Positions 1 through 64,000 of a stretch of 64,000 bases of DNA are shown one piece after another. Every line of letters starts with the position of its first letter. Position 1 is the stretch's first letter. Source of the stretch: Chloroflexota bacterium (GTDB lineage: Bacteria; Chloroflexota; UBA6077; FW602-bin22; JACPRP01). The notes beneath the pieces were generated by a model. It saw only the letters and a list, made by a program, of their open reading frames with translations, did no database searches and was not told the DNA's origin. The translations under genes were made by a program, and so were the position numbers. The stretch is taken from assembly GCA_023480885.1 (NCBI GenBank), contig JAMCWX010000066.1, positions 37,467 to 101,466 on the forward strand. The letters are read 5' to 3'.

Positions 1-1082
1 GGGATCACGCCAGGGTGATCCATCTAAAGGCCGGGCCGCTCGAAGCTATACCCAAGAACCAGGTATTTCAGCACCTGCCAGAGTTCATCTGCAGTTTGCG
101 ACGGTTCAAGGAGGAGCAACATCTGCACTATCGCTTGCTGCATAGTCACTACTGGCTGAGTGGTTGGGTGGCCGGGTTACTGCGGCAGCGCTGGAATGTG
201 CCACATGTGGCTATGTTCCACACGTTGGGCGCACTGAAGAACCGGGCTCGACCTGAGGAAAACGAAAGCATCCAGCGCATCGAAACGGAGCACAAGATCA
301 TCGCTTCGGCGGATGTTCTGGTGGTTAGCAGCGATGACGAAAAGTCTCAGATGGTCTCGCTGTATGGGGCAAAGCCTGACAGCATACGAGTTGTACCTTG
401 TGGCGTAGACCTCGATAGATTTCGGCCTTTAGATCGGCTGGAGGCCAAGCGAAATCTCGGCCTGAAAGGGTCGCCTGCGCTGCTGTTCGTTGGTCGCATA
501 GAGCCTCTGAAAGGAGTAGACCTTCTGCTAGATGTTGTGGCCGAGTTGCGTGAGCAATTTGCCAACCTGCATCTACTCGTCCTGGGCGGGGAAGCAAGCC
601 CTTCCCCCGGAAGGGCGAGCCGGAACGGCGAGCTTCGGCGTCTGGAGAACCAGGTCCAGCGGCTTGGCGTCGCCGAGAACGTCTCTTTTGTCGGGGCTAT
701 CGACCAGGAGAAACTCCCATTGTATTACAACGCTGCGGATATCTGCGTCGTTCCATCTCACTATGAGAGTTTCAGCCTTGTGGCAGCGGAAGCTCTTGCT
801 TGTGGCACGCCGGTTGTCGCTTCAAAGGTCGGAGGGTTGCAGAGCCTTGTCGTCGATCATCACAATGGCCTGTTGGTTCCGTGGCGGTCCCCCCAGGCTT
901 TTGCCACGGAAATCAGCTTGCTCTTGCGCAACGAGGAATTGCGAAACCATTTGGCGCTTGCGGCGAGAGAATCGGTGTTCCCGCTGGGCTGGTCCGCGAT
1001 TGCGAAGGACATAGGTTTCCCAATCGACGAGCTTGCGGAGGCGGCTGTGGACAACGAACTCTGCCTCTGCGGCAGATGGTAG
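1..1082 (+). CDS. GT4-family glycosyltransferase, MshA-like (5' end outside window)
   Basis: The frame is open from base 3 to the stop at 1080-1082. The product shows a retaining GT-B/GT4 pattern (HSHYWLSG, FVGRIEPLKG, PSHYESFSLVAAEALACGTPVVAS) typical of MshA/BshA-type enzymes. Confidence 0.8.
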   Translation, partial: DHARVIHLKAGPLEAIPKNQVFQHLPEFICSLRRFKEEQHLHYRLLHSHYWLSGWVAGLLRQRWNVPHVAMFHTLGALKNRARPEENESIQRIETEHKIIASADVLVVSSDDEKSQMVSLYGAKPDSIRVVPCGVDLDRFRPLDRLEAKRNLGLKGSPALLFVGRIEPLKGVDLLLDVVAELREQFANLHLLVLGGEASPSPGRASRNGELRRLENQVQRLGVAENVSFVGAIDQEKLPLYYNAADICVVPSHYESFSLVAAEALACGTPVVASKVGGLQSLVVDHHNGLLVPWRSPQAFATEISLLLRNEELRNHLALAARESVFPLGWSAIAKDIGFPIDELAEAAVDNELCLCGRW

Positions 1083-1111
1083 TGTATAACTAGAGGGGCG
1101 AGGGGGAATAG

Positions 1112-1801
1112 ATGGCAACAGATATACCAACGAGAGTCCTGGCGATTATGGCCCATCCTGATGACTGCGAGTTCACTTCCGCTGGCACGTTCGCAAAGTG
1201 GGTTGCGGAAGGGAGCGTCGTCGAATATGTTCTCTGTACCAGCGGCAACAAGGGCACGTGGGATCCCAATGTAACGCCTGAGAAGATCGCGGCCATCAGG
1301 GAGCAGGAACAACTGGCGGCTGCTAAAGAGTTAGGAGTGGCCCAGTGCATCTTCTTGAGGCACAATGATGGAGAACTGGAAACAACATTGAAGTTTCGCG
1401 AGGAACTTGCCCTGGTGATTCGCCAGCGCAAGCCACAGGTGGTGGTGACGCACGATCCGTGGCGGCACTATATGATCCATCCCGATCACCGTGCTGTCGG
1501 GTTCACGGCAATTGACGCGGTGGCCGCTGCGCGCGATCACCTGTACTATCCCCACCAGCTCAGAGGAGAACTAACACCGCACCGCGTCGAAGAGTTGTAC
1601 CTCTTTGGCCCGCAGGAGCCAAACTTCTGGGTCGACATCTCCAACACATTCGAGAAAAAGCTGGCCGCGTTGTCTAAGCATAAGAGCCAGGTATCGGCTA
1701 TCGACGACTTGCGGGAGAGGCTGCGCGATCTGTCGGCGAGATGGGGCAAGCCCCAGGGGCTTGACCTCGCTGAGGCGTTTCGGCGTGTAGAGGTGCTATA
1801 A
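1112..1801 (+). CDS. PIG-L/LmbE-family N-acetylglucosaminyl deacetylase
   Basis: AIMAHPDDCEF and HPDH motifs mark the PIG-L zinc deacetylase fold. The gene starts 29 nt after the GT4 gene on the same strand. Confidence 0.85.
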   Translation: MATDIPTRVLAIMAHPDDCEFTSAGTFAKWVAEGSVVEYVLCTSGNKGTWDPNVTPEKIAAIREQEQLAAAKELGVAQCIFLRHNDGELETTLKFREELALVIRQRKPQVVVTHDPWRHYMIHPDHRAVGFTAIDAVAAARDHLYYPHQLRGELTPHRVEELYLFGPQEPNFWVDISNTFEKKLAALSKHKSQVSAIDDLRERLRDLSARWGKPQGLDLAEAFRRVEVL

Positions 1802-1841
1802 CAGCATTCTAACGTACAGACGTATAATAGATGGCTAGCAA

Positions 1842-1870
1842 TTGACAAAGAAGCTGTCCGAGGGTATACT
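1842..1870 (+). promoter_or_regulatory. sigma70-like promoter candidate
   Basis: TTGACA (1842-1847), 17-nt spacer, TATACT (1865-1870), about 85 nt upstream of the next start codon. Confidence 0.4.
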
Positions 1871-1954
1871 TCTGTTGAAATGTTTGTTGGCACGTGTATT
1901 GCTGCCCTGGCAAATTGACTCACTGTGTCTTGGCCGGAGAGGAGATCTAGCGCC

Positions 1955-2512
1955 GTGATTGAGATGGTCGTCGAGAGCGTTAGAGTGAACCTGCAGACCT
2001 ATCAGCGCGTAGTTGTGTTGAAAGAGAAGGCTTCCGATCGGTATCTTCCTATCTGGATAGGAAGTAACGAGGCTGACGCCATCGTCATTCAATTACAGAA
2101 TGTGGCTGTCCCTCGCCCACAGACCCATGACCTGCTGAAGTCTGTAATCCTCGAGCTGGGTGCCAAAGTAACAAAGATCGTGGTCAACGATCTGGCCGAT
2201 GACGTTTTCTATGCGCGTATCCTGATAGATTTTGATGGAAGACACGTCGAGGTGGACTCTCGTCCAAGCGACGCCATTGCGCTCGCGGTGCGCTTGAAAG
2301 TGCCGATCTTCGTCGAGGAGGCTGTCCTCGAAAAGGCCGCTATAACCTTGGACGCCGATGCTATCGAAGGGGCAGGTGAGCGCGCTGAGGCCAGGCCGCC
2401 TCAGATAAGAGAGGAGGAACTCAAGAAGCTATCTGCTTTTCGTGAGTTCATCAACACTCTCGACCTCGACGACTTCGACAAAGGCGAACGTAGAGAAGAT
2501 AAGGATCAATGA
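1955..2512 (+). CDS. bifunctional nuclease (DUF151/BFN) family protein
   Basis: Motifs LPIWIGSNEADAI, RPQTHDLL and DSRPSDAIALAVR fit the family. GTG 1955 lies 10 nt after GGAGAGGAG. ATG 1964 is an alternative, and the track ORF starts at 1925. Confidence 0.75.
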   Translation: MIEMVVESVRVNLQTYQRVVVLKEKASDRYLPIWIGSNEADAIVIQLQNVAVPRPQTHDLLKSVILELGAKVTKIVVNDLADDVFYARILIDFDGRHVEVDSRPSDAIALAVRLKVPIFVEEAVLEKAAITLDADAIEGAGERAEARPPQIREEELKKLSAFREFINTLDLDDFDKGERREDKDQ

Positions 2513-2564
2513 TGTTAGCGCTTGCTACGCGCCCATCCGATTCGGAGTGGTTTAGAGTGAGAAT

Positions 2565-2924
2565 GTGCGAGCGATGAACATCGATGAGCGGCGCGTCAAA
2601 GAGATAGTCCTGTCGACCGTTACAAAGTGCGGCTCGTGTGGCCGCGAGTATACCATCGAAAACGTCAGTATCCTGGGCCACGAAGAGGAACTCTGGTTCT
2701 TGATGATCGTTTGCGACGGCTGCAACAGTCGCGGTCTCATCGCCGCCCTAATTAAAGAGCAAAAACAGCGGCCGATGATCACCGAGCTGAGTGAAGAACA
2801 ATTCTCGAAATTTGCCGCCAAGGTAGGCGCCGATGACGTGTTGGCAATGCACGAGTTCCTGAAGGATTTCGACGGCGATTTCGTCAATCTATTCGATAAG
2901 AAGGAAGGCGCTCACGGTGTCTGA
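2565..2924 (+). CDS. hypothetical protein with a CxxC...CxxC zinc-ribbon-like pair
   Basis: The 119-aa ORF contains CGSCG and CDGCN pairs. ATG 2574 is an alternative start. I do not recognise a family. Confidence 0.5.
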   Translation: MRAMNIDERRVKEIVLSTVTKCGSCGREYTIENVSILGHEEELWFLMIVCDGCNSRGLIAALIKEQKQRPMITELSEEQFSKFAAKVGADDVLAMHEFLKDFDGDFVNLFDKKEGAHGV

Positions 2925-3008
2925 CTGAGGCCGCAAGCTGGCTCCTACGCGCCTCAGCGAGGCAAACGCGGCGCCGCGCGAAGTTGAGTGCTATTTGGTA
3001 AGTTCAGT

Positions 3009-3043
3009 TCCCTTTTGACTCGAAGCAAAAGGGACTTTTTGTT
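3009..3043 (+). terminator. rho-independent terminator candidate
   Basis: 9-bp stem TCCCTTTTG/CAAAAGGGA (3009-3017 / 3026-3034), 8-nt loop, then CTTTTTGTT. Confidence 0.5.
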
Positions 3044-3067
3044 CGGATTGGGAGGAGTGGACAGCAG

Positions 3068-4777
3068 ATGAAAAAGGGGTATTTTTGCTTTGTACTTCAC
3101 AGCCACCTACCATATGTGCGGAAGGCAGGTAGATGGCCTCACGGCGAAGAGATGGTGCACGAAGCTCTCGCCGAAACCTATATCCCGCTGCTCGACGCGT
3201 TGTATGACCTGAAACAAGACGGCTTTGCCCCAAAGCTTACGCTTGGGTTGACGCCTATTCTGATCGAACAGCTCTCGGACAAAGCGGTAAAGGAGCACTT
3301 CGAGCTCTATCTCTTGGAAAGGTTGGAGACCGTACAAGAAGACGTAGAGCGCTACGAAAGGGAGCAGCACGGCCATCTGCTCTACCTGGCGAGGTTCTAT
3401 CGCGACTGGTACCGCCACATTCTAGAGAGCTTCCAGGAGCGTTACAAGCGCGATGTCGTCAAAGCATTCGGTCGGCTTTTGCGCGATGGCAACGTCGACA
3501 TCATCACTAGCGCGGCGACGCACTGCTATCTCCCCCTGGCCGAACGGGACTCGACGATCTACGGCCAGCTCAAGACTGGTATCGAGAGCTATCGTCGGCA
3601 CTTCGGGCAGAGTCCGCGTGGCATCTGGCTACCTGAGTGCGGCTACCGCCCAGGCTACTTCAAAGAAAACGGCAAGGCATACTACAAGCCAGGACTGGAG
3701 GAGTTTCTGGCCGATTTCAATCTGCAGTATTTCTTCACCGACACTCACGTGATCCAGGGGGGCGAGCTTATTGGCAAGGTCGCCGGGGACGTCGCTGGCC
3801 CGTATGGGGGGTTACCAAATCGCAAGCTTGTCACGAAGGTCGACAAGCGACCGAAGGCCAAGGATAGGACGACTTTCAGACCATACTACGTCGAGTCGAC
3901 GAAAGTGGCCGTCTTTGGCCGCGATGCGAGGACAGGCCTTCAGGTGTGGTCGGCAGCTCATGGCTACCCGGGGGATTTCGTATACAGGGAATTCCATCGG
4001 AAGGACAGCGCTTCAGGCATGCAGTATTGGAAGGTGACCGGGGCGGGCACCGACCTGGGCGATAAGGAGTTCTACGATCCAGCGCCAGCGCTTGAAACTG
4101 CGCGGCATCACGCCCAACATTTCGCCCACCTGGTACAGGGCCTGGTTAACGGCTACTACACTCGTAAGGAATCGCCTGGCATCGTGGTATCAGCCTACGA
4201 TACCGAATTGTTCGGCCACTGGTGGTTCGAAGGTGTTTACTGGCTCAAGGAAGTGCTCAGGAACCTCTGCCAGAACGAAGATGTCGGACTAACGACGGCC
4301 TACGACTACATCAAGTCTTATCCGCCGCAGGAAGTCCTCTCGATTCCCGAGAGCTCCTGGGGATTGGGTGGTGGACACTGGACGTGGTCGAATCCTGGGA
4401 CGGAATGGATGTGGCCGCTCATCCATGCGGCGGAGCGCAGGATGGAGCAGGTCGTGGAGAGGTATCCAGATTCAAGCGGCGACCAGTTGGCGCTGCTCAA
4501 CCAGGCTGCCAGGGAGTTAGTGCTGCTCGAGTCTAGCGACTGGCCGTTCCTGATCAGCACCGGCCAGGCCAAGGAGTACGCCACAGGAAGGTTCCAGCAG
4601 CACGTGGCGCGGTTCAACCATCTGCTATCGATCGTCGAGGCAGGTCAAGTCAGTTCCGAGGATGCCCGATTCCTCCATACGACGGTTGATCTCGATAACC
4701 CATTCCCGACCATCGATTACCGCGCGTTCAAGGAGCGGGAGCAAGCAGCAACGCCGCCAGTGGCGGCCGCAAGGTAG
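3068..4777 (+). CDS. GH57-family 1,4-alpha-glucan branching enzyme
   Basis: The N-terminus FVLHSHLPYVR...WPHGEE plus TELFGHWWFEG and ESSDWPFLISTGQAKEYA are collinear with Thermus-type GH57 branching enzymes, as I recall them. Confidence 0.9.
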   Translation: MKKGYFCFVLHSHLPYVRKAGRWPHGEEMVHEALAETYIPLLDALYDLKQDGFAPKLTLGLTPILIEQLSDKAVKEHFELYLLERLETVQEDVERYEREQHGHLLYLARFYRDWYRHILESFQERYKRDVVKAFGRLLRDGNVDIITSAATHCYLPLAERDSTIYGQLKTGIESYRRHFGQSPRGIWLPECGYRPGYFKENGKAYYKPGLEEFLADFNLQYFFTDTHVIQGGELIGKVAGDVAGPYGGLPNRKLVTKVDKRPKAKDRTTFRPYYVESTKVAVFGRDARTGLQVWSAAHGYPGDFVYREFHRKDSASGMQYWKVTGAGTDLGDKEFYDPAPALETARHHAQHFAHLVQGLVNGYYTRKESPGIVVSAYDTELFGHWWFEGVYWLKEVLRNLCQNEDVGLTTAYDYIKSYPPQEVLSIPESSWGLGGGHWTWSNPGTEWMWPLIHAAERRMEQVVERYPDSSGDQLALLNQAARELVLLESSDWPFLISTGQAKEYATGRFQQHVARFNHLLSIVEAGQVSSEDARFLHTTVDLDNPFPTIDYRAFKEREQAATPPVAAAR

Positions 4778-4840
4778 GCTTGCGGGCTGAAACAAGGGCC
4801 GAAGTGGCTTGAAAACATTGGATTAATTGGGGCTTTGAGT

Positions 4841-4880
4841 AGCACAGTGCTGCGCTAAACGCGGCGCTGTGCTCTTTTTT
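4841..4880 (+). terminator. rho-independent terminator candidate
   Basis: Imperfect GC-rich hairpin AGCACAGTGCTGCGC / GCGGCGCTGTGCT followed by the T-run 4875-4880. Confidence 0.55.
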
Positions 4881-4896
4881 CGCGTGCGCCGCTGCC

Positions 4897-4925
4897 TTGA
4901 CGCCTTTTTGTGAGTAGCTTACAAT
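4897..4925 (+). promoter_or_regulatory. sigma70-like promoter candidate
   Basis: TTGACG (4897-4902), 17 nt, TACAAT (4920-4925), about 50 nt before ATG 4974. Confidence 0.5.
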
Positions 4926-4973
4926 ATTCTTGCATCTGAATGGATTTCGGCGTTGGGACGGTAACTCTTGGCT

Positions 4974-6149
4974 ATGCGAATCATCCTATACACGGGCAAA
5001 GGCGGGGTTGGGAAGACTAGCGCGGCAGCGGCGACGGCGCTGCGCTGCGCCGAGATGGGCTATCGCACTATCGTGATGAGCACCGACGCGGCTCACAGCC
5101 TCGCCGACTCCTTCGATCAACAGTTAGCTCCTTATCCAAAGAAGGTCGCGCCGAATCTTTGGGGGCAGGAAGTTGACATATTCCACGAGATAAGAGATCA
5201 CTGGGGCACCATCCAGGAGTATCTCGTCGCCCTTATGGCCTGGCGAGGTCTCGACGAGATCGTCGCCGAGGAGTTGACGGTGCTGCCGGGAATGGAGGAG
5301 CTTTCCAGCCTGCTGCTCATCACGCACTATCACGACAGCGGGGACTACGACGTCATCGTCGTCGACTGTGCTCCAACAGGCGAGACCCTGCGCCTGCTGA
5401 GCTTCCCTGAGGTGGCGCGCTGGTGGCTCGAAAAAGTCTTCCCTGTGCAGCGCAAGGCATACAAGCTGCTCAGGCCAATGGTCAAGCCGTTCTCAGATTT
5501 CCCTCTGCCCGGAGAGGATGTATTCGATTCGGTCGAGGACCTGTTTGTGAAACTGGACCAGATGCACGCTCTCTTGTCCGACAAAGACAAGTCGTCTTTG
5601 AGGCTGGTTCTCAATCCTGAGAAAATGGTGATCAAGGAGGCACAGCGCACCTACACTTACCTCAACCTTTATGGCTACAGCACCGATGCCATCGTCTGCA
5701 ACCGCCTCATTCCCCAGGAGGCGCAAGATGGGTACTTTGCTCAGTGGAAGGCAATTCAAAGCAAGCACTACCATCTTATCGAAGAGTGCTTCTCGCCGCT
5801 TCCTATCCTGAAGATCCCGTTCTTCGACCAGGAAGTGCTGGGAATGCAAATGTTGAAGTTGATGGCCGACGCAATGTTCGGCGGCGACGACCCGACCAAG
5901 ATAATGTTCCAGGGGGAGGCGCATAGCATCGAAAAGAATGGCGATGACTTCGTGTTGAGGGTTCCTCTGCCATTTGTGAACAAGGGTGACGTCGAGCTAA
6001 CGCGCTCCGGCGACGAGTTAATCGCGCGGATCGGCAATCAGAAGCGCAACTTGATCCTGCCGCGCGCCGTCGTCGGATTAGAGACGAAGCAGGCGAAGCT
6101 TGAGGACCACGTTCTTAGGGTAGTTTTTGGAAACAACGGTAACTCTTAG
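4974..6149 (+). CDS. ArsA/Get3-family ATPase with a C-terminal HSP20-like domain (not a bona fide arsenite ATPase)
   Basis: It has a deviant Walker A (GKGGVGKT) and the VVDCAPTGET switch. The C-terminal ~90 aa (DDFVLRVPLPF...VELTRSGDELIARIG) look like an alpha-crystallin/HSP20 fold. The As(III)-binding Cys of true ArsA are absent. The track ORF starts at TTG 4968. Confidence 0.8.
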   Translation: MRIILYTGKGGVGKTSAAAATALRCAEMGYRTIVMSTDAAHSLADSFDQQLAPYPKKVAPNLWGQEVDIFHEIRDHWGTIQEYLVALMAWRGLDEIVAEELTVLPGMEELSSLLLITHYHDSGDYDVIVVDCAPTGETLRLLSFPEVARWWLEKVFPVQRKAYKLLRPMVKPFSDFPLPGEDVFDSVEDLFVKLDQMHALLSDKDKSSLRLVLNPEKMVIKEAQRTYTYLNLYGYSTDAIVCNRLIPQEAQDGYFAQWKAIQSKHYHLIEECFSPLPILKIPFFDQEVLGMQMLKLMADAMFGGDDPTKIMFQGEAHSIEKNGDDFVLRVPLPFVNKGDVELTRSGDELIARIGNQKRNLILPRAVVGLETKQAKLEDHVLRVVFGNNGNS

Positions 6150-6167
6150 CAGTTCCGTGGCAAACGA

Positions 6168-6196
6168 TAGACACTGATATTAGAAAAGTGTATAGT
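6168..6196 (+). promoter_or_regulatory. promoter candidate
   Basis: TAGACA (6168-6173), 17 nt, TATAGT (6191-6196), just after the ATPase stop and before the 76-aa ORF and the hem genes. Confidence 0.35.
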
Positions 6197-6216
6197 CTAG
6201 AAAGGTTGGCGCGCTT

Positions 6217-6447
6217 ATGGCGGACCCTGAGAAGAGAAAAGGAATGAACGCTAGCCCGAAAGAGATGGTCGGCGAGTTTCGCTCGCTGGTTCACGAGCTG
6301 TTTCCGCCTGATTTCAGGCAGCACATGTTCGCTATGCGCAAGGAGTTTTATCTCGCAATGCGCAGTCTCATCGACGCTAGAATCGACAGCATGGAGCGTA
6401 AGGAGAAGCTCTCTGCCAAGAAGGCAACGCGAGTTAACGTAGAATAG
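6217..6447 (+). CDS. hypothetical 76-aa protein
   Basis: The ORF ends 5 nt before the next gene and is predicted helical and charged. I do not recognise a family. Confidence 0.5.
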   Translation: MADPEKRKGMNASPKEMVGEFRSLVHELFPPDFRQHMFAMRKEFYLAMRSLIDARIDSMERKEKLSAKKATRVNVE

Positions 6448-6452
6448 GCAAG

Positions 6453-7277
6453 ATGGCTCAATTAAGCGCATTTCTATTTGCCCTGGCACTCCTCGGATAT
6501 TTTGCCGCGTCGGTGCTCTATATTGCTGCGTTGGTGCTAAGAAACCGTCGGCTGGGTGAATGGGCTACGCGGACGCTGGTGGTTGTCTTTGGTATCCACG
6601 GCTTGGGGCTGGGGCAACGATGGGTAGAATCGGGGCACTTGCCGCTCGTGGACCTTTTCGAGGCATTGTCGTTCTATTCGTGGTTGACGATTATCGTCTA
6701 TCTGCTGATTGAGCGTTCGTATGGCTACAAAGCGGTGGGCGCTTTCGTCACCCCCGTCGCATTCCTATCCATCGCCCTGGCCTCCGTCGTGCCGAAGGAA
6801 TCGCGCCCGTTAGTTCCTGTTCTTGAAAGCGCCTGGCTTCCTATTCACGTGGGAATATCGTTCCTGGCCTACACTATTTTCACCATGGCTTTTGCCGTGG
6901 CGATACTCTACTTGCTTCAAGAGCGGGAGCTCAAGGTGAAGAAGCCCAATGCTCTTCTTTACAAGCTGCCTCCCTTGGAGACGATGGAGCGACTGGGCAA
7001 CAATGCCGTTGGCATCGGCTTCCCGTTTATGACGCTATCTATCGCCACGGGTGCAGTGTGGGCCGAACAAGCCTGGGGAAGCTACTGGAGCTGGGATCCA
7101 AAGCAGACAATGGCTCTTATCACCTGGCTGGTCTTTGCCGCGTATTTCCACTTGCACAACGTGGTGGGCTGGCGCGGCAGACGGACGGCGTGGCTTATAG
7201 TGATCGGATTCGCTTCCGTGCTGTTCACTTTTCTGGGGGTGAAGCTATTTGGCCAGGGCCTGCACAACTTCATCTAA
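6453..7277 (+). CDS. CcsA/HemX-like cytochrome c assembly family membrane protein
   Basis: It is polytopic and carries the Trp-rich motif WGSYWSWDPKQTMALITW. Its position directly before hemC mirrors hemX in the Bacillus hemAXCDBL operon. Confidence 0.8.
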   Translation: MAQLSAFLFALALLGYFAASVLYIAALVLRNRRLGEWATRTLVVVFGIHGLGLGQRWVESGHLPLVDLFEALSFYSWLTIIVYLLIERSYGYKAVGAFVTPVAFLSIALASVVPKESRPLVPVLESAWLPIHVGISFLAYTIFTMAFAVAILYLLQERELKVKKPNALLYKLPPLETMERLGNNAVGIGFPFMTLSIATGAVWAEQAWGSYWSWDPKQTMALITWLVFAAYFHLHNVVGWRGRRTAWLIVIGFASVLFTFLGVKLFGQGLHNFI

Positions 7278-7328
7278 CCCGACTAAACCTGCCTCAGAAA
7301 GAAGGTAATCGATATCAAAGAAATAGTT

Positions 7329-8234
7329 GTGGGGTCGCGGGGTAGCGCTTTGGCGCTCTGGCAATCGGAGCACGTCATCGAAAAGCTCCGACATCTCTGG
7401 CCAGATCATCGGTTCAGCATCAAGAAGATCACTACGCAAGGTGATGAAGTTCTCGACGTTCCCCTGGCCAGAATCGGCGGTCGAGGACTTTTCGTGAAAG
7501 AGATTGAGAGTGCGCTGATCTCAGGTGAGATCGACCTGGCAGTTCACAGCCTCAAAGATATGCCCAGCCAGATTGCGTCAGGCCTCGAGCTTGCCGCAAT
7601 TGGCGAACGCGAGGACGCGCGGGATGTTCTAGTCTCCCGTGATAACCTTTCGCTGGCGCAGCTACCCCCGGGAGCGCGCATCGGCACTAGCAGCCCTCGC
7701 CGTGCTGCCCAGCTTCTCGCTTACAGACCAGATCTGCAGTTGGTGAATATGCGCGGAAATCTGGACACCCGCCTGCGTAAAGCCAGGAGCGAGGATTACG
7801 AGGGAGCCATACTCGCTGCGGCGGGCCTGATTCGTATGGGCTGGGCAGGTTACATCAGCGAGTACATTCCAATGGACGTTTGTCTCCCAGCCATTGGCCA
7901 GGGCGCTTTAGCCATTGAAACCCGTGCTGGCGACGAGGATGTGGAGCGGCTGGTGGCACCATTGGACCATAAAGAAACGAGGGCCGCGGTTGTTGCCGAG
8001 AGGGCTTTGATGCGGGCGTTGGGCGGAGGATGCCAGGCGCCAGTGGGAGCCTATGGCCTGGCGCAGGGCAATGTTCTGGAGCTGCGAGGAGTGGTTGCCT
8101 CGCTCGACGGCGAACGCGTTCTGCGCGAGCGGATAGCTGGCAGCGCTGGCCAGGCAGAGCAACTGGGACAAGAGCTGGCGAATATCCTGCTTTCGCTTGG
8201 GGCGGCAGAGATACTCGAAGCCGCAAAAGGGTGA
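7329..8234 (+). CDS. hemC: hydroxymethylbilane synthase (porphobilinogen deaminase)
   Basis: N-terminal GSRGSALALWQ, the RGNLDTRL motif and the cofactor-Cys region GGCQAPVGAY. The GTG start is the only candidate after an in-frame TAA at 7284. Confidence 0.9.
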   Translation: MGSRGSALALWQSEHVIEKLRHLWPDHRFSIKKITTQGDEVLDVPLARIGGRGLFVKEIESALISGEIDLAVHSLKDMPSQIASGLELAAIGEREDARDVLVSRDNLSLAQLPPGARIGTSSPRRAAQLLAYRPDLQLVNMRGNLDTRLRKARSEDYEGAILAAAGLIRMGWAGYISEYIPMDVCLPAIGQGALAIETRAGDEDVERLVAPLDHKETRAAVVAERALMRALGGGCQAPVGAYGLAQGNVLELRGVVASLDGERVLRERIAGSAGQAEQLGQELANILLSLGAAEILEAAKG

Positions 8235-8240
8235 TGTCGA

Positions 8241-9782
8241 ATGGCCGAGGCTGGCAAGGTCTATCTAGTGGGGGCCGGACCTGGTGATCCTGGGTTGATC
8301 TCGATAAAAGGTCTGAGGTGCGTCGAAGAGGCAGATGTCGTAGTCTACGATCGGCTCATCGACAGACAGCTACTTGACGCAGCCAGGCCGGACGCTGAGA
8401 TGATCTACGTCGGCAAAGCGGCCAGCCAGCACACCTTACCTCAGGACGATATAAATGCCTTGCTTGTGGCCCGGGCGCGCGACGGCAAAGTGGTAACGCG
8501 TCTGAAGGGTGGTGACCCATTCGTCTTCGGACGTGGTGGTGAGGAGGCAGAAGTTCTGGTCGCAGCCGGCGTGCCCTTCGAGGTCGTCCCTGGAGTTACC
8601 TCAGCTATTGCCGTGCCTGCCTACGCGGGTATTCCGCTTACGCACCGCGATTATGCCTCTACTGTGGCGATAATCACCGGCCGCGAGGACCCCACCAAGG
8701 CTCAGTCGGGAATCGCGTGGGAGAAGATTTCAACAGGCGCAGGCACGCTGGTCTTTCTGATGGGTATGAAGAACCTTCCCCATATCGTCGAGGAACTTCT
8801 GGCGAATGGGCGTGCTCCCGATACGCCTATTGCTCTCATTAGTTGGGGCACTGGCCCACTACAGAGAACTTTGGTATCCACGCTGGCCGATGTAATTGAT
8901 CAGGTGCGGGAAGTTGGGTTCCATCCTCCTGCCGTGATAGTTGTGGGCGATGTCGTCAGTTTGCGCGAGAAGCTTCGCTGGTTCGACAATCGTCCCCTCT
9001 TCGGCAAGCGAGTGCTTGTGACGCGCGCGCGAGAGCAAGCTGGCGCACTATCGCGGCTGCTCGAAGAAAAGGGCGCGGTGGCGGTGGAAGTGCCAACCGT
9101 CAGGATCGAGCCGCCGACGGACGCCGATCCTTTTGAACGGGCCATAGCGCAGCTTGAGAGCTACGACTGGGTTATCTTCACCAGCGCCAACGGGGTGAAT
9201 GCCTTTATGAATAAACTGGGCGAGCTCGATCAGGACGTTCGTGCTCTAAAAGGTGCTCGCCTTTGCGCTATAGGGCCCGCCACTGCGGCCGAATTGAAGC
9301 GCTACAGATTGCGGATCGACTTCGTCCCCGATGAGTTTGTGGCGGAGGCCGTGATCGAGGGACTGCGAAAACTGGGCGTCGGCGGCAAGCGAATTCTGCT
9401 TCCTCGGGCTGAGGTGGCGCGTGAAGTGCTTCCCGTCCAGTTGCGTGAGGCCGGGGCGGCCGTCGATGAGGTCGCTGCCTACCGGACCACGCCGGCACAG
9501 TCGCATAGCGAACAGGCGGTGCGTAGGTTTCTGGACCGGGAAATCGATATCGTGACATTCACCAGCTCATCCACGGTGCGCAACCTCGTTGCTATTCTAG
9601 AAGCCAATGGCCGGAATCGCGCGTCGCGTTTGCTCGATGCGACGGTCAACGCTTGCATCGGTCCGATTACGGCGCAGACTGCCGAGGAGTTGGGCATCAG
9701 AGTGGACGTCGTAGCCAGGGAATATACAATCAAAGGGTTGGTTGATGCTGTTGTGGAGTATTTTCAGGAGAAGGTGAAATGA
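8241..9782 (+). CDS. cobA-hemD: uroporphyrinogen-III C-methyltransferase / uroporphyrinogen-III synthase fusion
   Basis: An N-terminal SUMT domain ([31 protein letters not shown]) is fused to a C-terminal HEM4-type synthase domain of about 250 aa. Confidence 0.9.
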
Positions 9783-10753
9783 GTGGATTTCCGCTGCAAC
9801 GTTTGAGACGCTTAAGACGAACTGCGCCACTGCGGAGGCTGGTCAGCGAGACGAGTCTGGCGGTGGACGACTTCATATATCCCCTTTTCGTGACGCACGG
9901 AAAAGGAATCAAGACCGAAATTCCTTCCATGCCGGGAAACTACCAGCTCTCGCTGGATGAGTTGGAGAGGGAAGCGGCGGAGGTCGCGGAGCTAGGCATT
10001 CCCGCAGTGCTGCTCTTCGGCCTGCCGGCGTCAAAGGATCCAGTCGGCTCGGAGGCATTCGCGTTCGACGGCGTAGTGCAGCAGGCTGTGCGTGTCATCA
10101 AGAGGGCCGCGCCGGAATTGCTCGTCGTGACTGACGTCTGCCTCTGCGAGTATACCAGCCACGGGCACTGCGGGGTCGTGGTCGATGGCTACGTGCACAA
10201 CGATCAAACGCTCGATCTCATCGCCAGGACGGCGTGGTCTCACGCAGAGGCTGGCGCAGACATCGTCGCGCCGTCGGATATGATGGATGGCCGGGTTGCC
10301 GCGATTCGAAGCATTCTCGACGAGAACGGCTTTGAGACCACGCCTATAATGGCGTACTCTGCCAAGTACGCGTCTGGATTCTACGGGCCTTTCCGCGAGG
10401 CAGCGGAGTCGACGCCCCAGTTTGGCGATCGATCCGCTTACCAGATGGATCCATCAAATGTGCGAGAAGCGTTGCGCGAGATCGATCTGGATGTCCAGGA
10501 GGGCGCGGATATCGTCATGGTGAAGCCCGCCCTGGCTTATCTTGACATAATCGCCAAGGCCCGCCAGAGGTTAGACCATCCTATCGCCGCCTACAACGTG
10601 AGTGGGGAGTTTGCTATGGTTAAAGCAGCGGCGCGCAACGGCTGGATCGACGAGCGCCGGGTGACGCTGGAGATACTCACCGGCATCAAGCGCGCCGGTG
10701 CCGACATAATCATCACTTACCACGCCAAAGAGGTGGCGAAATGGCTGAAGTAG
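9779..10753 (+). CDS. hemB: porphobilinogen synthase (delta-aminolevulinate dehydratase)
   Basis: Cys-rich Zn site [14 protein letters not shown] and active-site Lys region [11 protein letters not shown]. It overlaps the previous gene by 4 nt. Confidence 0.9.
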
Positions 10754-11853
10754 AGAAGCTGCAACCACGCCTGGTCGCCTGGGAGACGACGCATGCCTGC
10801 AATCTCGCCTGCGTGCATTGTCGCGCCGAGGCCAAATATCATCCCGACCCCAACCAGCTTACGACCGAGGAGGGTTTCCGTCTTCTGGACCAGATAGCCA
10901 GCTTCTCGAATCCCATAATCATCCTCACCGGCGGTGAGCCGCTCTTGCGTCCCGACATCTTCGAGCTCGCCGATTACGGCGTCAAGAAGGGCTTGCACAT
11001 GACGATGTCCCCTTGCGGAACATCGCTGACTCGGCAGGCGGTGCAAAAGATCAAGGACGTGGGCATTGTCCGTATCTCCATCAGCCTGGATGGTTCCTCG
11101 GCGGAAGTTCACGATGCTTTCCGTGGCACCCCGGGAGCATTCGATGCGACTATCGCAGGAATGCGTTATTGCGTCGAGGCTGGCCTGGGCTTTCAGGTGA
11201 ATACGACGATCACCAGGCGCAACGTGGACGACTTGCCGCGAATGCTGGATACCGTATTGTCGGTGGGAGCGGCGGCCTGGCACCCGTTCATGCTCGTGCC
11301 GACGGGTCGCGGCAGGGCCATTCAGAACGAGGAGGTCACGCCCGAGCAGTACGAGAGCACGCTTTCGTGGCTGGAGAAGATATCGCGCGAGCAACCCATC
11401 CACATCAAGCCGACTTGCGCGCCGCACTACGTGCGCATTATGAGGCAAGTCGCGGTGGCAGCGCGCAGGGAAGGAAGGCCGTCACCGGCCGGGCCACCGC
11501 AGGGACATCCTGGTGGGCATCCGCATGGTCTGCACGCTATCTCTCGTGGGTGCATGGCCGGCGATGGCTTCTGCTTCGTTTCTCACGTCGGCGAGGTCTA
11601 CGGGTGCGGCTTCCTACCAGTGCTGGCTGGAAACATTCGCGAAAAGCCGTTTCCCGAGATCTACCAGTTCTCACCGCTTTTCCAGCAGCTTCGCAAGTAC
11701 GACGAGCTTGGGGGCAAATGCGGCTATTGTGAATTTCGCGTGAAGTGTGGTGGCTGCCGAGCCAGGGCTCTTGCGGAAGCCGGCGACTATATGGCAGAGG
11801 AACCGTATTGCATCTATGAACCGAGGCGAAAACCTGAGCCAGAAGGGGACTGA
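10741..11853 (+). CDS. radical SAM/SPASM enzyme of the AhbC/AhbD (NirJ) type, siroheme-dependent haem synthesis
   Basis: CxxxCxxC motif ([10 protein letters not shown]), GGEPLL, and a C-terminal Cys cluster ([13 protein letters not shown]). It is embedded between hemB and hemL. Confidence 0.75.
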
Positions 11854-11859
11854 GAGGTT

Positions 11860-13149
11860 ATGAAGACTGACAAATCGCGGCAGCTTTTCGAGGAAGCAAA
11901 GGAGTTCTTGCCGGGGGGCGTAAGCAGCCCCGTGCGCGCGTTTCGCGCCGTCGGCGGCCAGCCATTGTTTCTCGCACGAGCCGAAGGTAGCCGTGTCTTC
12001 GACGTGGACGGCAATGAGTTCATCGATTACGTTTGCTCGTGGGGGCCGCTGATCCTTGGCCACTCGCCGGCCAGTCTCGTCGAGGCATTGAAATCCGCGG
12101 CGGAGAAGGGCACCAGCTACGGCGCTCCGACTGAGCTGGAGACGGTCCTGGCCAAGATGGTGGTTGAGGCTTTCCCCTCGATCGAGATGGTTCGTTTCGT
12201 TAGCTCTGGGACCGAGGCGACGATGAGCGCCATTCGGCTGGCCAGGGCGTTCACCGGGGCAGAGAAGATCATCAAGTTCGATGGCTGCTACCACGGCCAC
12301 GGGGACGGCGTCCTTGTAAAGGCGGGATCAGGAGTCCTGACGCTCGGCGCGCCCGACAGCCCCGGCGTCCCCATCGCCGCCGCGCAAAACACGATATCGG
12401 TTCCTTACAACGACCTGAGAGCAGCGCAACAGGCGTTCGAACTGCATCGCACGGAGATTGCCGCTGCTATCGTCGAACCTGTGGCGGGCAATATGGGAGT
12501 AGTTCTCCCCAAGTCTGGTTTCCTCGAAGGGCTGCGGCGATTGTGCGACGAGAACAATGCCCTGCTGATCTTCGACGAGGTTATCACGGGGTTCCGTGTA
12601 GCCTACGGAGGCGCGCAGGAGCGTTACAACGTCAAGCCCGATCTGACTTGTTTAGGCAAAATTATCGGGGGAGGCCTTCCTGTCGGCGCGTATGGCGGCC
12701 GCAGAGAGATTATGGAGCTTATGGCGCCGCTCGGGCCAGTTTACCAGGCTGGTACGCTCTCTGGCAATCCTCTGGCAATGACCGCTGGCATCGAGACGCT
12801 CAAAGCCTTGAAGCAGCCTGGAGCATACGAGCGGCTAGAGGAGAGGTCGGTGCGTCTGGCACAGGGCATTGCCGACTCTGCCGCGAAGGCAGGTGTGCCC
12901 GTTAACACCAACCGCGTTGGCTCGATGATGACAGTTTTCTTCACCGATAAGGACGTAGTCGACTACGGATCGGCCAGGACGTCGGACACAGCGCGCTACG
13001 CCGCCTATCATCGGGGAATGCTGGAGAACGGCGTGTATCTGGCTCCGTCCCAGTTCGAAGCGGGTTTCGTCTCATTGGCGCATACAGACGCGGACATCGA
13101 GACGACAATCGACGCGGCAAGGAAGGTATTGGCTTCTCTGGCCGGCTAG
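11860..13149 (+). CDS. hemL: glutamate-1-semialdehyde 2,1-aminomutase
   Basis: Class-III aminotransferase pattern, including the PLP-Lys region [12 protein letters not shown]. Confidence 0.9.
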
Positions 13150-13288
13150 CCAGTCAAAAGGTGGCAATAACGTAGATTCCTGGCACGTTGTGTGCTAAAC
13201 TAATGGGTGGTGAAACGAAAATGCTGACTGTTCTGGTCGCTTCGTTGTTCGTCATCTTGCTACATAGCGCAGGTGCTGGAGAAAATAG

Positions 13289-13325
13289 ACCCTCTCGCTA
13301 CTTTCGGACGAGAGGGTTTTGTCTT
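13289..13325 (+). terminator. terminator candidate
   Basis: 9-bp stem ACCCTCTCG/CGAGAGGGT (13289-13297 / 13309-13317), 11-nt loop, then TTTGTCTTT. Confidence 0.45.
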
Positions 13326-13413
13326 TCGTCGTTATGAGGGAGAGTCTGGAGAGCGTGTGGTGGAAAGGATGGAAGGTAGATGAGGGCTTGGAGTCGGTAT
13401 CAGGAGCAACCCG

Positions 13414-13737
13414 ATGGGACGTATTGAGGTCGACGAGGACAGGTGTAAGGGATGCGAGATTTGCGTTAGCGCCTGTCCCAAGAAAGTGATCACTCTGGCA
13501 AATCGTTACAATCGCCTGGGCTACCGCACCGCGACTTTGAGGGAGCACGAACCGCACGCTTCGGCGTCGGCGGGGAAGCACCCTTTCTTGCCCTGGCGCG
13601 ATCATCCGTTGCACGAAGATGTCGCCGAGTGCAATGGCTGCGGTATTTGCGCGCGCATGTGCCCTGACGTAGCCATCACCGTTTTCAAGCATCGGATAGA
13701 AGGCGATAGGCAACAGGGAGGCAGTGATGGAAAGTAA
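13414..13737 (+). CDS. korD: 2-oxoacid:ferredoxin oxidoreductase delta (ferredoxin) subunit
   Basis: Two CxxCxxCxxxCP motifs (CKGCEICVSACP, CNGCGICARMCP). An unusually long His/Pro-rich segment of about 25 aa separates them. Confidence 0.7.
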   Translation: MGRIEVDEDRCKGCEICVSACPKKVITLANRYNRLGYRTATLREHEPHASASAGKHPFLPWRDHPLHEDVAECNGCGICARMCPDVAITVFKHRIEGDRQQGGSDGK

Positions 13738-14794
13738 AGTGTTGATGAAGGGCAACGAGGCGATCGGAGAAGGAGCCATCCGTGCCGGATGCCAGGCATA
13801 TTTTGGCTATCCCATCACTCCTCAAACCGAGTTGCTCGAGTATATGTCGCATTGGATGATCGAGCTCGGGCGAGTGTTCGTGCAAGCTGAGAGCGAGATC
13901 GCAGCTATTAACATGTGCTATGGCGCCGCGGCTGCTGGTGCGAGAGTTATGACCTCTTCGAGCAGCCCGGGGATAAGCCTGAAGCAAGAGGGCATCTCCT
14001 ATATGGCTGGCGCTGAGCTGCCCTGCGTGATCGTTAACGTCGTCAGGGGCGGACCTGGCCTGGGAAACATCGCGCCCGCTCAAGGGGATTACTTCCAGGC
14101 CACGAAAGGAGGTGGACACGGCGACTATCGTCTTCTGGTGTTGGCTCCTGCTTCGGTGCAGGAAGCCATGGACCTTACCTCGTTGGCTTTCGATCTTGCC
14201 GACAAGTATCGGAATCCCGTGATGCTGCTAGCAGATGGCCTGATTGGCCAGGTTATGGAGCCCGTCCATCTCCACGATTGGACGCCTCAATTCGTAGCCA
14301 AACCTTGGGCTCTGACGGGCGCCGCGGGACGGGAGAAAAACGTCATCAAGTCCATTTATCTTCAACCCGAGAAGATGGAGCCACACGTGCAGCATCTGCA
14401 GCGGAAGTATGCGCAGATGCGATCTGACGAAGTGCGCTATGCCGAAATGATGGTTGCAGATGCCGACATCGTTCTGGTGGCCTATGGGACGGCTAGCCGA
14501 GTATGTCAGACGGCCCTGAAGCTCGCTCGGTCCGAAGGCCTGCGCGTTGGCCTTTTCCGTCCTATATCTTTGTTCCCGTTTCCGATCCAGCAGATAAGCG
14601 ATCTGGCGAAGAGCGCGAAGATGTTCCTGGTGGCGGAGCTAAGCTCCGGCCAGATGGTCGAGGACGTGCGCCTCGCGGCGGCAGGGAAGGTGCCTGTGCA
14701 CCTGGTAAGTCGGCTCGGTGGCATGCAACTCACTCCCGAGGAAGTCCTGGTTGCCATCAAGGAGTTAGGAGGGAATGAAGGTGGAGCGAACTGA
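13727..14794 (+). CDS. korA: 2-oxoacid:ferredoxin oxidoreductase alpha subunit
   Basis: N-terminus [15 protein letters not shown]...[10 protein letters not shown] is typical of KorA/PorA. ATG 13727 follows AGGGAGG. The track ORF starts at GTG 13724. Confidence 0.85.
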
Positions 14795-15578
14795 GATAGA
14801 AAGCCGACAGTCCTGGCGCGAGGAAATAGTTTATCAGCGTCCAAAGGCGTTATCGACGACGCGGACGCATTACTGCCCAGGTTGCACTCACGGGATAATT
14901 CATCGCCTGATCGCCGAGGTAATCGACGAGCTTGGCATAATGGAGCAGACGATTGGCGTCTTTCCAGTCGGATGCGCCGTGTTCGGCTATGACTACTTCA
15001 ATTTCGACGCCAGTGAGGCAGCCCACGGCCGCGCGCCGGCTGTGGCGACAGGCATAAAGCGCATCTATCCGGACAAGATGGTCTTCACCTACCAGGGGGA
15101 CGGTGATCTTGCCGCTATCGGCACCACGGAAATCGTTCACGCGGCTGCGCGAGGCGAAAACATAACGACGATCTTCGTGAACAACGCCATCTATGGGATG
15201 ACTGGCGGCCAGATGGCTCCGACGACGTTGCCAGGCCAGAGGACGACCTCGACCTGGCAGGGCAGAGATGTGGCTATCGCCGGGCATCCTGTGAAAGTAT
15301 CCGAGATGCTGGCGACCCAGGACGGTGCGGTCTACATCGCGCGGACGGCCGTTAATAGCCCGGCCAACGTGAACCGCGCCAAGGGGGCGATCAAAAAAGC
15401 TTTCAAAGTGCAGCAAGCGAAGCTCGGATTTGCTCTGGTGGAGGTCCTCAGCGCTTGTCCAGTCGGCTGGGGACTGGCGCCAAAGGAGGCGCTGGTCTGG
15501 ATAACCGAACATATGATCCCCAGTTATCCTTTAGGGGAATTCAAGGCCACCGACGAAGTCAAGGCCATTGTGGGTTAA
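14775..15578 (+). CDS. korB: 2-oxoacid:ferredoxin oxidoreductase beta (TPP) subunit
   Basis: CPGCTHG Cys motif and the TPP-binding GDGD region ([11 protein letters not shown]). Confidence 0.85.
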
Positions 15579-15592
15579 AGGGGAGGAGCAAG

Positions 15593-16159
15593 ATGCACGA
15601 GGATATCGTATTGTCTGGCTTCGGGGGCCAGGGAGTGATGTTCGCCGGCCAGTTGCTGGCCTACGCTGGCCTGCGCGAAGGTAAGCACGTTGCCTGGGTT
15701 CCTTCCTACGGGCCTGAGATGCGAGGAGGCACGGCCCACGTGACAGTGGTCGTCTCCGACGAGGAGATCGGCTCACTCATCGTGGCCCATCCCACTGTTG
15801 CCGTGGTTATGAACCTGCCGTCGTTCGAGCGTTTCGTGCCCGCAGTGAAACCTGGAGGGCTGTTGATCGTCAACAGTTCGCTGATCGCAGAGACGGTGGA
15901 TCGCGACGACATCTTGACGCTGCGGGTGCCTGCGAACGACATATCGCTGGAGCTTGGCAACGACAGGCTTGCCAATATGGTTATGGTTGGGGCTCTCCTG
16001 GCAAGCAGACCTGTTGTATCGAAAGAGTCTGTCGTGGAATCATTGAAGAAGATACTGCCCGAGCGACGCCAGCGACTGCTGGAGATCAACGAGCAGGCGA
16101 TGCAGCGCGGCATTGAATGCAGCAGCCCGTCGAGGTCTTCAGCGCAGTTGACTGATTAG
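15593..16159 (+). CDS. korC: 2-oxoacid:ferredoxin oxidoreductase gamma subunit
   Basis: The product from ATG 15593 (after AAGGGGAGGAG) begins MHEDIVLSGFGGQGV, the canonical gamma-subunit N-terminus. The longer track ORF overlaps korB. Confidence 0.85.
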   Translation: MHEDIVLSGFGGQGVMFAGQLLAYAGLREGKHVAWVPSYGPEMRGGTAHVTVVVSDEEIGSLIVAHPTVAVVMNLPSFERFVPAVKPGGLLIVNSSLIAETVDRDDILTLRVPANDISLELGNDRLANMVMVGALLASRPVVSKESVVESLKKILPERRQRLLEINEQAMQRGIECSSPSRSSAQLTD

Positions 16160-16186
16160 CCTGATATTGTCTATGGAGTTCAGCAA

Positions 16187-16216
16187 TTGACTTCCTTGTC
16201 CTGCTTGGTGTATCCT
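16187..16216 (+). promoter_or_regulatory. promoter candidate
   Basis: TTGACT (16187-16192), 18 nt, TATCCT (16211-16216). Confidence 0.3.
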
Positions 16217-16261
16217 TCGGGCACGTGGCTTCCCTGAATTCGCGTGTGAGGACGATTCGTT

Positions 16262-17665
16262 TTGCTTCCCGTCGGCATTCTCAAGCAGCTTCAGGCGATA
16301 GTGGGTCGCGAGCACGTCTTGACCTCGCCTGAGGAGCTTGTCTGCTACTCCTACGATTCCACGCCCGTCGTCTCCACTCCTGATGCCGTGGTCGTTCCTG
16401 GGAGCACACAAGAGATCTCAGAAATCATGCGGCTTGCCAATCGCGAGCGTGTTCCTGTGGTGCCACGCGGCTCTGGCACCGATCTCAGTGGCGGCACTGT
16501 CCCGCTGAGGAAAGGCATTGTGCTCTCGACGGCTCGTCTCAACAAGATACTTGAAATCGACGAGCAGAATCTCACGGCCACCCTGCAGCCGGCCGTTATC
16601 ACGGGCCAGTTACAGGCTGCGGTGGAGCGCCTGGGACTGTTCTATCCGCCTGATCCTTCCAGCCTTGGCGTGTCGACAATTGGCGGGAACGTGGCGGAAG
16701 GGGCTGGAGGCGCGCGCTGTCTGAAGTACGGCACGACCAAAGATTACGTTCTCGGCCTGGAAGTCGTCCTGGCTTCCGGCGATTTGATTCGCACCGGCGG
16801 CAAGACCGTGAAGAACGTCAGCGGCTACAACTTGACGCAACTGTTCGTTGGCTCGGAGGGAACCCTGGGAGTCGTCACGGAGGTAACCGTGCGGCTCATC
16901 CCGCTGCCCGAGGCCAAGCAAACGCTTCTCGCGGTTTTCGGCGACCTGGACGACGCCGCCAGGACTGTTTCCGCAATCATCGCCGCCAAGATCGTACCGA
17001 CCACGCTGGAGCTAATCGATGGCACCTCGATCAAGAAGATCGAGGCGTATAGATCGTTGGGATATCCGCTCGACGCGGAAGCAGTGCTATTGATCGAGGT
17101 GGATGGCAGCGAAGTGGAAGTGCAGCGACAGACCGGGCGCGTCGAAGACATCGTCCGTGCAAATGGCGCGCGAGAGCTGAGAGTCGCTCGGAACGGAGAT
17201 GAGGCCGATCATCTCTGGTTAGGTCGCCGTGTATCGTTCGCTGCGCTGGCGAGAAGCAAGCCCACGGCGGTGACGGAGGACGTGACCGTGCCACGCGCGA
17301 AGGTGCCGGCGCTGGTGCGCCGTCTCAAGGAACTGGCCAGGAAATACGATCTGGACGTCGCCATAATGGGGCACGCTGGCGATGGCAATATGCATCCTTT
17401 GGTGATGACCGACTTTCGCGACAAGGACGAGATGGCGCGAATGAACAAATTCTTCGACGAGACTTTTCGGATCACGCTGGAGCTGGGAGGAACGCTCACC
17501 GGGGAGCATGGCATCGGTCTCCTGAAAGCCCCATACATGAAAATGCAATTCGGCAAAGAAGGGGTGGAGGCCATGCGCGCGATCAAGCTGGCGCTGGACC
17601 CGAACAACATCTTGAATCCTGGAAAGATAATCCCGGATGGTAGCGACGAAACCGAACCTCGATGA
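16262..17665 (+). CDS. FAD-linked oxidase, GlcD / D-lactate dehydrogenase-like
   Basis: FAD_binding_4 pattern (VVPRGSGTDLSGG) and C-terminal GEHGIGLLK. The TTG start lies 8 nt after GAGGA. Confidence 0.8.
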   Translation: MLPVGILKQLQAIVGREHVLTSPEELVCYSYDSTPVVSTPDAVVVPGSTQEISEIMRLANRERVPVVPRGSGTDLSGGTVPLRKGIVLSTARLNKILEIDEQNLTATLQPAVITGQLQAAVERLGLFYPPDPSSLGVSTIGGNVAEGAGGARCLKYGTTKDYVLGLEVVLASGDLIRTGGKTVKNVSGYNLTQLFVGSEGTLGVVTEVTVRLIPLPEAKQTLLAVFGDLDDAARTVSAIIAAKIVPTTLELIDGTSIKKIEAYRSLGYPLDAEAVLLIEVDGSEVEVQRQTGRVEDIVRANGARELRVARNGDEADHLWLGRRVSFAALARSKPTAVTEDVTVPRAKVPALVRRLKELARKYDLDVAIMGHAGDGNMHPLVMTDFRDKDEMARMNKFFDETFRITLELGGTLTGEHGIGLLKAPYMKMQFGKEGVEAMRAIKLALDPNNILNPGKIIPDGSDETEPR

Positions 17666-18872
17666 AGCGCTGAAATGTATACGATGCGGGCTATGCCAGG
17701 CCGTCTGCCCTGTATTCGGCGCCGTCGGCTCGGAGCCCTCGGTCGCCAGGGGCAAGGTGCAGCTTATCCGCGCGCTCGACGAGGGCAATTTGAGCCCCTC
17801 GGACGCGTTGAAGAAGTTCGTTTTCCTGTGTCTGAACTGTGGTGCGTGCACGGCAAACTGTCCCAGCGGTGTGAATATCGGCGAGCTGATCGTAACTGCG
17901 CGGGCCCACCTGATGGCGGAGCTAGGACAGCCCTATGTCGAGAAATTTCTTCTGCGCGGCCTGGCAGCCAGCGCCGGCAGACTGGAAGTGGGTGCGAAGG
18001 GACTTGCTCTTTATCAGAAGACAGGGCTGAGATGGCTTGCGCGCAAGGTCGGCCTGCTGGATGTGGCACCTGGGCGGCTGCGCGAGAAAGACGATCTCTT
18101 GCCGGCTTCGTCGTTCCGAACGGCAAAGGCCACGTTCCACAGGGTGTCTGGCCCTGGCGACGCCAGACAAATGGTCGCGTATTACGTCGGCTGCGCCACT
18201 AACCTCTTCGATCATCGAGTCGGTCGCGCGGTTATCGATGTGCTGACGCGACGAGAGTGCCAGGTCATTATCCCTGGACACCTTGAATGTTGTGGCATGC
18301 CGCATCGTAACGTCGGCGATCTGGAGACCGCAGCCGTGCTCCAGCGGAAAAACGTCGAAGCGCTGAACCGCGCCGAGGCCGATGCAATCGTCGTCGATTG
18401 TGCCACGTGCGGCAGCACGCTCAAGGGGTACAAGGGGTTGAACGCGCCCGTCTACGACATCTCCGAGTATGTGGTGAACGTTTTGGGCTTCGGCGACGAT
18501 GCGCGCTCCCTGTCTGGCACGGTGACCTATCACGATCCGTGCCACCTGGTGCGCGGGCAGGGGATCGGTGCGGCGCCGCGGGAGCTTCTGAAGAGCATCG
18601 AGGGCCTGATTTTCAGGGAGATGTCCGAGGCTGACAGATGCTGTGGCGGCGGCGGCTCCTTTGCGCTCACGCATTACGATATCTCGATGCGTATCCTCGA
18701 CCGCAAGATGGGCAACATCGCGGAAACCGGGGCCGAGATCGTCGCCAGTGGCTGTCCTAGCTGCCGCTTGCAACTGAAGCAAGGCGTCCTTATGGAGCTG
18801 AGGAAGGATAGCAGGGCTGTTACAAAGCGAAGGGTGGTGCATCCCGTCGAGTTGCTCGCAGAAGCTCGTTAG
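17637..18872 (+). CDS. Fe-S oxidoreductase, GlcF / heterodisulfide-reductase-like (CCG domains)
   Basis: Two ferredoxin motifs (CIRCGLCQAVCP, CLNCGACTANCP) plus two CCG motifs (LECCGMP, RCCGGGG). Confidence 0.8.
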   Translation: MVATKPNLDEALKCIRCGLCQAVCPVFGAVGSEPSVARGKVQLIRALDEGNLSPSDALKKFVFLCLNCGACTANCPSGVNIGELIVTARAHLMAELGQPYVEKFLLRGLAASAGRLEVGAKGLALYQKTGLRWLARKVGLLDVAPGRLREKDDLLPASSFRTAKATFHRVSGPGDARQMVAYYVGCATNLFDHRVGRAVIDVLTRRECQVIIPGHLECCGMPHRNVGDLETAAVLQRKNVEALNRAEADAIVVDCATCGSTLKGYKGLNAPVYDISEYVVNVLGFGDDARSLSGTVTYHDPCHLVRGQGIGAAPRELLKSIEGLIFREMSEADRCCGGGGSFALTHYDISMRILDRKMGNIAETGAEIVASGCPSCRLQLKQGVLMELRKDSRAVTKRRVVHPVELLAEAR

Positions 18873-18873
18873 A

Positions 18874-20289
18874 TCACCAGTTTGACGTGCTGTTCTTGTC
18901 CGTCCTGGGGAAGTACGTGTTATATACGTGCTGGACGACGTAGAAGCGTGAGTAGGTGCTGAAGGGCGTCTCAACCCCGTTTACATCCCTGCCTTTTATG
19001 TGCCACTGGTATCGGCCCAGCGCCCACGCGCCGAGGGGCCAGGATGTCGAGGGAGTCCAGCCATACTGTATCGTGGCGCCTGTATCCAAGTTTTGAAGCT
19101 CGCCGAGATAGTTGGCCCATCCTGCGCTCCACATTAGAGTGATGTTGGAGCCTACCTGGAAAAGCGCCCCGCTGAATGGGCTGATGGGTGCCGGTGGAGA
19201 CTTGGTCACCGTGATTCCTGTGTAGTACCAGTTCAGTATTCTCAGATAATCCCATTCGTACGGCTTTTCCGCCCAGTAGTATGCTCCCCACTGGCACATC
19301 CCCACGCCGTGTCCGTAATAGCCACAACTGCTACTGTACGGCTGGTGCCCGTTGCAAGATCTGGCTCGCAGGTAGGGTGAGTAGTTCCACGGATGCTCGG
19401 AGCAAACTAGCCATTTGCCGTTGTCGTCAGATCCCATTGCGTGCTCACTGTCGCGCGTAGTTTTTCCGTTGCAGCGAGAAAAGTACACTGCCGAGATGAT
19501 GTTGTCCTGATAGGTCGCGACCTGGCCGTGCGTCTGATCCACGGCCATTTCGGCGTTACTGCCAGGGAAGCGATCGTTCGTGTAAACCTGGCAAGAAGTC
19601 GTCGTACAAATAGGTTTGGCGCCGCCCTGGGTGTAGGCCACAGCATAGGTTCTCGCCGCCACAGCCTGAGCTTTCAACGCTTCGAGAGGCCAGTCAGGGG
19701 GCATCTCGAAGGGCACCACGCCTTTCAGATAGTAATCAAGATCCAGGGTTTGCTGAGTGCCGTCGGGCCACTCGACAACAATGGTCGATGGCACGGTAAC
19801 TGTGGGAGCGATGCCCTGCGGGGTTTGCTGGCCAGGCGCCAGGAAAGCTTGTTCGAGCGAACCCTGGGGGGAAGCGATCAGCCTTTCGTAGATGATTTGT
19901 GCCTCTTCCTCTGAGGGATTGAGGGGCACCATCGCGAAGTCCGCGACCAGGAGAGATGAAGGCCCGACTTCCTGGTGAACTCTTGACATATCCAGGAATC
20001 CAGGCGCCGTGACCAGGATCTCGTAGATGCCGGGAGGCAACTCGAGGTCGAACTGTCCCATGGCATCGGTGGTGACGGTGCTCGTCAGCCCCGAAGCGCT
20101 CACAGTCGCGCCGGCGAGGGGTTGGCCGGTCACGATCTCTGTCACTGTGCCGGCGATTCCCGATCTACCGCTTGCTTGATTTATGACCAGGGGTTGGCTC
20201 TGAGCGCGGAGGAGACTTCTGCCCCAAACCACAAACCCACCCAACACCACCCCCAGGGCTTTGAGGAAATCCCTGCGATTCAGTCTCAT
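18874..20289 (-). CDS. Tat-exported SpoIID/LytB-domain protein with a carboxypeptidase-regulatory-like domain
   Basis: Twin-arginine leader MRLNRRDFLKALG, a CarboxypepD_reg-like segment (GTVTEIVTGQPLAGATVSASG) and a SpoIID motif region (EALKAQAVAARTYAV). Confidence 0.75.
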   Translation of the reverse strand: MRLNRRDFLKALGVVLGGFVVWGRSLLRAQSQPLVINQASGRSGIAGTVTEIVTGQPLAGATVSASGLTSTVTTDAMGQFDLELPPGIYEILVTAPGFLDMSRVHQEVGPSSLLVADFAMVPLNPSEEEAQIIYERLIASPQGSLEQAFLAPGQQTPQGIAPTVTVPSTIVVEWPDGTQQTLDLDYYLKGVVPFEMPPDWPLEALKAQAVAARTYAVAYTQGGAKPICTTTSCQVYTNDRFPGSNAEMAVDQTHGQVATYQDNIISAVYFSRCNGKTTRDSEHAMGSDDNGKWLVCSEHPWNYSPYLRARSCNGHQPYSSSCGYYGHGVGMCQWGAYYWAEKPYEWDYLRILNWYYTGITVTKSPPAPISPFSGALFQVGSNITLMWSAGWANYLGELQNLDTGATIQYGWTPSTSWPLGAWALGRYQWHIKGRDVNGVETPFSTYSRFYVVQHVYNTYFPRTDKNSTSNW

Positions 20290-20380
20290 CCTTCCGTGGC
20301 AGACAGAGCATTCTTTCGATGCCTGGCGGAGTCAGTCGACGATTTCAGACGTCGTCACGCCGAACCAAATGGTCGGCAAG

Positions 20381-20830
20381 CTACTCGTAAATCCATCTAT
20401 CGATATCGCGAGCGTAAGACACGATTTCGTTGGGACTGAAGAAGAGATCGATCTCAGCCGTGGCTGTATCAGGGCTATCCGAAGCGTGGATCAGGTTACG
20501 GAGCCCGGTGAGGGCGAAATCGCCGCGAATCGTTCCCGGCGCGGCCTCGTGCGGGCGCGTAGCACCTACCATAGCACGGACAACTCTAATGCCCTCGGTT
20601 CCTTCGAGGACCATCACGGCCACAGGGCCCGACGTAATGTAATTCACGAGCTCCTCGTAGAAGAACTTACCTTTGTGGATAGCGTAGTGCCGCTCAGCCA
20701 GATCGCGATCTATCTGCATAAACTTCAGGGCGGCGATTCGCAGCCCGCGGCTCTCGAAGCGCGCTAAAATAGGGCCTGTCAGTGCCCTTTGCACGCCATC
20801 TGGCTTGATGATAACTAGCGTTCTTTCCAT
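20381..20830 (-). CDS. ndk: nucleoside-diphosphate kinase
   Basis: MERTLVIIKPDGV N-terminus and active-site His in NLIHASDS. Confidence 0.95.
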   Translation of the reverse strand: MERTLVIIKPDGVQRALTGPILARFESRGLRIAALKFMQIDRDLAERHYAIHKGKFFYEELVNYITSGPVAVMVLEGTEGIRVVRAMVGATRPHEAAPGTIRGDFALTGLRNLIHASDSPDTATAEIDLFFSPNEIVSYARDIDRWIYE

Positions 20831-20866
20831 GAATTCTCCTCAGAAGTTAAATGGCTATCGCCAGCT

Positions 20867-20895
20867 ATGTTAGCCGAAGAGCGATTCCTGGTCAA
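20867..20895 (-). promoter_or_regulatory. promoter candidate for ndk
   Basis: On the minus strand: TTGACC (20895-20890), 17 nt, TAACAT (20872-20867). Confidence 0.4.
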
Positions 20896-21018
20896 TAGGA
20901 AAAAGGGCTGGTGTCGTAACTACAATACATCATCTCATGCTCGTCCATAATCACCTCCGGGAAATAACAATCGGCGTGAACTCGTGTCCGCTTTCCTCAG
21001 GAGAATCCGCGATTATCC

Positions 21019-21816
21019 CTAGACACCGCCACGCAAGTCCACTTGTCCCGCAGAGGCGAATAGAACCCGCTTCAGCCATAGCGAGACGTAAACGAGCCCC
21101 ACGAGCACCGGCACCTCGATGAGCGGACCGACTACCGCGGCCAGCGCCTGGCCAGAGGCAATGCCGAAAACAGCCACGGCGACCGCTATGGCCAGCTCGA
21201 AATTGTTGGACGCTGCCGTGAAGGACAGCGTGACGGTTTCCCTGTACTTGAATCTTAGCATCCAGGACATAAGGAAAGACGCGCCGAACATCAGGGCAAA
21301 GTAGGCGACCAGAGGGATGGCAATGCGCAGCACATCCATTGGCAGAGTCACGATGTACTCACCCTTGAGCGAGAACATAACCACGATGGTGTAAAGCAGC
21401 GCCAGCAGCGCTGTCGGCGCCAGACCGATCATGATGAGACCGGTGCGATACTCGGGCAGATCAGGCAACAGTAGCCAGGCAAGAGCGAACATAATGAGTG
21501 GGCCGATGATCCAGTTCTGGATGAGCGAGACGGCGAAGATCTGCCAGGAGGAAGCTACTTTGCCCAGTTCCTCATACTTGACTCTCGCCAGCACTGGATA
21601 CATCATCCAGAGCAGTCCTAATGCAATTGGCAACGATACGCTACTGATGCGGGCGGCGTCCAGGATCGTCGCTATATTCGGGAAAACGTACCCGAGACCG
21701 AGTCCCAACGCCATAGCGATGAATATCCAGAGGGGAAGAAACCGGTCGAGGGTTGATAATCGGCCGATAACATTGCCGGATGGCACTTCGGCCACCTCCG
21801 AGTTAGACACGCACAT
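21019..21816 (-). CDS. acr3: ACR3-family arsenite efflux permease carrying an in-frame internal deletion (possibly non-functional)
   Basis: The N-terminal 133 aa (LDRFLPLWIF...SLIQNWIIGPLIMF...GLIMIGLA) and the C-terminal 132 aa (YTIVVMFSLKGE...FTAASNNFELAIAVAVAVFG...GPLIEVPV) match ACR3. It is only 265 aa against about 350, and the ARCIAMV Cys segment is missing. Confidence 0.8.
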   Translation of the reverse strand: MCVSNSEVAEVPSGNVIGRLSTLDRFLPLWIFIAMALGLGLGYVFPNIATILDAARISSVSLPIALGLLWMMYPVLARVKYEELGKVASSWQIFAVSLIQNWIIGPLIMFALAWLLLPDLPEYRTGLIMIGLAPTALLALLYTIVVMFSLKGEYIVTLPMDVLRIAIPLVAYFALMFGASFLMSWMLRFKYRETVTLSFTAASNNFELAIAVAVAVFGIASGQALAAVVGPLIEVPVLVGLVYVSLWLKRVLFASAGQVDLRGGV

Positions 21817-21872
21817 TCGCTACACCTCTTCTTTATTCGGAACACCACGATCTTCTGAATCGCAACAAGCGG

Positions 21873-22115
21873 CTAGAGTCGCATCTGCCTAGTGGTATCC
21901 AGGATATCACGTAAGGTCGTCTGGAACGCCGCTACGCCAACAGGATCGAGTTTGTAGTAAACCCAACGCGCGTCGTGAAGATCACGCCTGTCCTGAACCA
22001 ATCCCGCCCGCTTCAAGAGTCCTATATGGTAGGATACTGTGCCTTGACTGAGGCCAAGCGTCTCGGTCAGGTGGCAAACGCACTGCTCGCGCTCCAGCGA
22101 GAGCGAGGAGAACAT
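21873..22115 (-). CDS. arsR: ArsR/SmtB-family metalloregulator (start uncertain)
   Basis: CVCHLTETLGLSQGTVSYHIGLLKRAGLV...WVYYKL is a winged HTH with a CVC pair. ATG 22115 avoids overlap with the divergent arsR. The open frame continues to 22253. Confidence 0.6.
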   Translation of the reverse strand: MFSSLSLEREQCVCHLTETLGLSQGTVSYHIGLLKRAGLVQDRRDLHDARWVYYKLDPVGVAAFQTTLRDILDTTRQMRL

Positions 22116-22120
22116 CTGGC

Positions 22121-22152
22121 ATATTGATAAAGTTCGATATGCGTGGTAGACT
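22121..22152 (+). promoter_or_regulatory. promoter plus candidate ArsR operator
   Basis: TTGATA (22124-22129), 17 nt, TAGACT (22147-22152), ending 9 nt before ATG 22162 (near-leaderless). It is overlapped by the imperfect palindrome ATATTGA-N6-TCGATAT (22121-22140). Confidence 0.4.
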
Positions 22153-22161
22153 ATTGTCGTT

Positions 22162-22482
22162 ATGGGACTTGCGGGTAATCCAACAAATAACCGGATATGC
22201 TCCATAGTTGAGCTCACGTGTCCGGAGTCCAAAGAGGCAGCTCGTCTGTTCAAAGCTCTGTCCGACGAGGTGCGGCTGGCGATACTCAGGCACCTTCGCC
22301 AACAAGGTGAGACGTGTGCCTGCGAGTTCTCAGGGTGCTGCGGATTGAGCCAACCGACGATCTCTTACCATCTAAAGACATTGCGCGAGGCATGCTTGGT
22401 TGAGGCGGAGAAGCGTGGCTCCTGGGTTTATTATCGTCTGAACGTTACAAAGCTGGAACTGCTGCACAATCTATTGCCATAG
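22162..22482 (+). CDS. arsR: ArsR/SmtB-family metalloregulator
   Basis: LFKALSDEVRLAILRHL...CACEFSGCCGLSQPTISYHLKTLREACLV...WVYYRL. Cys pairs sit in and after helix 3. Confidence 0.75.
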   Translation: MGLAGNPTNNRICSIVELTCPESKEAARLFKALSDEVRLAILRHLRQQGETCACEFSGCCGLSQPTISYHLKTLREACLVEAEKRGSWVYYRLNVTKLELLHNLLP

Positions 22483-22623
22483 CGTCTTCTCTTTCTTGCT
22501 GATGGACTCCTTATTCGGAATGTAGTCAGGAGGTATGCACAGATGGAGTCGAAAAAGGATTTGCCGGCCCAGGCTTCGGGGCTGTCGAACGGCTCTGGCT
22601 CGTGATGAGGATCGGAATCGAGC

Positions 22624-22836
22624 GTGCGGATTCACACGCTGAGCATCGACGGCGACCTGGTAGGTATCATTGGCATGGGAGAGATTGTGGCCGAAGTGAA
22701 GGCGCTGGGTCTCAAGCAAGAAGGCGAGATCAAGGAAGAACTCCTGACAAGAGTTCAGAGAAGGAACCATGTTGCCCGCGGGAGCGAGGAGGGTTACCGC
22801 AAAGCCTTGTGGGGGGAATACCTTGGAAGGCAATAA
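22624..22836 (+). CDS. hypothetical 70-aa protein
   Basis: ORF downstream of arsR with no Cys and no recognised family. An overlapping alternative-frame ORF (22602-22844) makes the call uncertain. Confidence 0.4.
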   Translation: MRIHTLSIDGDLVGIIGMGEIVAEVKALGLKQEGEIKEELLTRVQRRNHVARGSEEGYRKALWGEYLGRQ

Positions 22837-22857
22837 GACCGTGACCAGATCTTTGGT

Positions 22858-23226
22858 CTACTTGGCAGTCTTAATGTATGCCAACAAATCGACTATGCCT
22901 TGATCATTTAGCTGCTCACGAGAGAATTGCGGCATAGGATGGCGTCCTGTGCGGACCACCTTCATCAGGGCATCGGCCGTCTGGTATTTGCCTTTGAATC
23001 CATCTGAGACGAAAGATGGGCCGACCTTTGCTTCCGGCGCGTGGCAGCCATAGCAGAGCGACACGTAAATCGCTTTTCCTTTGGCCTCGTCACCATGCGC
23101 CAGAGGGGTCGGCGTTGCCGCCGACACTGAGGGTTTAACCGAGGACGTGCCACTCGACGTGCATCCGGCGACAACCACCAATCCGACGACCAAGATCACC
23201 ATTACGACGGTAACAATCCTTCGCAT
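22858..23226 (-). CDS. monohaem class-I c-type cytochrome, lipoprotein
   Basis: Signal peptide with lipobox VVAGC, a single CYGCH haem motif, and a downstream Met candidate in HPMPQF. Confidence 0.8.
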   Translation of the reverse strand: MRRIVTVVMVILVVGLVVVAGCTSSGTSSVKPSVSAATPTPLAHGDEAKGKAIYVSLCYGCHAPEAKVGPSFVSDGFKGKYQTADALMKVVRTGRHPMPQFSREQLNDQGIVDLLAYIKTAK

Positions 23227-23229
23227 CTC

Positions 23230-24390
23230 TCATTGCTCCTTCCCCTTACTGGCTAACGACAATGCTCGTGACTGTTTGGACGGACCAAGGGAGAAGAAGT
23301 CGTCGATCCCGCTTCCCTTCTTGCAGGAAGGACAGAGATCTTCCCCATTTGGACTGGCGAACTTGCGCCCGCAAGCGGTGCAAGTGATCTTGTCGGCGTG
23401 CACGATAGTGGTGTACTGCCCTGCAACCATCCGAAACAGCTCCCTGGAATTGCCATAGTGAAGTCCATTCGTCGGACAGATATCGGCACAAGCCTGGCAA
23501 TCCAGACAGCGCCATGTATCGAGCCGAAGCTCCCAGGCGCCGGCAGTTTCCTGGATTTTGAGGGCACCAGAAGGGCATGCCGCGGCGCAGATGCCGCAAA
23601 ACTCGCACTTGTCGGGAGGTAAGGGACGGCCAAGAGGAATACGGCTTTGTTGGAGGTCATCCCGTGGGTTTGCCATCAGCGCCGCCATCTGGTGTTGTAA
23701 GAGGGCGTGCTTGAATGAAATCTTATCGGTCGAGGTTGGTGGCCCCTGAGTGAAGTAAAGGGTCTCGTCCAGCATTTCATCCACCGATTCCACAGCTACC
23801 TTTAATGCTTGCCCCCTCACGTAGTTGAGGAAGTCACGCCGGGACCGCTGCTGTTCCATCATCTGGGGCTCGCGTGCCGTGTCATCGAGGATAATAGTCT
23901 TTCTGCTGCCCAGCGCGTTGAGGACCGAATTGGCACGCGCCACCGTGCGGTCTATGATGGCCCTCGCACTCGTCAATTGACACTTATGACAGTGGCTTAC
24001 GTCGAGCGAGAGAATTCGACGTCTAGCGATCGCTGCTATAAGCATTCCTTCGCTGAGTATCCCCAGACAGGGGACTTCGATACCCCTGCTAGGCCCGCCT
24101 TCAACGCGTGAACAATGTAATCTTCCCCCATTCGTTTCAATGGAAGATGCCAATCGCTCGACTGCCGGCGAAACAAAAGCTCCTGTGGGGCAGACGTTGG
24201 CACAGATGCCGCACCCCGTACAGCGCGATTCATCCAGCCGTGGAGTACTCCCCAGTTGGATCGCCTGCGTTGGGCAATCTTGCAGGCACCTGTCGCAAGT
24301 TGCTCTTCGGAACTTGCGAACGCATCGCTGCGCATCGACCTCTGGTTTCTCTTCCTCCAGCAGCTTGCCCAGGAGCTTTAGACCGAACAC
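23230..24390 (-). CDS. cytoplasmic poly-ferredoxin (four 4Fe-4S-type motifs) with a C-terminal zinc ribbon, NapF-like role possible
   Basis: CTGCGICANVCP, CEFCGICAAACP and CLDCQACADICP, plus an atypical first motif and a terminal CTACG...CPSC. No signal peptide. It overlaps the chaperone gene by 13 nt. Confidence 0.75.
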   Translation of the reverse strand: MFGLKLLGKLLEEEKPEVDAQRCVRKFRRATCDRCLQDCPTQAIQLGSTPRLDESRCTGCGICANVCPTGAFVSPAVERLASSIETNGGRLHCSRVEGGPSRGIEVPCLGILSEGMLIAAIARRRILSLDVSHCHKCQLTSARAIIDRTVARANSVLNALGSRKTIILDDTAREPQMMEQQRSRRDFLNYVRGQALKVAVESVDEMLDETLYFTQGPPTSTDKISFKHALLQHQMAALMANPRDDLQQSRIPLGRPLPPDKCEFCGICAAACPSGALKIQETAGAWELRLDTWRCLDCQACADICPTNGLHYGNSRELFRMVAGQYTTIVHADKITCTACGRKFASPNGEDLCPSCKKGSGIDDFFSLGPSKQSRALSLASKGKEQ

Positions 24391-25172
24391 ACGTCACCGC
24401 TCCCCATTGCGCCGTCAACAATTACACTCGCTTGCCGGCGTAGTTCCTCCACGTCAGATAGGACGAACCCCAAAGTAAGATTGGCTATGCCGCGATAGAA
24501 GGGGTGGCGAGCGGCGTTCCCAACAGCCTGGCAGAACCTGTCTATCCACGGCGCCAACTGGGTCTCCAGGAAAGCCAGTTGCAGTCGAACGGATTCCTCA
24601 GCGGCCAGGATTCGCCCCGTGTTTAATGCCTCGGCCTCTCGGCCACACAAATGCTGCAAGAATTGCAATTCCAGGCCGATGTGGTCCGGCACCTCTCGCA
24701 GCTCGCCAGTCACGGCGAGCCCAGCTTCCAGGTACATTCTCTCCGCCGCTACGGCGGAGTCTCCCCAGAGTTGCCGTTTGTCCAGCCGCTTCCCATCGTT
24801 CGCTAGAGCTGTGCTGCCATCGCTTAACTCGTCAGAGTACATCGACTGGTATGGCGGGACGTAGTCCGGACCGGGAGCCACGAATAGCCGCGTGTATTCG
24901 ATTTCCATCTCCTCTAGCAGATCTTTCGCATCACGTCCGGGAACGAAAGCGTCCAGTTCCGCCGCGACGTGATCGAGCCCGACGTCGCGGAATGCTCGGA
25001 GCAATGTCCCATCCGCTATGGCTCGAACGACTTGCAGGGATGGAGGTTCCGCGTAGGCGCTGGCCAGGAGATTGTAGATGTTGGCCCGAGCCAGGGCGAC
25101 GATAGCCTTCTCTCCTCTTGCTGCTTCGATTTCGTGGTTATCACAAGCTACATTTCTGACCACGTGCGTCAC
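24378..25172 (-). CDS. TorD/DmsD-family molybdoenzyme maturation chaperone
   Basis: It is all-helical with ARANIYNLLASAYAEPP and FLQHLC segments typical of the family. GTG 25172 follows AGGAAGG by 5 nt and keeps the 25221-25251 palindrome intergenic. The track start is 25259. Confidence 0.7.
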   Translation of the reverse strand: MTHVVRNVACDNHEIEAARGEKAIVALARANIYNLLASAYAEPPSLQVVRAIADGTLLRAFRDVGLDHVAAELDAFVPGRDAKDLLEEMEIEYTRLFVAPGPDYVPPYQSMYSDELSDGSTALANDGKRLDKRQLWGDSAVAAERMYLEAGLAVTGELREVPDHIGLELQFLQHLCGREAEALNTGRILAAEESVRLQLAFLETQLAPWIDRFCQAVGNAARHPFYRGIANLTLGFVLSDVEELRRQASVIVDGAMGSGDVCSV

Positions 25173-25220
25173 CAATGCCTTCCTAAGTAGATTGGCTTTG
25201 TCGCTGCTATCCGTCCGCTT

Positions 25221-25251
25221 GGTAGAGGCAGGTTTCAAACCTGCCTCTACC
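25221..25251. repeat. perfect 15-bp-arm palindrome
   Basis: GGTAGAGGCAGGTTT-C-AAACCTGCCTCTACC lies between the catalytic-subunit stop (25324) and the chaperone gene. Confidence 0.85.
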
Positions 25252-25323
25252 AGGGACACGCTTTGTGCCCGATGGTTTAGTGTAGGTGCCGCTATGCCCG
25301 CGACGGTCGGTATCCCGCCATCG

Positions 25324-27711
25324 CTATGCCTTGTACACCTTCACACACACCTCTTTGTGCAGCGCCATGCCCGAGATCGGATCGGATTTGGTCACGTTGA
25401 ACTGTCCGTCCGCCGTGCCCTTCCCTTTGGCCACCTTGCCGAAACCCCAATGGCCGAAGCCATGCTGCCAACCGACCACTTCGGGATGGATGCCTTGCGT
25501 CACGCGGGCAATGGCCTTCGCTTTACCATATGGGGATTCGACCCAGATCTCATCGCCATCTTGTATCCCGAGCTTCCCTGCCGTCACGTCGTTGATGGCC
25601 AGTCTGTTCCAGTTCTGAATCTCCATCAGATAGGGATTATTGAAGGTGCGGGAATGTGTATGGTGTGATTCCTTCCAGTTGATAAGGAACAGCGGGAACT
25701 TGTCATCGGGATACCAGTCACGTGGCGTGTAGGCTGGCAGACCGTCAATAGGGTTGCCATTGATGTCTTTCTTACTGGCAAGGCTCTCGGAGAAGAACTC
25801 CAGTTTCCCGGTCGGCGTGGCGAATCCCTTGTGCACTTTGTCGCCGACCTTTACCCCGACCAGCTTGCCGTCTTTGTCCTTGACCGAGCCAGTTTTCGGG
25901 TCGACGGTGGCTCCCTCCGGTGGCTTCACCTCGGCGAGGTGTTTCTCGTACTGAGTTCCCTTGGGATCCATCCATACTGCGCCAGGCAAAGCCTTGAGTT
26001 CTTCCAGGGTTATCTTCGCCGATCCGCCCTGGATCATCTTGCTGATGTAATCCTCGTACTTCAGGCTCTCGAAGAAAGGAGCGCCGTCGGCATCCTTCAA
26101 ACCCAGACGTTTGCCGAGCTGAATGACCACGTCGTACTCCGGTAGCTGCCCGAATATGGGCGGGACCACGGGCTGACGCAGGCTTACCACAGGCCAGGTC
26201 ACCCATTGGCCGATCACTTCGTAGCGCTCCAGGTAGGTGCTTCCCGGCAGCACGATATCCGCCATCTCGGCGGTCTCGCTCAGGTAGATGTCGTCGACCA
26301 CCACGTAATCCAGCTTCTTCAGCGCCTCGATGACGTTGTTCGTCCCAGGGATGGACAGCACCAGGTTTTGGAACATAACCACAGCCATTTTGGGCTGGTA
26401 GGGTCCCTTGCCGTCGAGGATACGGCTGATGATCTCAGTGTAGACCCCGGAGCTGTGGCCCATGGGGAATTTGGACAGACCGTCCAGACGGGGTTTGTCA
26501 GTCTTTTTCACCCTGATTGGCGGGTGGGCGCCACCGCCCTTGTTCGGGATCATAATCGTGCCTGGCTTGTCCACATTGCCCGTCAGCGCCGCCAACACGG
26601 CGATGGCACGACCACCTTGCACTGCGTTGGAATGTTGGCCAGGGCCGGACCAGGCGTCGACGATAGCCGGCTTGGTCGTGGCAAACTCCCGTGCGATGCG
26701 GCGTATAGTATCCGCGGGCACGCCCGTGATCTTCTCCGCCCACTCGGGTGTCTTGTCCTTTACATATGCCGAGAACTGGTCGAACCCCACTGCCCAGTCG
26801 TCGACGAACTTCTGGTCGTATAGCTTCGACTCGATGATCACGTTGGCCATCGCTAGAGCCATAGCACCATCCGTAGATGGCTTGATAGGTATCCATTCGT
26901 GGGCCTTGGAGGCAGTAAAGCTGCAATAAGGGTCCACCACGATGAACCTGGCACCGTTCTCGATGCCGCGGGTTATCGTTCTCGGTAGGTGTGACCACTT
27001 GGTCGCGGACAGTGGGTTCCAGCCGAAGAAGAGGATGTACTTGGAATTCACCGTATCGCCCAGCGGCCGGTCGTGGCCCATCACCGACTTAAAAATAGCT
27101 TTGCGGGAGACGTCGCACAGGTTGGAGTGCATACTGTAATTTGGCGTCCCGTAGAGGTCGCAGAAGTCCGCCTGGATGTCCGTGAAACTGGAGTCCTCTG
27201 TGAACCAGAGAAGAGTGTGGGCTTCTCCATTGTCACGAAGCGCTTTCAGCTTGGCAGCGATCTCATCCAGAGCTTCGTCCCAGGAGATCTCCTTCCACTT
27301 CGGATCGACGCCCTTGCCCTTTTCGGGGTTCGTACGCTTCAACGGCTTCTTGACCCTGTCTGGATCGTAAAGGGTAAAGATGCCGGCGTTGCCCTTGGGA
27401 CACATCGCCGCCCCTTCGCTCTTGTGCTGCCAGTAGTCGGAGGATACATTGGCCAAGCCGATGGGATTGTCCGTGTTGGGCTTGATTTTGGCCACGCGGC
27501 CGTTCACCACGTTACAGAGGATACCGCTGGTGCCGCCGCACATGTGGCAACAGGTGGGTATCCACTGGCCCTCACTAAGAGAGGGTTCGGCCGCGCCGGC
27601 GGGCGTTATGGTTTGCGGCAGGGGTACGAAACGGCTGCCCAGCGCGGCGACGCCCGCCGTGGCCGCGGAGAGTGCCAGAAACTGCCGTCGAGATAGCTTT
27701 GGTATCGACAT
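25324..27711 (-). CDS. Tat-exported molybdopterin oxidoreductase catalytic subunit (Psr/Phs/Ttr/Arr-like, substrate unknown)
   Basis: Twin-arginine leader MSIPKLSRRQFLALSAATAGVAALG, N-terminal Fe-S motif CCHMC-x7-C...C, a Cys-containing MHSNLCDVSRK segment at the expected Mo-ligand region, and 795 aa overall. Confidence 0.9.
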   Translation of the reverse strand: MSIPKLSRRQFLALSAATAGVAALGSRFVPLPQTITPAGAAEPSLSEGQWIPTCCHMCGGTSGILCNVVNGRVAKIKPNTDNPIGLANVSSDYWQHKSEGAAMCPKGNAGIFTLYDPDRVKKPLKRTNPEKGKGVDPKWKEISWDEALDEIAAKLKALRDNGEAHTLLWFTEDSSFTDIQADFCDLYGTPNYSMHSNLCDVSRKAIFKSVMGHDRPLGDTVNSKYILFFGWNPLSATKWSHLPRTITRGIENGARFIVVDPYCSFTASKAHEWIPIKPSTDGAMALAMANVIIESKLYDQKFVDDWAVGFDQFSAYVKDKTPEWAEKITGVPADTIRRIAREFATTKPAIVDAWSGPGQHSNAVQGGRAIAVLAALTGNVDKPGTIMIPNKGGGAHPPIRVKKTDKPRLDGLSKFPMGHSSGVYTEIISRILDGKGPYQPKMAVVMFQNLVLSIPGTNNVIEALKKLDYVVVDDIYLSETAEMADIVLPGSTYLERYEVIGQWVTWPVVSLRQPVVPPIFGQLPEYDVVIQLGKRLGLKDADGAPFFESLKYEDYISKMIQGGSAKITLEELKALPGAVWMDPKGTQYEKHLAEVKPPEGATVDPKTGSVKDKDGKLVGVKVGDKVHKGFATPTGKLEFFSESLASKKDINGNPIDGLPAYTPRDWYPDDKFPLFLINWKESHHTHSRTFNNPYLMEIQNWNRLAINDVTAGKLGIQDGDEIWVESPYGKAKAIARVTQGIHPEVVGWQHGFGHWGFGKVAKGKGTADGQFNVTKSDPISGMALHKEVCVKVYKA

Positions 27712-27724
27712 CTTCGTGAACCTC

Positions 27725-28768
27725 CTAGTTGAGCGGGATCATCTGGCCACCGACGACGGTGACGTAGCGCATTGCGTAGACGCCGACGAGGACGAGTATC
27801 GATGCGGCAGACAGCGCGACTCGGCTCTGGTTGATCCTGGGCATGGCCAGAATCAGGAGCGGAGCGAACAGGCCAAGGATGATTTCAACGCCCACGAACA
27901 AGGGAGCGAAGCTCCCTTGAAGGATGAGCATCGCCGCGGCGTAGTCGTCCGGTCGTGACGAGGTCAACACAAGCACTTCGGACACGACAAAGAGAAAGTC
28001 GAGGACGATGAAGCCCGCGAGTATCTTGCTGAGGTCGTAGACCACGTCATTTGCGATGGTGGGAAAGTACTTTAGCACCGCGACGCTGTTGCCCAAAACC
28101 TTTTGCCTCAGAATACACAACAGAATCAGGAATGCTGTTCCAGAGACCATTGCCGACACCAGAAAATACATCGGCATCAAGGAGACGTTCCACATCGCTC
28201 GTCCCTGTCCCAGACCCACGATAAAGCCGGTGTATCCGTGGACCAAGATGGCTAGCGGAATGCCGAGGCTACCGAAGAACTTCATCCATTTCCTGTTCGA
28301 GTTTGTCTTAGTGATCTTGACGTCGGCGATCTGGCTACCACCAGCCACTGGCTGCAGCTTGAAGGCACCATCCTTGTCCTTACTCACGTCAAGCGCGGTC
28401 GCGCCTTCGGCCTTGTAGATGAAGAAGAGGTAAACTAGGCAGTTGATGGGATAGAGCGTCAGCAAAAAGGTACCCCAGGTTACCGGCGACCGGAAATTAA
28501 ACATGTAGAACAGATGGAAGAAGCGGAGTGGCTGCTCCAGGTCGATGACCAGGAACAACGGTGCGATCATCAATACGATAGGCGCCACCACTGCGCCGAT
28601 TCTGCCCGCCGGCTTGAACTTCTCCATTCCGAACACGTACGCGAGCGTCGATATGAGGAAGGATGCCGCGCTAATGCCGGTCAGGAAGAAATAGGTGGAT
28701 ATATATGTGGTGAGCGGTATGACGTGCGGAACGTTGAAAAGCACTCTCACCGAATCGTTTGGGTCCAT
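27725..28768 (-). CDS. NrfD/PsrC-type integral membrane quinone-interacting subunit
   Basis: 347-aa polytopic protein with an NrfD-like pattern (TYFFLTGISAASF, IDLEQPLRFFHLF). Confidence 0.85.
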   Translation of the reverse strand: MDPNDSVRVLFNVPHVIPLTTYISTYFFLTGISAASFLISTLAYVFGMEKFKPAGRIGAVVAPIVLMIAPLFLVIDLEQPLRFFHLFYMFNFRSPVTWGTFLLTLYPINCLVYLFFIYKAEGATALDVSKDKDGAFKLQPVAGGSQIADVKITKTNSNRKWMKFFGSLGIPLAILVHGYTGFIVGLGQGRAMWNVSLMPMYFLVSAMVSGTAFLILLCILRQKVLGNSVAVLKYFPTIANDVVYDLSKILAGFIVLDFLFVVSEVLVLTSSRPDDYAAAMLILQGSFAPLFVGVEIILGLFAPLLILAMPRINQSRVALSAASILVLVGVYAMRYVTVVGGQMIPLN

Positions 28769-28800
28769 TTCCCTTTACCTCCTCTGCTCAGCGATCAACC

Positions 28801-29529
28801 TCATCGTATCGGTCGATTGCTGTCGATACGATAGTCGTAGAAGCGGTCCGCGCGGGAGATACCTTCCAATGCCTTGTGTCGCTCCCGAATATCGTCTTCA
28901 CTCAGGCTGATCTCCTGCTTCAGGTCACGATGGTAGTATTTGATGTAATTGGCGTCCGTGCCGCGCGTTTCCATCGCCAGTTCGTCAGGGTAAACATAAT
29001 AGACCCGTGGGCCCGTGCCACTGTCGGGTTTGAGGGGACTGACCGGCAAATCGGCGATGAGACGTGAAACATCGCTGTTCGGATCGTTCATATCGCCGAA
29101 CGTGCGCGCCTTACCCATACAGGTTTCGACGCAAGCGGGTTTCTCTCCTCGGTCCACCCTGTGAACACAGAAAGTGCATTTCTCGACCGTCTTCCTCAAG
29201 GGATTGACAAACCTGACATCGTAGGGACAGGACGCTATACAATACTTGCAGCCAATGCACCGGTCGTAGTCGATAAGAACGATCCCGTCCTCTCGCTGGT
29301 ATGACGCCTGGACGGGGCAGTTCTGCACACAGATCGGCTTCTCGCAGTGATTGCAGAGAGCGGGAAGCGAGACTTTGCGGACGTTAGGATATCTTCCCTT
29401 CTCCACCTGCTTGACCCAGGTCCGAAAAGCCGTGACAGGGACGTTGTTCTCTTGTTTGCAGGCCACCGTGCAGGCGTGACAGCCAACACAGCGGCGCAGG
29501 TCTATGACCATCACATATCTCTTTGACAC
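28801..29529 (-). CDS. four-cluster 4Fe-4S electron-transfer subunit (PsrB/DmsB-like)
   Basis: MVIDLRRCVGCHACTVACK plus CNHCEKPICVQNCP, CIGCKYCIASCP and CTFC...CVETC. The GTG start lies 6 nt after GGAGGA. Confidence 0.9.
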   Translation of the reverse strand: MSKRYVMVIDLRRCVGCHACTVACKQENNVPVTAFRTWVKQVEKGRYPNVRKVSLPALCNHCEKPICVQNCPVQASYQREDGIVLIDYDRCIGCKYCIASCPYDVRFVNPLRKTVEKCTFCVHRVDRGEKPACVETCMGKARTFGDMNDPNSDVSRLIADLPVSPLKPDSGTGPRVYYVYPDELAMETRGTDANYIKYYHRDLKQEISLSEDDIRERHKALEGISRADRFYDYRIDSNRPIR

Positions 29530-29571
29530 CTTGGTCCTCCGTTCAAGCTCGACAGTGAGACGCCATCTACT

Positions 29572-29673
29572 CTAGCCAGCGGCAGCCCAGGCAATCGCAA
29601 TCGTGTAGTACAATGCGAGCGCCGCTGCTCCGCCGAAGGCAACCAGAAACGCGACGAAGACTTTGCCTGACAA
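29572..29673 (-). CDS. candidate 33-aa single-TM micro-protein (below the ORF-track cutoff)
   Basis: The TTG start lies about 7 nt after AAGGGGTG. The product is MSGKVFVAFLVAFGGAAALALYYTIAIAWAAAG. It ends 42 nt before the Fe-S subunit gene and lies downstream of the promoter candidate. Confidence 0.3.
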   Translation of the reverse strand: MSGKVFVAFLVAFGGAAALALYYTIAIAWAAAG

Positions 29674-29704
29674 GATTTCACCCCTTCACTCTGAGTTTTG
29701 GATG

Positions 29705-29733
29705 AGTATAACCCTGTTGTGCCGAAGTGTCTG
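29705..29733 (-). promoter_or_regulatory. activator-type promoter candidate for the molybdoenzyme operon
   Basis: On the minus strand: weak -35 CAGACA (29733-29728), 17 nt, TATACT (29710-29705). The -35 overlaps the first TGTCGGGGA repeat. Confidence 0.4.
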
Positions 29734-29816
29734 TCGGGGAAAGTTGCAGACTTATGAAGATGATTGTCGGGAATAACCGCTATTTGTAGACGATGCTGTC
29801 AGGATTTTCCCGACAG
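29732..29816. promoter_or_regulatory. phased direct repeats TGTC(G/A)GG(G/A)(A/T), candidate response-regulator sites
   Basis: Copies lie at 29732-29740, 29765-29773 and 29797-29805 (32-33 bp apart), plus an inverted copy CCCGACAG at 29809-29816. Confidence 0.4.
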
Positions 29817-29831
29817 GGATGGATTCCCGCC

Positions 29832-30104
29832 TCAGCGGAATGCACCACGGAGACACAGAGACACGGAGAAGATCAGAAGGTTCCCCTCCGTGCCTCCGTG
29901 GTGAACATCGTACCCTTTTCAGGGGAATGCACCACGGAGACACAGAGACACGGAGAAGATCAGAAGGTTCCCCTCCGTGCCTCCGTGGTGAACATCGTAC
30001 CCTTTTCAGGGGAATGCACCACGGAGACACAGAGACACGGAGAAGATCAGAAGGTTCCCCTCCGTGCCTCCGTGGTGAACATCGTACCCTTTTCAGCGGA
30101 ATGA
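29832..30104. repeat. three tandem copies of an 87-bp hairpin-forming unit
   Basis: Unit starts at 29838, 29925 and 30012 (period exactly 87), nearly identical. Each holds CACCACGGAG-ACACAGAGA-CACGGAG...CTCCGTG-C-CTCCGTGGTG. The array is flanked by TCAGCGGAATG on both sides. Confidence 0.95.
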
Positions 30105-30132
30105 CGGCTGGCAGAACGCAGAAACCCTGGGG

Positions 30133-30822
30133 TTACGTGGCTGAGTTGGACGAGTCGATCTCGGGCGAGAGCAGGCCCACTTGCAGGGCATACCTCACAA
30201 GTTGTGCCCTGCTGCGCAAGCCGAGCTTGTTCATGACGCGCGCTTTGTAGGTTTCGACGGTCTTGAGGCTCAAGAACAGCATATCGGCAACCTGCTGACT
30301 CGTGTAGCCTTGCGCCAATAGGCGCAAGACCTCTGTTTCGCGTTCGCTGAGCCGATGAACTTCCCTCTCCACCTTTTCGTCGCCTTGCTTGCTCTCGTTG
30401 CCGATCAGCTCGCTCACCAGGATTCTCGTCAGCGAGGGATCGAGGAATATCTCTCCACGGTTGACAGCCCTGATAGCCGAGAGAAGCTCGGTGTCCGCGG
30501 CTTTTTTCAGTGCGTAACCAGAGGCGCCAGATCTCAGCGCTTCACGCAAGTAGCTTTCGTCGTCGTGCATGCTGAGGATGAGTATCTTCGAAGCAGGACA
30601 AGCTTTTCTGATATGGCGGATAGCCTGCAAGCCGCCAGTTCCAGGCATGGTAACATCCAAAAGGATGATGTCTGGGCGCAATTCACGGGCTTTCACCATC
30701 GCTTCTGAGCCATCGCCGGCTTCGCCGACGACTTCCATATCAGATTCTGCGTTCAATAGAACCCGAAGACCGGCACGCAACACGCCGTGGTCGTCGGCGA
30801 TGAGGATTCGCACCTTGCTCAT
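30133..30822 (-). CDS. NarL/LuxR-family response regulator
   Basis: Receiver domain (ILIADDHGVLR...LLDVTMPG) plus GerE-type HTH (LSERETEVLRLLAQGYTSQQVADMLFLSLKTVETY). Confidence 0.9.
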   Translation of the reverse strand: MSKVRILIADDHGVLRAGLRVLLNAESDMEVVGEAGDGSEAMVKARELRPDIILLDVTMPGTGGLQAIRHIRKACPASKILILSMHDDESYLREALRSGASGYALKKAADTELLSAIRAVNRGEIFLDPSLTRILVSELIGNESKQGDEKVEREVHRLSERETEVLRLLAQGYTSQQVADMLFLSLKTVETYKARVMNKLGLRSRAQLVRYALQVGLLSPEIDSSNSAT

Positions 30823-32324
30823 GCTATCGACCTTTCCAGTTCCAGCGGAGCCTCGACGAAGACCGTGGTGCCTGCGCCAGGCTCAGATTCGATGGTCAAC
30901 CTACCGCCGATCAGCGCCGCTCTTTCCTGCATACCGAACAGTCCCAGCTTCCCCTCCGTGGATCTGGATTCCAGCAAGGCTTTAACGTCGAAGCCTCTGC
31001 CATCGTCTTCGACGATGGCCACAACAGTCGAAGCCCTTCGCTCGAGCGTTACACTCACAGTTCTTGCCTCTGCATATTTCGCAGTGTTGGTAAGCGCTTC
31101 CTGGATGATGCGATACATCGCCAGTTCCGTCTGCGAGGGCAGGCGAACTCCTTCGATCCCTGTCGCCTGGAAATCGACCTCGCAGTCGTGCCTTCGCGCG
31201 TACTCGCGGACGTGCCGATCGAGAGCCGCGACCAAACCGAGGTCGTCGAGCGTGCTTGGCCGAAGCTCCAAAGCCAGGTCATGTACCGCATCGAGCGTTT
31301 TCGACGCCTGGGCTCGCAGTTCCGCGGCCACAGCACCGACTTCCGCTGGATCGCATTGTTCAAGCACCTTGAGCCCTACGATCAAAGAGGTCAGAGACTG
31401 GCTCGTCTCGTCGTGCAACTCGCGGGCGATTCTTTTTCGTTCCTCCTCCTGGGCCGACATAACCTTGACCAGTAGCTGAGAACGCAGCTCCTCTTTTTCG
31501 CTGAGTTCCGCCCAGAGCGCCGAGAGTTCCTCGTTGCGACGGACGAGTTGCTTGTTGAACTCGTCAATATCTCGCTTAGATATTGCCAGCGCAGTCGTCA
31601 TCGAATTGAATGCCTCTCCAAGCTGGCCGACCTCGTCTCTGGCCCAGATGCGGGCTTTGCGCGCCAGGTCCCCTTGGGCCACCGCCCTGCTAGCCTCGAC
31701 CAGTTCACGAACCGGCTTCGTGAGGATTGACGTTAGGAGGAAGGCAGCGATTATGCCCAGTAAAGAAGCGAGGGCAGTGGCGGCGAGAAGGCGTTCCGTG
31801 GCCGACGTGACAGAACGCCTCATTCCAGCATCGGACATCCCAACTCTGACTACACCGGCTCGGCCCTCGAAAACAGGCACCGCGATGTCCCGAATCAGGC
31901 CCTCCTCGGTATCCAGTATTTCCAGCTTGTATCTGTCCTGAGGCGCCGCCGTGTTGGCTGCGATCAAATCCTGCGGTACAGCCTGGCCCAAGGTATTTAC
32001 TAGGACGTTCCCGTTCTGGTCCAGAACGATAACATAGCGCACGTCCTCGTTGTTCTCTACAGTATCGCGCAGCAGCTCGTACAGAGCATAGGAATTGTTT
32101 GTGAGAATAAGGTCGGTGGCGCGAGCCGACACGTCTCTGGCTATCGATATCCCTCGTTTCTCTAACTGCCTGCTGAGGGTATCGACCATGTTTTCCCTCA
32201 CCTCCCACGTCATACCAACGCCGAGGAGCAGAATTGTGCCCAGCACGATACCCATGATCTTCGTTCGAACGGACACGCTATCGGTTTCGGCCAAGAAAAG
32301 CTGCCAAATGTTACTTAGCCTCAC
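30819..32324 (-). CDS. membrane sensor histidine kinase (HAMP, HisKA_3, HATPase)
   Basis: Two TM segments flank an extracytoplasmic region of about 150 aa. It has a HAMP domain, the NarX-type H-box ARELHDETSQSL and an ATPase G-boxes. It overlaps the regulator gene by 4 nt. Confidence 0.85.
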   Translation of the reverse strand: MRLSNIWQLFLAETDSVSVRTKIMGIVLGTILLLGVGMTWEVRENMVDTLSRQLEKRGISIARDVSARATDLILTNNSYALYELLRDTVENNEDVRYVIVLDQNGNVLVNTLGQAVPQDLIAANTAAPQDRYKLEILDTEEGLIRDIAVPVFEGRAGVVRVGMSDAGMRRSVTSATERLLAATALASLLGIIAAFLLTSILTKPVRELVEASRAVAQGDLARKARIWARDEVGQLGEAFNSMTTALAISKRDIDEFNKQLVRRNEELSALWAELSEKEELRSQLLVKVMSAQEEERKRIARELHDETSQSLTSLIVGLKVLEQCDPAEVGAVAAELRAQASKTLDAVHDLALELRPSTLDDLGLVAALDRHVREYARRHDCEVDFQATGIEGVRLPSQTELAMYRIIQEALTNTAKYAEARTVSVTLERRASTVVAIVEDDGRGFDVKALLESRSTEGKLGLFGMQERAALIGGRLTIESEPGAGTTVFVEAPLELERSIA

Positions 32325-33243
32325 TCTGCAACCTCACCTTCGCGTCCATCTGGCGAATCGGATCGTAGGCTCGATCGTCGGGAATGACGAACCGATCGAT
32401 CATTAGGTCATGCAATATAGCTTTTCCGGCGTCGTCCTCGTTCATCCTGAGCAGGATATCTCTCAGCTCCTGTTTGAAGTCCGCGTTGATCGCCGGATGG
32501 ACGACAACTGGCGGACTGCCGTAAGGAGGGGACTTCCACACGATCCGCGTCTTGCCGCTATACTCCGGACTCTTGGCGATGGTATAGTCATAGACAAGAC
32601 TATCTACCGCCGCCGCGTCCACCAGTTTTTCCGCCACGGCTTTGATCGAGTTGTCGTGGCTATAGGTGAAGACGTACTTGCTGAAGAACGAATCAGGCGT
32701 TTCCCCCATCTGGAAAAGCAGGTAGGTGGGAGCAAGGCGACCGGAATTGGAGAGCGGATCGGTGAAGGCAAACGTCTTGCCCTTCAAATCCTGCACTTGT
32801 CTAACGGAGCTATCGCGGGGCACGATAATGTAAGAGTAATACAACGCCTCGCCCCGAACTTCAGGCGCCACGAGCATCTCCATACCAAAATCCCTGTTGC
32901 CCTGGACGTACGCTTCGCTGCACACGAAGGCCAAGTCGGCGTTGCCCGAGCGCAACAGCTCGTTGATTTCCGCGTACGTCGACCGTTGCACCAGTTGGAC
33001 TGGGCGATCGAGCTTCTTCCCCAAGTAATCCAGCATCTGATTGTAAGTGCGCAGGGTCTCCTTGGGCGAAATAACCCCGGCTATTGCCACTCGGAGGGCG
33101 GTTTTTCCGGGCCTAAGAGGCTTTGCCGGCAAATCCTGCGTGCCAGTATTTAGGCTCACCTTCTTGTATTGTGCGTTGCCTGCACAGCTTACAAGGAGGC
33201 CAAACAAGAGAAGTAAGACGATCAATTGATACCTTGTCCTCAT
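32311..33243 (-). CDS. PhnD-like (phosphonate-binding-type) periplasmic solute-binding lipoprotein
   Basis: Lipoprotein signal LLFGLLVSCAGN and a type-2 PBP pattern (VAIAGVISPKETLRTYNQMLDYL...). It overlaps the kinase gene by 14 nt. Confidence 0.8.
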   Translation of the reverse strand: MRTRYQLIVLLLLFGLLVSCAGNAQYKKVSLNTGTQDLPAKPLRPGKTALRVAIAGVISPKETLRTYNQMLDYLGKKLDRPVQLVQRSTYAEINELLRSGNADLAFVCSEAYVQGNRDFGMEMLVAPEVRGEALYYSYIIVPRDSSVRQVQDLKGKTFAFTDPLSNSGRLAPTYLLFQMGETPDSFFSKYVFTYSHDNSIKAVAEKLVDAAAVDSLVYDYTIAKSPEYSGKTRIVWKSPPYGSPPVVVHPAINADFKQELRDILLRMNEDDAGKAILHDLMIDRFVIPDDRAYDPIRQMDAKVRLQSEAK

Positions 33244-33628
33244 AGCTCCGTTGCTCAGTTTTATGGCAACACCTCATTTCGGCGTGTCTCTTGAAAGCTT
33301 CGTGGTCACGGGCATATCGTATGGCGAACGCGGCGACCGAGCGTGCTCCTGAAGAACTTAAACGTGCAAAGCTGTTGATGAGTAGTTTAACGCACCTCTC
33401 GAAGTAGCGCAACTCGGTTGCGCTGGAGTAATTGTTCAGAAATGAGGGGATGAGTTATCAATTATGTTCGACGGACTTAGGGAATGCTAGCCGCGAAGAA
33501 CTACTGCGGATAATCGCTCAGCAGCAACATCGAACGAAAGTGCCCTTTGTGCTAGGAACGATTAGTGCTTGATAAGACCATCTTGGATATACTTCAGTAA
33601 ATAATGCATCTTCTCATCTCGATGCATC

Positions 33629-33657
33629 TTGTCACGTATCTTCGAGTATGATACTAT
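33629..33657 (+). promoter_or_regulatory. promoter candidate upstream of the third arsR
   Basis: TTGTCA (33629-33634), 17 nt, TACTAT (33652-33657). The direct repeat ATGCATCTT (33604-33612 and 33622-33630) abuts the -35. Confidence 0.3.
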
Positions 33658-33777
33658 TTGTGCGTCGTACAATATAGGTACCGCGAGCTTACCAGAGATG
33701 GAAACTCAACAGATTACGAATGCAAGGTACGATCCATACAGTGCGCACGAAGTAGTGGAGCAAAGAGGTGAGTGACA

Positions 33778-34227
33778 ATGGTGGAACTCAGCGAATTGGC
33801 GGAGAGGCGAGTGGCGGAAATCGAACCTAGTGAAGGAAAAGTAGAACTTGTCACCGTGCTCAAGGCGGTGGCTGATCACAACAGGTTGGCTATCCTGGGT
33901 CTTCTCAGGAAGGAGGAGCTTTGTGTCTGCGAACTCGTCGAGGTGCTCCAGTTGCCACAGAATCTGGTATCGCATCACTTATCAGTGCTTAAGAAAGCAG
34001 GACTGGTCGCTTCCCGCAGAGATCAGGACGATAGCCGATGGATCTACTATTCGCTGAATCGCGAAGCGCTGGCAGCACACTTTCAAGCATATGAGCTATT
34101 CTTCGACCCCTGTAAGGCTGTGCCAGAACTCGACGGCATCGACCGCGAGGCTATCGCCGCTCGCTGGCAGCAATCTAACACCACACGGATGACACGACGT
34201 GCCACCAAGCGGCAATGTCCTAGGTAG
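33778..34227 (+). CDS. arsR: ArsR-family regulator with a canonical ELCVCE metalloid site and a C-terminal extension
   Basis: LKAVADHNRLAILGLLRKEELCVCELVEVLQLPQNLVSHHLSVLKKAGLV...WIYYSL. ATG 33778 lies 5 nt after AAGAGGTGAG. Confidence 0.8.
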   Translation: MVELSELAERRVAEIEPSEGKVELVTVLKAVADHNRLAILGLLRKEELCVCELVEVLQLPQNLVSHHLSVLKKAGLVASRRDQDDSRWIYYSLNREALAAHFQAYELFFDPCKAVPELDGIDREAIAARWQQSNTTRMTRRATKRQCPR

Positions 34228-34372
34228 CCTTACCTTCAGCTTTCAACTATCTATTCTTCCCAACTCTGAGGAAAAGAGGAGCGCTGTTACGAGCTTGGCC
34301 CGCTGGCAGCGCTCCTGTCGTAAATCCCGCCAGGGACGCGAGTGTCGTGTCACACAGGAATGTTAGCTTCGA

Positions 34373-35677
34373 CTATGGCTCAACAAAGTCTCCCGACATC
34401 TTGAACTTGCCGTTCTGCGCCTGAACAAAACCGAGCGACCGCTGTATTAGGTGTTTGCCCGGAGCCAGTGTCACCTTGTAGGCAAGGCTGCCGTCCCAAT
34501 CTTTGAGGGTTTCCAGGGCTGAGATGAAATTATCCCTGGTCAGGTCCTTGCCAGCACGCTTCAGGCCCTCGACGGTAACCTGTGCACCTGCGTAGCCCCA
34601 CATGTGGATGAGACTGGGCTCTTCCTGTGGGTAGTATTTCTTCATTATTTCTCTAAACTGTTTGATTTGTGGATCGTCGCTATCGGGCAGCTTAAAGATC
34701 GTGGAGATGTAAACGCCATTCGCGGCATCTGGTCCCGCGAGCTTGAAGATCACATCGTCGAGTCCGACGAAGCTGGCAACTGTTGGAACGTTCCAACCAA
34801 GCTTCTTCCTCTCAGTGAGGATTTTGGCAAAGTGCTCCGGGGCGGCAAAGACGACAAGCGCATCGGGATTCGCTTCCTTAACCTTGAGGACCTGGGCGCT
34901 CACATCTACATCCTTAACCTCGTAACCCTGAGTACTAACAACCTGTTGGTTGTTCTTCTGCGCTCCCTCCTGCAAGCCACTCAGATCGTCTTTACCAGAC
35001 TGATCGTTCTGATAGATCATGGCGAGCTTCGTGGCCTTGAAGTTCTGCTGAGCAAACTTCGCCAGAACCTGGCCCTCGCGGACGTAGTTGGGATACAGTG
35101 GGAAGACGTACTTGCTGGTGCTGTTGACGACCTTAGAGGCGCCACTGCCAGGGCCGATCAAAGGCACTTTCTGGTCGACAATATAGTCGACAACTGCCAT
35201 GGTCGGGGCGGTACCTAGCGGATCGGCGATAGCAAACACATGGTCCTGCTCTACGAACTGCTTGACGACAGCCGTGGTCTTGGCTGGCTGGTAGCCGTCG
35301 TCTACCATCTTGAAGTTGATCTTACGGCCGTTGACACCACCGTTCTCGTTGACATACTTGTAATAGGCATCGGCGCCTTTGCCCATTCGGAAGTACGCCG
35401 ACTCATTGCCGGTCATCGGCTGGTAGGAGCCCAGCAAGATCGAATCCGCAGTAACTCCAGGGACTGCCTCTGCCTTCTTCTCCGCCACAGGTTTGTCTGA
35501 TGCAGCCGGCTTCTTCTCGGGCTCTGCAGCCGGCTTTTGCGAGGAAGCAGCTTGTGTAGGTTGGCTGCTAGTCGCGGGCTGTTGGGCACTTTGCGAACTG
35601 CAAGCGCTGACCACAACAGATACGACCAACGCCATGGTTGCCAGGAACGTAAGTGATAGCCTCTTTGCGGGCATCAT
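34373..35677 (-). CDS. branched-chain-amino-acid-type ABC transporter substrate-binding lipoprotein
   Basis: Signal ending VVSACSS, a Pro/Ala/Ser/Gln-rich tether, then a LivK/Leu-Ile-Val-binding family pattern. Tandem ATG starts lie at 35677/35674 after AAGGGAG. Confidence 0.8.
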   Translation of the reverse strand: MMPAKRLSLTFLATMALVVSVVVSACSSQSAQQPATSSQPTQAASSQKPAAEPEKKPAASDKPVAEKKAEAVPGVTADSILLGSYQPMTGNESAYFRMGKGADAYYKYVNENGGVNGRKINFKMVDDGYQPAKTTAVVKQFVEQDHVFAIADPLGTAPTMAVVDYIVDQKVPLIGPGSGASKVVNSTSKYVFPLYPNYVREGQVLAKFAQQNFKATKLAMIYQNDQSGKDDLSGLQEGAQKNNQQVVSTQGYEVKDVDVSAQVLKVKEANPDALVVFAAPEHFAKILTERKKLGWNVPTVASFVGLDDVIFKLAGPDAANGVYISTIFKLPDSDDPQIKQFREIMKKYYPQEEPSLIHMWGYAGAQVTVEGLKRAGKDLTRDNFISALETLKDWDGSLAYKVTLAPGKHLIQRSLGFVQAQNGKFKMSGDFVEP

Positions 35678-35864
35678 CAACTCCCTTTTCCCCCTTATCT
35701 TCGAATAGCCTTTGAGTTCCGAAACATCGCTAGCCAAACCGATTCGGCCTTTTCCAAACACTAATGATGCAATGCAGCGTAGTCTGAGTTTGCTGTTGCT
35801 TCAGCACCTCCTTTCCGGTAAGAAGCGATGCCGATAGCCGCTCACTGGCCCAAGTACGAGCGCC

Positions 35865-36551
35865 TCACCTCGTCACTCTGCTGGAGCTCCTCAGCTGGGC
35901 CTGAAAGCACGATGTTTCCAGTTTGGAGCACGTAGCCCCATAATGAGCGATCGCTAAGGCCAAGAAAGCGTTCTGCTCTACCAAGAGAATAGTGGTTTTC
36001 TCTTCGACATTGATCGTCCGGATTATACTGAAGATTTCTGTGATGACCTTCGGAGCAATGCCGAGAGATGGCTCGTCCAGCAGAAGCAGCTTAGGTCTGG
36101 CCATGAGAGCCCTGCTTATGGCGAGCATCTGCTGCTCCCCTCCGCTGAGCGTTCCGGCTGGCTGCGACCTTCGCTTCCCAAGGATGGGGAAGTAGTCTGT
36201 AACACGATCCAGGTCGCCCTTGATGTTGCTCTTGTCCTTCCGGCCATAAGCTCCCATCTTGAGGTTTTCGAGGACAGAAAGGCCGGCGAATACGTGTCTG
36301 CCTTCTGGGACGTGGGCGACGCCCATGCCGACGATGCGTTCTGCTGGAACGCGGTCGATACGCTTGCCCCATAACTCTATCGTTCCGTTCAGGGGATGAA
36401 CTACCCCAGAGATCGTGCGCAGAACGGTCGTCTTGCCCGCACCGTTGGCACCCAGGAGCGCCACGATCGAACGCTCAGGCACCTCCATAGAGACGCCTTT
36501 CAAGGCTTTGATCTTCCCGTAGGATGTTTCGACATCACTAAGCTTCAGCAA
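35865..36551 (-). CDS. livF: LivF-type ABC ATPase with a 3'-terminal +1 frameshift
   Basis: Walker A GANGAGKT, LSGGEQQ and Walker B LLLLDEP are present. After ...LALAIAHYG the frame loses homology. Removing one G from the G4 run (plus-strand CCCC 35936-35939) restores GYVLQTGNIVLSGPAEELQQSDEVRRSYLGQ, ending at 35842. Confidence 0.8.
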   Translation of the reverse strand: MLKLSDVETSYGKIKALKGVSMEVPERSIVALLGANGAGKTTVLRTISGVVHPLNGTIELWGKRIDRVPAERIVGMGVAHVPEGRHVFAGLSVLENLKMGAYGRKDKSNIKGDLDRVTDYFPILGKRRSQPAGTLSGGEQQMLAISRALMARPKLLLLDEPSLGIAPKVITEIFSIIRTINVEEKTTILLVEQNAFLALAIAHYGATCSKLETSCFQAQLRSSSRVTR

Positions 36552-37314
36552 GGGCGTTCTTCTCCCCTAAATAGGCTTCTATGACTGCCGGATTGGACTG
36601 AATTTCCGCAGGCGCCCCGTGAGCGATGTTTCTCCCAAAGTCCAGCACGTAGATGCGCTCACAGATGTTCATCACTAGAGTCATATCGTGTTCGACGAGC
36701 AGCATCGTGATCCCAAACTCATTGCGGATTTGGCGAATCAGCCCGGCTAGTTCCTTCGTTTCTTGATTGTTCCTTCCAGCTGCCGGCTCGTCGAGAAGTA
36801 TCAGCTTGGGATCGGACACCAACGCTCGTCCGAGCTCGATGATCTTCTGATATCCGAAAGGCAGATTCGAGACCACCTGGTCGAGCACACGGCTCAATCC
36901 GAGAATCTCGGCCACCCGGCAAGCCTTCACATATGCTTCCCTCTCAAAACGCCGAGCACTGGGGAAGGAGAGCATATTGGTCCACACGCTTCCAGTTCGG
37001 CAATGAAGGCCCACCATCATGTTCTGTAAGGTGGTCATTGTCTTGAACAGTTCGACGTTTTGGAAGGTGCGTGCGATGCCCAGCCCGATGATGTCGTGAG
37101 GCCTGCGCTGAAGAAGCTGATGCCCCTCGAAAACTAAGCTACCCTCGTCTGGGTGATAATATCTGCTGATACAATTGAAAAGGGTGGTCTTGCCTGCGCC
37201 ATTAGGGCCGATCAAGCCGACGATTTCTCCCTGATTGACCTCAAGGCTCACCCTGTCAAGAGCTAGCAGTCCGCCAAAACGTACAGTAACATCACGAGCT
37301 TGCAGTTGCGGCAT
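36538..37314 (-). CDS. livG: LivG-type ABC ATPase
   Basis: GPNGAGKTT, LPFGYQKIIELGRAL and LILLDEPAAG motifs. Confidence 0.85.
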   Translation of the reverse strand: MPQLQARDVTVRFGGLLALDRVSLEVNQGEIVGLIGPNGAGKTTLFNCISRYYHPDEGSLVFEGHQLLQRRPHDIIGLGIARTFQNVELFKTMTTLQNMMVGLHCRTGSVWTNMLSFPSARRFEREAYVKACRVAEILGLSRVLDQVVSNLPFGYQKIIELGRALVSDPKLILLDEPAAGRNNQETKELAGLIRQIRNEFGITMLLVEHDMTLVMNICERIYVLDFGRNIAHGAPAEIQSNPAVIEAYLGEKNALAEA

Positions 37315-37320
37315 GGCTAA

Positions 37321-38388
37321 TCAACTCTCCTTCACGCCTAGCAGATCTGTCCCGCTTGCCGGCGCATTTGCAGACTGGCTTTGCTCCGGCAACCTTCCCA
37401 ATTGACCCATGGGTTTAGCCACGTGCTGCTCGATGTCCTTCGCGGTCGTCCTACCCGTAACCAGATCCAGCAAGCGAGACAGAAAGGCGCTGATGCCACC
37501 AGGCATGAACAGAAGCACGACTAGCAAGGCCGCGCCCATCAGAATGAACGATAGATCCTGGAGCTCACCGAGCACATAAGGCACCGTGACCATGAAGATG
37601 CCGCCAATAACTGAGCCAAGCACAGAGGCCAGGCCGCCGATTACGATCATAGTCAAGAAGTCGATTGATAACCACATGTTGAAGTTCTCCGGTGCCAGGA
37701 AGCGGACCAGACTGGCGAAGAGAGCGCCGGCAATGCCTGTATAGAAGGCAGACATGGTGAAGGCAAGCGTTTTATACCTCGCCAGGCTTATACCCATGGC
37801 CTGAGCGGCGATCTCGCTATCGCGCAAGGCTATGAACGCCCGACCAACGCTGGAGCGAAGAATGCTAAGGGCCAGCAACGACATCACGATAGTCACAGCT
37901 AAGACGAAGTAGAAGTAAGAGCGATCATCCAGGACAAAACCTGCCAGAGAAGGTTTAGGTACGCTCAATCCTGCCCGACCGCCCGACACGGAATCCATAT
38001 TTTGCAGTATCTGCTCCACTGCAAGGCCGAATCCCAGAGTTGCTGTCGAAAGGTATGCCCCTGACAGACGCAAGGCTGGAATACCCAGGAGGAAGCCGAC
38101 GATGCCGCTGGCGAGCCCTGCCACCAGCATTCCAACCCAGAAAGGAGCGCCCAGATCGGTAATCAGCCTGGCCGAGGTGTAGGCGCCGATAGCCAGAAAG
38201 CCGGCGTGCCCCACGGACATCTGCCCCGTGTACCCAGTGAGAATGTTTATTCCTAACGCGACGATCACGTATATACAGATGAGCGATAGTAGATAGGTGA
38301 TGAAAGTCGTAGTGAAACTAGGAAGGAAAACCAGCACAACAAGGAGCGGTACCAACCAGAGAAGATGGTGTAGCCGAAAAGCCGTCAT
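37321..38388 (-). CDS. livM: LivM-type ABC permease
   Basis: Polytopic, with the family pattern GQMSVGHAGFLAIGAY. It has a C-terminal cytoplasmic tail. Confidence 0.85.
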   Translation of the reverse strand: MTAFRLHHLLWLVPLLVVLVFLPSFTTTFITYLLSLICIYVIVALGINILTGYTGQMSVGHAGFLAIGAYTSARLITDLGAPFWVGMLVAGLASGIVGFLLGIPALRLSGAYLSTATLGFGLAVEQILQNMDSVSGGRAGLSVPKPSLAGFVLDDRSYFYFVLAVTIVMSLLALSILRSSVGRAFIALRDSEIAAQAMGISLARYKTLAFTMSAFYTGIAGALFASLVRFLAPENFNMWLSIDFLTMIVIGGLASVLGSVIGGIFMVTVPYVLGELQDLSFILMGAALLVVLLFMPGGISAFLSRLLDLVTGRTTAKDIEQHVAKPMGQLGRLPEQSQSANAPASGTDLLGVKES

Positions 38389-38402
38389 TATCCCTCTTCC
38401 TT

Positions 38403-39272
38403 TTACACCTTAGCCTGGATCCGACGCCCGAACACCCCGGTTGGGCGAACCGCAAGCACTACCACGATGAGCACGAACGCAAAGGTCGTTCGCAGCTCGG
38501 TGGAAATGAACTCTCCCGCCAGGTTCTCGGCCACACCAATGAAAAGCCCTCCCACAATGGCACCAGGAAGGCTGCCGAAGCCACCGAGCACTGCCGCAGC
38601 GTAAGCCTTTACAAGAACGTCTGACATCATATTGGGACTCAAATAGACGAGAGGAGCAAGAAGGATTCCTGCAACCGCAGCCAAGGCGCCGCTCACTCCC
38701 CAGGTAAGTGCGAAGATCCTGCTAACGTTCACGCCCATCAACCGAGCCGCCATCCTATCTTCCGCCGTGGCCCGCATTGCCAGCCCGGCCGTCGTGTAAC
38801 GGAAGAACACGAACAGCACCGCGCTTATTATGAAACCGAAGGCGAGTATCCAGAGATGTCCCTGACCTATGACCACTCCGTTGACCGAAACAGGATCGGA
38901 GGGGAGAGGCGATGGAAACGCTTTGGTATCGCGACCCCAGATGGCTCCTGCAACACCGTGCAAGATCATATAGACACCCAAGGTAGCAATCATCAGGCTG
39001 AGCATAGAGGCATTCTTCATCGGTCTAATGGTTAGCCTATCCACCACCACCGCCAGAATCGCAGTAGTAACAATAGCCACAAGCGTTGCCAGCACGAAAG
39101 GGACTTTGAACTGGGAAATGGCCATAAGCGCTACGAAGGCCGCGACCATACCAAAGTCTCCCTGAGCGAAATTGACCACGTCCGTGTTCTTGAAGATCAG
39201 AACGAGGCCGAGGGCCGTAAGGGCGTAGAGGCTGCCGGCAGCCAATCCGCTTACCATCTGTTGAGCAATCAC
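38403..39272 (-). CDS. livH: LivH-type ABC permease
   Basis: Starting at GTG 39272 (5 nt after AGGAGG) gives IAQQMVSGLAAGSLYAL, the canonical LivH N-terminus. The track ORF extends to 39371. Confidence 0.85.
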   Translation of the reverse strand: MIAQQMVSGLAAGSLYALTALGLVLIFKNTDVVNFAQGDFGMVAAFVALMAISQFKVPFVLATLVAIVTTAILAVVVDRLTIRPMKNASMLSLMIATLGVYMILHGVAGAIWGRDTKAFPSPLPSDPVSVNGVVIGQGHLWILAFGFIISAVLFVFFRYTTAGLAMRATAEDRMAARLMGVNVSRIFALTWGVSGALAAVAGILLAPLVYLSPNMMSDVLVKAYAAAVLGGFGSLPGAIVGGLFIGVAENLAGEFISTELRTTFAFVLIVVVLAVRPTGVFGRRIQAKV

Positions 39273-39364
39273 TGGCACCTCCTGAATCAAGTTCGCCTCA
39301 AGCATCGAAAGACCACTGTTGCTGACAGGATGTCGGAGTCCGCGCAGACTCCCCAATATACTAT

Positions 39365-39468
39365 TGTACAAGCAGGTGTTATATCAGTGCATACTATATC
39401 GACACGGGTTATATCGACAAGCGTTGATGTTGCGTCAATATAGCACAGGTTTTGTGCTGTGTCAACAG
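39365..39468. repeat. copy 1 of a duplicated ~104-bp intergenic module
   Basis: About 75% identical to 39542-39644. It contains ATATCGA twice (39396-39402 and 39411-39417), plus TTGATGT, TATAGCACAGGTT and GTCAACAG. Confidence 0.8.
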
Positions 39469-39541
39469 CTTTTGTCGCTTGAGTCTAAAACGACTTGCGC
39501 CCAAAACACCAGACCAATTTCACGCGAGCTGAGAAAAGGTG

Positions 39542-39644
39542 TATACAAGTGGAGGTTGTATCATTGTATACTATATCGACGGCTGTTGTATCGACAGCAA
39601 TTGATGTCGGGCAGTATAGCACAGGTTCTCGCTGCAGTCAACAG
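39542..39644. repeat. copy 2 of the duplicated ~104-bp intergenic module
   Basis: Offset 177 bp from copy 1. ATATCGA lies at 39573-39579 and GTATCGA at 39588-39594, with the same internal landmarks. Confidence 0.8.
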
Positions 39645-39729
39645 GTGTGCTCACTTGTTATGGATCGCCTGTGTGCTGGCAGGTGCACCGTTTCATCCCT
39701 CAAGGCCGAAAATAACAATGGAAAATGTA

Positions 39730-39758
39730 TTGACATCGATTGATTTATATGCTAGTAT
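39730..39758 (+). promoter_or_regulatory. sigma70-like promoter of the methyltransferase/molybdoenzyme/arsDA operon
   Basis: TTGACA (39730-39735), 17 nt, TAGTAT (39753-39758), about 95 nt before GTG 39852. Confidence 0.5.
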
Positions 39759-39851
39759 AGGGCTCGCTTGGGCTATCCCCCACATTCGAGGCAGTGGGCT
39801 CACATCCGCTCAAATGCCTCGTCAAGGTCTTTGAAAGGAAGGTCCCTAACT

Positions 39852-40907
39852 GTGAAGCCAAGAGATAGGCTACTTATGGCGATCAAACATCAGCAGCCCG
39901 ACCTGGTGCCCTTGTTCATCCGCTACGTCGGCGCTGTGAGCAGCAAACTCTCCCGCATTCACGGCATCGCCGGACGCGACCTAGAAATCAAGCTTGGCAA
40001 CGACGGCGTGATCGTCCAGATCGGCATCAACGCCGAGTACAGCCATAAAGTGGTGCCCGATGGCGAGCGCTGGACTAGCGAATGGGGCGTTACCTACGAG
40101 GGTATGCGTGGCATCAGCCAGCCCGTTGACCATCCACTTAAGGAGCCAGATGTCTCGGGCTATATATGGCCCGATCCTCATAAGCCCGAGAGGATGGCCG
40201 AGATCAAACAGGCGATGGCCAGGTATCATAGCGACTACGCGGTGATGGTCGACCTCTCCTGCACCTTTCTGGAGGCAGGCTACGCGCACCTCCGAGGCAT
40301 GGAGAAGTTCATGATGGATCTTCACCTCAGTCGGGACTTCGCCTGCCAGGTGCTGGATGGCCTCAACACCTATTACACTGCCCTCGGCGTACACGCCATT
40401 GAGCAGGGAATCGACATCATTCGAATCGGCGACGACATCGCTGGACAGAATGGTATGCTCGTGCCCCCGAAGTTGTGGCGCGAACTGGTAAAGCCGCGAA
40501 TGGAATCGATGATCCACGCCTTCAGGAAAGCCAACCCAAACATCATCGTCAAATATCACTCGTGTGGCGATTTCAGCGCTATCATCCCCGATCTCATCGA
40601 CCTGGGCGTCGACTTCATCGGGACGATGCAGCCCTGCGGCCAACAGGTGGATATGGCAGCCATTAAGGCGAAATACGGCGACAAGCTGGCCTTTCTGGGC
40701 GGCCTGGACACACAGCAGCTTCTGCCAAACGGCTCGCCCGAAGAGGTGCGGGAGGCTGTGAAAGACGTCCTGCGTAGCTACGCGCCAGGCGGCGGCTACG
40801 TTTTTATGCCAGGGCACTACGTCAACTTGGACGTGCCGCTAGAAAACGTCTGGGCGCTGCTCTCGGCGGTGCACGATTACCGCAGGTATCCTTTGAACTT
40901 CGATTAG
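39852..40907 (+). CDS. UroD/MtaA-family (MT2-type) methyltransferase 1
   Basis: Uroporphyrinogen-decarboxylase-fold pattern with a Zn-type HSCG...QPCG motif and C-terminal APGGGYVFMPGH. GTG 39852 lies about 10 nt after AAGGAAGG. The track ORF starts at 39768. Confidence 0.8.
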   Translation: MKPRDRLLMAIKHQQPDLVPLFIRYVGAVSSKLSRIHGIAGRDLEIKLGNDGVIVQIGINAEYSHKVVPDGERWTSEWGVTYEGMRGISQPVDHPLKEPDVSGYIWPDPHKPERMAEIKQAMARYHSDYAVMVDLSCTFLEAGYAHLRGMEKFMMDLHLSRDFACQVLDGLNTYYTALGVHAIEQGIDIIRIGDDIAGQNGMLVPPKLWRELVKPRMESMIHAFRKANPNIIVKYHSCGDFSAIIPDLIDLGVDFIGTMQPCGQQVDMAAIKAKYGDKLAFLGGLDTQQLLPNGSPEEVREAVKDVLRSYAPGGGYVFMPGHYVNLDVPLENVWALLSAVHDYRRYPLNFD

Positions 40908-40942
40908 CCAGCTGAGGCAAGAAGAAGCTTGAGGTGTTCTTC

Positions 40943-41632
40943 ATGGAGATATCTACACAGGACGGTGAACGCTCAATGGCTGAAATAATGAAATCAGGAA
41001 CCCTGGAGAAGCTAGCGCAGGCCGTGCTAGAGGGGGCAGCGGAAGACGCCAAGAGACTTACAGAGAAAGCCCTGTCAGAGAGCTTACCCCCAAACACGGT
41101 TCTCGTCGAAGGGCTCTCGGCAGGAATGACAGTAGTGGGCGGGTTGTTCCGCCGCAACGAGATGTTCATCCCAGAGGTGCTGCTGTCAGCCCGAGCGATG
41201 CGTTTTGGTATGGAAGTGCTTCGGCCTCTACTGGCAGAGACGGGGGCCAAGCCTGTGGGCAAGGTGATCCTGGGAACGGTAGCCGGCGACCTGCACGACA
41301 TCGGCAAGGATATCGTGCACATGATGCTGGAAGGAGCCGGCTTTCAAGTGTTCAACCTGGGCATCAACGTGGAAGCTCATAAGTTCATCGAGGCCTTCCA
41401 AGAACACAAGGCACCAGTCATTGCGCTTTCCGCCCTCCTGAGCACCACTATGCCGCAGCAGAAGGCGGTAATCGAGGCATTCGAGAAGGCTGGCTTGCGC
41501 GGCGAGGTAAAGATACTGATCGGTGGGGCGCCTGTCACTCAAGAATACGCCGATAAGATAGGGGCAGATGGTTTCGCTCCTGATGCCGCTTCGGCAGTAC
41601 TGAAAGCAAAGGAACTCCTTGGAATCAGCTAA
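40943..41632 (+). CDS. corrinoid (B12-binding) protein 1
   Basis: N-terminal helical cap, then a B12-binding Rossmann domain with DxHxxG (GDLHDIGKDIV) and SALLSTT. ATG 40976 is an alternative start. Confidence 0.85.
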   Translation: MEISTQDGERSMAEIMKSGTLEKLAQAVLEGAAEDAKRLTEKALSESLPPNTVLVEGLSAGMTVVGGLFRRNEMFIPEVLLSARAMRFGMEVLRPLLAETGAKPVGKVILGTVAGDLHDIGKDIVHMMLEGAGFQVFNLGINVEAHKFIEAFQEHKAPVIALSALLSTTMPQQKAVIEAFEKAGLRGEVKILIGGAPVTQEYADKIGADGFAPDAASAVLKAKELLGIS

Positions 41633-41659
41633 TCTCCTACTTAATTGCGAGGTGTCGTT

Positions 41660-42829
41660 GTGACAAAAGCGATGACTTCACGGCAGCGCGTGCAAGTGGC
41701 GCTCGACCATCGCGAACCTGACAGGGTGCCGCTTGGCATTTGGTCGACGCTCGACGGCTACAAGAGACTACGATCCTATCTCGGTCTCCCAATCGCTGAA
41801 CAATATCCCGTCGGCTCCACTACATGGTCACGTGACGTTCCCGTCGAGTTCGACGTTATCGATAAGCTCGGCCTGGACGTCATCAGGGTCTGTGGACGAT
41901 GCCCCGGCGGCAAATCCCTGGAGAAAACTCCCGATGGCCTGTGGATCGACGAGTGGAGCGTCAAGAGAAAGCTCGTCGAGCATCCTTCGGGAACGTATCT
42001 CGAAATCGTCAATCCGCCCTTGAAGGACGCCACTGTAGATGACCTGGCGGATTATCCCTGGCCAGACCCATCAGACCCGGCAGTGTGGGAAGGGCTTGAA
42101 GAGAGAGTGAAACGCCTCTACGACGAGACCGACCTGGCCATCCTGGCTCAATTCGGCAGAGGTGGTATCTTCGAGCAGGCCAAGTACCTCCGCGGCTACG
42201 ACACCATTATGTACGATATGGCCGCAAATCCAGAATTTGTTATTGCCCTCTTCGACAAGCTGACGGAGGTCGAGATGAAGTTCAACGAGATCGGCATCGG
42301 TCTCATCGGCCAGTACATCAACATCCTTCGCCTTTCGCCCGAGGACCTGGCCACTGGCGACAGCACCTTCGTCTCGCCAAAAATGTTCGAGCGCATGCTC
42401 AGACCCTATTACAAGCGCAGCTTCTCCCTCGCCAGAAAACTCTTGAAAGAGAAGAATCCTCAGGCGAGGCTGCAGTTCCACAGCTGCGGCGCCGTTTATC
42501 CGTTGCTGAACGCACTCATCGAGGACGGAATGGAAATCTTCGATCCGTTGCAGCCGAGAGTGGCTGAAGGCTCTAGGCCTGCCAGGCTCAAGCAAGCCTT
42601 CGGAGACCGCATCGCTTTCTGGGGAGGAATTGACGTTCAGGTCACGCTTCCACGCGGCACCAAAGAGGAGATCGCCAAGGAGGTCAGGACGAGGATCGCG
42701 GAAGTGGCGCCAGGCGGAGGTTATATCCTCAGCTCCTCACACCGCATCCAACCAGATATCCCTCCTGAGAACGTCGTCGCGATGTATGAAGCAGCCAAAG
42801 AACACGGGGAATACCCGATAAAAGCATAG
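41660..42829 (+). CDS. UroD/MtaA-family methyltransferase 2
   Basis: Same fold as methyltransferase 1 (FHSCGAVYPLL, APGGGYILSSSH), but without the second Cys of the QPCG position. GTG 41660 lies 5 nt after GAGGTG. Confidence 0.8.
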   Translation: MTKAMTSRQRVQVALDHREPDRVPLGIWSTLDGYKRLRSYLGLPIAEQYPVGSTTWSRDVPVEFDVIDKLGLDVIRVCGRCPGGKSLEKTPDGLWIDEWSVKRKLVEHPSGTYLEIVNPPLKDATVDDLADYPWPDPSDPAVWEGLEERVKRLYDETDLAILAQFGRGGIFEQAKYLRGYDTIMYDMAANPEFVIALFDKLTEVEMKFNEIGIGLIGQYINILRLSPEDLATGDSTFVSPKMFERMLRPYYKRSFSLARKLLKEKNPQARLQFHSCGAVYPLLNALIEDGMEIFDPLQPRVAEGSRPARLKQAFGDRIAFWGGIDVQVTLPRGTKEEIAKEVRTRIAEVAPGGGYILSSSHRIQPDIPPENVVAMYEAAKEHGEYPIKA

Positions 42830-42844
42830 TGCGGGGAGATATGC

Positions 42845-43495
42845 ATGGAAATCTTTGAGCAAATCAGCAATGCCGTCATCGAGGGCGAGTTCGGCGAAAT
42901 CACAGACCTTGTGCAGAGTGCGCTCGATCAGGGAATCGGAGCCAACGAAGTCATCCGAGAGGGCCTGTCGAAGGGAATGACTGAGGTGGGACGCCGCTTC
43001 CGCGAAGGCGAATATTTTATGCCTGAGGTCCTGGTTTCCGCCAAGACCATGAACACCGCGCTGTCGATACTGAAACCACTTCTCGTCGGCGATACCACCC
43101 AAGAGAACGTGGGAACCTTTCTTATCGGCACCGTCAAAGGCGACGTGCACGACATTGGCAAGAATATGGTATCCATGATGATGGAAGGCGCTGGCTTTAG
43201 AGTGATCGATATTGGCGTCGACGTAAAGCCAGAGGTCTTCGTGAAAGAGATAACGGAAAAGCAGCCCGATGTCGTTGGACTTTCAGCCTTGCTCTCCACG
43301 ACGATGATCTCGCAGAAAGAGACCATCGAGGCGCTCAAAGAGGCGGGCGTACGAGATAGAGTGATCGTTCTTGTTGGAGGAGCTCCTGTCGACCAAAACT
43401 GGGCCAACACTATTGGGGCAGACGGATATGCTCCCAATGCCAGCGTAGCGGTTGAGAAGGCGAAGGAGCTACTGCAGCGGCGACCCCACAGCTAG
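42845..43495 (+). CDS. corrinoid (B12-binding) protein 2
   Basis: DxHxxG as GDVHDIGKNMV, SALLSTTM and GGAPV. Paralogous to corrinoid protein 1. Confidence 0.85.
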   Translation: MEIFEQISNAVIEGEFGEITDLVQSALDQGIGANEVIREGLSKGMTEVGRRFREGEYFMPEVLVSAKTMNTALSILKPLLVGDTTQENVGTFLIGTVKGDVHDIGKNMVSMMMEGAGFRVIDIGVDVKPEVFVKEITEKQPDVVGLSALLSTTMISQKETIEALKEAGVRDRVIVLVGGAPVDQNWANTIGADGYAPNASVAVEKAKELLQRRPHS

Positions 43496-43521
43496 CTCGA
43501 TCTAGATGAAGGGAGAGACAC

Positions 43522-44070
43522 ATGACCCGCTTAGCGCTAGTAATAGATTTGAACAAGTGCATTCTATGCCACGCTTGCACCGTATCCTGCAAGATTCATC
43601 ACGACCTGCCGCTCGGGCAGTTCTGGAACGAGGTCTTCACTGTCGGGCCAAGCGGAGAGTTCCCGCACACGTCTCTGTATGGATTCCCCAAAGCATGTAT
43701 GCAATGCGACAAGCCCGCCTGTGTTTCCGTTTGTCCAGCAAGGGCCACGGAAAAGGACAAGGAAACTGGGGTGGTCAAAATCTACGAGGACAAGTGCGTT
43801 GGTTGCCGCTCCTGCATCGTGGCCTGCCCTTACGGTGCGCGTGCCTTCGACGAGACTAAAGGAACGACGTTCAAGTGCGAACTCTGCCCAGAGAGGCGCG
43901 AGCAAGGCAAGCAACCCATCTGCGTCGAGACCTGTGTCGGAGGAGCGCGAGTCTTTGGCGACATCGACGACCCAAACAGCGAAGCCTACAAGATCGTTCA
44001 CGAAAAACACGCGGTCAGGTATCTGGAGCATCTGGGCACAGAGCCCTGCACCAGCTACGTGCCAGCCTAG
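43522..44070 (+). CDS. four-cluster 4Fe-4S subunit (DmsB/PsrB-like), no signal peptide
   Basis: LVIDLNKCILCHACTVSCK, CMQCDKPACVSVCP, CVGCRSCIVACP and CELC...CVETC. Confidence 0.9.
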   Translation: MTRLALVIDLNKCILCHACTVSCKIHHDLPLGQFWNEVFTVGPSGEFPHTSLYGFPKACMQCDKPACVSVCPARATEKDKETGVVKIYEDKCVGCRSCIVACPYGARAFDETKGTTFKCELCPERREQGKQPICVETCVGGARVFGDIDDPNSEAYKIVHEKHAVRYLEHLGTEPCTSYVPA

Positions 44071-44120
44071 CTTCAGGACAACGTTCTCTGATTGGCCAGA
44101 GACGAAACAGGGGATGAAAC

Positions 44121-44981
44121 ATGAAAAGACGAAGAGCCAACACGTGGGACATTAGGATCGCCTCTTATCTTTTCCTGGCGGGCGTTGGCGCCGGAGCATT
44201 CGGGTCGCTGGCACTGCTCGATTACCTCGAAGGGGGCAAGCTGCACCTTCCCACCAGCATCACTGCCCTGCTCTCCCTCCTGCTCATAGGCATCGGAACC
44301 TTGCTGCTAGTATCGGACCTGGGAAAGCCACTGCGCTTCTGGCGAGTGCTGTTGAACCCGATGAGTTCTATGCTTTCGGTTGGCGCCTGGATACTGATCT
44401 TGTTCGCCCTCACGATGCTGGGCTACCTGGGCTTCGGGGGACCAGTGTTCAGCCTTGGTGGTGTGGTATTCGCGATAGCAACAGCAGGATACACAGGAAT
44501 CCTGCTGGGAGTAATAAAGGCTAGGCCATTCTGGAATAGTCCCGCGCTTCCACTGCTGTTCGTGACATCGGCCTTTTCCACTGGCATAGCGGTTGTGACG
44601 GTGCTCGCCTCAGCGCTGGTGATCTACGGCCTGGACGCGCAGAGCTCGCACCTGCTCTCGCAGGTCGATCTATGTCTGATCGTCGCCGAGCTAGCAATCA
44701 TTGGTTTGTACTTGACCATCATGAACAATTCCGCCGCGCCTGCGGCCAGGTCGGTTGAGATGTTGCTGAGAGGGAAGCAAGCCAACACATTCTGGGGCGG
44801 GCTGATCTTCGCCGGTCTGGTGGTACCGCTCGTTCTCGCCCTCGCCAGTTCCGAAGGGGTAACGAACCTGCTCTCCTCGATTCTGGTGCTGATAGGAGGG
44901 TTCTCTCTCAGATACACATTCCTGGCGGCAGGAACTCGTGCACTCCTGCCAGGGGAGCCCGCCGAGGCAAGTTACCTGTGA
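44121..44981 (+). CDS. NrfD/DmsC-type membrane anchor subunit
   Basis: 286-aa, about 8-TM protein with IASYLFLAGVGAGAF and SDLGKPLRFWRVL motifs. Confidence 0.8.
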   Translation: MKRRRANTWDIRIASYLFLAGVGAGAFGSLALLDYLEGGKLHLPTSITALLSLLLIGIGTLLLVSDLGKPLRFWRVLLNPMSSMLSVGAWILILFALTMLGYLGFGGPVFSLGGVVFAIATAGYTGILLGVIKARPFWNSPALPLLFVTSAFSTGIAVVTVLASALVIYGLDAQSSHLLSQVDLCLIVAELAIIGLYLTIMNNSAAPAARSVEMLLRGKQANTFWGGLIFAGLVVPLVLALASSEGVTNLLSSILVLIGGFSLRYTFLAAGTRALLPGEPAEASYL

Positions 44982-45006
44982 CGTGGTGGATAGAAGGGAG
45001 GCCTTT

Positions 45007-47220
45007 ATGATCGTAGCGACTGGGAACGAAACCCAAGCAAGCAGCATAACCTCTGCTCAATTCAATACGAATACGTCGCAGACGCGCGTTTACATAGAGG
45101 GTGACGAGAAGAAGGGCGGCTACATCGCCAGCCATTGCCTGCAATGCGTATCGAACTGCGGCCTCCGAGCTTTCGTTAAGGATGGGAAAGTACGTTACCT
45201 CGAAGGGAACCCCCTCGATCCTAACAGCAGGGGCCGAATGTGCGCCAAAGGGCAGGCTGGTGTCCAGCAGATTTACGATCCTGATCGCGTGAAGAATCCC
45301 CTGGAAAGGGTTGGTGAGAGGGGAAGCGGCAAGTGGCGTGACATCTCATGGGACGAAGCCATGCAGAAGATATCCAGCAGGCTGCGGAGGCTGCGAGACA
45401 GCGGACATCCTGAACAGTTCGTGTTCTACAGCGGCCGCAACATGCAGGCCGGTTACACTACTCGCTTCACCAATGCCTTCGGCAGTCCCAACCATTTCAA
45501 CCACGACAGCCTTTGCGCATCAGGACGCCAGATGGCCACGTTACTCACTTACGGAGACACCTGGCCTCAGATGGACATCGAGAACGCCCGCTACGTTCTG
45601 CTGTTCGGCTTCAGCGCCTTCGACGCGGGGATTTGCTTCGTTCCTGCCGCCCAGAGGCTGGTAAACGCTTTGAGCAAAGGTGCGAAGCTCGTCGTCGTGG
45701 ACCCCAGGCTGAGCAAGACGGCCGCCAAGGCCAGCGAATGGATTTCCATCGCGCCAGGGACCGATGCAGCCCTGGCTATGGGCATAATGAACGTCATAGT
45801 CTCCGAGGGCCTCTACGACCGCGAATTCGTGGAACATTGGACCGTCGGGTTCGATGATTTCGTCGAGAAGGAGTTGAAGCGCTTCACACCAGAGTACGCA
45901 TCGAGCATTTGCCGCGTGCCAGCAGAGAAAATCGGGGAGCTAGCGTGGGACTTCGCCACAACGAGGCCGGCCGTTGCGGATGCGATGCGAGGAGTGTCAG
46001 CTCATACGAATGGCACCGTGTCCATACGCGCAGTGATGGCGCTAAACGTCTTGCTTGGAAATATCGATGACATCGGTGGAATGAACCTGGACTTCGGCTG
46101 GTGGAACATCGGCCTGGGCGCTGTGGATCCCGTCCCACCGGCTCCCAAAGAGACGCGAAGGCTGGACCGTCTGGGCACTTCGCAGTACCCGCTGGCCGCC
46201 GTGCCTATCCAGCAGCAAATCCTCCCCTCGATCGCCGAGCGAGATCCGTACCCGGCCGACACCGTGATGCTGTATCACTCGAGTCCAGCCTACGCCATGC
46301 CTGACCCGAAGAAACAGATGAACATACTCAAGAATCCCGACAAAGTTCCATTCATCATCTCTGTCGATCCCTTCATGGGAGAGTCGACGACGTTCGCCGA
46401 TATCGTCCTGCCAGAAGGCACCTACCTGGAGAGATATGATGCTGTTTCCTGGCCATACAGCCTGCAATTTACCCCATACGTTTTCCTTCGCAAACCCGTG
46501 GTTCCCCCGCAACTCGAATCGAGAATGGTGAAAGACATCTTGAGAGAGCTAGCTCATCGCATAGGCGGGGGCATGGAACAATACTTCGCCGACGACGCCG
46601 TAGCTTATCATCGAAAAGAGATCGAGGGAATCACAAACGGGCCGTCGTGGGATGAGATAGTTAAGAATGGCGTGTGGGTGGCCCCTGCGAAGCGCGAAAC
46701 CCAAAGGTTCAGAAAGAACGGCTTCTTTACCCCCTCAGGCAAGATCGAGCTCTACAGCAAGCGGATGGATGATGCTGGATTCCCCCCTTTCCCAACCTAT
46801 GTTCCGGTAGCTACCCATGACGCCGAACGCCGGCAGCAATACCCATTCTGCTTGATAACCTACAAGGTGGCGATGCACAACCAGTCGCGCACAGCTAACG
46901 TGCCGTTCCTGGTCGAGGTTATGGACCGTAATTATGCCGAGATAAACCCGAAGTCGGCCGCGAGCCTTGGAATTCGCGACGGCGACGAAGTGTACGTCGA
47001 ATCCGAAATCGGACGCATCGAAGGGGTTGCACGCTTGACCAATGAGATTAGACAGGATACTATAGCGATATCCCATCACTTTGGCCATTGGGAGTACGGT
47101 AGGGTTGCGAAGGGCCGAGGCATTAGCCCGAATCCAATCGTGGCCTGCAACGACGATGGCATCGGCGCCCCGGCGGCCTTCAACAGCACCCTCGTCAGGG
47201 TCTATAAGAAGTTAAAGTAG
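45007..47220 (+). CDS. molybdopterin oxidoreductase catalytic subunit without a Tat signal (substrate unknown)
   Basis: ATG 45007 lies 5 nt after GAAGGGAGG. It has a polar N-terminus, Fe-S motif C-x2-C-x3-C-x27-C (CLQCVSNC...CAKG), candidate Mo-ligand Cys in NHDSLCASG, and 737 aa. Confidence 0.9.
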   Translation: MIVATGNETQASSITSAQFNTNTSQTRVYIEGDEKKGGYIASHCLQCVSNCGLRAFVKDGKVRYLEGNPLDPNSRGRMCAKGQAGVQQIYDPDRVKNPLERVGERGSGKWRDISWDEAMQKISSRLRRLRDSGHPEQFVFYSGRNMQAGYTTRFTNAFGSPNHFNHDSLCASGRQMATLLTYGDTWPQMDIENARYVLLFGFSAFDAGICFVPAAQRLVNALSKGAKLVVVDPRLSKTAAKASEWISIAPGTDAALAMGIMNVIVSEGLYDREFVEHWTVGFDDFVEKELKRFTPEYASSICRVPAEKIGELAWDFATTRPAVADAMRGVSAHTNGTVSIRAVMALNVLLGNIDDIGGMNLDFGWWNIGLGAVDPVPPAPKETRRLDRLGTSQYPLAAVPIQQQILPSIAERDPYPADTVMLYHSSPAYAMPDPKKQMNILKNPDKVPFIISVDPFMGESTTFADIVLPEGTYLERYDAVSWPYSLQFTPYVFLRKPVVPPQLESRMVKDILRELAHRIGGGMEQYFADDAVAYHRKEIEGITNGPSWDEIVKNGVWVAPAKRETQRFRKNGFFTPSGKIELYSKRMDDAGFPPFPTYVPVATHDAERRQQYPFCLITYKVAMHNQSRTANVPFLVEVMDRNYAEINPKSAASLGIRDGDEVYVESEIGRIEGVARLTNEIRQDTIAISHHFGHWEYGRVAKGRGISPNPIVACNDDGIGAPAAFNSTLVRVYKKLK

Positions 47221-47259
47221 CCATAAAAGCACAGCAAAGCCAAGAGGAGACAGCCAGTA

Positions 47260-48132
47260 ATGTTGCGAACCACTATATTCAGCGAGAAGCGAGAAGTGAC
47301 GATAGCACGAGACCTGCCGACCATCCTAATCGGCGAGAGGATCAACCCAACTGGCAAGAGGAAGCTTGCCACAGCGCTTATGGAAGGAAACTGGGATTAT
47401 GTGAAAGAGATGGCCATCAAGCAGGTTGAGGCTGGAGCCCACGTGCTGGACGTCAACGTTGGCGTCGGCGGCATCGACGAAGCGGAGTATCTGGTAGCTG
47501 CCATCAAAGCCGTGTCTGAGGCAGTCGACGTGCCTCTCTGCATTGACTCTTCGGATCCAAAGGCCCTGGCCGCTGCCCTCGGGTCTTATAAGGGGAAGGC
47601 GCTGGTGAATTCTGTCACAGGAGAGGAAGGCAGCCTCGAAACAGTGCTTCCCCTGGTAAAGCAGTACGGAGCAGCCGTTATCGCGCTATGCATGGACGAG
47701 CATGGATGTGCCGTGGATGTCGAGGGCCGCACAGCTGTCGCTAGAAAGATTATCGACAGGGCGGACCGACTGGGCATCCCTCGTGAAGATATCATAGTAG
47801 ACTGCCTTACCATGACAGTTGGAGCCGATTCCAAGGCTGCGCTGGTGACCCTCGAAGCAACAAGCCGTGTTGTCGCGGAGTTTGACGTGAACATAACGTC
47901 GGGCGCCAGCAATATCTCCCACGGGCTTCCGGTGCGCGAGGTGATAAACGCCGCTTTCCTGGCGATGATGATTGCTGCCGGTTTGACGGCGCCCATCGTC
48001 GACCCCACTGCCCCTGGGATAACTCAAGCGATTCTTGCAGCCGACTTAGTGATGGGCCGTGATGACTACGCCGCTCGCTATATTCGCCATTATCGCAAAA
48101 TGATGAAGGCGGCGGCTGCTCGCGCGAATTGA
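47260..48132 (+). CDS. pterin-binding methyltransferase (methyl-THF:corrinoid, MeTr/MtrH-like)
   Basis: Pterin-binding TIM-barrel pattern (ILIGERINPTG, HVLDVNVG, PLCIDSS, LVNSVTGEE, SNISHGLP). Confidence 0.8.
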   Translation: MLRTTIFSEKREVTIARDLPTILIGERINPTGKRKLATALMEGNWDYVKEMAIKQVEAGAHVLDVNVGVGGIDEAEYLVAAIKAVSEAVDVPLCIDSSDPKALAAALGSYKGKALVNSVTGEEGSLETVLPLVKQYGAAVIALCMDEHGCAVDVEGRTAVARKIIDRADRLGIPREDIIVDCLTMTVGADSKAALVTLEATSRVVAEFDVNITSGASNISHGLPVREVINAAFLAMMIAAGLTAPIVDPTAPGITQAILAADLVMGRDDYAARYIRHYRKMMKAAAARAN

Positions 48133-48155
48133 GGTAATTTGTCAGGGAGGACAAC

Positions 48156-48506
48156 ATGACGAAGGACGAAGTCAAGGTTGAGGTATTCGAGAAAGTGTCG
48201 TGCTGTGGCGGTGGCGCCTGCGGCCCCAATGCCGATCCTGAGGCAGTCGCCTTCACGGAAGCAACTTGGAGCCTTCGAAGAAGGGGCATCCCCGTTCATC
48301 TCTACTCTTTGCCCGCAGATGTCAAAGTCTTCGCCGAACACCCGCTGATCAAGAGGCTGATTTCCGAGAGCAAAGGTCCGCTGCTGCTTCCGATCACGAT
48401 AGTGAACAACATTGTCGTCAAAGTCGGCTCCAATCCTACTCTCGCAGAACTCGAAGACGCCCTCGGAATGAACAATCAGCCGGTCCAGGAAGGAACTTCC
48501 GCATGA
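48156..48506 (+). CDS. arsD: arsenic metallochaperone ArsD
   Basis: CC-x4-C site (SCCGGGACGP) and overall collinearity with ArsD (FTEATWSLRRRGIPVHLYSL...LLLPITIVNN). Confidence 0.85.
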   Translation: MTKDEVKVEVFEKVSCCGGGACGPNADPEAVAFTEATWSLRRRGIPVHLYSLPADVKVFAEHPLIKRLISESKGPLLLPITIVNNIVVKVGSNPTLAELEDALGMNNQPVQEGTSA

Positions 48507-49390
48507 GCACAAACTTTGCCTTTGTTTCAGGTAAAGGCGGAGTTGGCAAGACCTCTATTGCCTGTGCCATAGCTTTGTATCACGCCGAACACGGCGAGTA
48601 CACGCTCATTGTCACGACCGACCCCGCTCCCAACCTTTCCGACGTCTTCGAGCAGCCCATAGGGCACAACATCACCGCGATCAACAGCGTCGAGCGTCTC
48701 TCCGCGATTGAGATCGACCCAGACATCACCGCCGAAGAGTATCGGGAGCGCTATCTGGCCCCGCTGCGCGAGATTCTTCCACCAGAGATGGTGGCAGTAG
48801 TTGCCGAGCAACTGGCCTCTCCCTGCACCTCGGAAGTAGCCTCCTTTGACAAGTTTGCCGATTTCTTCGAGGCGTCCGGGGTCGACTTTATCGTTTTCGA
48901 CACGGCCCCTACTGGCCATACAGTTCGCCTCCTGGAACTGCCCGCAGATTGGACGCGGCATATTGATCGCCTCACTGAAGGTGGACATTCGTGCGCTGGG
49001 GCAGTTGCTAATATTAAGGAGTCAAGGGCCAAATATGATCGAGCAGTCGCGGCGTTGAGGAACCCCGAGCAGACGTCGTTCATATTCGTCGTGCAGCCGG
49101 AGGCGACGCCCATTGCTGAGACAGAGCGCACGCTCTCACAACTGGAGCGGGTAGGAGTGACGGCGAAAGAGTTGATTATCAACGGCATCATACCATCGGA
49201 ACAGTGCGAAGTACCCTTCTTCCGGAAGCGGCGCGAAATGCAAGACCACTACATCGAAGAGATACACCGTCGCATCCCGCTGCCAAGCAAGTCCCTTTAC
49301 TTTTTCGATGAAGAGGTCAAGGGTCTGGAAATGATACGTAAGGTTGGAAGGACACTTAATCAGAATGGACAGCTTAGTACGTCCCAATAG
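48503..49390 (+). CDS. arsA: arsenite-stimulated ATPase ArsA, N-terminal (A1) half as a separate ORF
   Basis: The ATG overlaps the arsD stop (ATGA). It has SGKGGVGKTS, DTAPTGHT, and the A1 As-binding Cys equivalents (SPCTSEV, GHSCAGA). It ends at TAG 49388-49390. Confidence 0.85.
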   Translation: MSTNFAFVSGKGGVGKTSIACAIALYHAEHGEYTLIVTTDPAPNLSDVFEQPIGHNITAINSVERLSAIEIDPDITAEEYRERYLAPLREILPPEMVAVVAEQLASPCTSEVASFDKFADFFEASGVDFIVFDTAPTGHTVRLLELPADWTRHIDRLTEGGHSCAGAVANIKESRAKYDRAVAALRNPEQTSFIFVVQPEATPIAETERTLSQLERVGVTAKELIINGIIPSEQCEVPFFRKRREMQDHYIEEIHRRIPLPSKSLYFFDEEVKGLEMIRKVGRTLNQNGQLSTSQ

Positions 49391-50324
49391 GAAAGACGGC
49401 GTGGTGGATATCATCAAGCCAGGGCCTAAGGGTGATAGGATGGTATTCTTCGCTGGCAAGGGTGGTGTCGGCAAAACTTCGACGGCGTGTGCGACTGCCG
49501 TCTGGCTGTCCCGCGCCGGGTACCGCACTCTCCTCTTGACTACCGATCCTGCTTCCCACCTCAGCGACGTATTCGAGCAGCCGGTTACAGATAAGGTGCG
49601 GGAACTCGGTGGCTTGCCTGGATTATTCGCGGCGCGGATTGATCCGAAGCGCGCGGCGGAAGACTACAAGCAGCGCATACTTGACGACATGAAGGGTAAA
49701 CACTCCGCGGATGTGCTGGCCGTCGTCGAAGAGGAACTCGACGCACCGTGCACCGAGGAAATGGCGACCTTCGACCTCTTCGTCTCTTATGCCAGTTCCA
49801 CCGAGTACGACGTGATGGTCTTCGACACCGCGCCAACGGGACACACCCTCAGGCTGCTCCAGCTTCCCATCGAATGGAGCAAGCAGATTCAAGTCAAGGT
49901 ATACGCGTCGGTAGACAGTCAGCAAGCAGGGGAGACGACTAAGGCGAAGTTTGGTCAGGTGATAGATCGCATGCGAGATGTTAGACGCACGACGTTTTCC
50001 TTTATAATGTATCCTGAGGCCACTCCCGTCGTCGAAGCGTATCGGGCGGCTCGTGACATCGAGACGTTAGGTATCAGCGTAGGATTCGTCATAGCAAATC
50101 AAGTGCTTCCCGAAGAGCATTGCACCAACGCCTATTTCAAGAAGCGCTTCGCGATGCAGCAAAAGTACCTTCAGGAAATGAAAGACCGCTTCGGCGTGCC
50201 GATTCTGCAAATGCCCCTGCTGGAGCACGACGTCAGAGGTATTAGCACCTTGATCAGAATAGGAGACGTGCTCTTCGGCCAACCAGTCAGCCCACACTCA
50301 AGGGCGACATCAGCACCATTGTGA
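49365..50324 (+). CDS. arsA: ArsA C-terminal (A2) half as a separate ORF
   Basis: AGKGGVGKTS, DTAPTGHT and the A2 Cys equivalent (APCTEEM). It is in a different frame from A1. ATG 49365 overlaps A1 by 26 nt. ATG 49440 (after AAGGGTGA) is an alternative start. Confidence 0.8.
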   Translation: MDSLVRPNRKDGVVDIIKPGPKGDRMVFFAGKGGVGKTSTACATAVWLSRAGYRTLLLTTDPASHLSDVFEQPVTDKVRELGGLPGLFAARIDPKRAAEDYKQRILDDMKGKHSADVLAVVEEELDAPCTEEMATFDLFVSYASSTEYDVMVFDTAPTGHTLRLLQLPIEWSKQIQVKVYASVDSQQAGETTKAKFGQVIDRMRDVRRTTFSFIMYPEATPVVEAYRAARDIETLGISVGFVIANQVLPEEHCTNAYFKKRFAMQQKYLQEMKDRFGVPILQMPLLEHDVRGISTLIRIGDVLFGQPVSPHSRATSAPL

Positions 50325-50462
50325 CGTGGACAATACCTGCCAGGTAGCGAGAGGCCGATTAGCTATAAGATCAAGTGATCGTGCCTGAATCTCGTTCAAC
50401 TGAAACTGAGTAGTTTCCAAGACTGCGCTGGCACAATCCGCACTTTCCCGCAAAATTCCTTA

Positions 50463-50491
50463 TTGAATACTGCTTCGTCTTCTTGTATACT
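50463..50491 (+). promoter_or_regulatory. promoter candidate for the multihaem cytochrome gene
   Basis: TTGAAT (50463-50468), 17 nt, TATACT (50486-50491). Confidence 0.45.
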
Positions 50492-50569
50492 GTGAACCGC
50501 TAGGCAACCCTCGATTGTATACCATTATGGGTGAAACCTACCTTCAAATCGAGACCAATGGAGGTCAAA

Positions 50570-51952
50570 ATGGATGACCACTCGGTGTCTTCGGTTGACC
50601 AGCGGCGCATAATCCTCATTTGCGTTGCGCTTGCGATCGCACTGCTTATCATCGTGGCCTTCCTCGGTGGTTGCACCGACCAGAAGGCAACGCCCACGTC
50701 CAAGCCAGCAGCAGAGGTCGCTCCTGCCAGCGCAACGCGCGTTGCCCAACCGACAGCAGCTCAGGGCGCGGCTTCGAAGACAGGACAGGCCGAAACCGCG
50801 AAGCCCCAGGCCACAGATGCGTCCAAGCCAGCCGCTACCCCACAGGCTAAGGAAACGCCAGCAGCAGTCGTTCAGGAGAAAGGGGCCGGGCCAAACATTC
50901 CCCACTCCCCCAAAGGACGTGACGACTGTCTAGCCTGCCACTCCAGACTGGTGGTGTGGCCCGTGCCTGCAAGCCACGAAGGCCGCGGCAATGAGACATG
51001 CCAGGCTTGCCACAAGCCTTTGGCGGGCGGCCCACCAAAGATCGCCCATACACTGGACGGGAAGTCGGACTGTGTAGCGTGCCACGGCGAAGGCAAGCTA
51101 GTCAAGCTGCCGCAGAGCCACGCGAAAAGGACGTCTTCCAACGTGTGCGTTGTTTGCCACCAGCAGACTACCACGCCCACTACTATCGCGCATACGTTAG
51201 AAGGCAAAACCAACTGCACGCAGTGCCACGGCGATGGCAAGATAGTGGCGTTGCCAGCGAGCCACGCCGGCAGAACCGAGCAGATGTGCCAGGTCTGCCA
51301 CACGCAGACGACGACACCCACAAAGATCGCGCACACTCTGGAGGGCAAGACGAATTGCACCGGTTGTCACGGCGACGGCAAACTGGTGAAGCTGCCGCAG
51401 AGCCACGCCGGCAGAACCGAGCAGATGTGCACGCTCTGTCACACGCAAACGACTCAACCCAACACGATCGCACATACGTTGGAAGGAATGACAAACTGCA
51501 CATCGTGCCACGCCGATGGCAAGCTAGTGCCGTTGCCAGCAAGCCACGCCGGCAGAACGGAGCAGATGTGCCAGATTTGTCACGCGCAGACGATGCAGCC
51601 GCCCACCATCGCACACACGTTGGAAGGCAAAGTCAACTGCACGCAGTGCCACGGCACTGGGAAGCTAGTGGCGCTACCGGCTTCTCACGCCAAGAGGACG
51701 GAGCAAATGTGCGCCGTGTGTCACACGAAGACTATGGATCCGCCAAGGGCACCGCACACCACATCTGACAAGCCTTCGTGTATCGCGTGCCACGACGGCA
51801 AGAAGGTGAAGGCGGCGCCAGCGAATACCCACCAGGGTAGGACCGACCAGATGTGCGCTATCTGCCACGCGCCTGTCTCAGGAGGCGTTCCAAAGATACC
51901 GCACACGCTAGAGGGCCGCTCTGACTGCACGATGTGCCACACGAAGCAGTAG
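50570..51952 (+). CDS. lipoprotein-anchored multihaem c-type cytochrome (15 CxxCH) built of tandem modules
   Basis: ATG 50570 lies 5 nt after GGAGG. It has a signal/TM segment ending in lipobox FLGGC, an Ala/Pro/Thr/Gln/Lys-rich linker of about 75 aa, then 15 CxxCH motifs. Confidence 0.85.
   Translation: MDDHSVSSVDQRRIILICVALAIALLIIVAFLGGCTDQKATPTSKPAAEVAPASATRVAQPTAAQGAASKTGQAETAKPQATDASKPAATPQAKETPAAVVQEKGAGPNIPHSPKGRDDCLACHSRLVVWPVPASHEGRGNETCQACHKPLAGGPPKIAHTLDGKSDCVACHGEGKLVKLPQSHAKRTSSNVCVVCHQQTTTPTTIAHTLEGKTNCTQCHGDGKIVALPASHAGRTEQMCQVCHTQTTTPTKIAHTLEGKTNCTGCHGDGKLVKLPQSHAGRTEQMCTLCHTQTTQPNTIAHTLEGMTNCTSCHADGKLVPLPASHAGRTEQMCQICHAQTMQPPTIAHTLEGKVNCTQCHGTGKLVALPASHAKRTEQMCAVCHTKTMDPPRAPHTTSDKPSCIACHDGKKVKAAPANTHQGRTDQMCAICHAPVSGGVPKIPHTLEGRSDCTMCHTKQ
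50897..51949 (+). repeat. intragenic tandem repeat, 141-147-bp period (47-49-aa di-haem module, 7.5 copies)
   Basis: Module starts at 50897, 51041, 51185, 51326, 51467, 51608, 51749 and 51896. Consensus: IAHTLEGKTNCTxCHGDGKLVxLPxSHAGRTEQMCxxCHTQTxxPxx. Confidence 0.9.
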
Positions 51953-51981
51953 CGCCGTGGTCATCTAGTCTACCAGAACTC

Positions 51982-52013
51982 AAAGCGGCTCCCTATTAGG
52001 GAGCCGCTTTATT
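51982..52013. terminator. bidirectional terminator candidate between convergent genes
   Basis: 12-bp stem AAAGCGGCTCCC/GGGAGCCGCTTT (51982-51993 / 51999-52010), 5-nt loop, flanked by A-run/T-run. Confidence 0.55.
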
Positions 52014-52045
52014 AATCGAATTGACGACCAGACCGACTGCTCTAA

Positions 52046-53611
52046 TCAGCGCTTGCCCAGACACAGGTTATACTGATCGATTGCCTGCTGGAATCGGCCA
52101 GTCTTCATGAAGGCGTCTCCGAGCGCCCGATGGGCAGGAAGACAGCCAGGGTTGGAAGTCAACAGCGCTTGCAATCCTTCGATAACGCGGTCAATTAGCT
52201 CAGGCGATGACTTGACCAAGAGCTCGAACTCCTTCACCGCCTCTTCGGTTCGGCCTGAGCGGTGGTAGATCAGCGCAAGCTCGATGTGAGCCTCAAAGTC
52301 CTCCGGGTTCGCCGCAATCCGCTTGAGACAGGCTGATTCCAGAGCCGAGCTAGACTGTGGCGGCGCAGCAAGCCCTCCAATCTCGGCCAGCGCCGCGTTG
52401 ATTCTGGCCTCTGCTTCTTTGTCGAGCTCGATATCTTCGGTGAGAAGCTGGTTCCATTCTTCGTCGTACACCTCTGATTCCTGGAGTTCTGACCCTTGCG
52501 CGCTTGTCGAGCCTGAGGACACGGAGTCAAGCAAGGTCGCCTCGCCAAAGTCCTCTTTCACCTCAGAGGCTCCCTCACGGTAAGCCTCCGTGTCTTCTAT
52601 CGAAGATAGCTCCGCTGGCTCCTCTTCGCCTATGCCATCGAAATCGAGACGAATGGACGGCTCCTCTGACACGTCTTGTGAAATCAATTCGAGTTCCTCA
52701 GGGGCCAGCCCTTCCGAAGTCAGGGGCTCGATATCGAGATTGAGTGAAAGGTCGTCTGACAAATGCAAGCTATCTGCATAAGGCTCACTGTTGGTTACAT
52801 CGAGAGGTTCCTCGTCTGCGCTGAAGTCGGTTCTTGCGAGCGCGGCAGAAAGGTCGTCGAGCCCCTCAAACTCAGGTATCTCGACTTCAATTCTTGTGAG
52901 GTAGGCTATCACGCTGCTGCCGTCGAGAAGCTGGTCTGCGATGTTGTTCTCGGGATCGAGAGCCTGAGCGCAGCGCAAGAGCTCCTCTCCCTGTTCTTTC
53001 TGCCCTGATGCAAGCAGGGCATGTCCCACGATTATATTTGCCTTGAGGCAATCTGGCGAGTCCTGTAGCGCTTGTTGGCAGATGGAGTTCGCTTCATCAT
53101 AGCGCCCACTTTTCCACAGGGCCTCGCCAAGTGCAACAAGCAAATCAAGCCTGCCTGGTTGCGCATCTGAGGCGGACCGAAACTCCTGTGCGGCTCGGTC
53201 GTAAAGCTCGCCGCGGGCATAGATTCGCCCTAGGGCGCCTTTAGTCAAGTGTACTTCCCGTTGCGAAATGCGGTGCATTTCGCTCCTCAGCTCCTCGTGG
53301 CCTGGACTCAGTTCGAAGGCACGCTCCAACTCCCACTGTGCCGCCTCAGCATCCCCCTTGTCTTCCTGAAGTATGCTGAGCGCCCAGCGTGCGACCAGGT
53401 TTTCTGGATCGGCACTTAATACTCGCCGGAACGTGTCCTCTGCCTGCTCAACCATCCCCTTTTCGCGGTACGCCTCGCCGAGCAGGCAATGAGCTTCAAC
53501 GTTCTTAGGGTAAGAGCACAGCACGTGGAAGCAAAGGTCGATGGCGCGGTCGGTTGCTCCAGCAAGGATTGCCTCTTTAGCTGCCTCCAGACAGCCTCGC
53601 AACGTCGTCAA
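52046..53611 (-). CDS. TPR-repeat protein with an acidic low-complexity central region
   Basis: TPR-like helices lie at both ends, with a D/E/S/L-rich middle. TTG 53611 lies 6 nt after GGAGG and downstream of the promoter. The track start 53659 would place the -10 box inside the gene. Confidence 0.75.
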   Translation of the reverse strand: MTTLRGCLEAAKEAILAGATDRAIDLCFHVLCSYPKNVEAHCLLGEAYREKGMVEQAEDTFRRVLSADPENLVARWALSILQEDKGDAEAAQWELERAFELSPGHEELRSEMHRISQREVHLTKGALGRIYARGELYDRAAQEFRSASDAQPGRLDLLVALGEALWKSGRYDEANSICQQALQDSPDCLKANIIVGHALLASGQKEQGEELLRCAQALDPENNIADQLLDGSSVIAYLTRIEVEIPEFEGLDDLSAALARTDFSADEEPLDVTNSEPYADSLHLSDDLSLNLDIEPLTSEGLAPEELELISQDVSEEPSIRLDFDGIGEEEPAELSSIEDTEAYREGASEVKEDFGEATLLDSVSSGSTSAQGSELQESEVYDEEWNQLLTEDIELDKEAEARINAALAEIGGLAAPPQSSSALESACLKRIAANPEDFEAHIELALIYHRSGRTEEAVKEFELLVKSSPELIDRVIEGLQALLTSNPGCLPAHRALGDAFMKTGRFQQAIDQYNLCLGKR

Positions 53612-53649
53612 AGCCAACCTCCGAACTACTGCTATTGCCAGGGAATTAT

Positions 53650-53678
53650 AGCATAGCACAAATGGAATGCAGCATCAA
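53650..53678 (-). promoter_or_regulatory. promoter candidate for the TPR gene
   Basis: On the minus strand: TTGATG (53678-53673), 17 nt, TG-extended TATGCT (53655-50), overlapping TATAAT (53650-45). Confidence 0.4.
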
Positions 53679-53762
53679 TTTACCCAAAAGTACCACCACG
53701 CCCACTCCGTGGTCAGGGAGCTATAGATGGGCCTGATCAGATTCTAGCACGAGAATAGGTGA

Positions 53763-53822
53763 ACCGCAAAGACCGCCAAGAGCGCAAAGGAAATGACAGA
53801 AAATCTTTGCGTCCTTTGCGGT
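53763..53822. repeat. solitary two-step hairpin element
   Basis: ACCGCAAAG-[11-nt bulge]-CGCAAAG ... CTTTGCG-TC-CTTTGCGGT. It has the same outer-stem/bulge/inner-stem design as the 87-bp units but an unrelated sequence. Confidence 0.7.
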
Positions 53823-53915
53823 GACTGTCCAGAGGTTTTCGTCCTCGGTGGCGCCCCAGAGAGGGGCATAGAAAGCTGGTGTGAAACGCGTCGGCAGATG
53901 TGCCTGCCGCTCTGG

Positions 53916-53945
53916 TTGCAATTGCTGGAGTGAGTGTGCTATATT
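53916..53945 (+). promoter_or_regulatory. promoter candidate giving a leaderless transcript
   Basis: TTGCAA (53916-53921), 18 nt, TG-extended TATATT (53940-53945). ATG 53953 lies 7 nt downstream. Confidence 0.4.
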
Positions 53946-53952
53946 GTCCTTG

Positions 53953-54135
53953 ATGGTTATCGAAGGACATCCGTTAACCGAAGGCGACGCGGACGGCGTG
54001 CAGCCTTTCATAATGACAAGTGAGAAGGTGTGGCGAGAAGACGGCAGGTACCTCATCTATTACATCTTCAAGAGAGCACCCGAGACGCTTGTCGTCGAAG
54101 GGCAGCGAGCCGACCCGAAAAGCGTACAGGATTAG
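53953..54135 (+). CDS. hypothetical 60-aa protein, possibly leaderless
   Basis: ATG at the predicted transcription start, no SD. The product is MVIEGHPLTEGDADGVQPFIMTSEKVWREDGRYLIYYIF... It ends 5 nt before galT. Confidence 0.35.
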   Translation: MVIEGHPLTEGDADGVQPFIMTSEKVWREDGRYLIYYIFKRAPETLVVEGQRADPKSVQD

Positions 54136-54140
54136 CTTCA

Positions 54141-55118
54141 ATGTCCGAGATGCGCTGGGACCCAGTCCTAGAGGAGTGGGTAATCACGGCCACAAATCGC
54201 CACAACCGAACCTTCCTACCTCCCAAGGATTACTGCCCTCTTTGTCCTACCATTCCAGGGGTCGCTCCGACTGAGGTTCCATCCGCTGATTACGAGATAG
54301 CCGTATTTGAGAACAAGTTCCCATCGATGCGAGCCGTGCCTCCAACACCTGTCGTGGAAGGGACTGACGTGTACAGAGTAAAGCCAGCCCAGGGGCTGTG
54401 CGAAGTCGTGCTCTATTCGGCCAGGCACGAGGGAAGTCTGACCGACTTGAGCGTCGCGCAGATTACGCGGTTGATCTATGTCTGGGCGGATCGCTACGAA
54501 GAGTTGGGCAGCCTAGACTTCGTCGACTACGTCTTCATCTTTGAGAATAAGGGAGAAGTGATTGGCGTAACCGTCCCCCATCCGCACGGCCAGATATACG
54601 CGTTCCCATTCATTCCTCCGAGAATCCAGCGGGAGTTGGAGGCGGGTCGGCGCTATGTGGAGCGCACGGGGCGATGCCTGTTCTGTGACATCGTGCGAGA
54701 GGAGATGGCCGACGGCCGCCGCCTGGTCGCGCACAGCGAATCTTTCGTAGCCTTCGTTCCTTTTTCTGCTCACTATCCTTACGAACTGCACGTCTACGCT
54801 AGAGATCATAAGCTCTCTCTCAGCGATTTCGACAGCCGCCAGAGAATCGACCTGGCTCGGATACTGAAAGTTGTGCTGACCAAGTTTGACAATCTGTGGG
54901 GCTTCCCTTTCCCGTATATAATGGTGATGCATCAGAAGCCCACTGACGGAGGTTCTCACGACAGCTATCATTTCCATATCGAGTTTTATCCACCTCATCG
55001 AGCCAGGGATAAGTTGAAGTACCCTGCTGGGACGGAGGTGGGAGGAGGGGTATTTGTCAACGATACCCTGCCCGAGGAGAAGGCAGAGGAATTGAGGCAG
55101 GTCGAGCCCAGGAGTTGA
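54141..55118 (+). CDS. galT: galactose-1-phosphate uridylyltransferase
   Basis: N-terminus MRWDPVLEEWVI, CPLCP zinc motif and active-site HPHGQIYAFPF. ATG 54141 is preferred over the longer track ORF. Confidence 0.9.
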   Translation: MSEMRWDPVLEEWVITATNRHNRTFLPPKDYCPLCPTIPGVAPTEVPSADYEIAVFENKFPSMRAVPPTPVVEGTDVYRVKPAQGLCEVVLYSARHEGSLTDLSVAQITRLIYVWADRYEELGSLDFVDYVFIFENKGEVIGVTVPHPHGQIYAFPFIPPRIQRELEAGRRYVERTGRCLFCDIVREEMADGRRLVAHSESFVAFVPFSAHYPYELHVYARDHKLSLSDFDSRQRIDLARILKVVLTKFDNLWGFPFPYIMVMHQKPTDGGSHDSYHFHIEFYPPHRARDKLKYPAGTEVGGGVFVNDTLPEEKAEELRQVEPRS

Positions 55119-55124
55119 CCTCCG

Positions 55125-55874
55125 TCAGGCCATCGAGTAGCCGCCGTTGACGCTCAACGACTGTCCCGTGATGAAGCTGGCTGCGTCGGAGGCAAGGAAG
55201 ACTACGGCGTTGGCGATGTCCTCTGGTTTCCCCAGCCGACGTATGGCGTAGCTCTTGACCACCTGATCGACGTTATCGCCCAGGAGACCCATCGCCAAGG
55301 GCGTCTCAATCGTCCCCGGCGACACCGAGTTAACGTTGATGCCGTACCGCCCTAACTCCTTGGCGAGCGCCTTAGAGAAAGCGATGATGCCCGCTTTTGC
55401 GGCGGAGTAGGTGACGAGCCTGGCTTCACCTATCTTCCCCGCATCAGAAGCGATGCTAACGATCTTGCCGTAGCGACGATCGATCATGTGCTGTACGACG
55501 GCGCTGGCACAGTTCATTGCTCCGAGAAGGTTCACATTGATGTCGATGTCCCAATCCTTCCTGGTCGACTGCGCGAAGAACTTGTGGAAGGCGGTTCCAG
55601 CGTTGTTCACCAGGATGTCGATCTGGCCGAACTCGGTCAGGACCTTGTCGACCATCGCTCGAACCTGGGCTTCATCGGTGACGTCTGCTTGAATCGAGAT
55701 TGCCTCACCGCCGAACTGATTGATCTCGTCGGCGACGTCCGCGGCAGTGGCGGGATTCTTGTCGGCGACGGCCACACGGGCGCCTTCATTTGCGAAAGCC
55801 AGGGCGATTGCACGGCCGATTCCCTGGCCGCCTCCGGTGATCAAGGCAACTTTGCCTCGCAGGTTAAGCTCCAT
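55125..55874 (-). CDS. short-chain dehydrogenase/reductase (FabG-like)
   Basis: ATG 55874 lies 6 nt after AGGAGG. It has TGGGQGIG, NNAG and the YSAAK catalytic motif. The longer track ORF runs over the tRNA gene. Confidence 0.9.
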   Translation of the reverse strand: MELNLRGKVALITGGGQGIGRAIALAFANEGARVAVADKNPATAADVADEINQFGGEAISIQADVTDEAQVRAMVDKVLTEFGQIDILVNNAGTAFHKFFAQSTRKDWDIDINVNLLGAMNCASAVVQHMIDRRYGKIVSIASDAGKIGEARLVTYSAAKAGIIAFSKALAKELGRYGINVNSVSPGTIETPLAMGLLGDNVDQVVKSYAIRRLGKPEDIANAVVFLASDAASFITGQSLSVNGGYSMA

Positions 55875-55963
55875 AGCAAACCTCCTGGGAAAGGAAGTAA
55901 TGCACGGTAGAAATCGCCTCGGGTGGGGCATTGATGGGCGACCTGGACTGCGGGGACCAGAAT

Positions 55964-56039
55964 TGGTGGAGCTGAGGGGATTCGAACCCCTGGCCTCTAC
56001 AATGCGAGTGTAGCGCTCTCCCGGCTGAGCTACAGCCCC
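55964..56039 (-). tRNA. tRNA-Ala (anticodon CGC), CCA encoded
   Basis: The reverse complement GGGGCTGTAGCTCAGCCGGGAGAGCGCTACACTCGCATTGTAGAGGCCAGGGGTTCGAATCCCCTCAGCTCCACCA folds as a cloverleaf. It has the G3:U70 alanine identity pair and anticodon loop CTCGCAT. Confidence 0.95.
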
Positions 56040-56093
56040 GGCTTGGCTTTGTGCACGATCACATCGTTTCATTAGTGAGCGAGCTGCTTAGAT

Positions 56094-56123
56094 ATTATAC
56101 GGGATTGGCGCCGATGGCGTCAA
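56094..56123 (-). promoter_or_regulatory. promoter candidate for tRNA-Ala
   Basis: On the minus strand: TTGACG (56123-56118), 18 nt, TATAAT (56099-56094), about 50 nt upstream of the tRNA 5' end. Confidence 0.5.
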
Positions 56124-56174
56124 GGCGCTGGCAGGGGGCGCGGCAACTCTGCCAAAGGCATAGCCACATGCCGC

Positions 56175-56203
56175 TTGTAAGGCGGTATGTGCTATGCTAT
56201 TAT
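56175..56203 (+). promoter_or_regulatory. promoter candidate for the phosphoesterase operon
   Basis: TTGTAA (56175-56180), 17 nt, TATTAT (56198-56203). Confidence 0.4.
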
Positions 56204-56287
56204 GCGCCAGTGAGCTAGAGCGCGGTTTTCTCCGCTGAATCGGTGTAAAATATTAGTATTACATGCAGTCGTGGACGACGAAGCAAG

Positions 56288-57331
56288 GTGTCAACTCTTA
56301 GGACAAATAGGCGAAAAGCTAGAGAAACGAAGTTGAGAATAGGCCTCATCGCGGACACCCACGAGGCCGGTGATCCTCTGACGCTGATACGCTTGCTAGG
56401 AAGGCAGCGATGTGATCTCAACGTCCACCTCGGGGATATCGGCGGCTCGGAATACACTTCCAAGCTGGTTCACGAGTTTAAGGAAAACCTGGGCAATCTG
56501 GATCACCTCAGCCCAGAAGACCAGGAGAGCTACGCTGAACTTCGGAAGAAGGGAACGCCAGCCATCTGGGCATATATCGAGATGCGAACGCGCCACGATC
56601 CCAACAGCCACGAACGGAGAGCTCTCGAGACGACCCAAAGCTATGCGTCGGTAATCGAAGCTATGTCTCGGCTTCGACGCGTTTTCTTTGTCAGCGGCAA
56701 TATCGATAGAGCGCTTTCCAAAATGGATGGGGTCAGGACCATCCTGGAGGAGAATGGCGTCGATTTGATCGCCGAGCCTAAGCTCATCGAATTGGGGGAT
56801 CAAGCGATTGCGTTGTGGCCGTCGATGAAGCCAGTAACGCAGAAGCTGGCTCGTCGTCTGGACACGATCGTTGCCGATTTCGTCAACCGTCTGGAGGACA
56901 AGCGGCGCTTGGTCGTCCTTGCCCACGAGCAATTGTTCAAAGGGCCAGTGCCGGAGACGTACAGGGAGAACGTCAAGAGAGCAGGCATGAAAGCGCTGAC
57001 GGTGCCGTTTTACGAGCCGAATCCGACGTGGGTGCATCTGATGAGCCTGTTCAGGCTCCTTCCCGCCCACGTGGATCTGGTCTTCGTGCACGGCCACGTT
57101 CACGATCCCTGTGATGTGATTATGGCCGGGGTGCCCTATCTGAAGGGAACGCCAGAGTTGGGGCTGGCGTATCGTTTGTATGGATTCGGCTCGCCGCCGT
57201 CCACGGATAACTGCGACAGGAGGGGGCGGAGAACCGTGCGCATCTTTTGCGTGCCAGCGGATGAGGCAATGATTATCGTTCTCGATGGCCAGGGGGTGAG
57301 AATGGAGAGGTTGGGAGGGAGCCAATCTTGA
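56288..57331 (+). CDS. calcineurin-like metallophosphoesterase family protein
   Basis: GLIADTHE, HLGDIG and VHGHVHDP metal-binding motifs. Confidence 0.7.
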   Translation: MSTLRTNRRKARETKLRIGLIADTHEAGDPLTLIRLLGRQRCDLNVHLGDIGGSEYTSKLVHEFKENLGNLDHLSPEDQESYAELRKKGTPAIWAYIEMRTRHDPNSHERRALETTQSYASVIEAMSRLRRVFFVSGNIDRALSKMDGVRTILEENGVDLIAEPKLIELGDQAIALWPSMKPVTQKLARRLDTIVADFVNRLEDKRRLVVLAHEQLFKGPVPETYRENVKRAGMKALTVPFYEPNPTWVHLMSLFRLLPAHVDLVFVHGHVHDPCDVIMAGVPYLKGTPELGLAYRLYGFGSPPSTDNCDRRGRRTVRIFCVPADEAMIIVLDGQGVRMERLGGSQS

Positions 57332-57816
57332 CCCAAGCTACTAAGGAGAAAATCCTGGCATATATGCAGGAACACAATACTTTAACGTTGTCGACTTGCG
57401 GCGAAGGTATGCCCTGGGCCGCGTCGGTCTTCTTCGCCAACGATGATTTGGTTCTCTATTTCCTTTCAGATCCCAAGACACAACACGGTCGCCATTTAGC
57501 TTCGAATCCTATGGTTGCGGCTACGATTAACGAGGATTACCGTGATTGGCGCAAGATCAAAGGTATTCAATTAGAGGGCAAGGCTGAGATAGTCACCAGC
57601 CGCGGAGAAAAAGCCAAGGGATTTGCCGTCTACGTGCGCAAATTCCCTTTCGTCGCCGAGTTCTTCTCTTCTCCAACAAAGCTCGCCCTCGCGATGTTTC
57701 CCAAGATATCGTCCACCACTTTGTATAAGATCACTCCCTCGAGAATATTGTTCTTAGACAACGAGCAGGGCTTTGGCTGCCGAGAGGAGCTGATTATTGA
57801 GCGTACGGTCGACTAA
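57328..57816 (+). CDS. pyridoxamine-5'-phosphate-oxidase-like FMN-binding protein
   Basis: Split-barrel pattern (TLTLSTCGEGMPWAASVFF...LYFLSDPKTQHGRHL...GIQLEGKAE). It overlaps the previous gene by 4 nt. Confidence 0.7.
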   Translation: MTQATKEKILAYMQEHNTLTLSTCGEGMPWAASVFFANDDLVLYFLSDPKTQHGRHLASNPMVAATINEDYRDWRKIKGIQLEGKAEIVTSRGEKAKGFAVYVRKFPFVAEFFSSPTKLALAMFPKISSTTLYKITPSRILFLDNEQGFGCREELIIERTVD

Positions 57817-57885
57817 ATGTGATATAATAGGTCCCGAAATGCGTCTTGGTGTCGTCTTGGCCTGTATCGTTCTTAAGGTGCGATA

Positions 57886-60558
57886 ATGCGAGAACGTGAG
57901 GGTGGGTCTTGGGGCCGGGGTCGGTTGACTGGGTTGATCGATGGCGAGGCGCTGCGCGAATTACTGAATAATCTCCGCCTTGCAACTGGTCTTCCAATGG
58001 AAATACGTGATGACCACGGATTCCCTCTTGTCAGCGCCGATGCTCTGCCAGCCTTTTGCACCTTGGTGCGCGAGCGTCCTAGAGGCATGAGCCTTTGCTG
58101 CAAGAAAGCTGTTGCCCATTGTCCAACGACGGTCGGCAAGACCGCTCAGTTCGCCACGTACGACGGGGTCCATCATCTCATCTCTCCCATCCTAGCGGAG
58201 GGGGAATTCACTGGCGCATTGCTGGTCGGCCCATTCCTGCTGTCCGCTTTGTCTGAAAGAGCCGTGCCGCTGCGGGCACATTTTCTCTCTTTGCCCGAAG
58301 ATCAATTGTTGCAGGCCGCGAGCGACATTCCTACTGTTGGAGCGGAGCAAGTCGAGGCTTCACAGCGACTGCTGGCAGCCTTCTCTACCATCCTTTCGCA
58401 GCAGGCAACGCTGGCATCTCGAAACGAGGCAGCGCGACTGGAGCAGCGGCGGAGCCTCGAGGAAATAGCGACGCTGCGACACGTCATGCAAGTGATCAAT
58501 TCTGGTCTCGATCTAGGACGAACCCTTAACCTGATCGCCCAGTTCGCGCTGGAGATGACGAAGAGCGACGCCGCGTTGATCAGGTTGCTAGAGGCGGACG
58601 ATCTGGTGGTGAGAGGCGAGGCGGGCTTAAGGACCGTTCGCTCGAAGCATTCGCGAATTAAGTTGGGAGAGTACGTTGCTGGCAGGGTCGCTGCAGAGGG
58701 GAAGGCCATTACCCTGATCGACATTCAGCAGTGTGGCTTGGCGCAGCCCAGCAGGTTTGTTTCACGAAACCGTTTTCACGGTTATCTTTGCATTCCCATT
58801 CAAGCGAGGGGCAAAGTGCTTGGAGTGCTGTCGACGTTTAAGCGCAAGCGCTACCGTTATTCTGATGACGAGGTCAAGAGGCTGAGTTCACTGGCCAACG
58901 AGGCGGCAGTGGCCGTCGAGAATGCGCTGCTTTACGAGGAGCGCGTTCGAGCGGAAAACCGAGCCTCTCTGCTTGCAGAGGCAGGCAAGCTTTTTGCTTC
59001 GAGCTTGGACGTTGAAGAGATTCTGCAGGTGGTTGCGGAGAAAGTAGGGAAGTCGCTCGACGTGCTCTGCGGCATTTATCTCCTGGAAGCGGACGGTGAG
59101 ACCCTGACGCTCAAGGGTGTCCACCACCCGAACCAGGCAAAGGTCGACCTGGTGCTGAAAATGATCGAGGCCAGCCCTGTTCGTGTTGGCCGTGGCCTTG
59201 CCGGGCGCGCGATAATGGCCAGTCGAACGATAGTCGTCGATGGTCAGGGGCCTGACGCTTTTCCTGGCTGTGACCGACCTTACTTTCGCGCTATGAACCC
59301 GACTTCGGCCATATCTGTTCCGCTGAGAGCGAAAGACCGGATTCTGGGTGCTATGATCGTATCGATCACCGATTCTGACAGGAGATTCGACGCAGGCGAT
59401 ATCGGGCTGGTGGAGCAACTGGCAGAGCGAACCGCGACTTCTATAGAAAACGCTCAGCTCTATCATCGTGCCAGGACCGAGCAAATGAAGCTCGAGGCCG
59501 TTATCTCAGGTATGGCCGATGGGGTAGTCATCGTCGATAAAGATGGCAAAATGGTGACGGCGAACAGAGCAGCTCAGGAGATATTTGGCAAACCCACTGA
59601 GGCCAGGATGCGAGACACAGGAAGCTCACCTCTTCGTGAGCCCTCTACAATCGATTGCCCGTCCTGCCCCATCGATGTGTTGCCTCTCAACAAAGTGTTG
59701 ACAAACGGCGGTGGTGTAGTCATCGAGGAGATCACCCTTCGACGCGACGATGGCGACTCCCGCACCTGCCAGGTCAGCGCGGCGCCAGTTCTGGATGCCG
59801 CTGGAGCCATAACTGGAGCCGTCGCGGTCTTGAGAGACGTGACAGCTATCAGAGAAGTCGAGAGAATGAAGGACGAGTTTATTTCTGTCGTTTCGCACGA
59901 GCTTCGTGCGCCGCTCACAGCCATTTCCGGATATACTCAGATGCTGGCTCGTCAGCTTTCCAAGCGGCCTAGCCTCGAAGTTGAGCTTGGCGAGCTTGAC
60001 CTCGTGAACGCTCACGCCCAGCGTCTTACCACGCTAGTCCAGGAAATACTGGATATCCCGCGCCTGGAATCTGGTCGCTTGCGGTTGAACAAGCATAGCG
60101 TCTCTTTGCAAGCTCTGACCAAGGCTTTCGTCGATCGTTTGAGGCTTCCGTCAGACGCACACACCGTTAAGGTTCGAGTGCCCAAAGATTTGCCGCCAGT
60201 TTACGCGGATCCAAGGCGTGTAGAGCAAATCCTTTGGAACCTGATTAACAACGCCGTGAAATACTCTCCGAATGGGGGTCAGGTGCTCGTGAGCGTGAAG
60301 CCTCACGGGCAAGAAGCGATTGTGTCTGTGCGCGACTGGGGGATTGGCATCGAGCGCAAGGAATTGCACAAATTGTTCGAGAGGTTTTATCGGGTGGACA
60401 ACAAAGAGAATCGGGAGTTCGAGGGCATAGGCCTGGGCCTGCACATAGCCAGGATGCTGGTAGAGTCGCATGATGGCAGTATCTGGGCTACGAGCCGAAA
60501 GGGGCATGGCAGCGCCTTTAGCTTCTCACTTCCTTTTGTAGGAGGCAAGAGTGACTAG
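57886..60558 (+). CDS. cytoplasmic multi-domain sensor histidine kinase (PocR, 2x GAF, PAS, HisKA, HATPase)
   Basis: N-terminal PocR-like Cys-containing domain (FCTLVRERPRGMSLCCKKAVAHC), two GAF-like blocks, a PAS block, H-box SHELRAPL and G-boxes. No TM segments are evident. Confidence 0.85.
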   Translation: MREREGGSWGRGRLTGLIDGEALRELLNNLRLATGLPMEIRDDHGFPLVSADALPAFCTLVRERPRGMSLCCKKAVAHCPTTVGKTAQFATYDGVHHLISPILAEGEFTGALLVGPFLLSALSERAVPLRAHFLSLPEDQLLQAASDIPTVGAEQVEASQRLLAAFSTILSQQATLASRNEAARLEQRRSLEEIATLRHVMQVINSGLDLGRTLNLIAQFALEMTKSDAALIRLLEADDLVVRGEAGLRTVRSKHSRIKLGEYVAGRVAAEGKAITLIDIQQCGLAQPSRFVSRNRFHGYLCIPIQARGKVLGVLSTFKRKRYRYSDDEVKRLSSLANEAAVAVENALLYEERVRAENRASLLAEAGKLFASSLDVEEILQVVAEKVGKSLDVLCGIYLLEADGETLTLKGVHHPNQAKVDLVLKMIEASPVRVGRGLAGRAIMASRTIVVDGQGPDAFPGCDRPYFRAMNPTSAISVPLRAKDRILGAMIVSITDSDRRFDAGDIGLVEQLAERTATSIENAQLYHRARTEQMKLEAVISGMADGVVIVDKDGKMVTANRAAQEIFGKPTEARMRDTGSSPLREPSTIDCPSCPIDVLPLNKVLTNGGGVVIEEITLRRDDGDSRTCQVSAAPVLDAAGAITGAVAVLRDVTAIREVERMKDEFISVVSHELRAPLTAISGYTQMLARQLSKRPSLEVELGELDLVNAHAQRLTTLVQEILDIPRLESGRLRLNKHSVSLQALTKAFVDRLRLPSDAHTVKVRVPKDLPPVYADPRRVEQILWNLINNAVKYSPNGGQVLVSVKPHGQEAIVSVRDWGIGIERKELHKLFERFYRVDNKENREFEGIGLGLHIARMLVESHDGSIWATSRKGHGSAFSFSLPFVGGKSD

Positions 60559-60934
60559 GGTTCTTGTAGTGGATGATGATGTGTCGGTAGCCAAATTGCT
60601 TGCGACTCTGTTATCGGAGGAAGGATTCGAAGCTATCCCGATCACATCAGGCCAAAGGGCGCTTGAGGTGGCGCGGGGGACGAAACTCGACGTGATCCTG
60701 TTAGATCTAATGATGCCTGTGGTGAGCGGCTCGATGGTCTGCGAGCAGTTGAAGGCTGATGATGCCACCAAGCACGTGCCTGTGATTATTATCTCCGGCG
60801 ATGGCAGGGTAGAAGAGAAGGCGCGCCATCTTGGAGCTACCGATTTCATCCTCAAACCCTTCGACCTCGACGACGTCGTCAATCGGGTCAGGAAATGTTG
60901 TGGCGATATGACGAAGGTCCCCGCTGACGTATGA
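60551..60934 (+). CDS. stand-alone receiver-domain response regulator
   Basis: VLVVDDD...LLDLMMPVVSG...KP receiver pattern with no output domain. It overlaps the kinase gene by 8 nt. Confidence 0.85.
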   Translation: MTRVLVVDDDVSVAKLLATLLSEEGFEAIPITSGQRALEVARGTKLDVILLDLMMPVVSGSMVCEQLKADDATKHVPVIIISGDGRVEEKARHLGATDFILKPFDLDDVVNRVRKCCGDMTKVPADV

Positions 60935-60939
60935 GCGCC

Positions 60940-61203
60940 TCACCTTCCCAGACTTGATCCAATATCACCGCAAAATCTGATACAGTGAGACCCGAGCGCG
61001 CTCAGGATGGTGATCTTGCCCAGGCGGAAGTACCAATTGCTCGGCAGCCCGAGAGCCCACCAGTAGTCGAGCTACTGGCCGTCGACCGATTTATCTAGTA
61101 GGCGGCAGGATAGCAGAGCCAGGGCAGGGACCACGAAGACGTAGGCCGCTGGAATGCTCAGGCCAAGGAGGGAGAGCGCCCATAAGGAAGGTGCTAGCCG
61201 CAA
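60940..61203 (-). pseudogene. possible remnant of a membrane-protein gene with an in-frame TAG
   Basis: The minus-strand frame reads LRLAPSLWALSLLGLSIPAAYVFVVPALALLSCRLLDKSVDGQ*LDYWWALGLPSNWYFRLGKITILSALGSHCIRF... The stop lies at 61072-61074. I do not recognise a family. Confidence 0.25.
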
Positions 61204-61248
61204 CTACAAGAGGGAGATTCGGTCCTGTCTGTCGGTGAGCGTTTCGAG

Positions 61249-61278
61249 TTGGTGAAATCCTCGACGATGTGCTATAAT
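61249..61278 (+). promoter_or_regulatory. promoter candidate for the mod leader
   Basis: TTGGTG (61249-61254), 18 nt, TG-extended TATAAT (61273-61278). Confidence 0.45.
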
Positions 61279-61289
61279 GTGCCAAACTT

Positions 61290-61412
61290 TGACACCGACG
61301 TTTGTCGACGCTTCTCCGAGTCTTCCGGCCTAATGGCAATGCCTATGGCTGAGCAGACCGATTCGGGTAGGGGAGGAAACGATCCTGCCTCCGCGTGCTT
61401 GGAAAGGAGAGG
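61290..61412 (+). promoter_or_regulatory. candidate molybdenum-cofactor (Moco) riboswitch
   Basis: The leader contains CTCCGAG (61314-61320), internal hairpins, GCCTCCGCG (61387-61395) and TGGAAAGGAG (61400-61409). These are the blocks I recall as conserved in the Moco RNA motif, and the element lies upstream of mod genes. Confidence 0.45.
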
Positions 61413-61542
61413 GCGCGCTTTTGGGCGACCAGCTATCTCTGCGAAACAGGCACGAGATGCTGGTTTTCTTTTTCTGATTCTCTCAGTAAGGTCGACGCGT
61501 CCTGAAGAAATTCAGCTTTCGCTTGCCAGGGAGTTCTGACGC

Positions 61543-61842
61543 GTGGGCGAGGTGGACCTTTTCCCACTGTATTTGTCGCTGAAGGTGGCGGGGTTGGCCA
61601 CGGTGCTTTCTTTCATCGTGGGCACGGCTTTGGCTTTCACCAGGGCGCTAGGAGAGTTCGGGGCTACGTTGATGGTGGCGGGGAACATCCCTGGTCTGAC
61701 GCAGACAATGCCCATCGCGATTTACGACGCGGTTCAGTCTGGCAACACTGCCCTGGCCAATATTCTTGTGGGGCTGGTTACCGTCTTCGCGCTCGTGACC
61801 TTACTACTTCTCGAACGCGTCGGCAAGGTGACGCGGTGGTAA
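61543..61842 (+). CDS. modB: ModB-like ABC permease remnant (in-frame internal deletion; probably non-functional)
   Basis: The 99-aa product joins a ModB N-terminus ([25 protein letters not shown]) directly to a ModB C-terminus ([28 protein letters not shown]...). About 125 aa, including the EAA loop, are missing. Confidence 0.75.
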
Positions 61843-61857
61843 TGGAGCCTTGGCTAA

Positions 61858-62979
61858 ATGATCGAAGTCGACATTGAAAAACGACTGAATGGCTTCCATC
61901 TGCGAGCTGCGTTCAAGGCAGGGAACGAGTTGGTGTCGCTGTTCGGGCCATCAGGCTCAGGCAAGACGCTGACGCTGCAGTCGATCGCCGGATTGGTCAG
62001 GCCGGATGAGGGCAGGATAGCAATCGGCGACCGAGTGGTATTCGATTCGCGCCTGGGAATCAACTTGCCGCCACAGAAGCGGCGGGTGGGATACGTTTTC
62101 CAGGATTACGCCCTGCTGCCGCATCTCTCAGTAGCCGAAAACATCGGCTACGGCCTACACGCGCTGCCGACAAAGGCGCGACGGGAGAAGGTTGTCGAAA
62201 TGCTCGATCTAATGCGTCTCGAAGGACTCGAAGCGCATCGGCCGCACGAGCTTTCAGGCGGACAACGGCAGCGGGTGGCCCTGGCTCGGGCCCTGGTCAT
62301 CCAGCCCTCCATTCTCCTCCTCGACGAGCCTTTCTCGGCGCTGGATAGCGCAATTCGCAGCAAGCTCCGGGCCGAACTGCTGCAACTGCTGCGGGGCATC
62401 GACATCACCGCGATCCTGGTAACGCACAGCCTCGAAGAGGCATACGTGCTCAGCGAAACTATGGTGGTATACGACGCTTCCACCGAGGCAGGTTCTGCGC
62501 AAACCAGAAAAGGCCGAGTGTTGCAGATCGGAAATCGTGAAGAGATTCTATATCGGCCCGCCTCGCGCGCAGTGGCTCGTTTCACTGGCGCTAAGAACAT
62601 CTTCTCCGGCACGGTGATTTCAGCGGGCAAAGATGGCCTGGAAATCCTCAGCGAAGGCTTCAGCATCGTCTCTCCTCCGTACGAACGTGCTGTAGGCGAT
62701 AAGGTAGAGTTTTGCATACGGCCCGAGCACATAATGCTGCTTCGACCTGACCAGGGGCTGGGTGCCCGCGTCAAGGAAAACCGACTACGAGGGCGCATCG
62801 TCCAGGAAATCAGCCGTGGGAGCAGCTTCACCCTCCTCTTCAAGATCGATGGCTTGCAGAACGGCAGGCCTTACGACTTGCAGGTCGAAATCCCCGCCCA
62901 CGTATACCAGAAGCTAGCCCTGGCCGATATCAAGGAATGGGTAGTGTCGCTGAAGAAAGACGCTATACACGTCTTCTGA
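61858..62979 (+). CDS. modC: molybdate-type ABC transporter ATPase with a C-terminal TOBE/Mop-like domain
   Basis: GPSGSGKT, RRVGYVFQDYALLPHLSV, LSGGQRQRVALARAL and LLLDEP, plus a C-terminal beta-rich domain of about 130 aa. Confidence 0.85.
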   Translation: MIEVDIEKRLNGFHLRAAFKAGNELVSLFGPSGSGKTLTLQSIAGLVRPDEGRIAIGDRVVFDSRLGINLPPQKRRVGYVFQDYALLPHLSVAENIGYGLHALPTKARREKVVEMLDLMRLEGLEAHRPHELSGGQRQRVALARALVIQPSILLLDEPFSALDSAIRSKLRAELLQLLRGIDITAILVTHSLEEAYVLSETMVVYDASTEAGSAQTRKGRVLQIGNREEILYRPASRAVARFTGAKNIFSGTVISAGKDGLEILSEGFSIVSPPYERAVGDKVEFCIRPEHIMLLRPDQGLGARVKENRLRGRIVQEISRGSSFTLLFKIDGLQNGRPYDLQVEIPAHVYQKLALADIKEWVVSLKKDAIHVF

Positions 62980-63026
62980 GTTCGGACGCTTGTCTGGCTT
63001 GATTGGCCTTCTCTAGTGGAGGATAG

Positions 63027-63866
63027 CTACAGGAGACTGGAGGAACTGACCTCGCAGTCGAACAGGGCGTCGATGTCTTGTTCCAGGAGTTCTTCGAGGG
63101 GTGTATGTTCCAGATAGCGCGGCCGGAACCACAGCTCTTGTCCCTCGCAACTAAGCACGAACGCCGATTGCGACCCGCATTCTAGGCGCTTGTTGCCGAA
63201 AGTCGCGCCAACTAACGCCTGGACGGAGTCGGCCATGCAACCGTCTTCGCCGACGGAGAGAACCACGCGCGGGTCCTTCTGGGCGACGCCGAAGATCTTC
63301 ATAGCGTGATACACCATCCTGGCGCCCGCGACGACGCCCGCGCAGCGCTCGCCGTGGAAGTTCTCCGCTTCGCGAACCATGCTGCGAAGGGCGTGCTCGG
63401 AATCCGGGTCGGCGAGCCGAGAAAGGTCACGCGCGCTGCGAGCGCAGAAAACCCCGTCGAAGCCGGCGGCGTGGGGCTTTAGATCGAGGACCGGCGTGCC
63501 GTCTGTCATATCCAGGCCATCTACGTGAAGCACGTTACCTTCGACGTTCAGCAGCTTCACAATCGTGACGCCGAGAGGATTGGGCCGCACAGGCGCGCGG
63601 CAAGCGAAGACGCCTCTCCGCACCTCGGTTTCCGTGTACCGCGGACGGCGCACCTGAAGAACGTCTCTATCAGCCTGGTGAAGCCAGCCCAAGACCATCA
63701 CGTGCGTGCTTCGCTCGATGCCCAACAAGCCTGGCGCGTACTCTGAGAATACCTCTACTCTGGCGGGAATGCCTTGCTTGGGCATCTCGCTGGATTTGCT
63801 GATCTGGCAGCGCACGACGCCGATGGGGCGCAGGTTCAGGCTGTTCAACTCCTGCCCTCCTGCCAC
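63027..63866 (-). CDS. fusion of a TsaA/TrmO-like domain and an FmdE-like domain
   Basis: The N-terminal half has the TrmO/YaeB pattern (RRGVFACRAPVRPNPLGVTIVKLL...LDMTDGTPVLDLKP). The C-terminal half has an FmdE-like pattern (FHGERCAGVVAGARMVYHAM...EDGCMADSVQALVGATFG). GTG start. Confidence 0.75.
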   Translation of the reverse strand: MAGGQELNSLNLRPIGVVRCQISKSSEMPKQGIPARVEVFSEYAPGLLGIERSTHVMVLGWLHQADRDVLQVRRPRYTETEVRRGVFACRAPVRPNPLGVTIVKLLNVEGNVLHVDGLDMTDGTPVLDLKPHAAGFDGVFCARSARDLSRLADPDSEHALRSMVREAENFHGERCAGVVAGARMVYHAMKIFGVAQKDPRVVLSVGEDGCMADSVQALVGATFGNKRLECGSQSAFVLSCEGQELWFRPRYLEHTPLEELLEQDIDALFDCEVSSSSLL

Positions 63867-64000
63867 TTATGCAGAAACATCAGGACCGCTTCGAGGACGC
63901 CACCACCGATAGCGAGCGCCTTATCTGAGACCGTGAAGCAGTGGTCAGGAATGGCTCTGGGATCGACATCGCCGATCTTCATACCCTTGAAAACGGAGAC
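63845..64000 (-). CDS. 3' end of an unidentified gene (5' end outside window)
   Basis: The minus-strand frame is open from the window edge to TGA at 63845-63847 (...KIGDVDPRAIPDHCFTVSDKALAIGGGVLEAVLMFLHKWQEGRS). It overlaps the next gene by 22 nt. Confidence 0.4.
   Translation of the reverse strand, partial: VSVFKGMKIGDVDPRAIPDHCFTVSDKALAIGGGVLEAVLMFLHKWQEGRS

What the first reader, a model, noticed from the sequence alone, without database searches (positions are those of the whole stretch)
39852..50324. Eleven-gene operon joining a corrinoid methyl-transfer system, a membrane-anchored molybdoenzyme and arsDA
**Seen in the sequence:** Eleven same-strand ORFs follow one promoter (TTGACA-17-TAGTAT, 39730-39758), with junctions of -26 to +50 nt.
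- Two pairs of UroD/MtaA-type methyltransferase plus B12-binding protein (DxHxxG as GDLHDIG and GDVHDIG).
- A 4x[4Fe-4S] subunit, an NrfD-type membrane subunit and a 737-aa molybdopterin subunit.
- A pterin-binding MeTr/MtrH-like methyltransferase.
- ArsD (CC-x4-C), whose stop overlaps the ArsA start (ATGA).
- ArsA in two halves that retain all three As(III)-binding Cys positions.

**Established knowledge:** Methyltransferase/corrinoid/pterin-methyltransferase sets move methyl groups between a substrate and tetrahydrofolate. DMSO-reductase-family enzymes reduce X=O compounds such as DMSO, TMAO and arsenate. ArsD delivers As(III) to ArsA.

**Inference:** I know of no described system in which these three modules are co-transcribed.
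- One coherent reading is anaerobic demethylation of methylated oxy-arsenicals. The Mo enzyme would reduce the pentavalent species, two methyltransferase/corrinoid pairs would remove two methyl groups to THF, and ArsDA would capture the As(III) product.
- The reverse process, corrinoid-dependent metalloid methylation, is also possible.
- Alternatively this could be a DMSO/DMS-type or methoxy-aromatic-type pathway that merely recruited arsDA.

The operon contains no RamA-type corrinoid activase and no efflux permease.
Basis: partly seen in the sequence, partly recalled or inferred. Interest (0 to 1): 0.88.

Follow-up and report, generated by a model that had tools for sequence, protein, structure and literature searches.

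The report
Arsenic-linked B12 methyl-transfer and molybdoenzyme operon
An uncultured Chloroflexota bacterium has one operon that joins vitamin-B12 methyl-transfer enzymes, an inward-facing membrane molybdenum enzyme and arsenic-handling proteins, and the same combination in several phyla makes it the best current candidate for the unknown bacterial route that removes (or adds) methyl groups on arsenic without oxygen.

Summary
**Observation: confirmed.** All eleven same-strand genes exist as described.

**The unit is larger than reported.** It also includes:
- a divergent ABC importer (34373-39272, minus strand);
- an ArsR regulator with an ELCVC motif (33772-34227).

**Conservation**
- The methyltransferases (MT1a, MT1b), corrinoid proteins and Mo/FeS/NrfD subunits are 45-64% identical in Bacillota MAGs.
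- Chloroflexota, Nitrospirota and Alphaproteobacteria carry the same methyltransferases with a second, unrelated molybdoenzyme type.
- Neither molybdoenzyme type has a Tat export signal.
- Genuine ars genes sit beside these genes in about eight lineages, in different arrangements. The importer is orthologous in seven.

**What the genes are not**
- The Mo subunit is neither ArrA nor a named Psr/Phs. It forms its own small clade.
- No paper in the searched library describes this system.

**Best reading (inferred, about 0.5)**
1. A small methylated arsenical is imported.
2. Its methyl groups pass through the two methyltransferase/corrinoid pairs to tetrahydrofolate.
3. The cytoplasmic quinone-linked Mo enzyme resets the arsenic redox state between the two transfers.
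4. ArsD/ArsA capture the arsenite.

**Rivals:** the reverse process (corrinoid-dependent methylation), or a non-arsenical methyl substrate.

**Assessment:** no activity has been shown. It is a new variant built from known modules, with high interest.

The parts
33772..34227 (+). ArsR-family repressor (151 aa) with the ELCVCEL As(III)-binding motif. It is convergent with the end of the importer operon.
   Evidence: HTH_5 1.7e-15. 43% identical to the ArsR of cluster L018; motif read in the sequence.
34373..35761 (-). Periplasmic substrate-binding protein of a HAAT/LIV-type ABC importer (N-terminal start uncertain).
   Evidence: Peripla_BP_6 7e-67. 50-56% identical orthologs lie beside the MT genes in L011/L025, L027, L031, L032 and L072; L094 carries an L031-type importer.
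35865..37314 (-). Two ABC ATPase genes of the importer (35865-36551 and 36538-37314).
   Evidence: ABC_tran and BCA_ABC_TP_C. Orthologs 49-65% identical in five other loci.
37321..39272 (-). Two permease genes of the importer (37321-38388; 38403-39272 by the public gene call).
   Evidence: BPD_transp_2. Orthologs 45-54% identical. Gene call from L001.
39273..39851 (.). Divergent control region.
- A + strand promoter-like site, TTGACA-17-TAGTAT, at 39730-39758.
- Two tandem repeat units of about 85 nt (39367-39451 and 39544-39627), about 100 nt counting the promoter-like site that follows each.
- The minus-strand promoter-like site after each unit faces the importer.
- TATATCGAC occurs three times.
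   Evidence: For the degenerate pattern TATMTCGAC: 5 matches in the window against 0.5 expected, 3 of them here. Function of the repeats not tested.
39852..40907 (+). MT1a: a UroD/MtaA-fold methyltransferase (351 aa). It has an invariant H-S-C and a His in the position of the MtaA zinc-ligand Cys.
   Evidence: Orthologs 55-65% identical.
40943..41632 (+). Corrinoid protein CPa (GDLHDIG).
41660..42829 (+). MT1b: the second UroD/MtaA-fold methyltransferase (389 aa), 28% identical to MT1a. H274, C276, H361 and R362 are invariant.
   Evidence: Model pLDDT 89.7; best structural matches are MtaA and UroD at TM 0.65-0.73.
42845..43495 (+). Corrinoid protein CPb (GDVHDIG).
43522..44070 (+). Four-cluster [4Fe-4S] electron-transfer subunit with no signal peptide.
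   Evidence: Orthologs 55-57% identical.
44121..44981 (+). NrfD-type quinone-interacting membrane anchor.
   Evidence: Orthologs 46% identical.
45007..47220 (+). Mo-bisPGD catalytic subunit (737 aa) of the Psr/Phs-like superfamily.
- The Cys Mo ligand is kept.
- It has no Tat signal.
- It belongs to its own small clade ('type N').
47260..48132 (+). Methyl-tetrahydrofolate:corrinoid methyltransferase (MeTr type).
   Evidence: NF005719 297 bits, above the cut-off of 259. Pterin_bind.
48156..48506 (+). ArsD arsenite metallochaperone (CCx4C kept).
48503..49390 (+). ArsA N-terminal-type half. Cys equivalents of R773 C113 and C172 are kept.
49365..50324 (+). ArsA C-terminal-type half. The Cys equivalent of R773 C422 is kept.

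Best explanation
The locus is about 16.5 kb: arsR, an ABC importer, and the 11-gene operon. I read it as a horizontally spread pathway dedicated to methylated arsenic, and most likely to anaerobic demethylation.

**Proposed steps.** All are inferred; no enzymatic activity has been tested.
1. A small methylated pentavalent arsenical is taken up by the HAAT-type ABC importer. Candidates are dimethylarsinate, methylarsonate, trimethylarsine oxide or a dimethylarsinoyl compound. Other lineages use MIP, AmiS/UreI or MFS carriers instead.
2. MT1b, a zinc-type UroD-fold enzyme, passes one methyl as CH3+ from As(V) to the Co(I) of its corrinoid protein. This is the reverse of Challenger-type oxidative methylation and leaves a trivalent methylarsenical.
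3. The Tat-less, cytoplasm-facing Mo/4x[4Fe-4S]/NrfD enzyme converts the trivalent intermediate back to the pentavalent state. Electrons go to the quinone pool. The architecture resembles SoeABC.
4. MT1a and its corrinoid protein remove the last methyl, which gives As(III).
5. The pterin-binding MeTr unloads both methyl-corrinoids onto tetrahydrofolate.
6. ArsD binds the As(III) and hands it to the split ArsA, for a pump encoded elsewhere. ArsR senses As(III).

**Net reaction (inferred):** DMAs(V) + 2 THF + Q -> As(III) + 2 CH3-THF + QH2.

The direction in which the Mo enzyme runs is the least certain step.
For: **Shown**
- The domain content and the As-binding residues are as described.
- The core is orthologous at 45-64% identity in three other lineages, two of them Bacillota MAGs, with G+C from 43 to 63%.
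- MT1a and MT1b orthologs also occur with a second, non-sister Tat-less Mo type. It has a NarI/QmoC-like anchor and is found in Chloroflexota, Nitrospirota, Alpha- and Gammaproteobacteria.
- ars genes lie beside these genes in different arrangements:
  - window: arsR, arsD, arsA1, arsA2;
  - L013: arsA-R-D;
  - L018: arsR-D-A-C;
  - L027: arsD;
  - L031: Mo-FeS-arsD-arsA plus arsR;
  - L078: MT1a-CP-MFS-MeTr-CobW-arsR-C-D-A, with no Mo enzyme;
  - L090: Acr3-like gene plus arsA;
  - L093: Mo-FeS-arsC plus an ArsR-like gene.
- All these ArsD proteins keep CCx4C, and the ArsR proteins keep a CVC or CNC motif.

**Evidence on direction**
- A binding-protein-dependent importer is orthologous in seven lineages.
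- A homocysteine S-methyltransferase-domain protein, which would accept methyl from a corrinoid, sits next to the Mo gene in L093/L094.
- FolD/FchA, MTHFR and FTHFS genes are nearby.

**Module pattern**
- Mo occurs with MT1b or MT1b-like genes, including about 30 Arenicellales loci that lack ars genes.
- MT1a alone occurs without Mo, and in L078 it lies beside ars genes.

**Tat signal**
- It is absent in all type N and type H sequences examined.
- The window's other Psr-like enzyme has SRRQFL.

**Literature**
- Anaerobic As demethylation is real and its enzymes are unknown. Corrinoid methyltransferases are suspected, and bacteria are flagged as possible agents (PMC10579292; bioRxiv 10.64898/2026.08.27.747368).
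Against: - No activity, expression or ligand data exist for any of these proteins.
- Some conserved copies show no ars gene in the sequence held: L015, L020, L073, L091 and all Arenicellales loci.
[quoted passage not shown] This fits a reductase-first order, not my oxidase-between-steps order.
- In menaquinone-only anaerobes, oxidising a trivalent methylarsenical to the quinone pool is probably uphill (my estimate).
- L031 and L093 have ars genes with MT1b-like genes but no MT1a in view.
- No corrinoid reductive activase (RamA/RACo) is in the close clusters, except a weak RACo-like match (38% identity) 3 kb from MT1a in L075.
- Environmental methylarsenic concentrations are low for a growth substrate.
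- The binding protein's ligand could not be inferred.
- My internal control loses significance once lineages are collapsed: 7/16 against 1/35 loci gives p = 6e-4, but 7/16 against 1/4 lineages gives p = 0.6.
Confidence: 0.5

Rival explanations
1. The same machinery runs in the opposite direction, as corrinoid- and folate-dependent arsenic methylation. This would be a SAM-independent alternative to ArsM.
1. Methyl-THF loads the corrinoid proteins through MeTr.
2. MT1a methylates As(III), delivered by ArsD, to MAs(V).
3. The Mo enzyme reduces MAs(V) to MAs(III) with quinol.
4. MT1b adds the second methyl.
For: - The gene count fits equally well: two transfers and one redox step.
- UroD-fold MtaA-type enzymes normally move methyl from the corrinoid to a soft nucleophile (closest structures).
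- Quinol-driven reduction is the thermodynamically easy direction for a menaquinone organism (my estimate).
- ArsC and ArsD next to MT1a in L078 could supply As(III).
- Methylcobalamin-dependent As methylation has long been known in extracts and non-enzymatically (own knowledge: McBride and Wolfe 1971; Zakharyan and Aposhian 1999).
Against: - A conserved binding-protein-dependent importer has no role in methylating internal As(III).
- A homocysteine methyltransferase-domain protein and THF C1-oxidation genes in related clusters point to methyl harvesting.
- Bacterial MT/CP/pterin-MT sets described so far run from substrate to THF (PMC10418091 text).
Confidence: 0.17
2. The physiological substrate is not an arsenical. 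It would be another small methylated compound, for example DMSO/DMS/methanethiol, a methyl-selenium compound or a methylated amine oxide. The Mo enzyme reduces or oxidises the heteroatom, and the methyltransferases harvest the methyls. The ars genes are there because the carriers or enzymes also admit or activate arsenic.
For: - UroD-family corrinoid methyltransferases with known or proposed substrates act on methyl-sulfur, methyl-selenium or methoxy compounds (PMC10418091; own knowledge of MtsA and MtpA).
- The Mo subunit's best profile is PhsA and its best structure is PsrA, both sulfur enzymes.
- The Arenicellales module, with about 30 loci, has no ars genes and sits near betaine/dimethylglycine-type genes.
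- The MIP, AmiS and HAAT carriers fit any small neutral solute.
Against: - ars genes recur with four different carrier types and in both Mo types. They also occur with MT1a alone and with Mo-FeS alone. The link therefore follows the enzymes, not one transporter.
- Other corrinoid methyltransferase clusters seen here have none: L022 and L028-30, which carry RACo.
- An ELCVC ArsR flanks the importer in the window.
Confidence: 0.2
3. The arrangement is only adjacency. A methylotrophy operon and an ars operon happen to abut and are transcribed or used independently.
For: - Co-transcription has not been shown.
- arsD and arsA of the window are only 30-43% identical to those of L013, while the core is 53-64% identical. 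The ars genes were therefore acquired separately.
Against: - The MeTr-arsD gap is 23 nt. Nothing stronger than two weak + strand hairpin matches lies inside the operon.
- Separate acquisition in about eight lineages, in different positions, is the opposite of what chance predicts.
Confidence: 0.03

Closest known systems
Bacterial three-component corrinoid methyltransferase systems (O-demethylases Odm/Vdm/Mtv; glycine-betaine MtgBCA)
   Same: - A substrate methyltransferase, a DxHxxG corrinoid protein and a pterin-binding methyl-THF methyltransferase in one cluster.
- The MT I of O-demethylases is also UroD-fold.
   Different: - There are two MT/CP pairs of a lineage below every named family cut-off (MtaA/CmuA 80 and 48 bits against 235).
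- There is no RamA/RACo activase.
- The set is coupled to a membrane Mo enzyme and to ars genes, which is not described for any of those systems.
Methanogen methylthiol systems (MtsA/MtsB, MtaA, MtbA) and the bacterial mlp gene clusters (Kountz and Balskus, PMC10418091)
   Same: - UroD-fold enzymes working with corrinoid proteins on soft-atom methyl compounds.
- An H-x-C zinc motif.
   Different: - The third zinc ligand is His instead of Cys.
- mlp clusters carry Ram/RACE and no THF methyltransferase. Their paper does not mention molybdenum or arsenic.
SoeABC, the cytoplasm-facing sulfite:quinone oxidoreductase
   Same: - Mo-bisPGD, FeS and NrfD-type anchor subunits.
- The catalytic subunit lacks a Tat signal and so faces the cytoplasm.
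- It oxidises a lone-pair oxyanion. A Soe-like paralogue is induced by arsenite, together with B12 synthesis, in Thioalkalivibrio (PMC6620896).
   Different: - Sequence relatedness to SoeA could not be tested here.
- The gene order is FeS-NrfD-Mo.
- The association with methyltransferases is new.
PsrABC/PhsABC polysulfide and thiosulfate reductases
   Same: - Best profile and structure matches: PhsA 448 bits, PsrA 2vpw 313 bits.
- The same three subunits.
- A Cys Mo ligand.
   Different: - Below the PhsA cut-off of 694.
- No Tat signal.
- A separate long-branch clade whose only members lie in these clusters.
ArrAB(C)/ArxAB(C) arsenate reductase and arsenite oxidase
   Same: The same enzyme superfamily, linked to arsenic.
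   Different: - ArrA profile 255 bits against a cut-off of 1600.
- The match covers mainly the N-terminal third.
- No Tat signal.
- As I recall the residues that bind arsenate in ArrA (Ser190, Lys198), they are Asp and Gln here (residue roles are from memory).
arsRDABC resistance operons; ArsM and ArsI
   Same: - ArsR, ArsD and ArsA with their As(III) cysteines.
- The proposed outcome, a change in arsenic methylation state, matches ArsM (methylation) or ArsI (demethylation).
   Different: - No ArsB/Acr3 pump in the operon.
- ArsA is split into two genes.
- There is no SAM methyltransferase and no O2-dependent C-As lyase. The proposed chemistry is corrinoid-based and works without oxygen.

Membership tests
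Corrinoid three-component methyltransferase system (MT I / CP / pterin MT II) | Corrinoid protein with B12-binding_2 + B12-binding domains and a DxHxxG motif | tested here: met
   Both CPs: Pfam above cut-off and the motif read in the sequence. TIGR02370 scores 189 and 207.5, just below its cut-off of 215.
Corrinoid three-component methyltransferase system (MT I / CP / pterin MT II) | Methyl-THF:corrinoid methyltransferase (pterin-binding) | tested here: met
   NF005719 297 bits, above 259. PF00809 103 bits.
Corrinoid three-component methyltransferase system (MT I / CP / pterin MT II) | ATP-dependent reductive activase (RamA/RACo) in the cluster | tested here: not met
   None among the window's ORFs that were scanned with Pfam. 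None in the close ortholog clusters apart from a weak RACo-like match (38%) in L075; RACo is clear only in the distant L022 type.
Corrinoid three-component methyltransferase system (MT I / CP / pterin MT II) | Methyl transfer from a defined substrate to the corrinoid protein | not testable with these tools
   Needs anaerobic enzyme assays.
MtaA/CmuA family (TIGR01463) and MtaA/MtbA equivalogs | Profile score above the curated cut-off | tested here: not met
   MT1a scores 80 and MT1b 48 bits against a cut-off of 235. MtaA equivalog scores are 63 and 31 against 400.
MtaA/CmuA family (TIGR01463) and MtaA/MtbA equivalogs | His-x-Cys ... Cys zinc site | tested here: not met
   H-S-C is kept, but the distal Cys is replaced by an invariant His.
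ArrA respiratory arsenate reductase | ArrA equivalog profile (NF041714) above cut-off | tested here: not met
   255 bits against 1600. The second Mo type scores 209.
ArrA respiratory arsenate reductase | Tat signal / periplasmic catalytic subunit | tested here: not met
   No RRxF motif. Orthologs have only about 18 residues before the FeS Cys motif.
PhsA/PsrA thiosulfate or polysulfide reductase | PhsA equivalog profile above cut-off | tested here: not met
   448 bits against 694.
PhsA/PsrA thiosulfate or polysulfide reductase | A/B/NrfD subunit set with a Cys Mo ligand | tested here: met
   (SLC aligned to PsrA SLC).
PhsA/PsrA thiosulfate or polysulfide reductase | Tat export | tested here: not met
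   Positive control: the window's second Mo enzyme has SRRQFL.
SoeABC-type cytoplasm-facing Mo enzyme | Tat-less catalytic subunit with FeS and NrfD partners | tested here: met
SoeABC-type cytoplasm-facing Mo enzyme | Sequence clade with Allochromatium SoeA | not tested
   No SoeA reference sequence or profile was available in the tools.
ArsD metallochaperone | ArsD profile, and Cys12/13/18 | tested here: met
   PF06953 72 bits, above 27. CCx4C aligned to 3ktb and 3mwh. The NCBIfam equivalog scores 67.8, below its cut-off of 90.
ArsA arsenite-stimulated ATPase | Metalloid-binding Cys113, Cys172 and Cys422 | tested here: met
   Aligned to 1f48.
ArsA arsenite-stimulated ATPase | Two homologous halves in one polypeptide | tested here: not met
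   Split into two overlapping genes of 295 and 319 aa. Each half passes TIGR00345 (238 and 231 bits, above 135) but not the full-length ArsA model.
ArsM / ArsI (known arsenic methylation and demethylation enzymes) | SAM-methyltransferase or glyoxalase-type C-As lyase domain in the locus | tested here: not met
   No such Pfam domain in any of the 11 ORFs or the flanking genes scanned.

The most novel reading that the evidence does not exclude
This gene set encodes a previously unrecognised branch of the arsenic cycle, made of two new enzyme activities.
- **Oxygen-independent cleavage (or formation) of the carbon-arsenic bond** by dedicated corrinoid methyltransferases that feed tetrahydrofolate.
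- **A new class of cytoplasm-facing, quinone-linked molybdoenzyme** that interconverts trivalent and pentavalent methylarsenicals.

The set is spread by horizontal transfer among Chloroflexota, Bacillota, Nitrospirota and Proteobacteria. It would be the missing bacterial gene set for anaerobic arsenic demethylation.
Probability: 0.5. Interest if true: 0.92.

Novelty: new variant of a known kind. Interest (0 to 1): 0.82.

Why it matters
**An open question in the arsenic cycle**
- Anaerobic demethylation of methylated arsenic controls arsenic speciation in rice paddies, groundwater and sediments.
- It is linked to rice straighthead disease.
- Its enzymes are unknown. The known demethylase ArsI needs oxygen, and only methanogen methyltransferases have been suspected (PMC10579292; bioRxiv 10.64898/2026.08.27.747368).

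**What this locus would provide**
- A defined bacterial gene set with an importer, two methyltransferases, a redox enzyme and an arsenite-capture module. Each part can be tested directly.
- Marker genes for field surveys.
- The first molybdoenzyme for methylarsenicals.
- The first example of a corrinoid methyl-transfer pathway wired to the quinone pool.

**If the substrate is not arsenic**, the widely conserved pairing of MT, corrinoid protein and cytoplasmic Mo enzyme (including about 30 Arenicellales genomes) is still an undescribed pathway.

Tried and rejected
- **Rfam.** A scan of 35-55 kb at E <= 1 found no riboswitch or RNA family, including cobalamin and Moco.
- **Known UroD-methyltransferase clusters.** I tested whether the cluster belongs to the published mlp clusters. 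That paper mentions neither molybdenum nor arsenic, and its clusters carry Ram/RACE and lack a THF methyltransferase.
- **ArrA, PhsA, DmsA and TtrA membership.** All scores are below the curated cut-offs.
- **A single origin for the two Mo types.** The NJ tree separates them. Their common ancestor spans 130 of 132 sequences, most of them Tat-positive. This supports convergent recruitment. The tree is crude and has no bootstrap.
- **'ArsP' in L011 as arsenic evidence.** Downgraded: it is an ArsP_1-family permease whose best NCBIfam matches are SaoE and SO_0444, both below cut-off.
- **Ligand of the binding protein from solved relatives.** Uninformative.
- **Internal statistical control** (ars genes near close versus distant homologs). 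Significant per locus but not after collapsing lineages. The argument therefore rests on repeated, differently arranged juxtaposition, not on that test.
- **Sequence search of MT1b against PDB.** It found only a spurious repeat protein. Fold search was needed.
- **Literature.** Searches for any description of corrinoid + molybdopterin + ars clusters, or of a DMAs reductase gene, found none.

Full report
**1.

Between 39852 and 50324 there are eleven + strand genes with the reported domains:
- two UroD-fold methyltransferases, MT1a and MT1b, only 28% identical to each other;
- two corrinoid proteins with GDLHDIG and GDVHDIG;
- a 16-Cys four-cluster ferredoxin subunit;
- an NrfD membrane subunit;
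- a 737-aa Mo-bisPGD subunit;
- a methyl-THF:corrinoid methyltransferase (NF005719 297 bits, above its cut-off);
- ArsD;
- ArsA as two genes.

Supporting checks:
- Junctions run from -26 to +50 nt, and the arsD/arsA ATGA overlap was read directly.
- Public gene calls on identical metagenome contigs give the same eleven genes.
- ArsD keeps CCx4C. The ArsA halves keep the equivalents of R773 C113, C172 and C422. These are true arsenite proteins, not Get3-like ATPases.
- The promoter-like TTGACA-17-TAGTAT is the best + strand match upstream.
- The only + strand terminator-like hits inside the operon are two weak 5-bp stems, and the total count is no higher than in shuffles.
- Co-transcription remains an inference.

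The source organism is an uncultured Chloroflexota MAG, and the proteins are deposited as MCL5265945-9.

**2. The unit is larger than reported.**

- Divergent from the operon lies a five-gene HAAT/LIV-type ABC importer (34373-39272, minus strand).
- Convergent with its end is an ArsR-family gene (33772-34227) with the canonical ELCVCEL motif.
- The 580-nt region between importer and operon holds two tandem repeat units of about 85 nt, about 100 nt counting the promoter-like site after each.
- That minus-strand promoter-like site faces the importer.

**3. The core is conserved across phyla.**

Homologs of the Mo subunit drop from 100% identity to three proteins at 53-55%, then to 40% or less in ordinary Psr/Phs-like proteins. 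All three lie in clusters with orthologs of MT1a, CPa, MT1b, CPb, FeS and NrfD at 45-64% identity, in DNA of 43-63% G+C. Two of these are Bacillota MAGs.

MT1a and MT1b orthologs also occur with a second Mo enzyme, which I call type H:
- It is only about 35% identical to the window's type N.
- It is anchored by a NarI/QmoC-like protein instead of NrfD.
- It occurs in Chloroflexota (Promineifilaceae), Nitrospirota, Rhodospirillales and other Alphaproteobacteria.
- It also occurs as a five-gene module, Mo-FeS-MT1b-like-CP-anchor, in about 30 Arenicellales genomes.
- Two contigs carry both Mo types.

In a distance tree of 132 relatives:
- Type N is a long-branch clade that contains only cluster-linked proteins.
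- Type H is a separate clade.
- The two are not sisters.
- None of these sequences has a Tat motif, whereas 99 of the 132 sequences in the tree do, and so does the window's other Psr-like enzyme (SRRQFL).

Both Mo types therefore face the cytoplasm, where the methyltransferases are. SoeABC is the known precedent for this orientation with an NrfD anchor (own knowledge; described in PMC6620896).

**4. The arsenic link is the strongest result.**

Besides the window, true ars genes lie beside these genes in:
- L013 (arsA-arsR-arsD after Mo);
- L018 (arsR-D-A-C after MeTr);
- L024 (arsR, with the MeTr gene cut by an IS element);
- L027 (arsD at the contig end);
- L031 (Mo-FeS-arsD-arsA, with arsR divergent);
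- L078 (MT1a-CP-MFS-MeTr-CobW-arsR-arsC-arsD-Usp-arsA, with no Mo enzyme);
- L090 (Acr3-like gene and arsA 6 kb away);
- L093 (Mo-FeS-arsC plus an ArsR-like gene).

- The ArsD proteins all keep CCx4C, and the ArsR proteins keep CVC or CNC.
- The ars genes differ in order, position and sequence. ArsD is 30% identical between the window and L013, against 53-64% for the core. They were therefore recruited repeatedly.
- Several copies show no ars gene in the sequence held: L015, L020, L073, L091 and the Arenicellales loci. Corrinoid clusters of a more distant MT subfamily with RACo have none either.
- My per-locus control test is significant, but not once lineages are collapsed.
- The case therefore rests on independent, differently arranged juxtaposition of rare genes. 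I judge this far beyond chance, on my own estimate of how rare arsD is.

**5. Evidence on direction and substrate.**

- The importer is orthologous at 45-65% identity to the window's in L011/L025, L027, L031, L032 and L072, and L094 carries an L031-type copy. In L027 it sits in the middle of the cluster on the same strand.
- Other lineages carry MIP channels, AmiS/UreI channels or MFS carriers inside the cluster.
- This range of carriers suggests that the substrate is a small, polar, largely uncharged solute that is brought in.
- L093/L094 place a homocysteine S-methyltransferase-domain protein next to Mo-FeS.
- FolD/FchA, MTHFR and FTHFS lie nearby in three lineages.
- All of this points to harvesting methyl groups, not methylating internal arsenite.
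- MT1a and MT1b have a UroD/MtaA fold (model pLDDT 89.7, TM 0.65-0.73). Their H-x-C...H site replaces the H-x-C...C zinc site of MtaA.

**6. Proposed mechanism (inferred).**

- If methyl leaves as CH3+ to Co(I), as in all known corrinoid methyltransferases, the donor must be pentavalent arsenic and the product is trivalent.
- Removing both methyls from dimethylarsinate then needs exactly one two-electron oxidation between the two transfers.
- That matches two MT/CP pairs plus one quinone-linked Mo enzyme.

The module pattern agrees with this:
- Mo accompanies MT1b or MT1b-like genes.
- MT1a occurs alone without Mo, and next to ars genes in L078. This is expected if MT1a makes As(III) from a monomethyl As(V) species.
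- The Arenicellales module (MT1b-like plus Mo, no MT1a) has no ars genes.
- L031 and L093 are partial exceptions.

Two points count against my ordering:
- Oxidation to menaquinone is probably uphill.

The same genes fit the reverse, methylating direction equally well on stoichiometry. I therefore give demethylation 0.5, methylation 0.17, a non-arsenical substrate 0.2 and mere adjacency 0.03.

**7. Comparison with known systems.**

- The MT/CP/MeTr part works like O-demethylase or MtgBCA systems. It lacks an activase, and its methyltransferases fall below every named family cut-off.
- The Mo subunit is not ArrA (255 against 1600 bits) and not PhsA (448 against 694). It keeps the Cys ligand, but, as I recall the ArrA arsenate-binding residues, two of them are changed.
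- The mlp clusters are the nearest published UroD-methyltransferase clusters. They differ in content and are not linked to Mo or arsenic.
- An untested lead is the arsenite-induced, Tat-less 'Soe-like' enzyme and B12 synthesis in Thioalkalivibrio (PMC6620896).
- I found no description of this system.

**8. Verdict.**

- The feature is real, conserved and arsenic-linked.
- Its activity is unproven.
- It is built from known modules in a combination not described before.
- It makes a long-standing open question, the enzymes of anaerobic arsenic demethylation, directly testable.

Noticed in passing
window 39367-39451 and 39544-39627: Tandem direct repeat in the divergent intergenic region (units about 85 nt, 75-94% identical, spaced 177 nt).
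- Each unit is followed by a minus-strand promoter-like site.
- Each holds TATATCGAC-type half-sites.
- It is possibly a duplicated operator/promoter for the importer.
   Followed up: partly
window 25324-29529 (- strand), with 30133-32324: A second FeS-NrfD-Mo gene set in the same unusual order.
- Its 795-aa Mo subunit has a clear Tat signal (SRRQFL).
- It lies next to a histidine kinase/response regulator pair and a phosphonate-type binding protein (32311-33243).
- It served as a positive control for Tat detection.
   Followed up: partly
window 8241-9782 and 11860-13149: Early tetrapyrrole genes (a uroporphyrinogen-III methylase/HemD fusion and a HemL-like aminotransferase) lie 27-32 kb upstream of a B12-dependent operon.
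   Followed up: no
window 50570-51952: A multihaem cytochrome c (about 460 aa) directly follows arsA2 after about 245 nt, with its own promoter-like site at 50463-50491. It is not found in the orthologous clusters of other lineages.
   Followed up: partly
window 57886-60558; L091 304-1665: A PocR-GAF-PAS sensor protein lies 7.5 kb downstream of the operon. A PocR-AraC regulator also sits beside an MT1a/corrinoid cluster in a Nitrospirota MAG.
   Followed up: no
L033-L062 (Arenicellales genomes): A conserved five-gene module, Mo(type H)-FeS-MT1b-like-CP-NarI-like anchor.
- Present in all 24 loci compared; about 30 Arenicellales-type loci in total show the same module.
- No ars genes and no MeTr.
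- It lies near pst/phoU genes and, in one genome, near dimethylglycine-dehydrogenase-like and Rieske oxygenase genes.
- Its function is unknown.
   Followed up: partly
L092 3704-13284; L073 1-12862: Both Mo enzyme types occur in one cluster with MT1a. This suggests that they catalyse different steps and do not substitute for each other.
   Followed up: partly
L024 10522-11780: The MeTr gene of the Promineifilaceae cluster is cut short by an IS element (DDE_Tnp_IS240 transposase).
   Followed up: partly
L011 5191-5850: The MIP channel gene inside the Bacillota (Soudan mine) cluster is called as two ORFs of 119 and 90 aa. It may be a frameshifted pseudogene.
   Followed up: no
L091 8218-9975; proteins P0302-P0308: Natural fusions of an MT1a-like domain with a corrinoid-binding domain (582-595 aa) exist, 47-49% identical to MT1a.
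   Followed up: no
L020 695-1408, L072 8369-9307, L024 1145-1681, L093 1284-1900: No RamA/RACo activase occurs in the close clusters, apart from a weak RACo-like match (38%) in L075. DUF1638, FlpD-like and small Fer2 + Rieske proteins recur there. They are candidates for the missing corrinoid re-activation.
   Followed up: no

What the first reader, a model, noticed from the sequence alone, without database searches (positions are those of the whole stretch)
39852..50324. Eleven-gene operon joining a corrinoid methyl-transfer system, a membrane-anchored molybdoenzyme and arsDA
**Seen in the sequence:** Eleven same-strand ORFs follow one promoter (TTGACA-17-TAGTAT, 39730-39758), with junctions of -26 to +50 nt.
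- Two pairs of UroD/MtaA-type methyltransferase plus B12-binding protein (DxHxxG as GDLHDIG and GDVHDIG).
- A 4x[4Fe-4S] subunit, an NrfD-type membrane subunit and a 737-aa molybdopterin subunit.
- A pterin-binding MeTr/MtrH-like methyltransferase.
- ArsD (CC-x4-C), whose stop overlaps the ArsA start (ATGA).
- ArsA in two halves that retain all three As(III)-binding Cys positions.

**Established knowledge:** Methyltransferase/corrinoid/pterin-methyltransferase sets move methyl groups between a substrate and tetrahydrofolate. DMSO-reductase-family enzymes reduce X=O compounds such as DMSO, TMAO and arsenate. ArsD delivers As(III) to ArsA.

**Inference:** I know of no described system in which these three modules are co-transcribed.
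- One coherent reading is anaerobic demethylation of methylated oxy-arsenicals. The Mo enzyme would reduce the pentavalent species, two methyltransferase/corrinoid pairs would remove two methyl groups to THF, and ArsDA would capture the As(III) product.
- The reverse process, corrinoid-dependent metalloid methylation, is also possible.
- Alternatively this could be a DMSO/DMS-type or methoxy-aromatic-type pathway that merely recruited arsDA.

The operon contains no RamA-type corrinoid activase and no efflux permease.
Basis: partly seen in the sequence, partly recalled or inferred. Interest (0 to 1): 0.88.

Follow-up and report, generated by a model that had tools for sequence, protein, structure and literature searches.

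The report
Corrinoid methyltransferase–molybdoenzyme module with arsenite genes
This stretch encodes a membrane-attached molybdenum enzyme working alongside two vitamin-B12 methyl-transfer enzymes, a gene set that recurs across several uncultured anaerobes and is repeatedly found next to arsenic-resistance genes. It may be an unrecognised bacterial system that removes methyl groups from methylated arsenic, though this has not been tested.

Summary
At window 39852-50324, eleven genes lie close together on the + strand. In order: a UroD/MtaA-type methyltransferase (MT1) and a corrinoid protein (CP1); a second methyltransferase (MT2) and a second corrinoid protein (CP2); a four-cluster Fe-S subunit; an NrfD-type membrane anchor; a 737-aa Psr/Phs-like Mo-bisPGD catalytic subunit; a MeTr (methyl-THF:corrinoid) methyltransferase; ArsD; and two single-domain ArsA ATPases.

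The core (MT1, CP1, MT2, CP2, Fe-S subunit, membrane subunit, Mo subunit) is conserved in at least 7 lineages, nearly all from metagenome-assembled genomes (MAGs) and contigs. In every one of them the Mo subunit lacks a Tat export signal, so it works in the cytoplasm, whereas its Psr-like relatives outside the module carry Tat signals. Both methyltransferases have an unusual His-Cys-His zinc site. In 4 of the 7 lineages, different arsenic genes sit next to the module (arsDA; arsA-arsR-arsD; arsR-arsD-arsA-arsC; arsP), apparently picked up independently. The organism occurs in mine-tailing and mine-drainage metagenomes.

Best reading, untested: a cytoplasmic system that removes methyl groups from methylated arsenicals. 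The Mo enzyme would shift arsenic's oxidation state, the corrinoid proteins would carry the methyls on to tetrahydrofolate, and ArsD/ArsA would handle the arsenite released. Methyl-sulfur or methyl-selenium substrates and the reverse reaction (arsenic methylation) remain open.

The parts
39730..39758 (+). sigma-70-like promoter consensus (TTGACA-17-TAGTAT)
   Evidence: weak (region has about twice the shuffle expectation)
39852..40907 (+). MT1: UroD/MtaA-family corrinoid methyltransferase; inferred Zn site His228-Cys230-His314 (start 39852 GTG or 39876 ATG)
40943..41632 (+). CP1: MtbC/MtgC-type corrinoid protein (B12-binding_2 + B12-binding; GDLHDIG)
41660..42829 (+). MT2: paralogous UroD-type methyltransferase (28% to MT1; orthologues in 7 lineages); HxC ... 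His site
42845..43495 (+). CP2: corrinoid protein (GDVHDIG), 50% to CP1
43522..44070 (+). four-[4Fe-4S] electron-transfer subunit (NrfC/PsrB/TtrB-like)
44121..44981 (+). NrfD/PsrC-type integral membrane (quinone) anchor
45007..47220 (+). Mo-bisPGD catalytic subunit, Psr/Phs-like; Fe4S4 domain; Cys170 aligned with the PsrA Mo ligand; no Tat signal (cytoplasmic)
47260..48132 (+). MeTr methyl-THF:corrinoid methyltransferase (PRK07535 above cut-off); xenolog of the module's own MeTr
48156..48506 (+). ArsD As(III) chaperone, CC-x4-C (Cys16/17/22)
48503..49390 (+). ArsA1 single-domain arsenite ATPase (A1-like; Cys108, Cys164); start overlaps the ArsD stop (ATGA)
49440..50324 (+). ArsA2 single-domain arsenite ATPase paralogue (Cys104 = E. 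coli Cys422 position)
50531..51952 (+). multiheme c-type cytochrome (Cyt_c7/MtrC-like), 206 nt downstream; possibly associated electron-transfer partner (unproven)
34373..39371 (-). divergent Liv-type ABC transporter (LivKHMGF); a LivK homologue (55%) also lies upstream of the module in L017; possible substrate uptake (unproven)

Best explanation
The first eight genes (without the window's MeTr) form a conserved cytoplasmic module found in at least 7 anaerobic lineages: two corrinoid methyltransferase/corrinoid protein pairs and a membrane-anchored, quinone-linked Mo-bisPGD oxidoreductase.

Most likely it demethylates methylated arsenicals (DMAs/MAs) in anoxic, arsenic-rich settings:
- The NrfD-anchored Mo complex, facing the cytoplasm, changes arsenic's oxidation state (most likely reducing pentavalent methylarsenicals with menaquinol, or re-oxidising trivalent intermediates).
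- The two MT/CP pairs take off the two methyl groups in turn. Their Zn sites are His-Cys-His rather than the His-Cys-Cys of S/Se-methyltransferases.
- The methyl groups go to tetrahydrofolate via a MeTr; the genome also encodes CODH/ACS.
- In this window, the added ArsD catches the released As(III) and passes it to an ArsA1/ArsA2 heterodimeric ATPase, which would drive the genome's ArsB/Acr3 efflux pumps (encoded elsewhere).

Shown: gene content, domains, conservation, no Tat signal, Zn-site residues, recurrent arsenic-gene co-location, habitat.

Inferred: substrate (arsenical), direction (demethylation), role of each redox step.
For: - Core module conserved with orthologous MT1, MT2, CPs, Fe-S subunit and Mo subunit in the window, L017, L019-21, L022/23, L053/54, L055 and L056.
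- Mo subunits of both module lineages lack a Tat signal, while Psr-like relatives outside the module have twin-arginine signals. So the Mo enzyme acts in the cytoplasm alongside the methyltransferases.
- Arsenic genes adjacent in 4 of 7 lineages, of different lineages (ArsD 30-39% identical between them): arsD-arsA1-arsA2 (window); arsA-arsR-arsD (L022); arsR-arsD-arsA-arsC(LMW-PTP) (L053); PadR-arsP (L017; ArsP is the methylarsenite efflux permease).
- Small-neutral-solute channels (MIP aquaglyceroporin, AmiS/UreI), which can carry trivalent arsenicals, sit in the module in 3 lineages.
- Zn site His-Cys-His in all 13 methyltransferases, unlike the His-Cys-Cys of S/Se-methyltransferases described in PMC10418091.
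- Arsenite/ArsA cysteines are intact.
- Habitat: mine tailings, mine drainage and sediment metagenomes from 3 studies.
- Genome carries ArsB, Acr3 and ArsP elsewhere.
- Literature: anaerobic demethylation of dimethylarsenicals by corrinoid methylotrophs needs a prior reduction of DMAs(V) to DMAs(III) by bacteria whose enzymes are unknown (PMC10579292; bioRxiv 10.64898/2026.08.27.747368). A corrinoid methylation system (hgcAB) is arsenic-regulated (bioRxiv 10.1101/2022.10.17.512643).
Against: - 3 of 7 module lineages show no arsenic gene within about 10 kb (L019-21, L055, L056).
- L056 sits near sox sulfur genes and L055 near Mo-cofactor genes, which fits sulfur/selenium chemistry.
- The closest characterised Mo enzymes are thiosulfate/polysulfide reductases (PsrA 2vpw; PhsA best NCBIfam family), not ArrA/ArxA.
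- The MTs are closest to MtaA-type CoM methyltransferases.
- The window's arsDA came with a non-orthologous MeTr, so it is a local addition.
- No expression, induction or biochemical data; no RNA run found.
- Arsenic-resistance genes are common hitchhikers in genomic islands of metal-rich habitats.
- The direction (demethylation vs methylation) cannot be read from sequence.
Confidence: 0.35

Rival explanations
1. Methyl-sulfur or methyl-selenium demethylation. The MT pairs take methyls from DMS, methanethiol or methylselenol(s) and pass them via MeTr to THF, like the Methanosarcina Mts systems and the Mlp clusters. The Psr-like Mo complex handles a sulfur or selenium redox step (e.g. polysulfide or DMSO-like reduction). 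The arsenic genes are hitchhikers from metal-resistance islands.
For: - MTs are MtaA/SCMT-like.
- Mo enzyme is closest to PsrA/PhsA.
- Sox genes near L056.
- Mlp clusters of SCMT homologues serve methyl-Se/S metabolism (PMC10418091).
Against: - Zn site is His-Cys-His, not the His-Cys-Cys typical of S/Se-methyltransferases.
- The Mo enzyme belongs to no named sulfur-enzyme clade (all below cut-offs).
- Arsenic genes recur in 4/7 lineages, acquired independently.
- No selenium or sulfur genes next to the window cluster.
Confidence: 0.25
2. Arsenic methylation (the reverse direction). CH3-THF passes via MeTr to the corrinoid proteins, and the UroD-type MT transfers the methyl to As(III), giving MAs(V). 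The Mo complex reduces MAs(V)/DMAs(V) with menaquinol between methylations, yielding trivalent or volatile methylarsenicals. ArsP exports MAs(III) (L017).
For: - Methylcobalamin can methylate arsenite chemically (general knowledge, not tested here).
- ArsP sits next to the module in L017.
- An ArsR-type regulator sits next to the module in L022/L053.
Against: - No MetF detected to make CH3-THF (genome 88.7% complete).
- Organisms in arsenic-rich habitats would gain little from making more toxic trivalent methylarsenicals.
- ArsD/ArsA and ArsC point to handling inorganic As(III)/As(V) as output.
Confidence: 0.15
3. A methyl-donor utilisation system for another substrate, e.g. a methylated amino-acid-like compound taken up by the adjacent Liv-type ABC transporter. 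Methyls go to THF and, through the genome's CODH/ACS, to acetyl-CoA. Arsenic genes are incidental.
For: - Liv-type transporter adjacent in two lineages.
- CODH/ACS (CdhC) and a RamA-like activase are in the genome.
- Bacterial MT I/CP/MT II systems usually serve carbon and energy metabolism.
Against: - No specific substrate clue.
- The Mo complex is unexplained in such a system.
- Recurrent arsenic-gene association.
Confidence: 0.15

Closest known systems
Thermus thermophilus PsrABC polysulfide reductase (PDB 2VPW) and thiosulfate reductase PhsABC
   Same: Mo-bisPGD catalytic subunit with N-terminal Fe4S4 domain and Cys Mo ligand, a four-cluster Fe-S subunit and an NrfD/PsrC quinone anchor.
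   Different: No Tat signal, so the catalytic subunit faces the cytoplasm; identity only 32-38%; NCBIfam PhsA score below cut-off; genetically joined to corrinoid methyltransferases.
Arsenate respiratory reductase ArrAB / arsenite oxidase ArxAB
   Same: Same Psr/Arr superclade of Mo enzymes (ArrA second-best PDB hit, 6cz7); often encoded near ars genes.
   Different: Below ArrA equivalog cut-off (255 vs 1600 bits); NrfD-type anchor; cytoplasmic; part of a methyl-transfer module.
Methanosarcina MtaA/MtbA/MtsA (SCMT) with MtaC/MtbC corrinoid proteins
   Same: UroD-fold Zn methyltransferases paired with small corrinoid proteins (best PDB hit 4ay7 MtaA; CPs best NCBIfam MtgC/MtbC).
   Different: Zn site His-Cys-His instead of His-Cys-Cys; two paralogous MT/CP pairs; methyls routed to THF via MeTr rather than to coenzyme M; bacterial.
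Type 1 Mlp gene clusters (Kountz & Balskus, PMC10418091)
   Same: Clusters of several SCMT-homologue methyltransferases plus a corrinoid protein, in anaerobes.
   Different: Mlp clusters carry a RamA activase, His-Cys-Cys Zn sites and a methyl-Se/S link, and lack a Mo complex; here there is no RamA, a His-Cys-His site and a Mo complex.
Bacterial corrinoid methyl-transfer systems to THF (CmuA/CmuB chloromethane; acetogen O-demethylases MT I/CP/MT II)
   Same: Logic of methyl donor to corrinoid protein to MeTr to CH3-THF.
   Different: MT type (SCMT-like, not O-demethylase-like) and the coupled membrane Mo oxidoreductase.
arsRDABC arsenite efflux operon (E. coli R773 ArsD/ArsA)
   Same: ArsD CC-x4-C motif; ArsA P-loops and As(III)-site Cys113/Cys172/Cys422 equivalents.
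   Different: ArsA encoded as two paralogous single-domain genes, both A1-like; no ArsB/Acr3 in the operon (they are elsewhere in the genome).
hgcAB mercury methylation genes under an ArsR-like regulator (bioRxiv 10.1101/2022.10.17.512643)
   Same: A corrinoid methyl-transfer system tied to arsenic regulation and ars operons.
   Different: HgcA is a single membrane corrinoid protein with a ferredoxin; no UroD methyltransferases and no Mo enzyme.

Membership tests
ArsD/ArsA arsenite chaperone-ATPase system | ArsD vicinal cysteine pair plus third Cys (CC-x4-C) | tested here: met
   Cys16, Cys17, Cys22; Pfam ArsD above gathering threshold
ArsD/ArsA arsenite chaperone-ATPase system | ArsA P-loop ATPase with As(III)-binding Cys113, Cys172 (A1) and Cys422 (A2) | tested here: met
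   ArsA1 Cys108/Cys164 and ArsA2 Cys104 align with E. coli 1F48 Cys113/Cys172/Cys422
ArsD/ArsA arsenite chaperone-ATPase system | ArsA as one two-domain (A1-A2) polypeptide | tested here: not met
   Two separate genes, paralogous (37%), both closer to the A1 half; split confirmed in independent assemblies
ArsD/ArsA arsenite chaperone-ATPase system | membrane partner ArsB/Acr3 in the operon | tested here: not met
   ArsB (C32) and Acr3 (C69) elsewhere in the genome; truncated Acr3 fragment at window 21019-21816
DMSO reductase superfamily, Psr/Phs/Arr-type membrane complexes | Mo-bisPGD subunit with Fe4S4 domain, four-cluster Fe-S subunit, NrfD-type anchor | tested here: met
DMSO reductase superfamily, Psr/Phs/Arr-type membrane complexes | Tat-exported (periplasmic) catalytic subunit | tested here: not met
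   No twin-arginine signal in any of 7 module Mo subunits; present in non-module relatives
Named clades PhsA / PsrA / ArrA / DmsA / TtrA / TorA | score above curated equivalog cut-off or placement inside the clade | tested here: not met
   All below NCBIfam cut-offs (PhsA 446/694, ArrA 255/1600, DmsA 322/778); 32% to E. coli PhsA. No phylogeny with named references was possible.
Corrinoid MT I / corrinoid protein / MT II methyl-transfer system | substrate methyltransferase + corrinoid protein (His-on DxHxxG) + methyl-THF:corrinoid methyltransferase | tested here: met
   UroD MTs, CPs with DxHxxG, MeTr PRK07535 above cut-off
Corrinoid MT I / corrinoid protein / MT II methyl-transfer system | reductive activase (RamA/RACE) encoded with the cluster | tested here: not met
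   Not in the cluster; two RACo-family genes elsewhere in the genome
SCMT S-methyltransferases (MtaA/MtbA/MtsA) and Mlp type 1 | Zn site His-Cys-Cys | tested here: not met
   HxC conserved, but the position of MtaA Cys316 is His in all 13 MTs from 7 lineages; the HxC Cys is the only conserved Cys
Aromatic O-demethylase MT I (OdmB/VdmB type) | carboxylate Zn ligands; closest to O-demethylases | tested here: not met
   Closest solved relative is MtaA; ligand set His-Cys-His
Methylarsenical demethylase (no characterised enzyme family exists) | activity on MAs/DMAs | not testable with these tools
   Requires biochemistry

The most novel reading that the evidence does not exclude
This is a dedicated bacterial machine for anaerobic C-As bond cleavage. 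A cytoplasm-facing, menaquinone-linked Mo-bisPGD enzyme cycles arsenic between As(V) and As(III). Between redox steps, two specialised His-Cys-His zinc methyltransferases move the two methyl groups of dimethylarsenicals onto cob(I)amide corrinoid proteins and on to THF. The freed arsenite is captured by ArsD and the ArsA1/ArsA2 heterodimer for efflux. This would be the unknown enzyme set behind anaerobic demethylation of dimethylarsenate in paddy soils and mine wastes.
Probability: 0.25. Interest if true: 0.9.

Novelty: new variant of a known kind. Interest (0 to 1): 0.68.

Why it matters
No enzyme for anaerobic C-As bond cleavage is known. DMAs causes straighthead disease in rice and its demethylation in flooded soils is documented, but only methanogen correlations and unidentified bacterial reductions have been reported (PMC10579292; bioRxiv 2026).

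A conserved, cytoplasmic Mo-oxidoreductase coupled to two specialised corrinoid methyltransferases, repeatedly joined by ars genes, would give a concrete, testable candidate for that step. Even if the substrate turns out to be methyl-S or methyl-Se, the module itself is undescribed:
- a cytoplasm-facing Psr-type complex;
- His-Cys-His UroD-fold methyltransferases;
- a split, paralogous ArsA pair.

Tried and rejected
- The search for related loci in genome contigs and metagenome contigs found only distant Mo relatives (26-40%) without the module.
- A phylum-wide GTDB search found no Mo homologue at E ≤ 1e-150 besides the own genome. The module is rare in reference genomes, and no named close references were obtained for a phylogeny.
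- tblastn against plasmids gave only distant PhsA-like (32%) and weak UroD hits. A Mo-subunit tree with named ArrA/ArxA/PsrA/PhsA references was therefore not built.
- No RNA holder listed (look-up of sequencing runs), so co-transcription is untested. Read laying used DNA contigs only; they show the gene order and the split ArsA in other samples but say nothing about transcripts.
- Considered and rejected:
  - that the ArsA split is a frameshift or assembly error: stop codon plus RBS plus ATG, independent assemblies, and the halves are paralogous rather than A1/A2;
  - DmsA/TorA/BisC DMSO-reductase membership: below cut-offs, no Tat;
  - O-demethylase-type MT1.
- Considered a methionine-synthase role because the genome lacks detected MetF/MetH/MetE; no positive support.
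- Taxonomy of the host was not resolved. Hints only: MeTr/Mo hit names point to Chloroflexota; no DsrA; CODH/ACS present.

Full report
What is there. At window 39852-50324 there are eleven + strand genes with short spacers (-4 to +50 nt):
- MT1 (UroD/MtaA family, 39852/39876-40907) and CP1 (corrinoid protein, 40943-41632);
- MT2 (41660-42829) and CP2 (42845-43495);
- a four-[4Fe-4S] subunit (43522-44070) and an NrfD-type membrane anchor (44121-44981);
- a 737-aa Mo-bisPGD catalytic subunit (45007-47220);
- a MeTr (47260-48132);
- ArsD (48156-48506);
- ArsA1 (48503-49390, ATGA overlap with ArsD) and ArsA2 (49440-50324).
Domains were confirmed by Pfam and NCBIfam. The corrinoid DxHxxG motifs are GDLHDIG and GDVHDIG. 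ArsD has CC-x4-C (Cys16/17/22). ArsA1 keeps the equivalents of E. coli Cys113 and Cys172 (Cys108, Cys164) and ArsA2 keeps Cys422 (Cys104). The ArsA 'halves' are two paralogous single-domain genes, 37% identical and both A1-like, not a split two-domain ArsA. Independent contigs from two other studies carry the same split. A sigma-70-like site lies at 39730-39758, but such matches occur at about twice the shuffle rate here.

Classification:
- Mo subunit: best PDB match is T. thermophilus PsrA (E 4e-92), then ArrA. NCBIfam ranks PhsA > DmsA > FdhA > ArrA, all below curated cut-offs. The Mo-ligand Cys (Cys170) is conserved.
- It has no Tat signal. The same is true of all seven module Mo subunits, whereas Psr-like relatives outside the module carry twin-arginine signals. 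The module's Mo enzyme therefore faces the cytoplasm, where the methyltransferases work.
- MT1/MT2 are closest to M. mazei MtaA (4ay7). Their zinc site is HxC plus His at the position of MtaA Cys316. This is conserved in all 13 methyltransferases from 7 lineages, and the HxC Cys is the only conserved Cys. That sets them apart from the His-Cys-Cys S/Se-methyltransferases and from carboxylate-ligated O-demethylases (PMC10418091).
- The MeTr is a PRK07535 methyl-THF:corrinoid methyltransferase.

Conservation:
- Close Mo homologues (53-55%) led to three further lineages: L017, L019-21 and L022/23.
- MT2 homologues led to three more: L053/54, L055 and L056.
- All carry MT1 + CP + MT2 + CP + Fe-S subunit + membrane anchor + Mo subunit. 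The Mo subunits fall into two groups about 35% apart.
- The window's MeTr is not orthologous to the module MeTr (37-39% vs 57-77%). Its nearest relatives (about 60%, Chloroflexota MAGs) sit in MttB/MtgB-type clusters. The window's 'eleven-gene operon' is therefore a conserved core plus a locally added MeTr-arsD-arsA1-arsA2 block; the module's usual MeTr slot between CP1 and MT2 is empty.

Arsenic link:
- Arsenic genes lie next to the core in 4 of 7 lineages: window arsD-arsA1-arsA2; L022 arsA-arsR-arsD; L053 arsR-arsD-arsA-arsC(LMW-PTP); L017 PadR-arsP. The ArsD proteins are only 30-39% identical to each other, which argues for independent acquisitions.
- Aquaglyceroporin (MIP) or AmiS/UreI channel genes, which can pass small neutral solutes such as trivalent arsenicals, are in the module in 3 lineages.
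- The genome also has ArsB, Acr3 and ArsP elsewhere, and an arsR next to a truncated Acr3 at window 21019-22253.
- The organism occurs in mine-tailing, mine-drainage and sediment metagenomes.
- Literature: anaerobic demethylation of DMAs is corrinoid/methylotroph-linked and needs a prior bacterial reduction of DMAs(V) by unknown enzymes (PMC10579292; bioRxiv 10.64898/2026.08.27.747368). A corrinoid methylation system (hgcAB) is part of an arsenic-responsive regulon.

Interpretation: the best-supported reading (confidence 0.35) is a cytoplasmic methylarsenical-demethylating module:
- The quinone-linked Mo complex shifts arsenic's oxidation state, most plausibly reducing pentavalent methylarsenicals to the trivalent forms that corrinoid methylotrophs demethylate.
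- The two MT/CP pairs remove the two methyl groups in turn; the methyls go via MeTr to THF (the genome also has CODH/ACS).
- ArsD/ArsA1/ArsA2 deliver the released arsenite to efflux.

Rivals:
- methyl-S/Se metabolism with arsenic genes as hitchhikers (0.25);
- arsenic methylation (0.15);
- an unrelated methyl donor (0.15).
Against the arsenic reading: 3 lineages have no arsenic genes nearby, the closest named Mo enzymes are Psr/Phs, and no expression or activity data exist.

Genome notes: no MetF, MetH or MetE detected (88.7% complete), two RamA-like activases, no DsrA. A ~15-heme cytochrome follows 206 nt downstream; multiheme cytochromes also flank L055 and Psr-like loci. The host's taxonomy is unresolved; homologue names hint at Chloroflexota.

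Novelty and verdict: the parts belong to known families, but this coupling has no description in the literature I could search. Two features are unusual for these families: a cytoplasm-facing, NrfD-anchored Psr-type enzyme and His-Cys-His UroD methyltransferases, here with a split paralogous ArsA pair. New variant of a known kind; interest 0.68. The decisive tests are biochemical: methyl transfer by the MT/CP pairs with methylarsenicals versus methyl-S/Se substrates, and arsenical redox by the Mo complex.

Noticed in passing
window 21019-22253 (-): ArsR-family regulator (21873-22253) next to a truncated Acr3/SBF fragment (21019-21816; covers only profile 1-74 of 191); possibly a decayed arsR-acr3 locus.
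   Followed up: partly
window 22858-27711 (-): A second putative molybdoenzyme locus: c-type cytochrome, 4Fe-4S protein, NarJ/TorD-like chaperone and a 795-aa ORF (not classified).
   Followed up: partly
window 50531-51952 (+): About 15-heme c-type cytochrome with repeated AHTLEGK...CxxCH units (Cyt_c7/MtrC-like), 206 nt after ArsA2. Multiheme cytochromes also flank module or Psr-like Mo genes in L055, L039 and L040; it may be the complex's electron partner.
   Followed up: partly
window 34373-39371 (-): Complete Liv-type branched-chain ABC transporter divergent from the module. A LivK homologue (55%) lies upstream of the module in L017, so it may be a substrate importer.
   Followed up: partly
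genome G000 (C13, C14, C17, C53): No MetF/MetH/MetE detected (88.7% complete), but CODH/ACS beta subunit (CdhC) x2, a second pterin-binding MeTr and RamA-like activases: the host may run an acetyl-CoA pathway yet lack known methionine synthases.
   Followed up: partly
L053/L054 (module lineage B): Module with an AmiS/UreI-family channel, a NarI-like membrane anchor instead of NrfD, and a full arsR-arsD-arsA-arsC(LMW-PTP) set.
   Followed up: yes
L039 (Psr-like Mo relative without methyltransferases): Tat-bearing Psr-like Mo enzyme with a single-domain ArsA ATPase immediately upstream and multiheme cytochromes downstream: ArsA association also occurs outside the methyltransferase module.
   Followed up: partly
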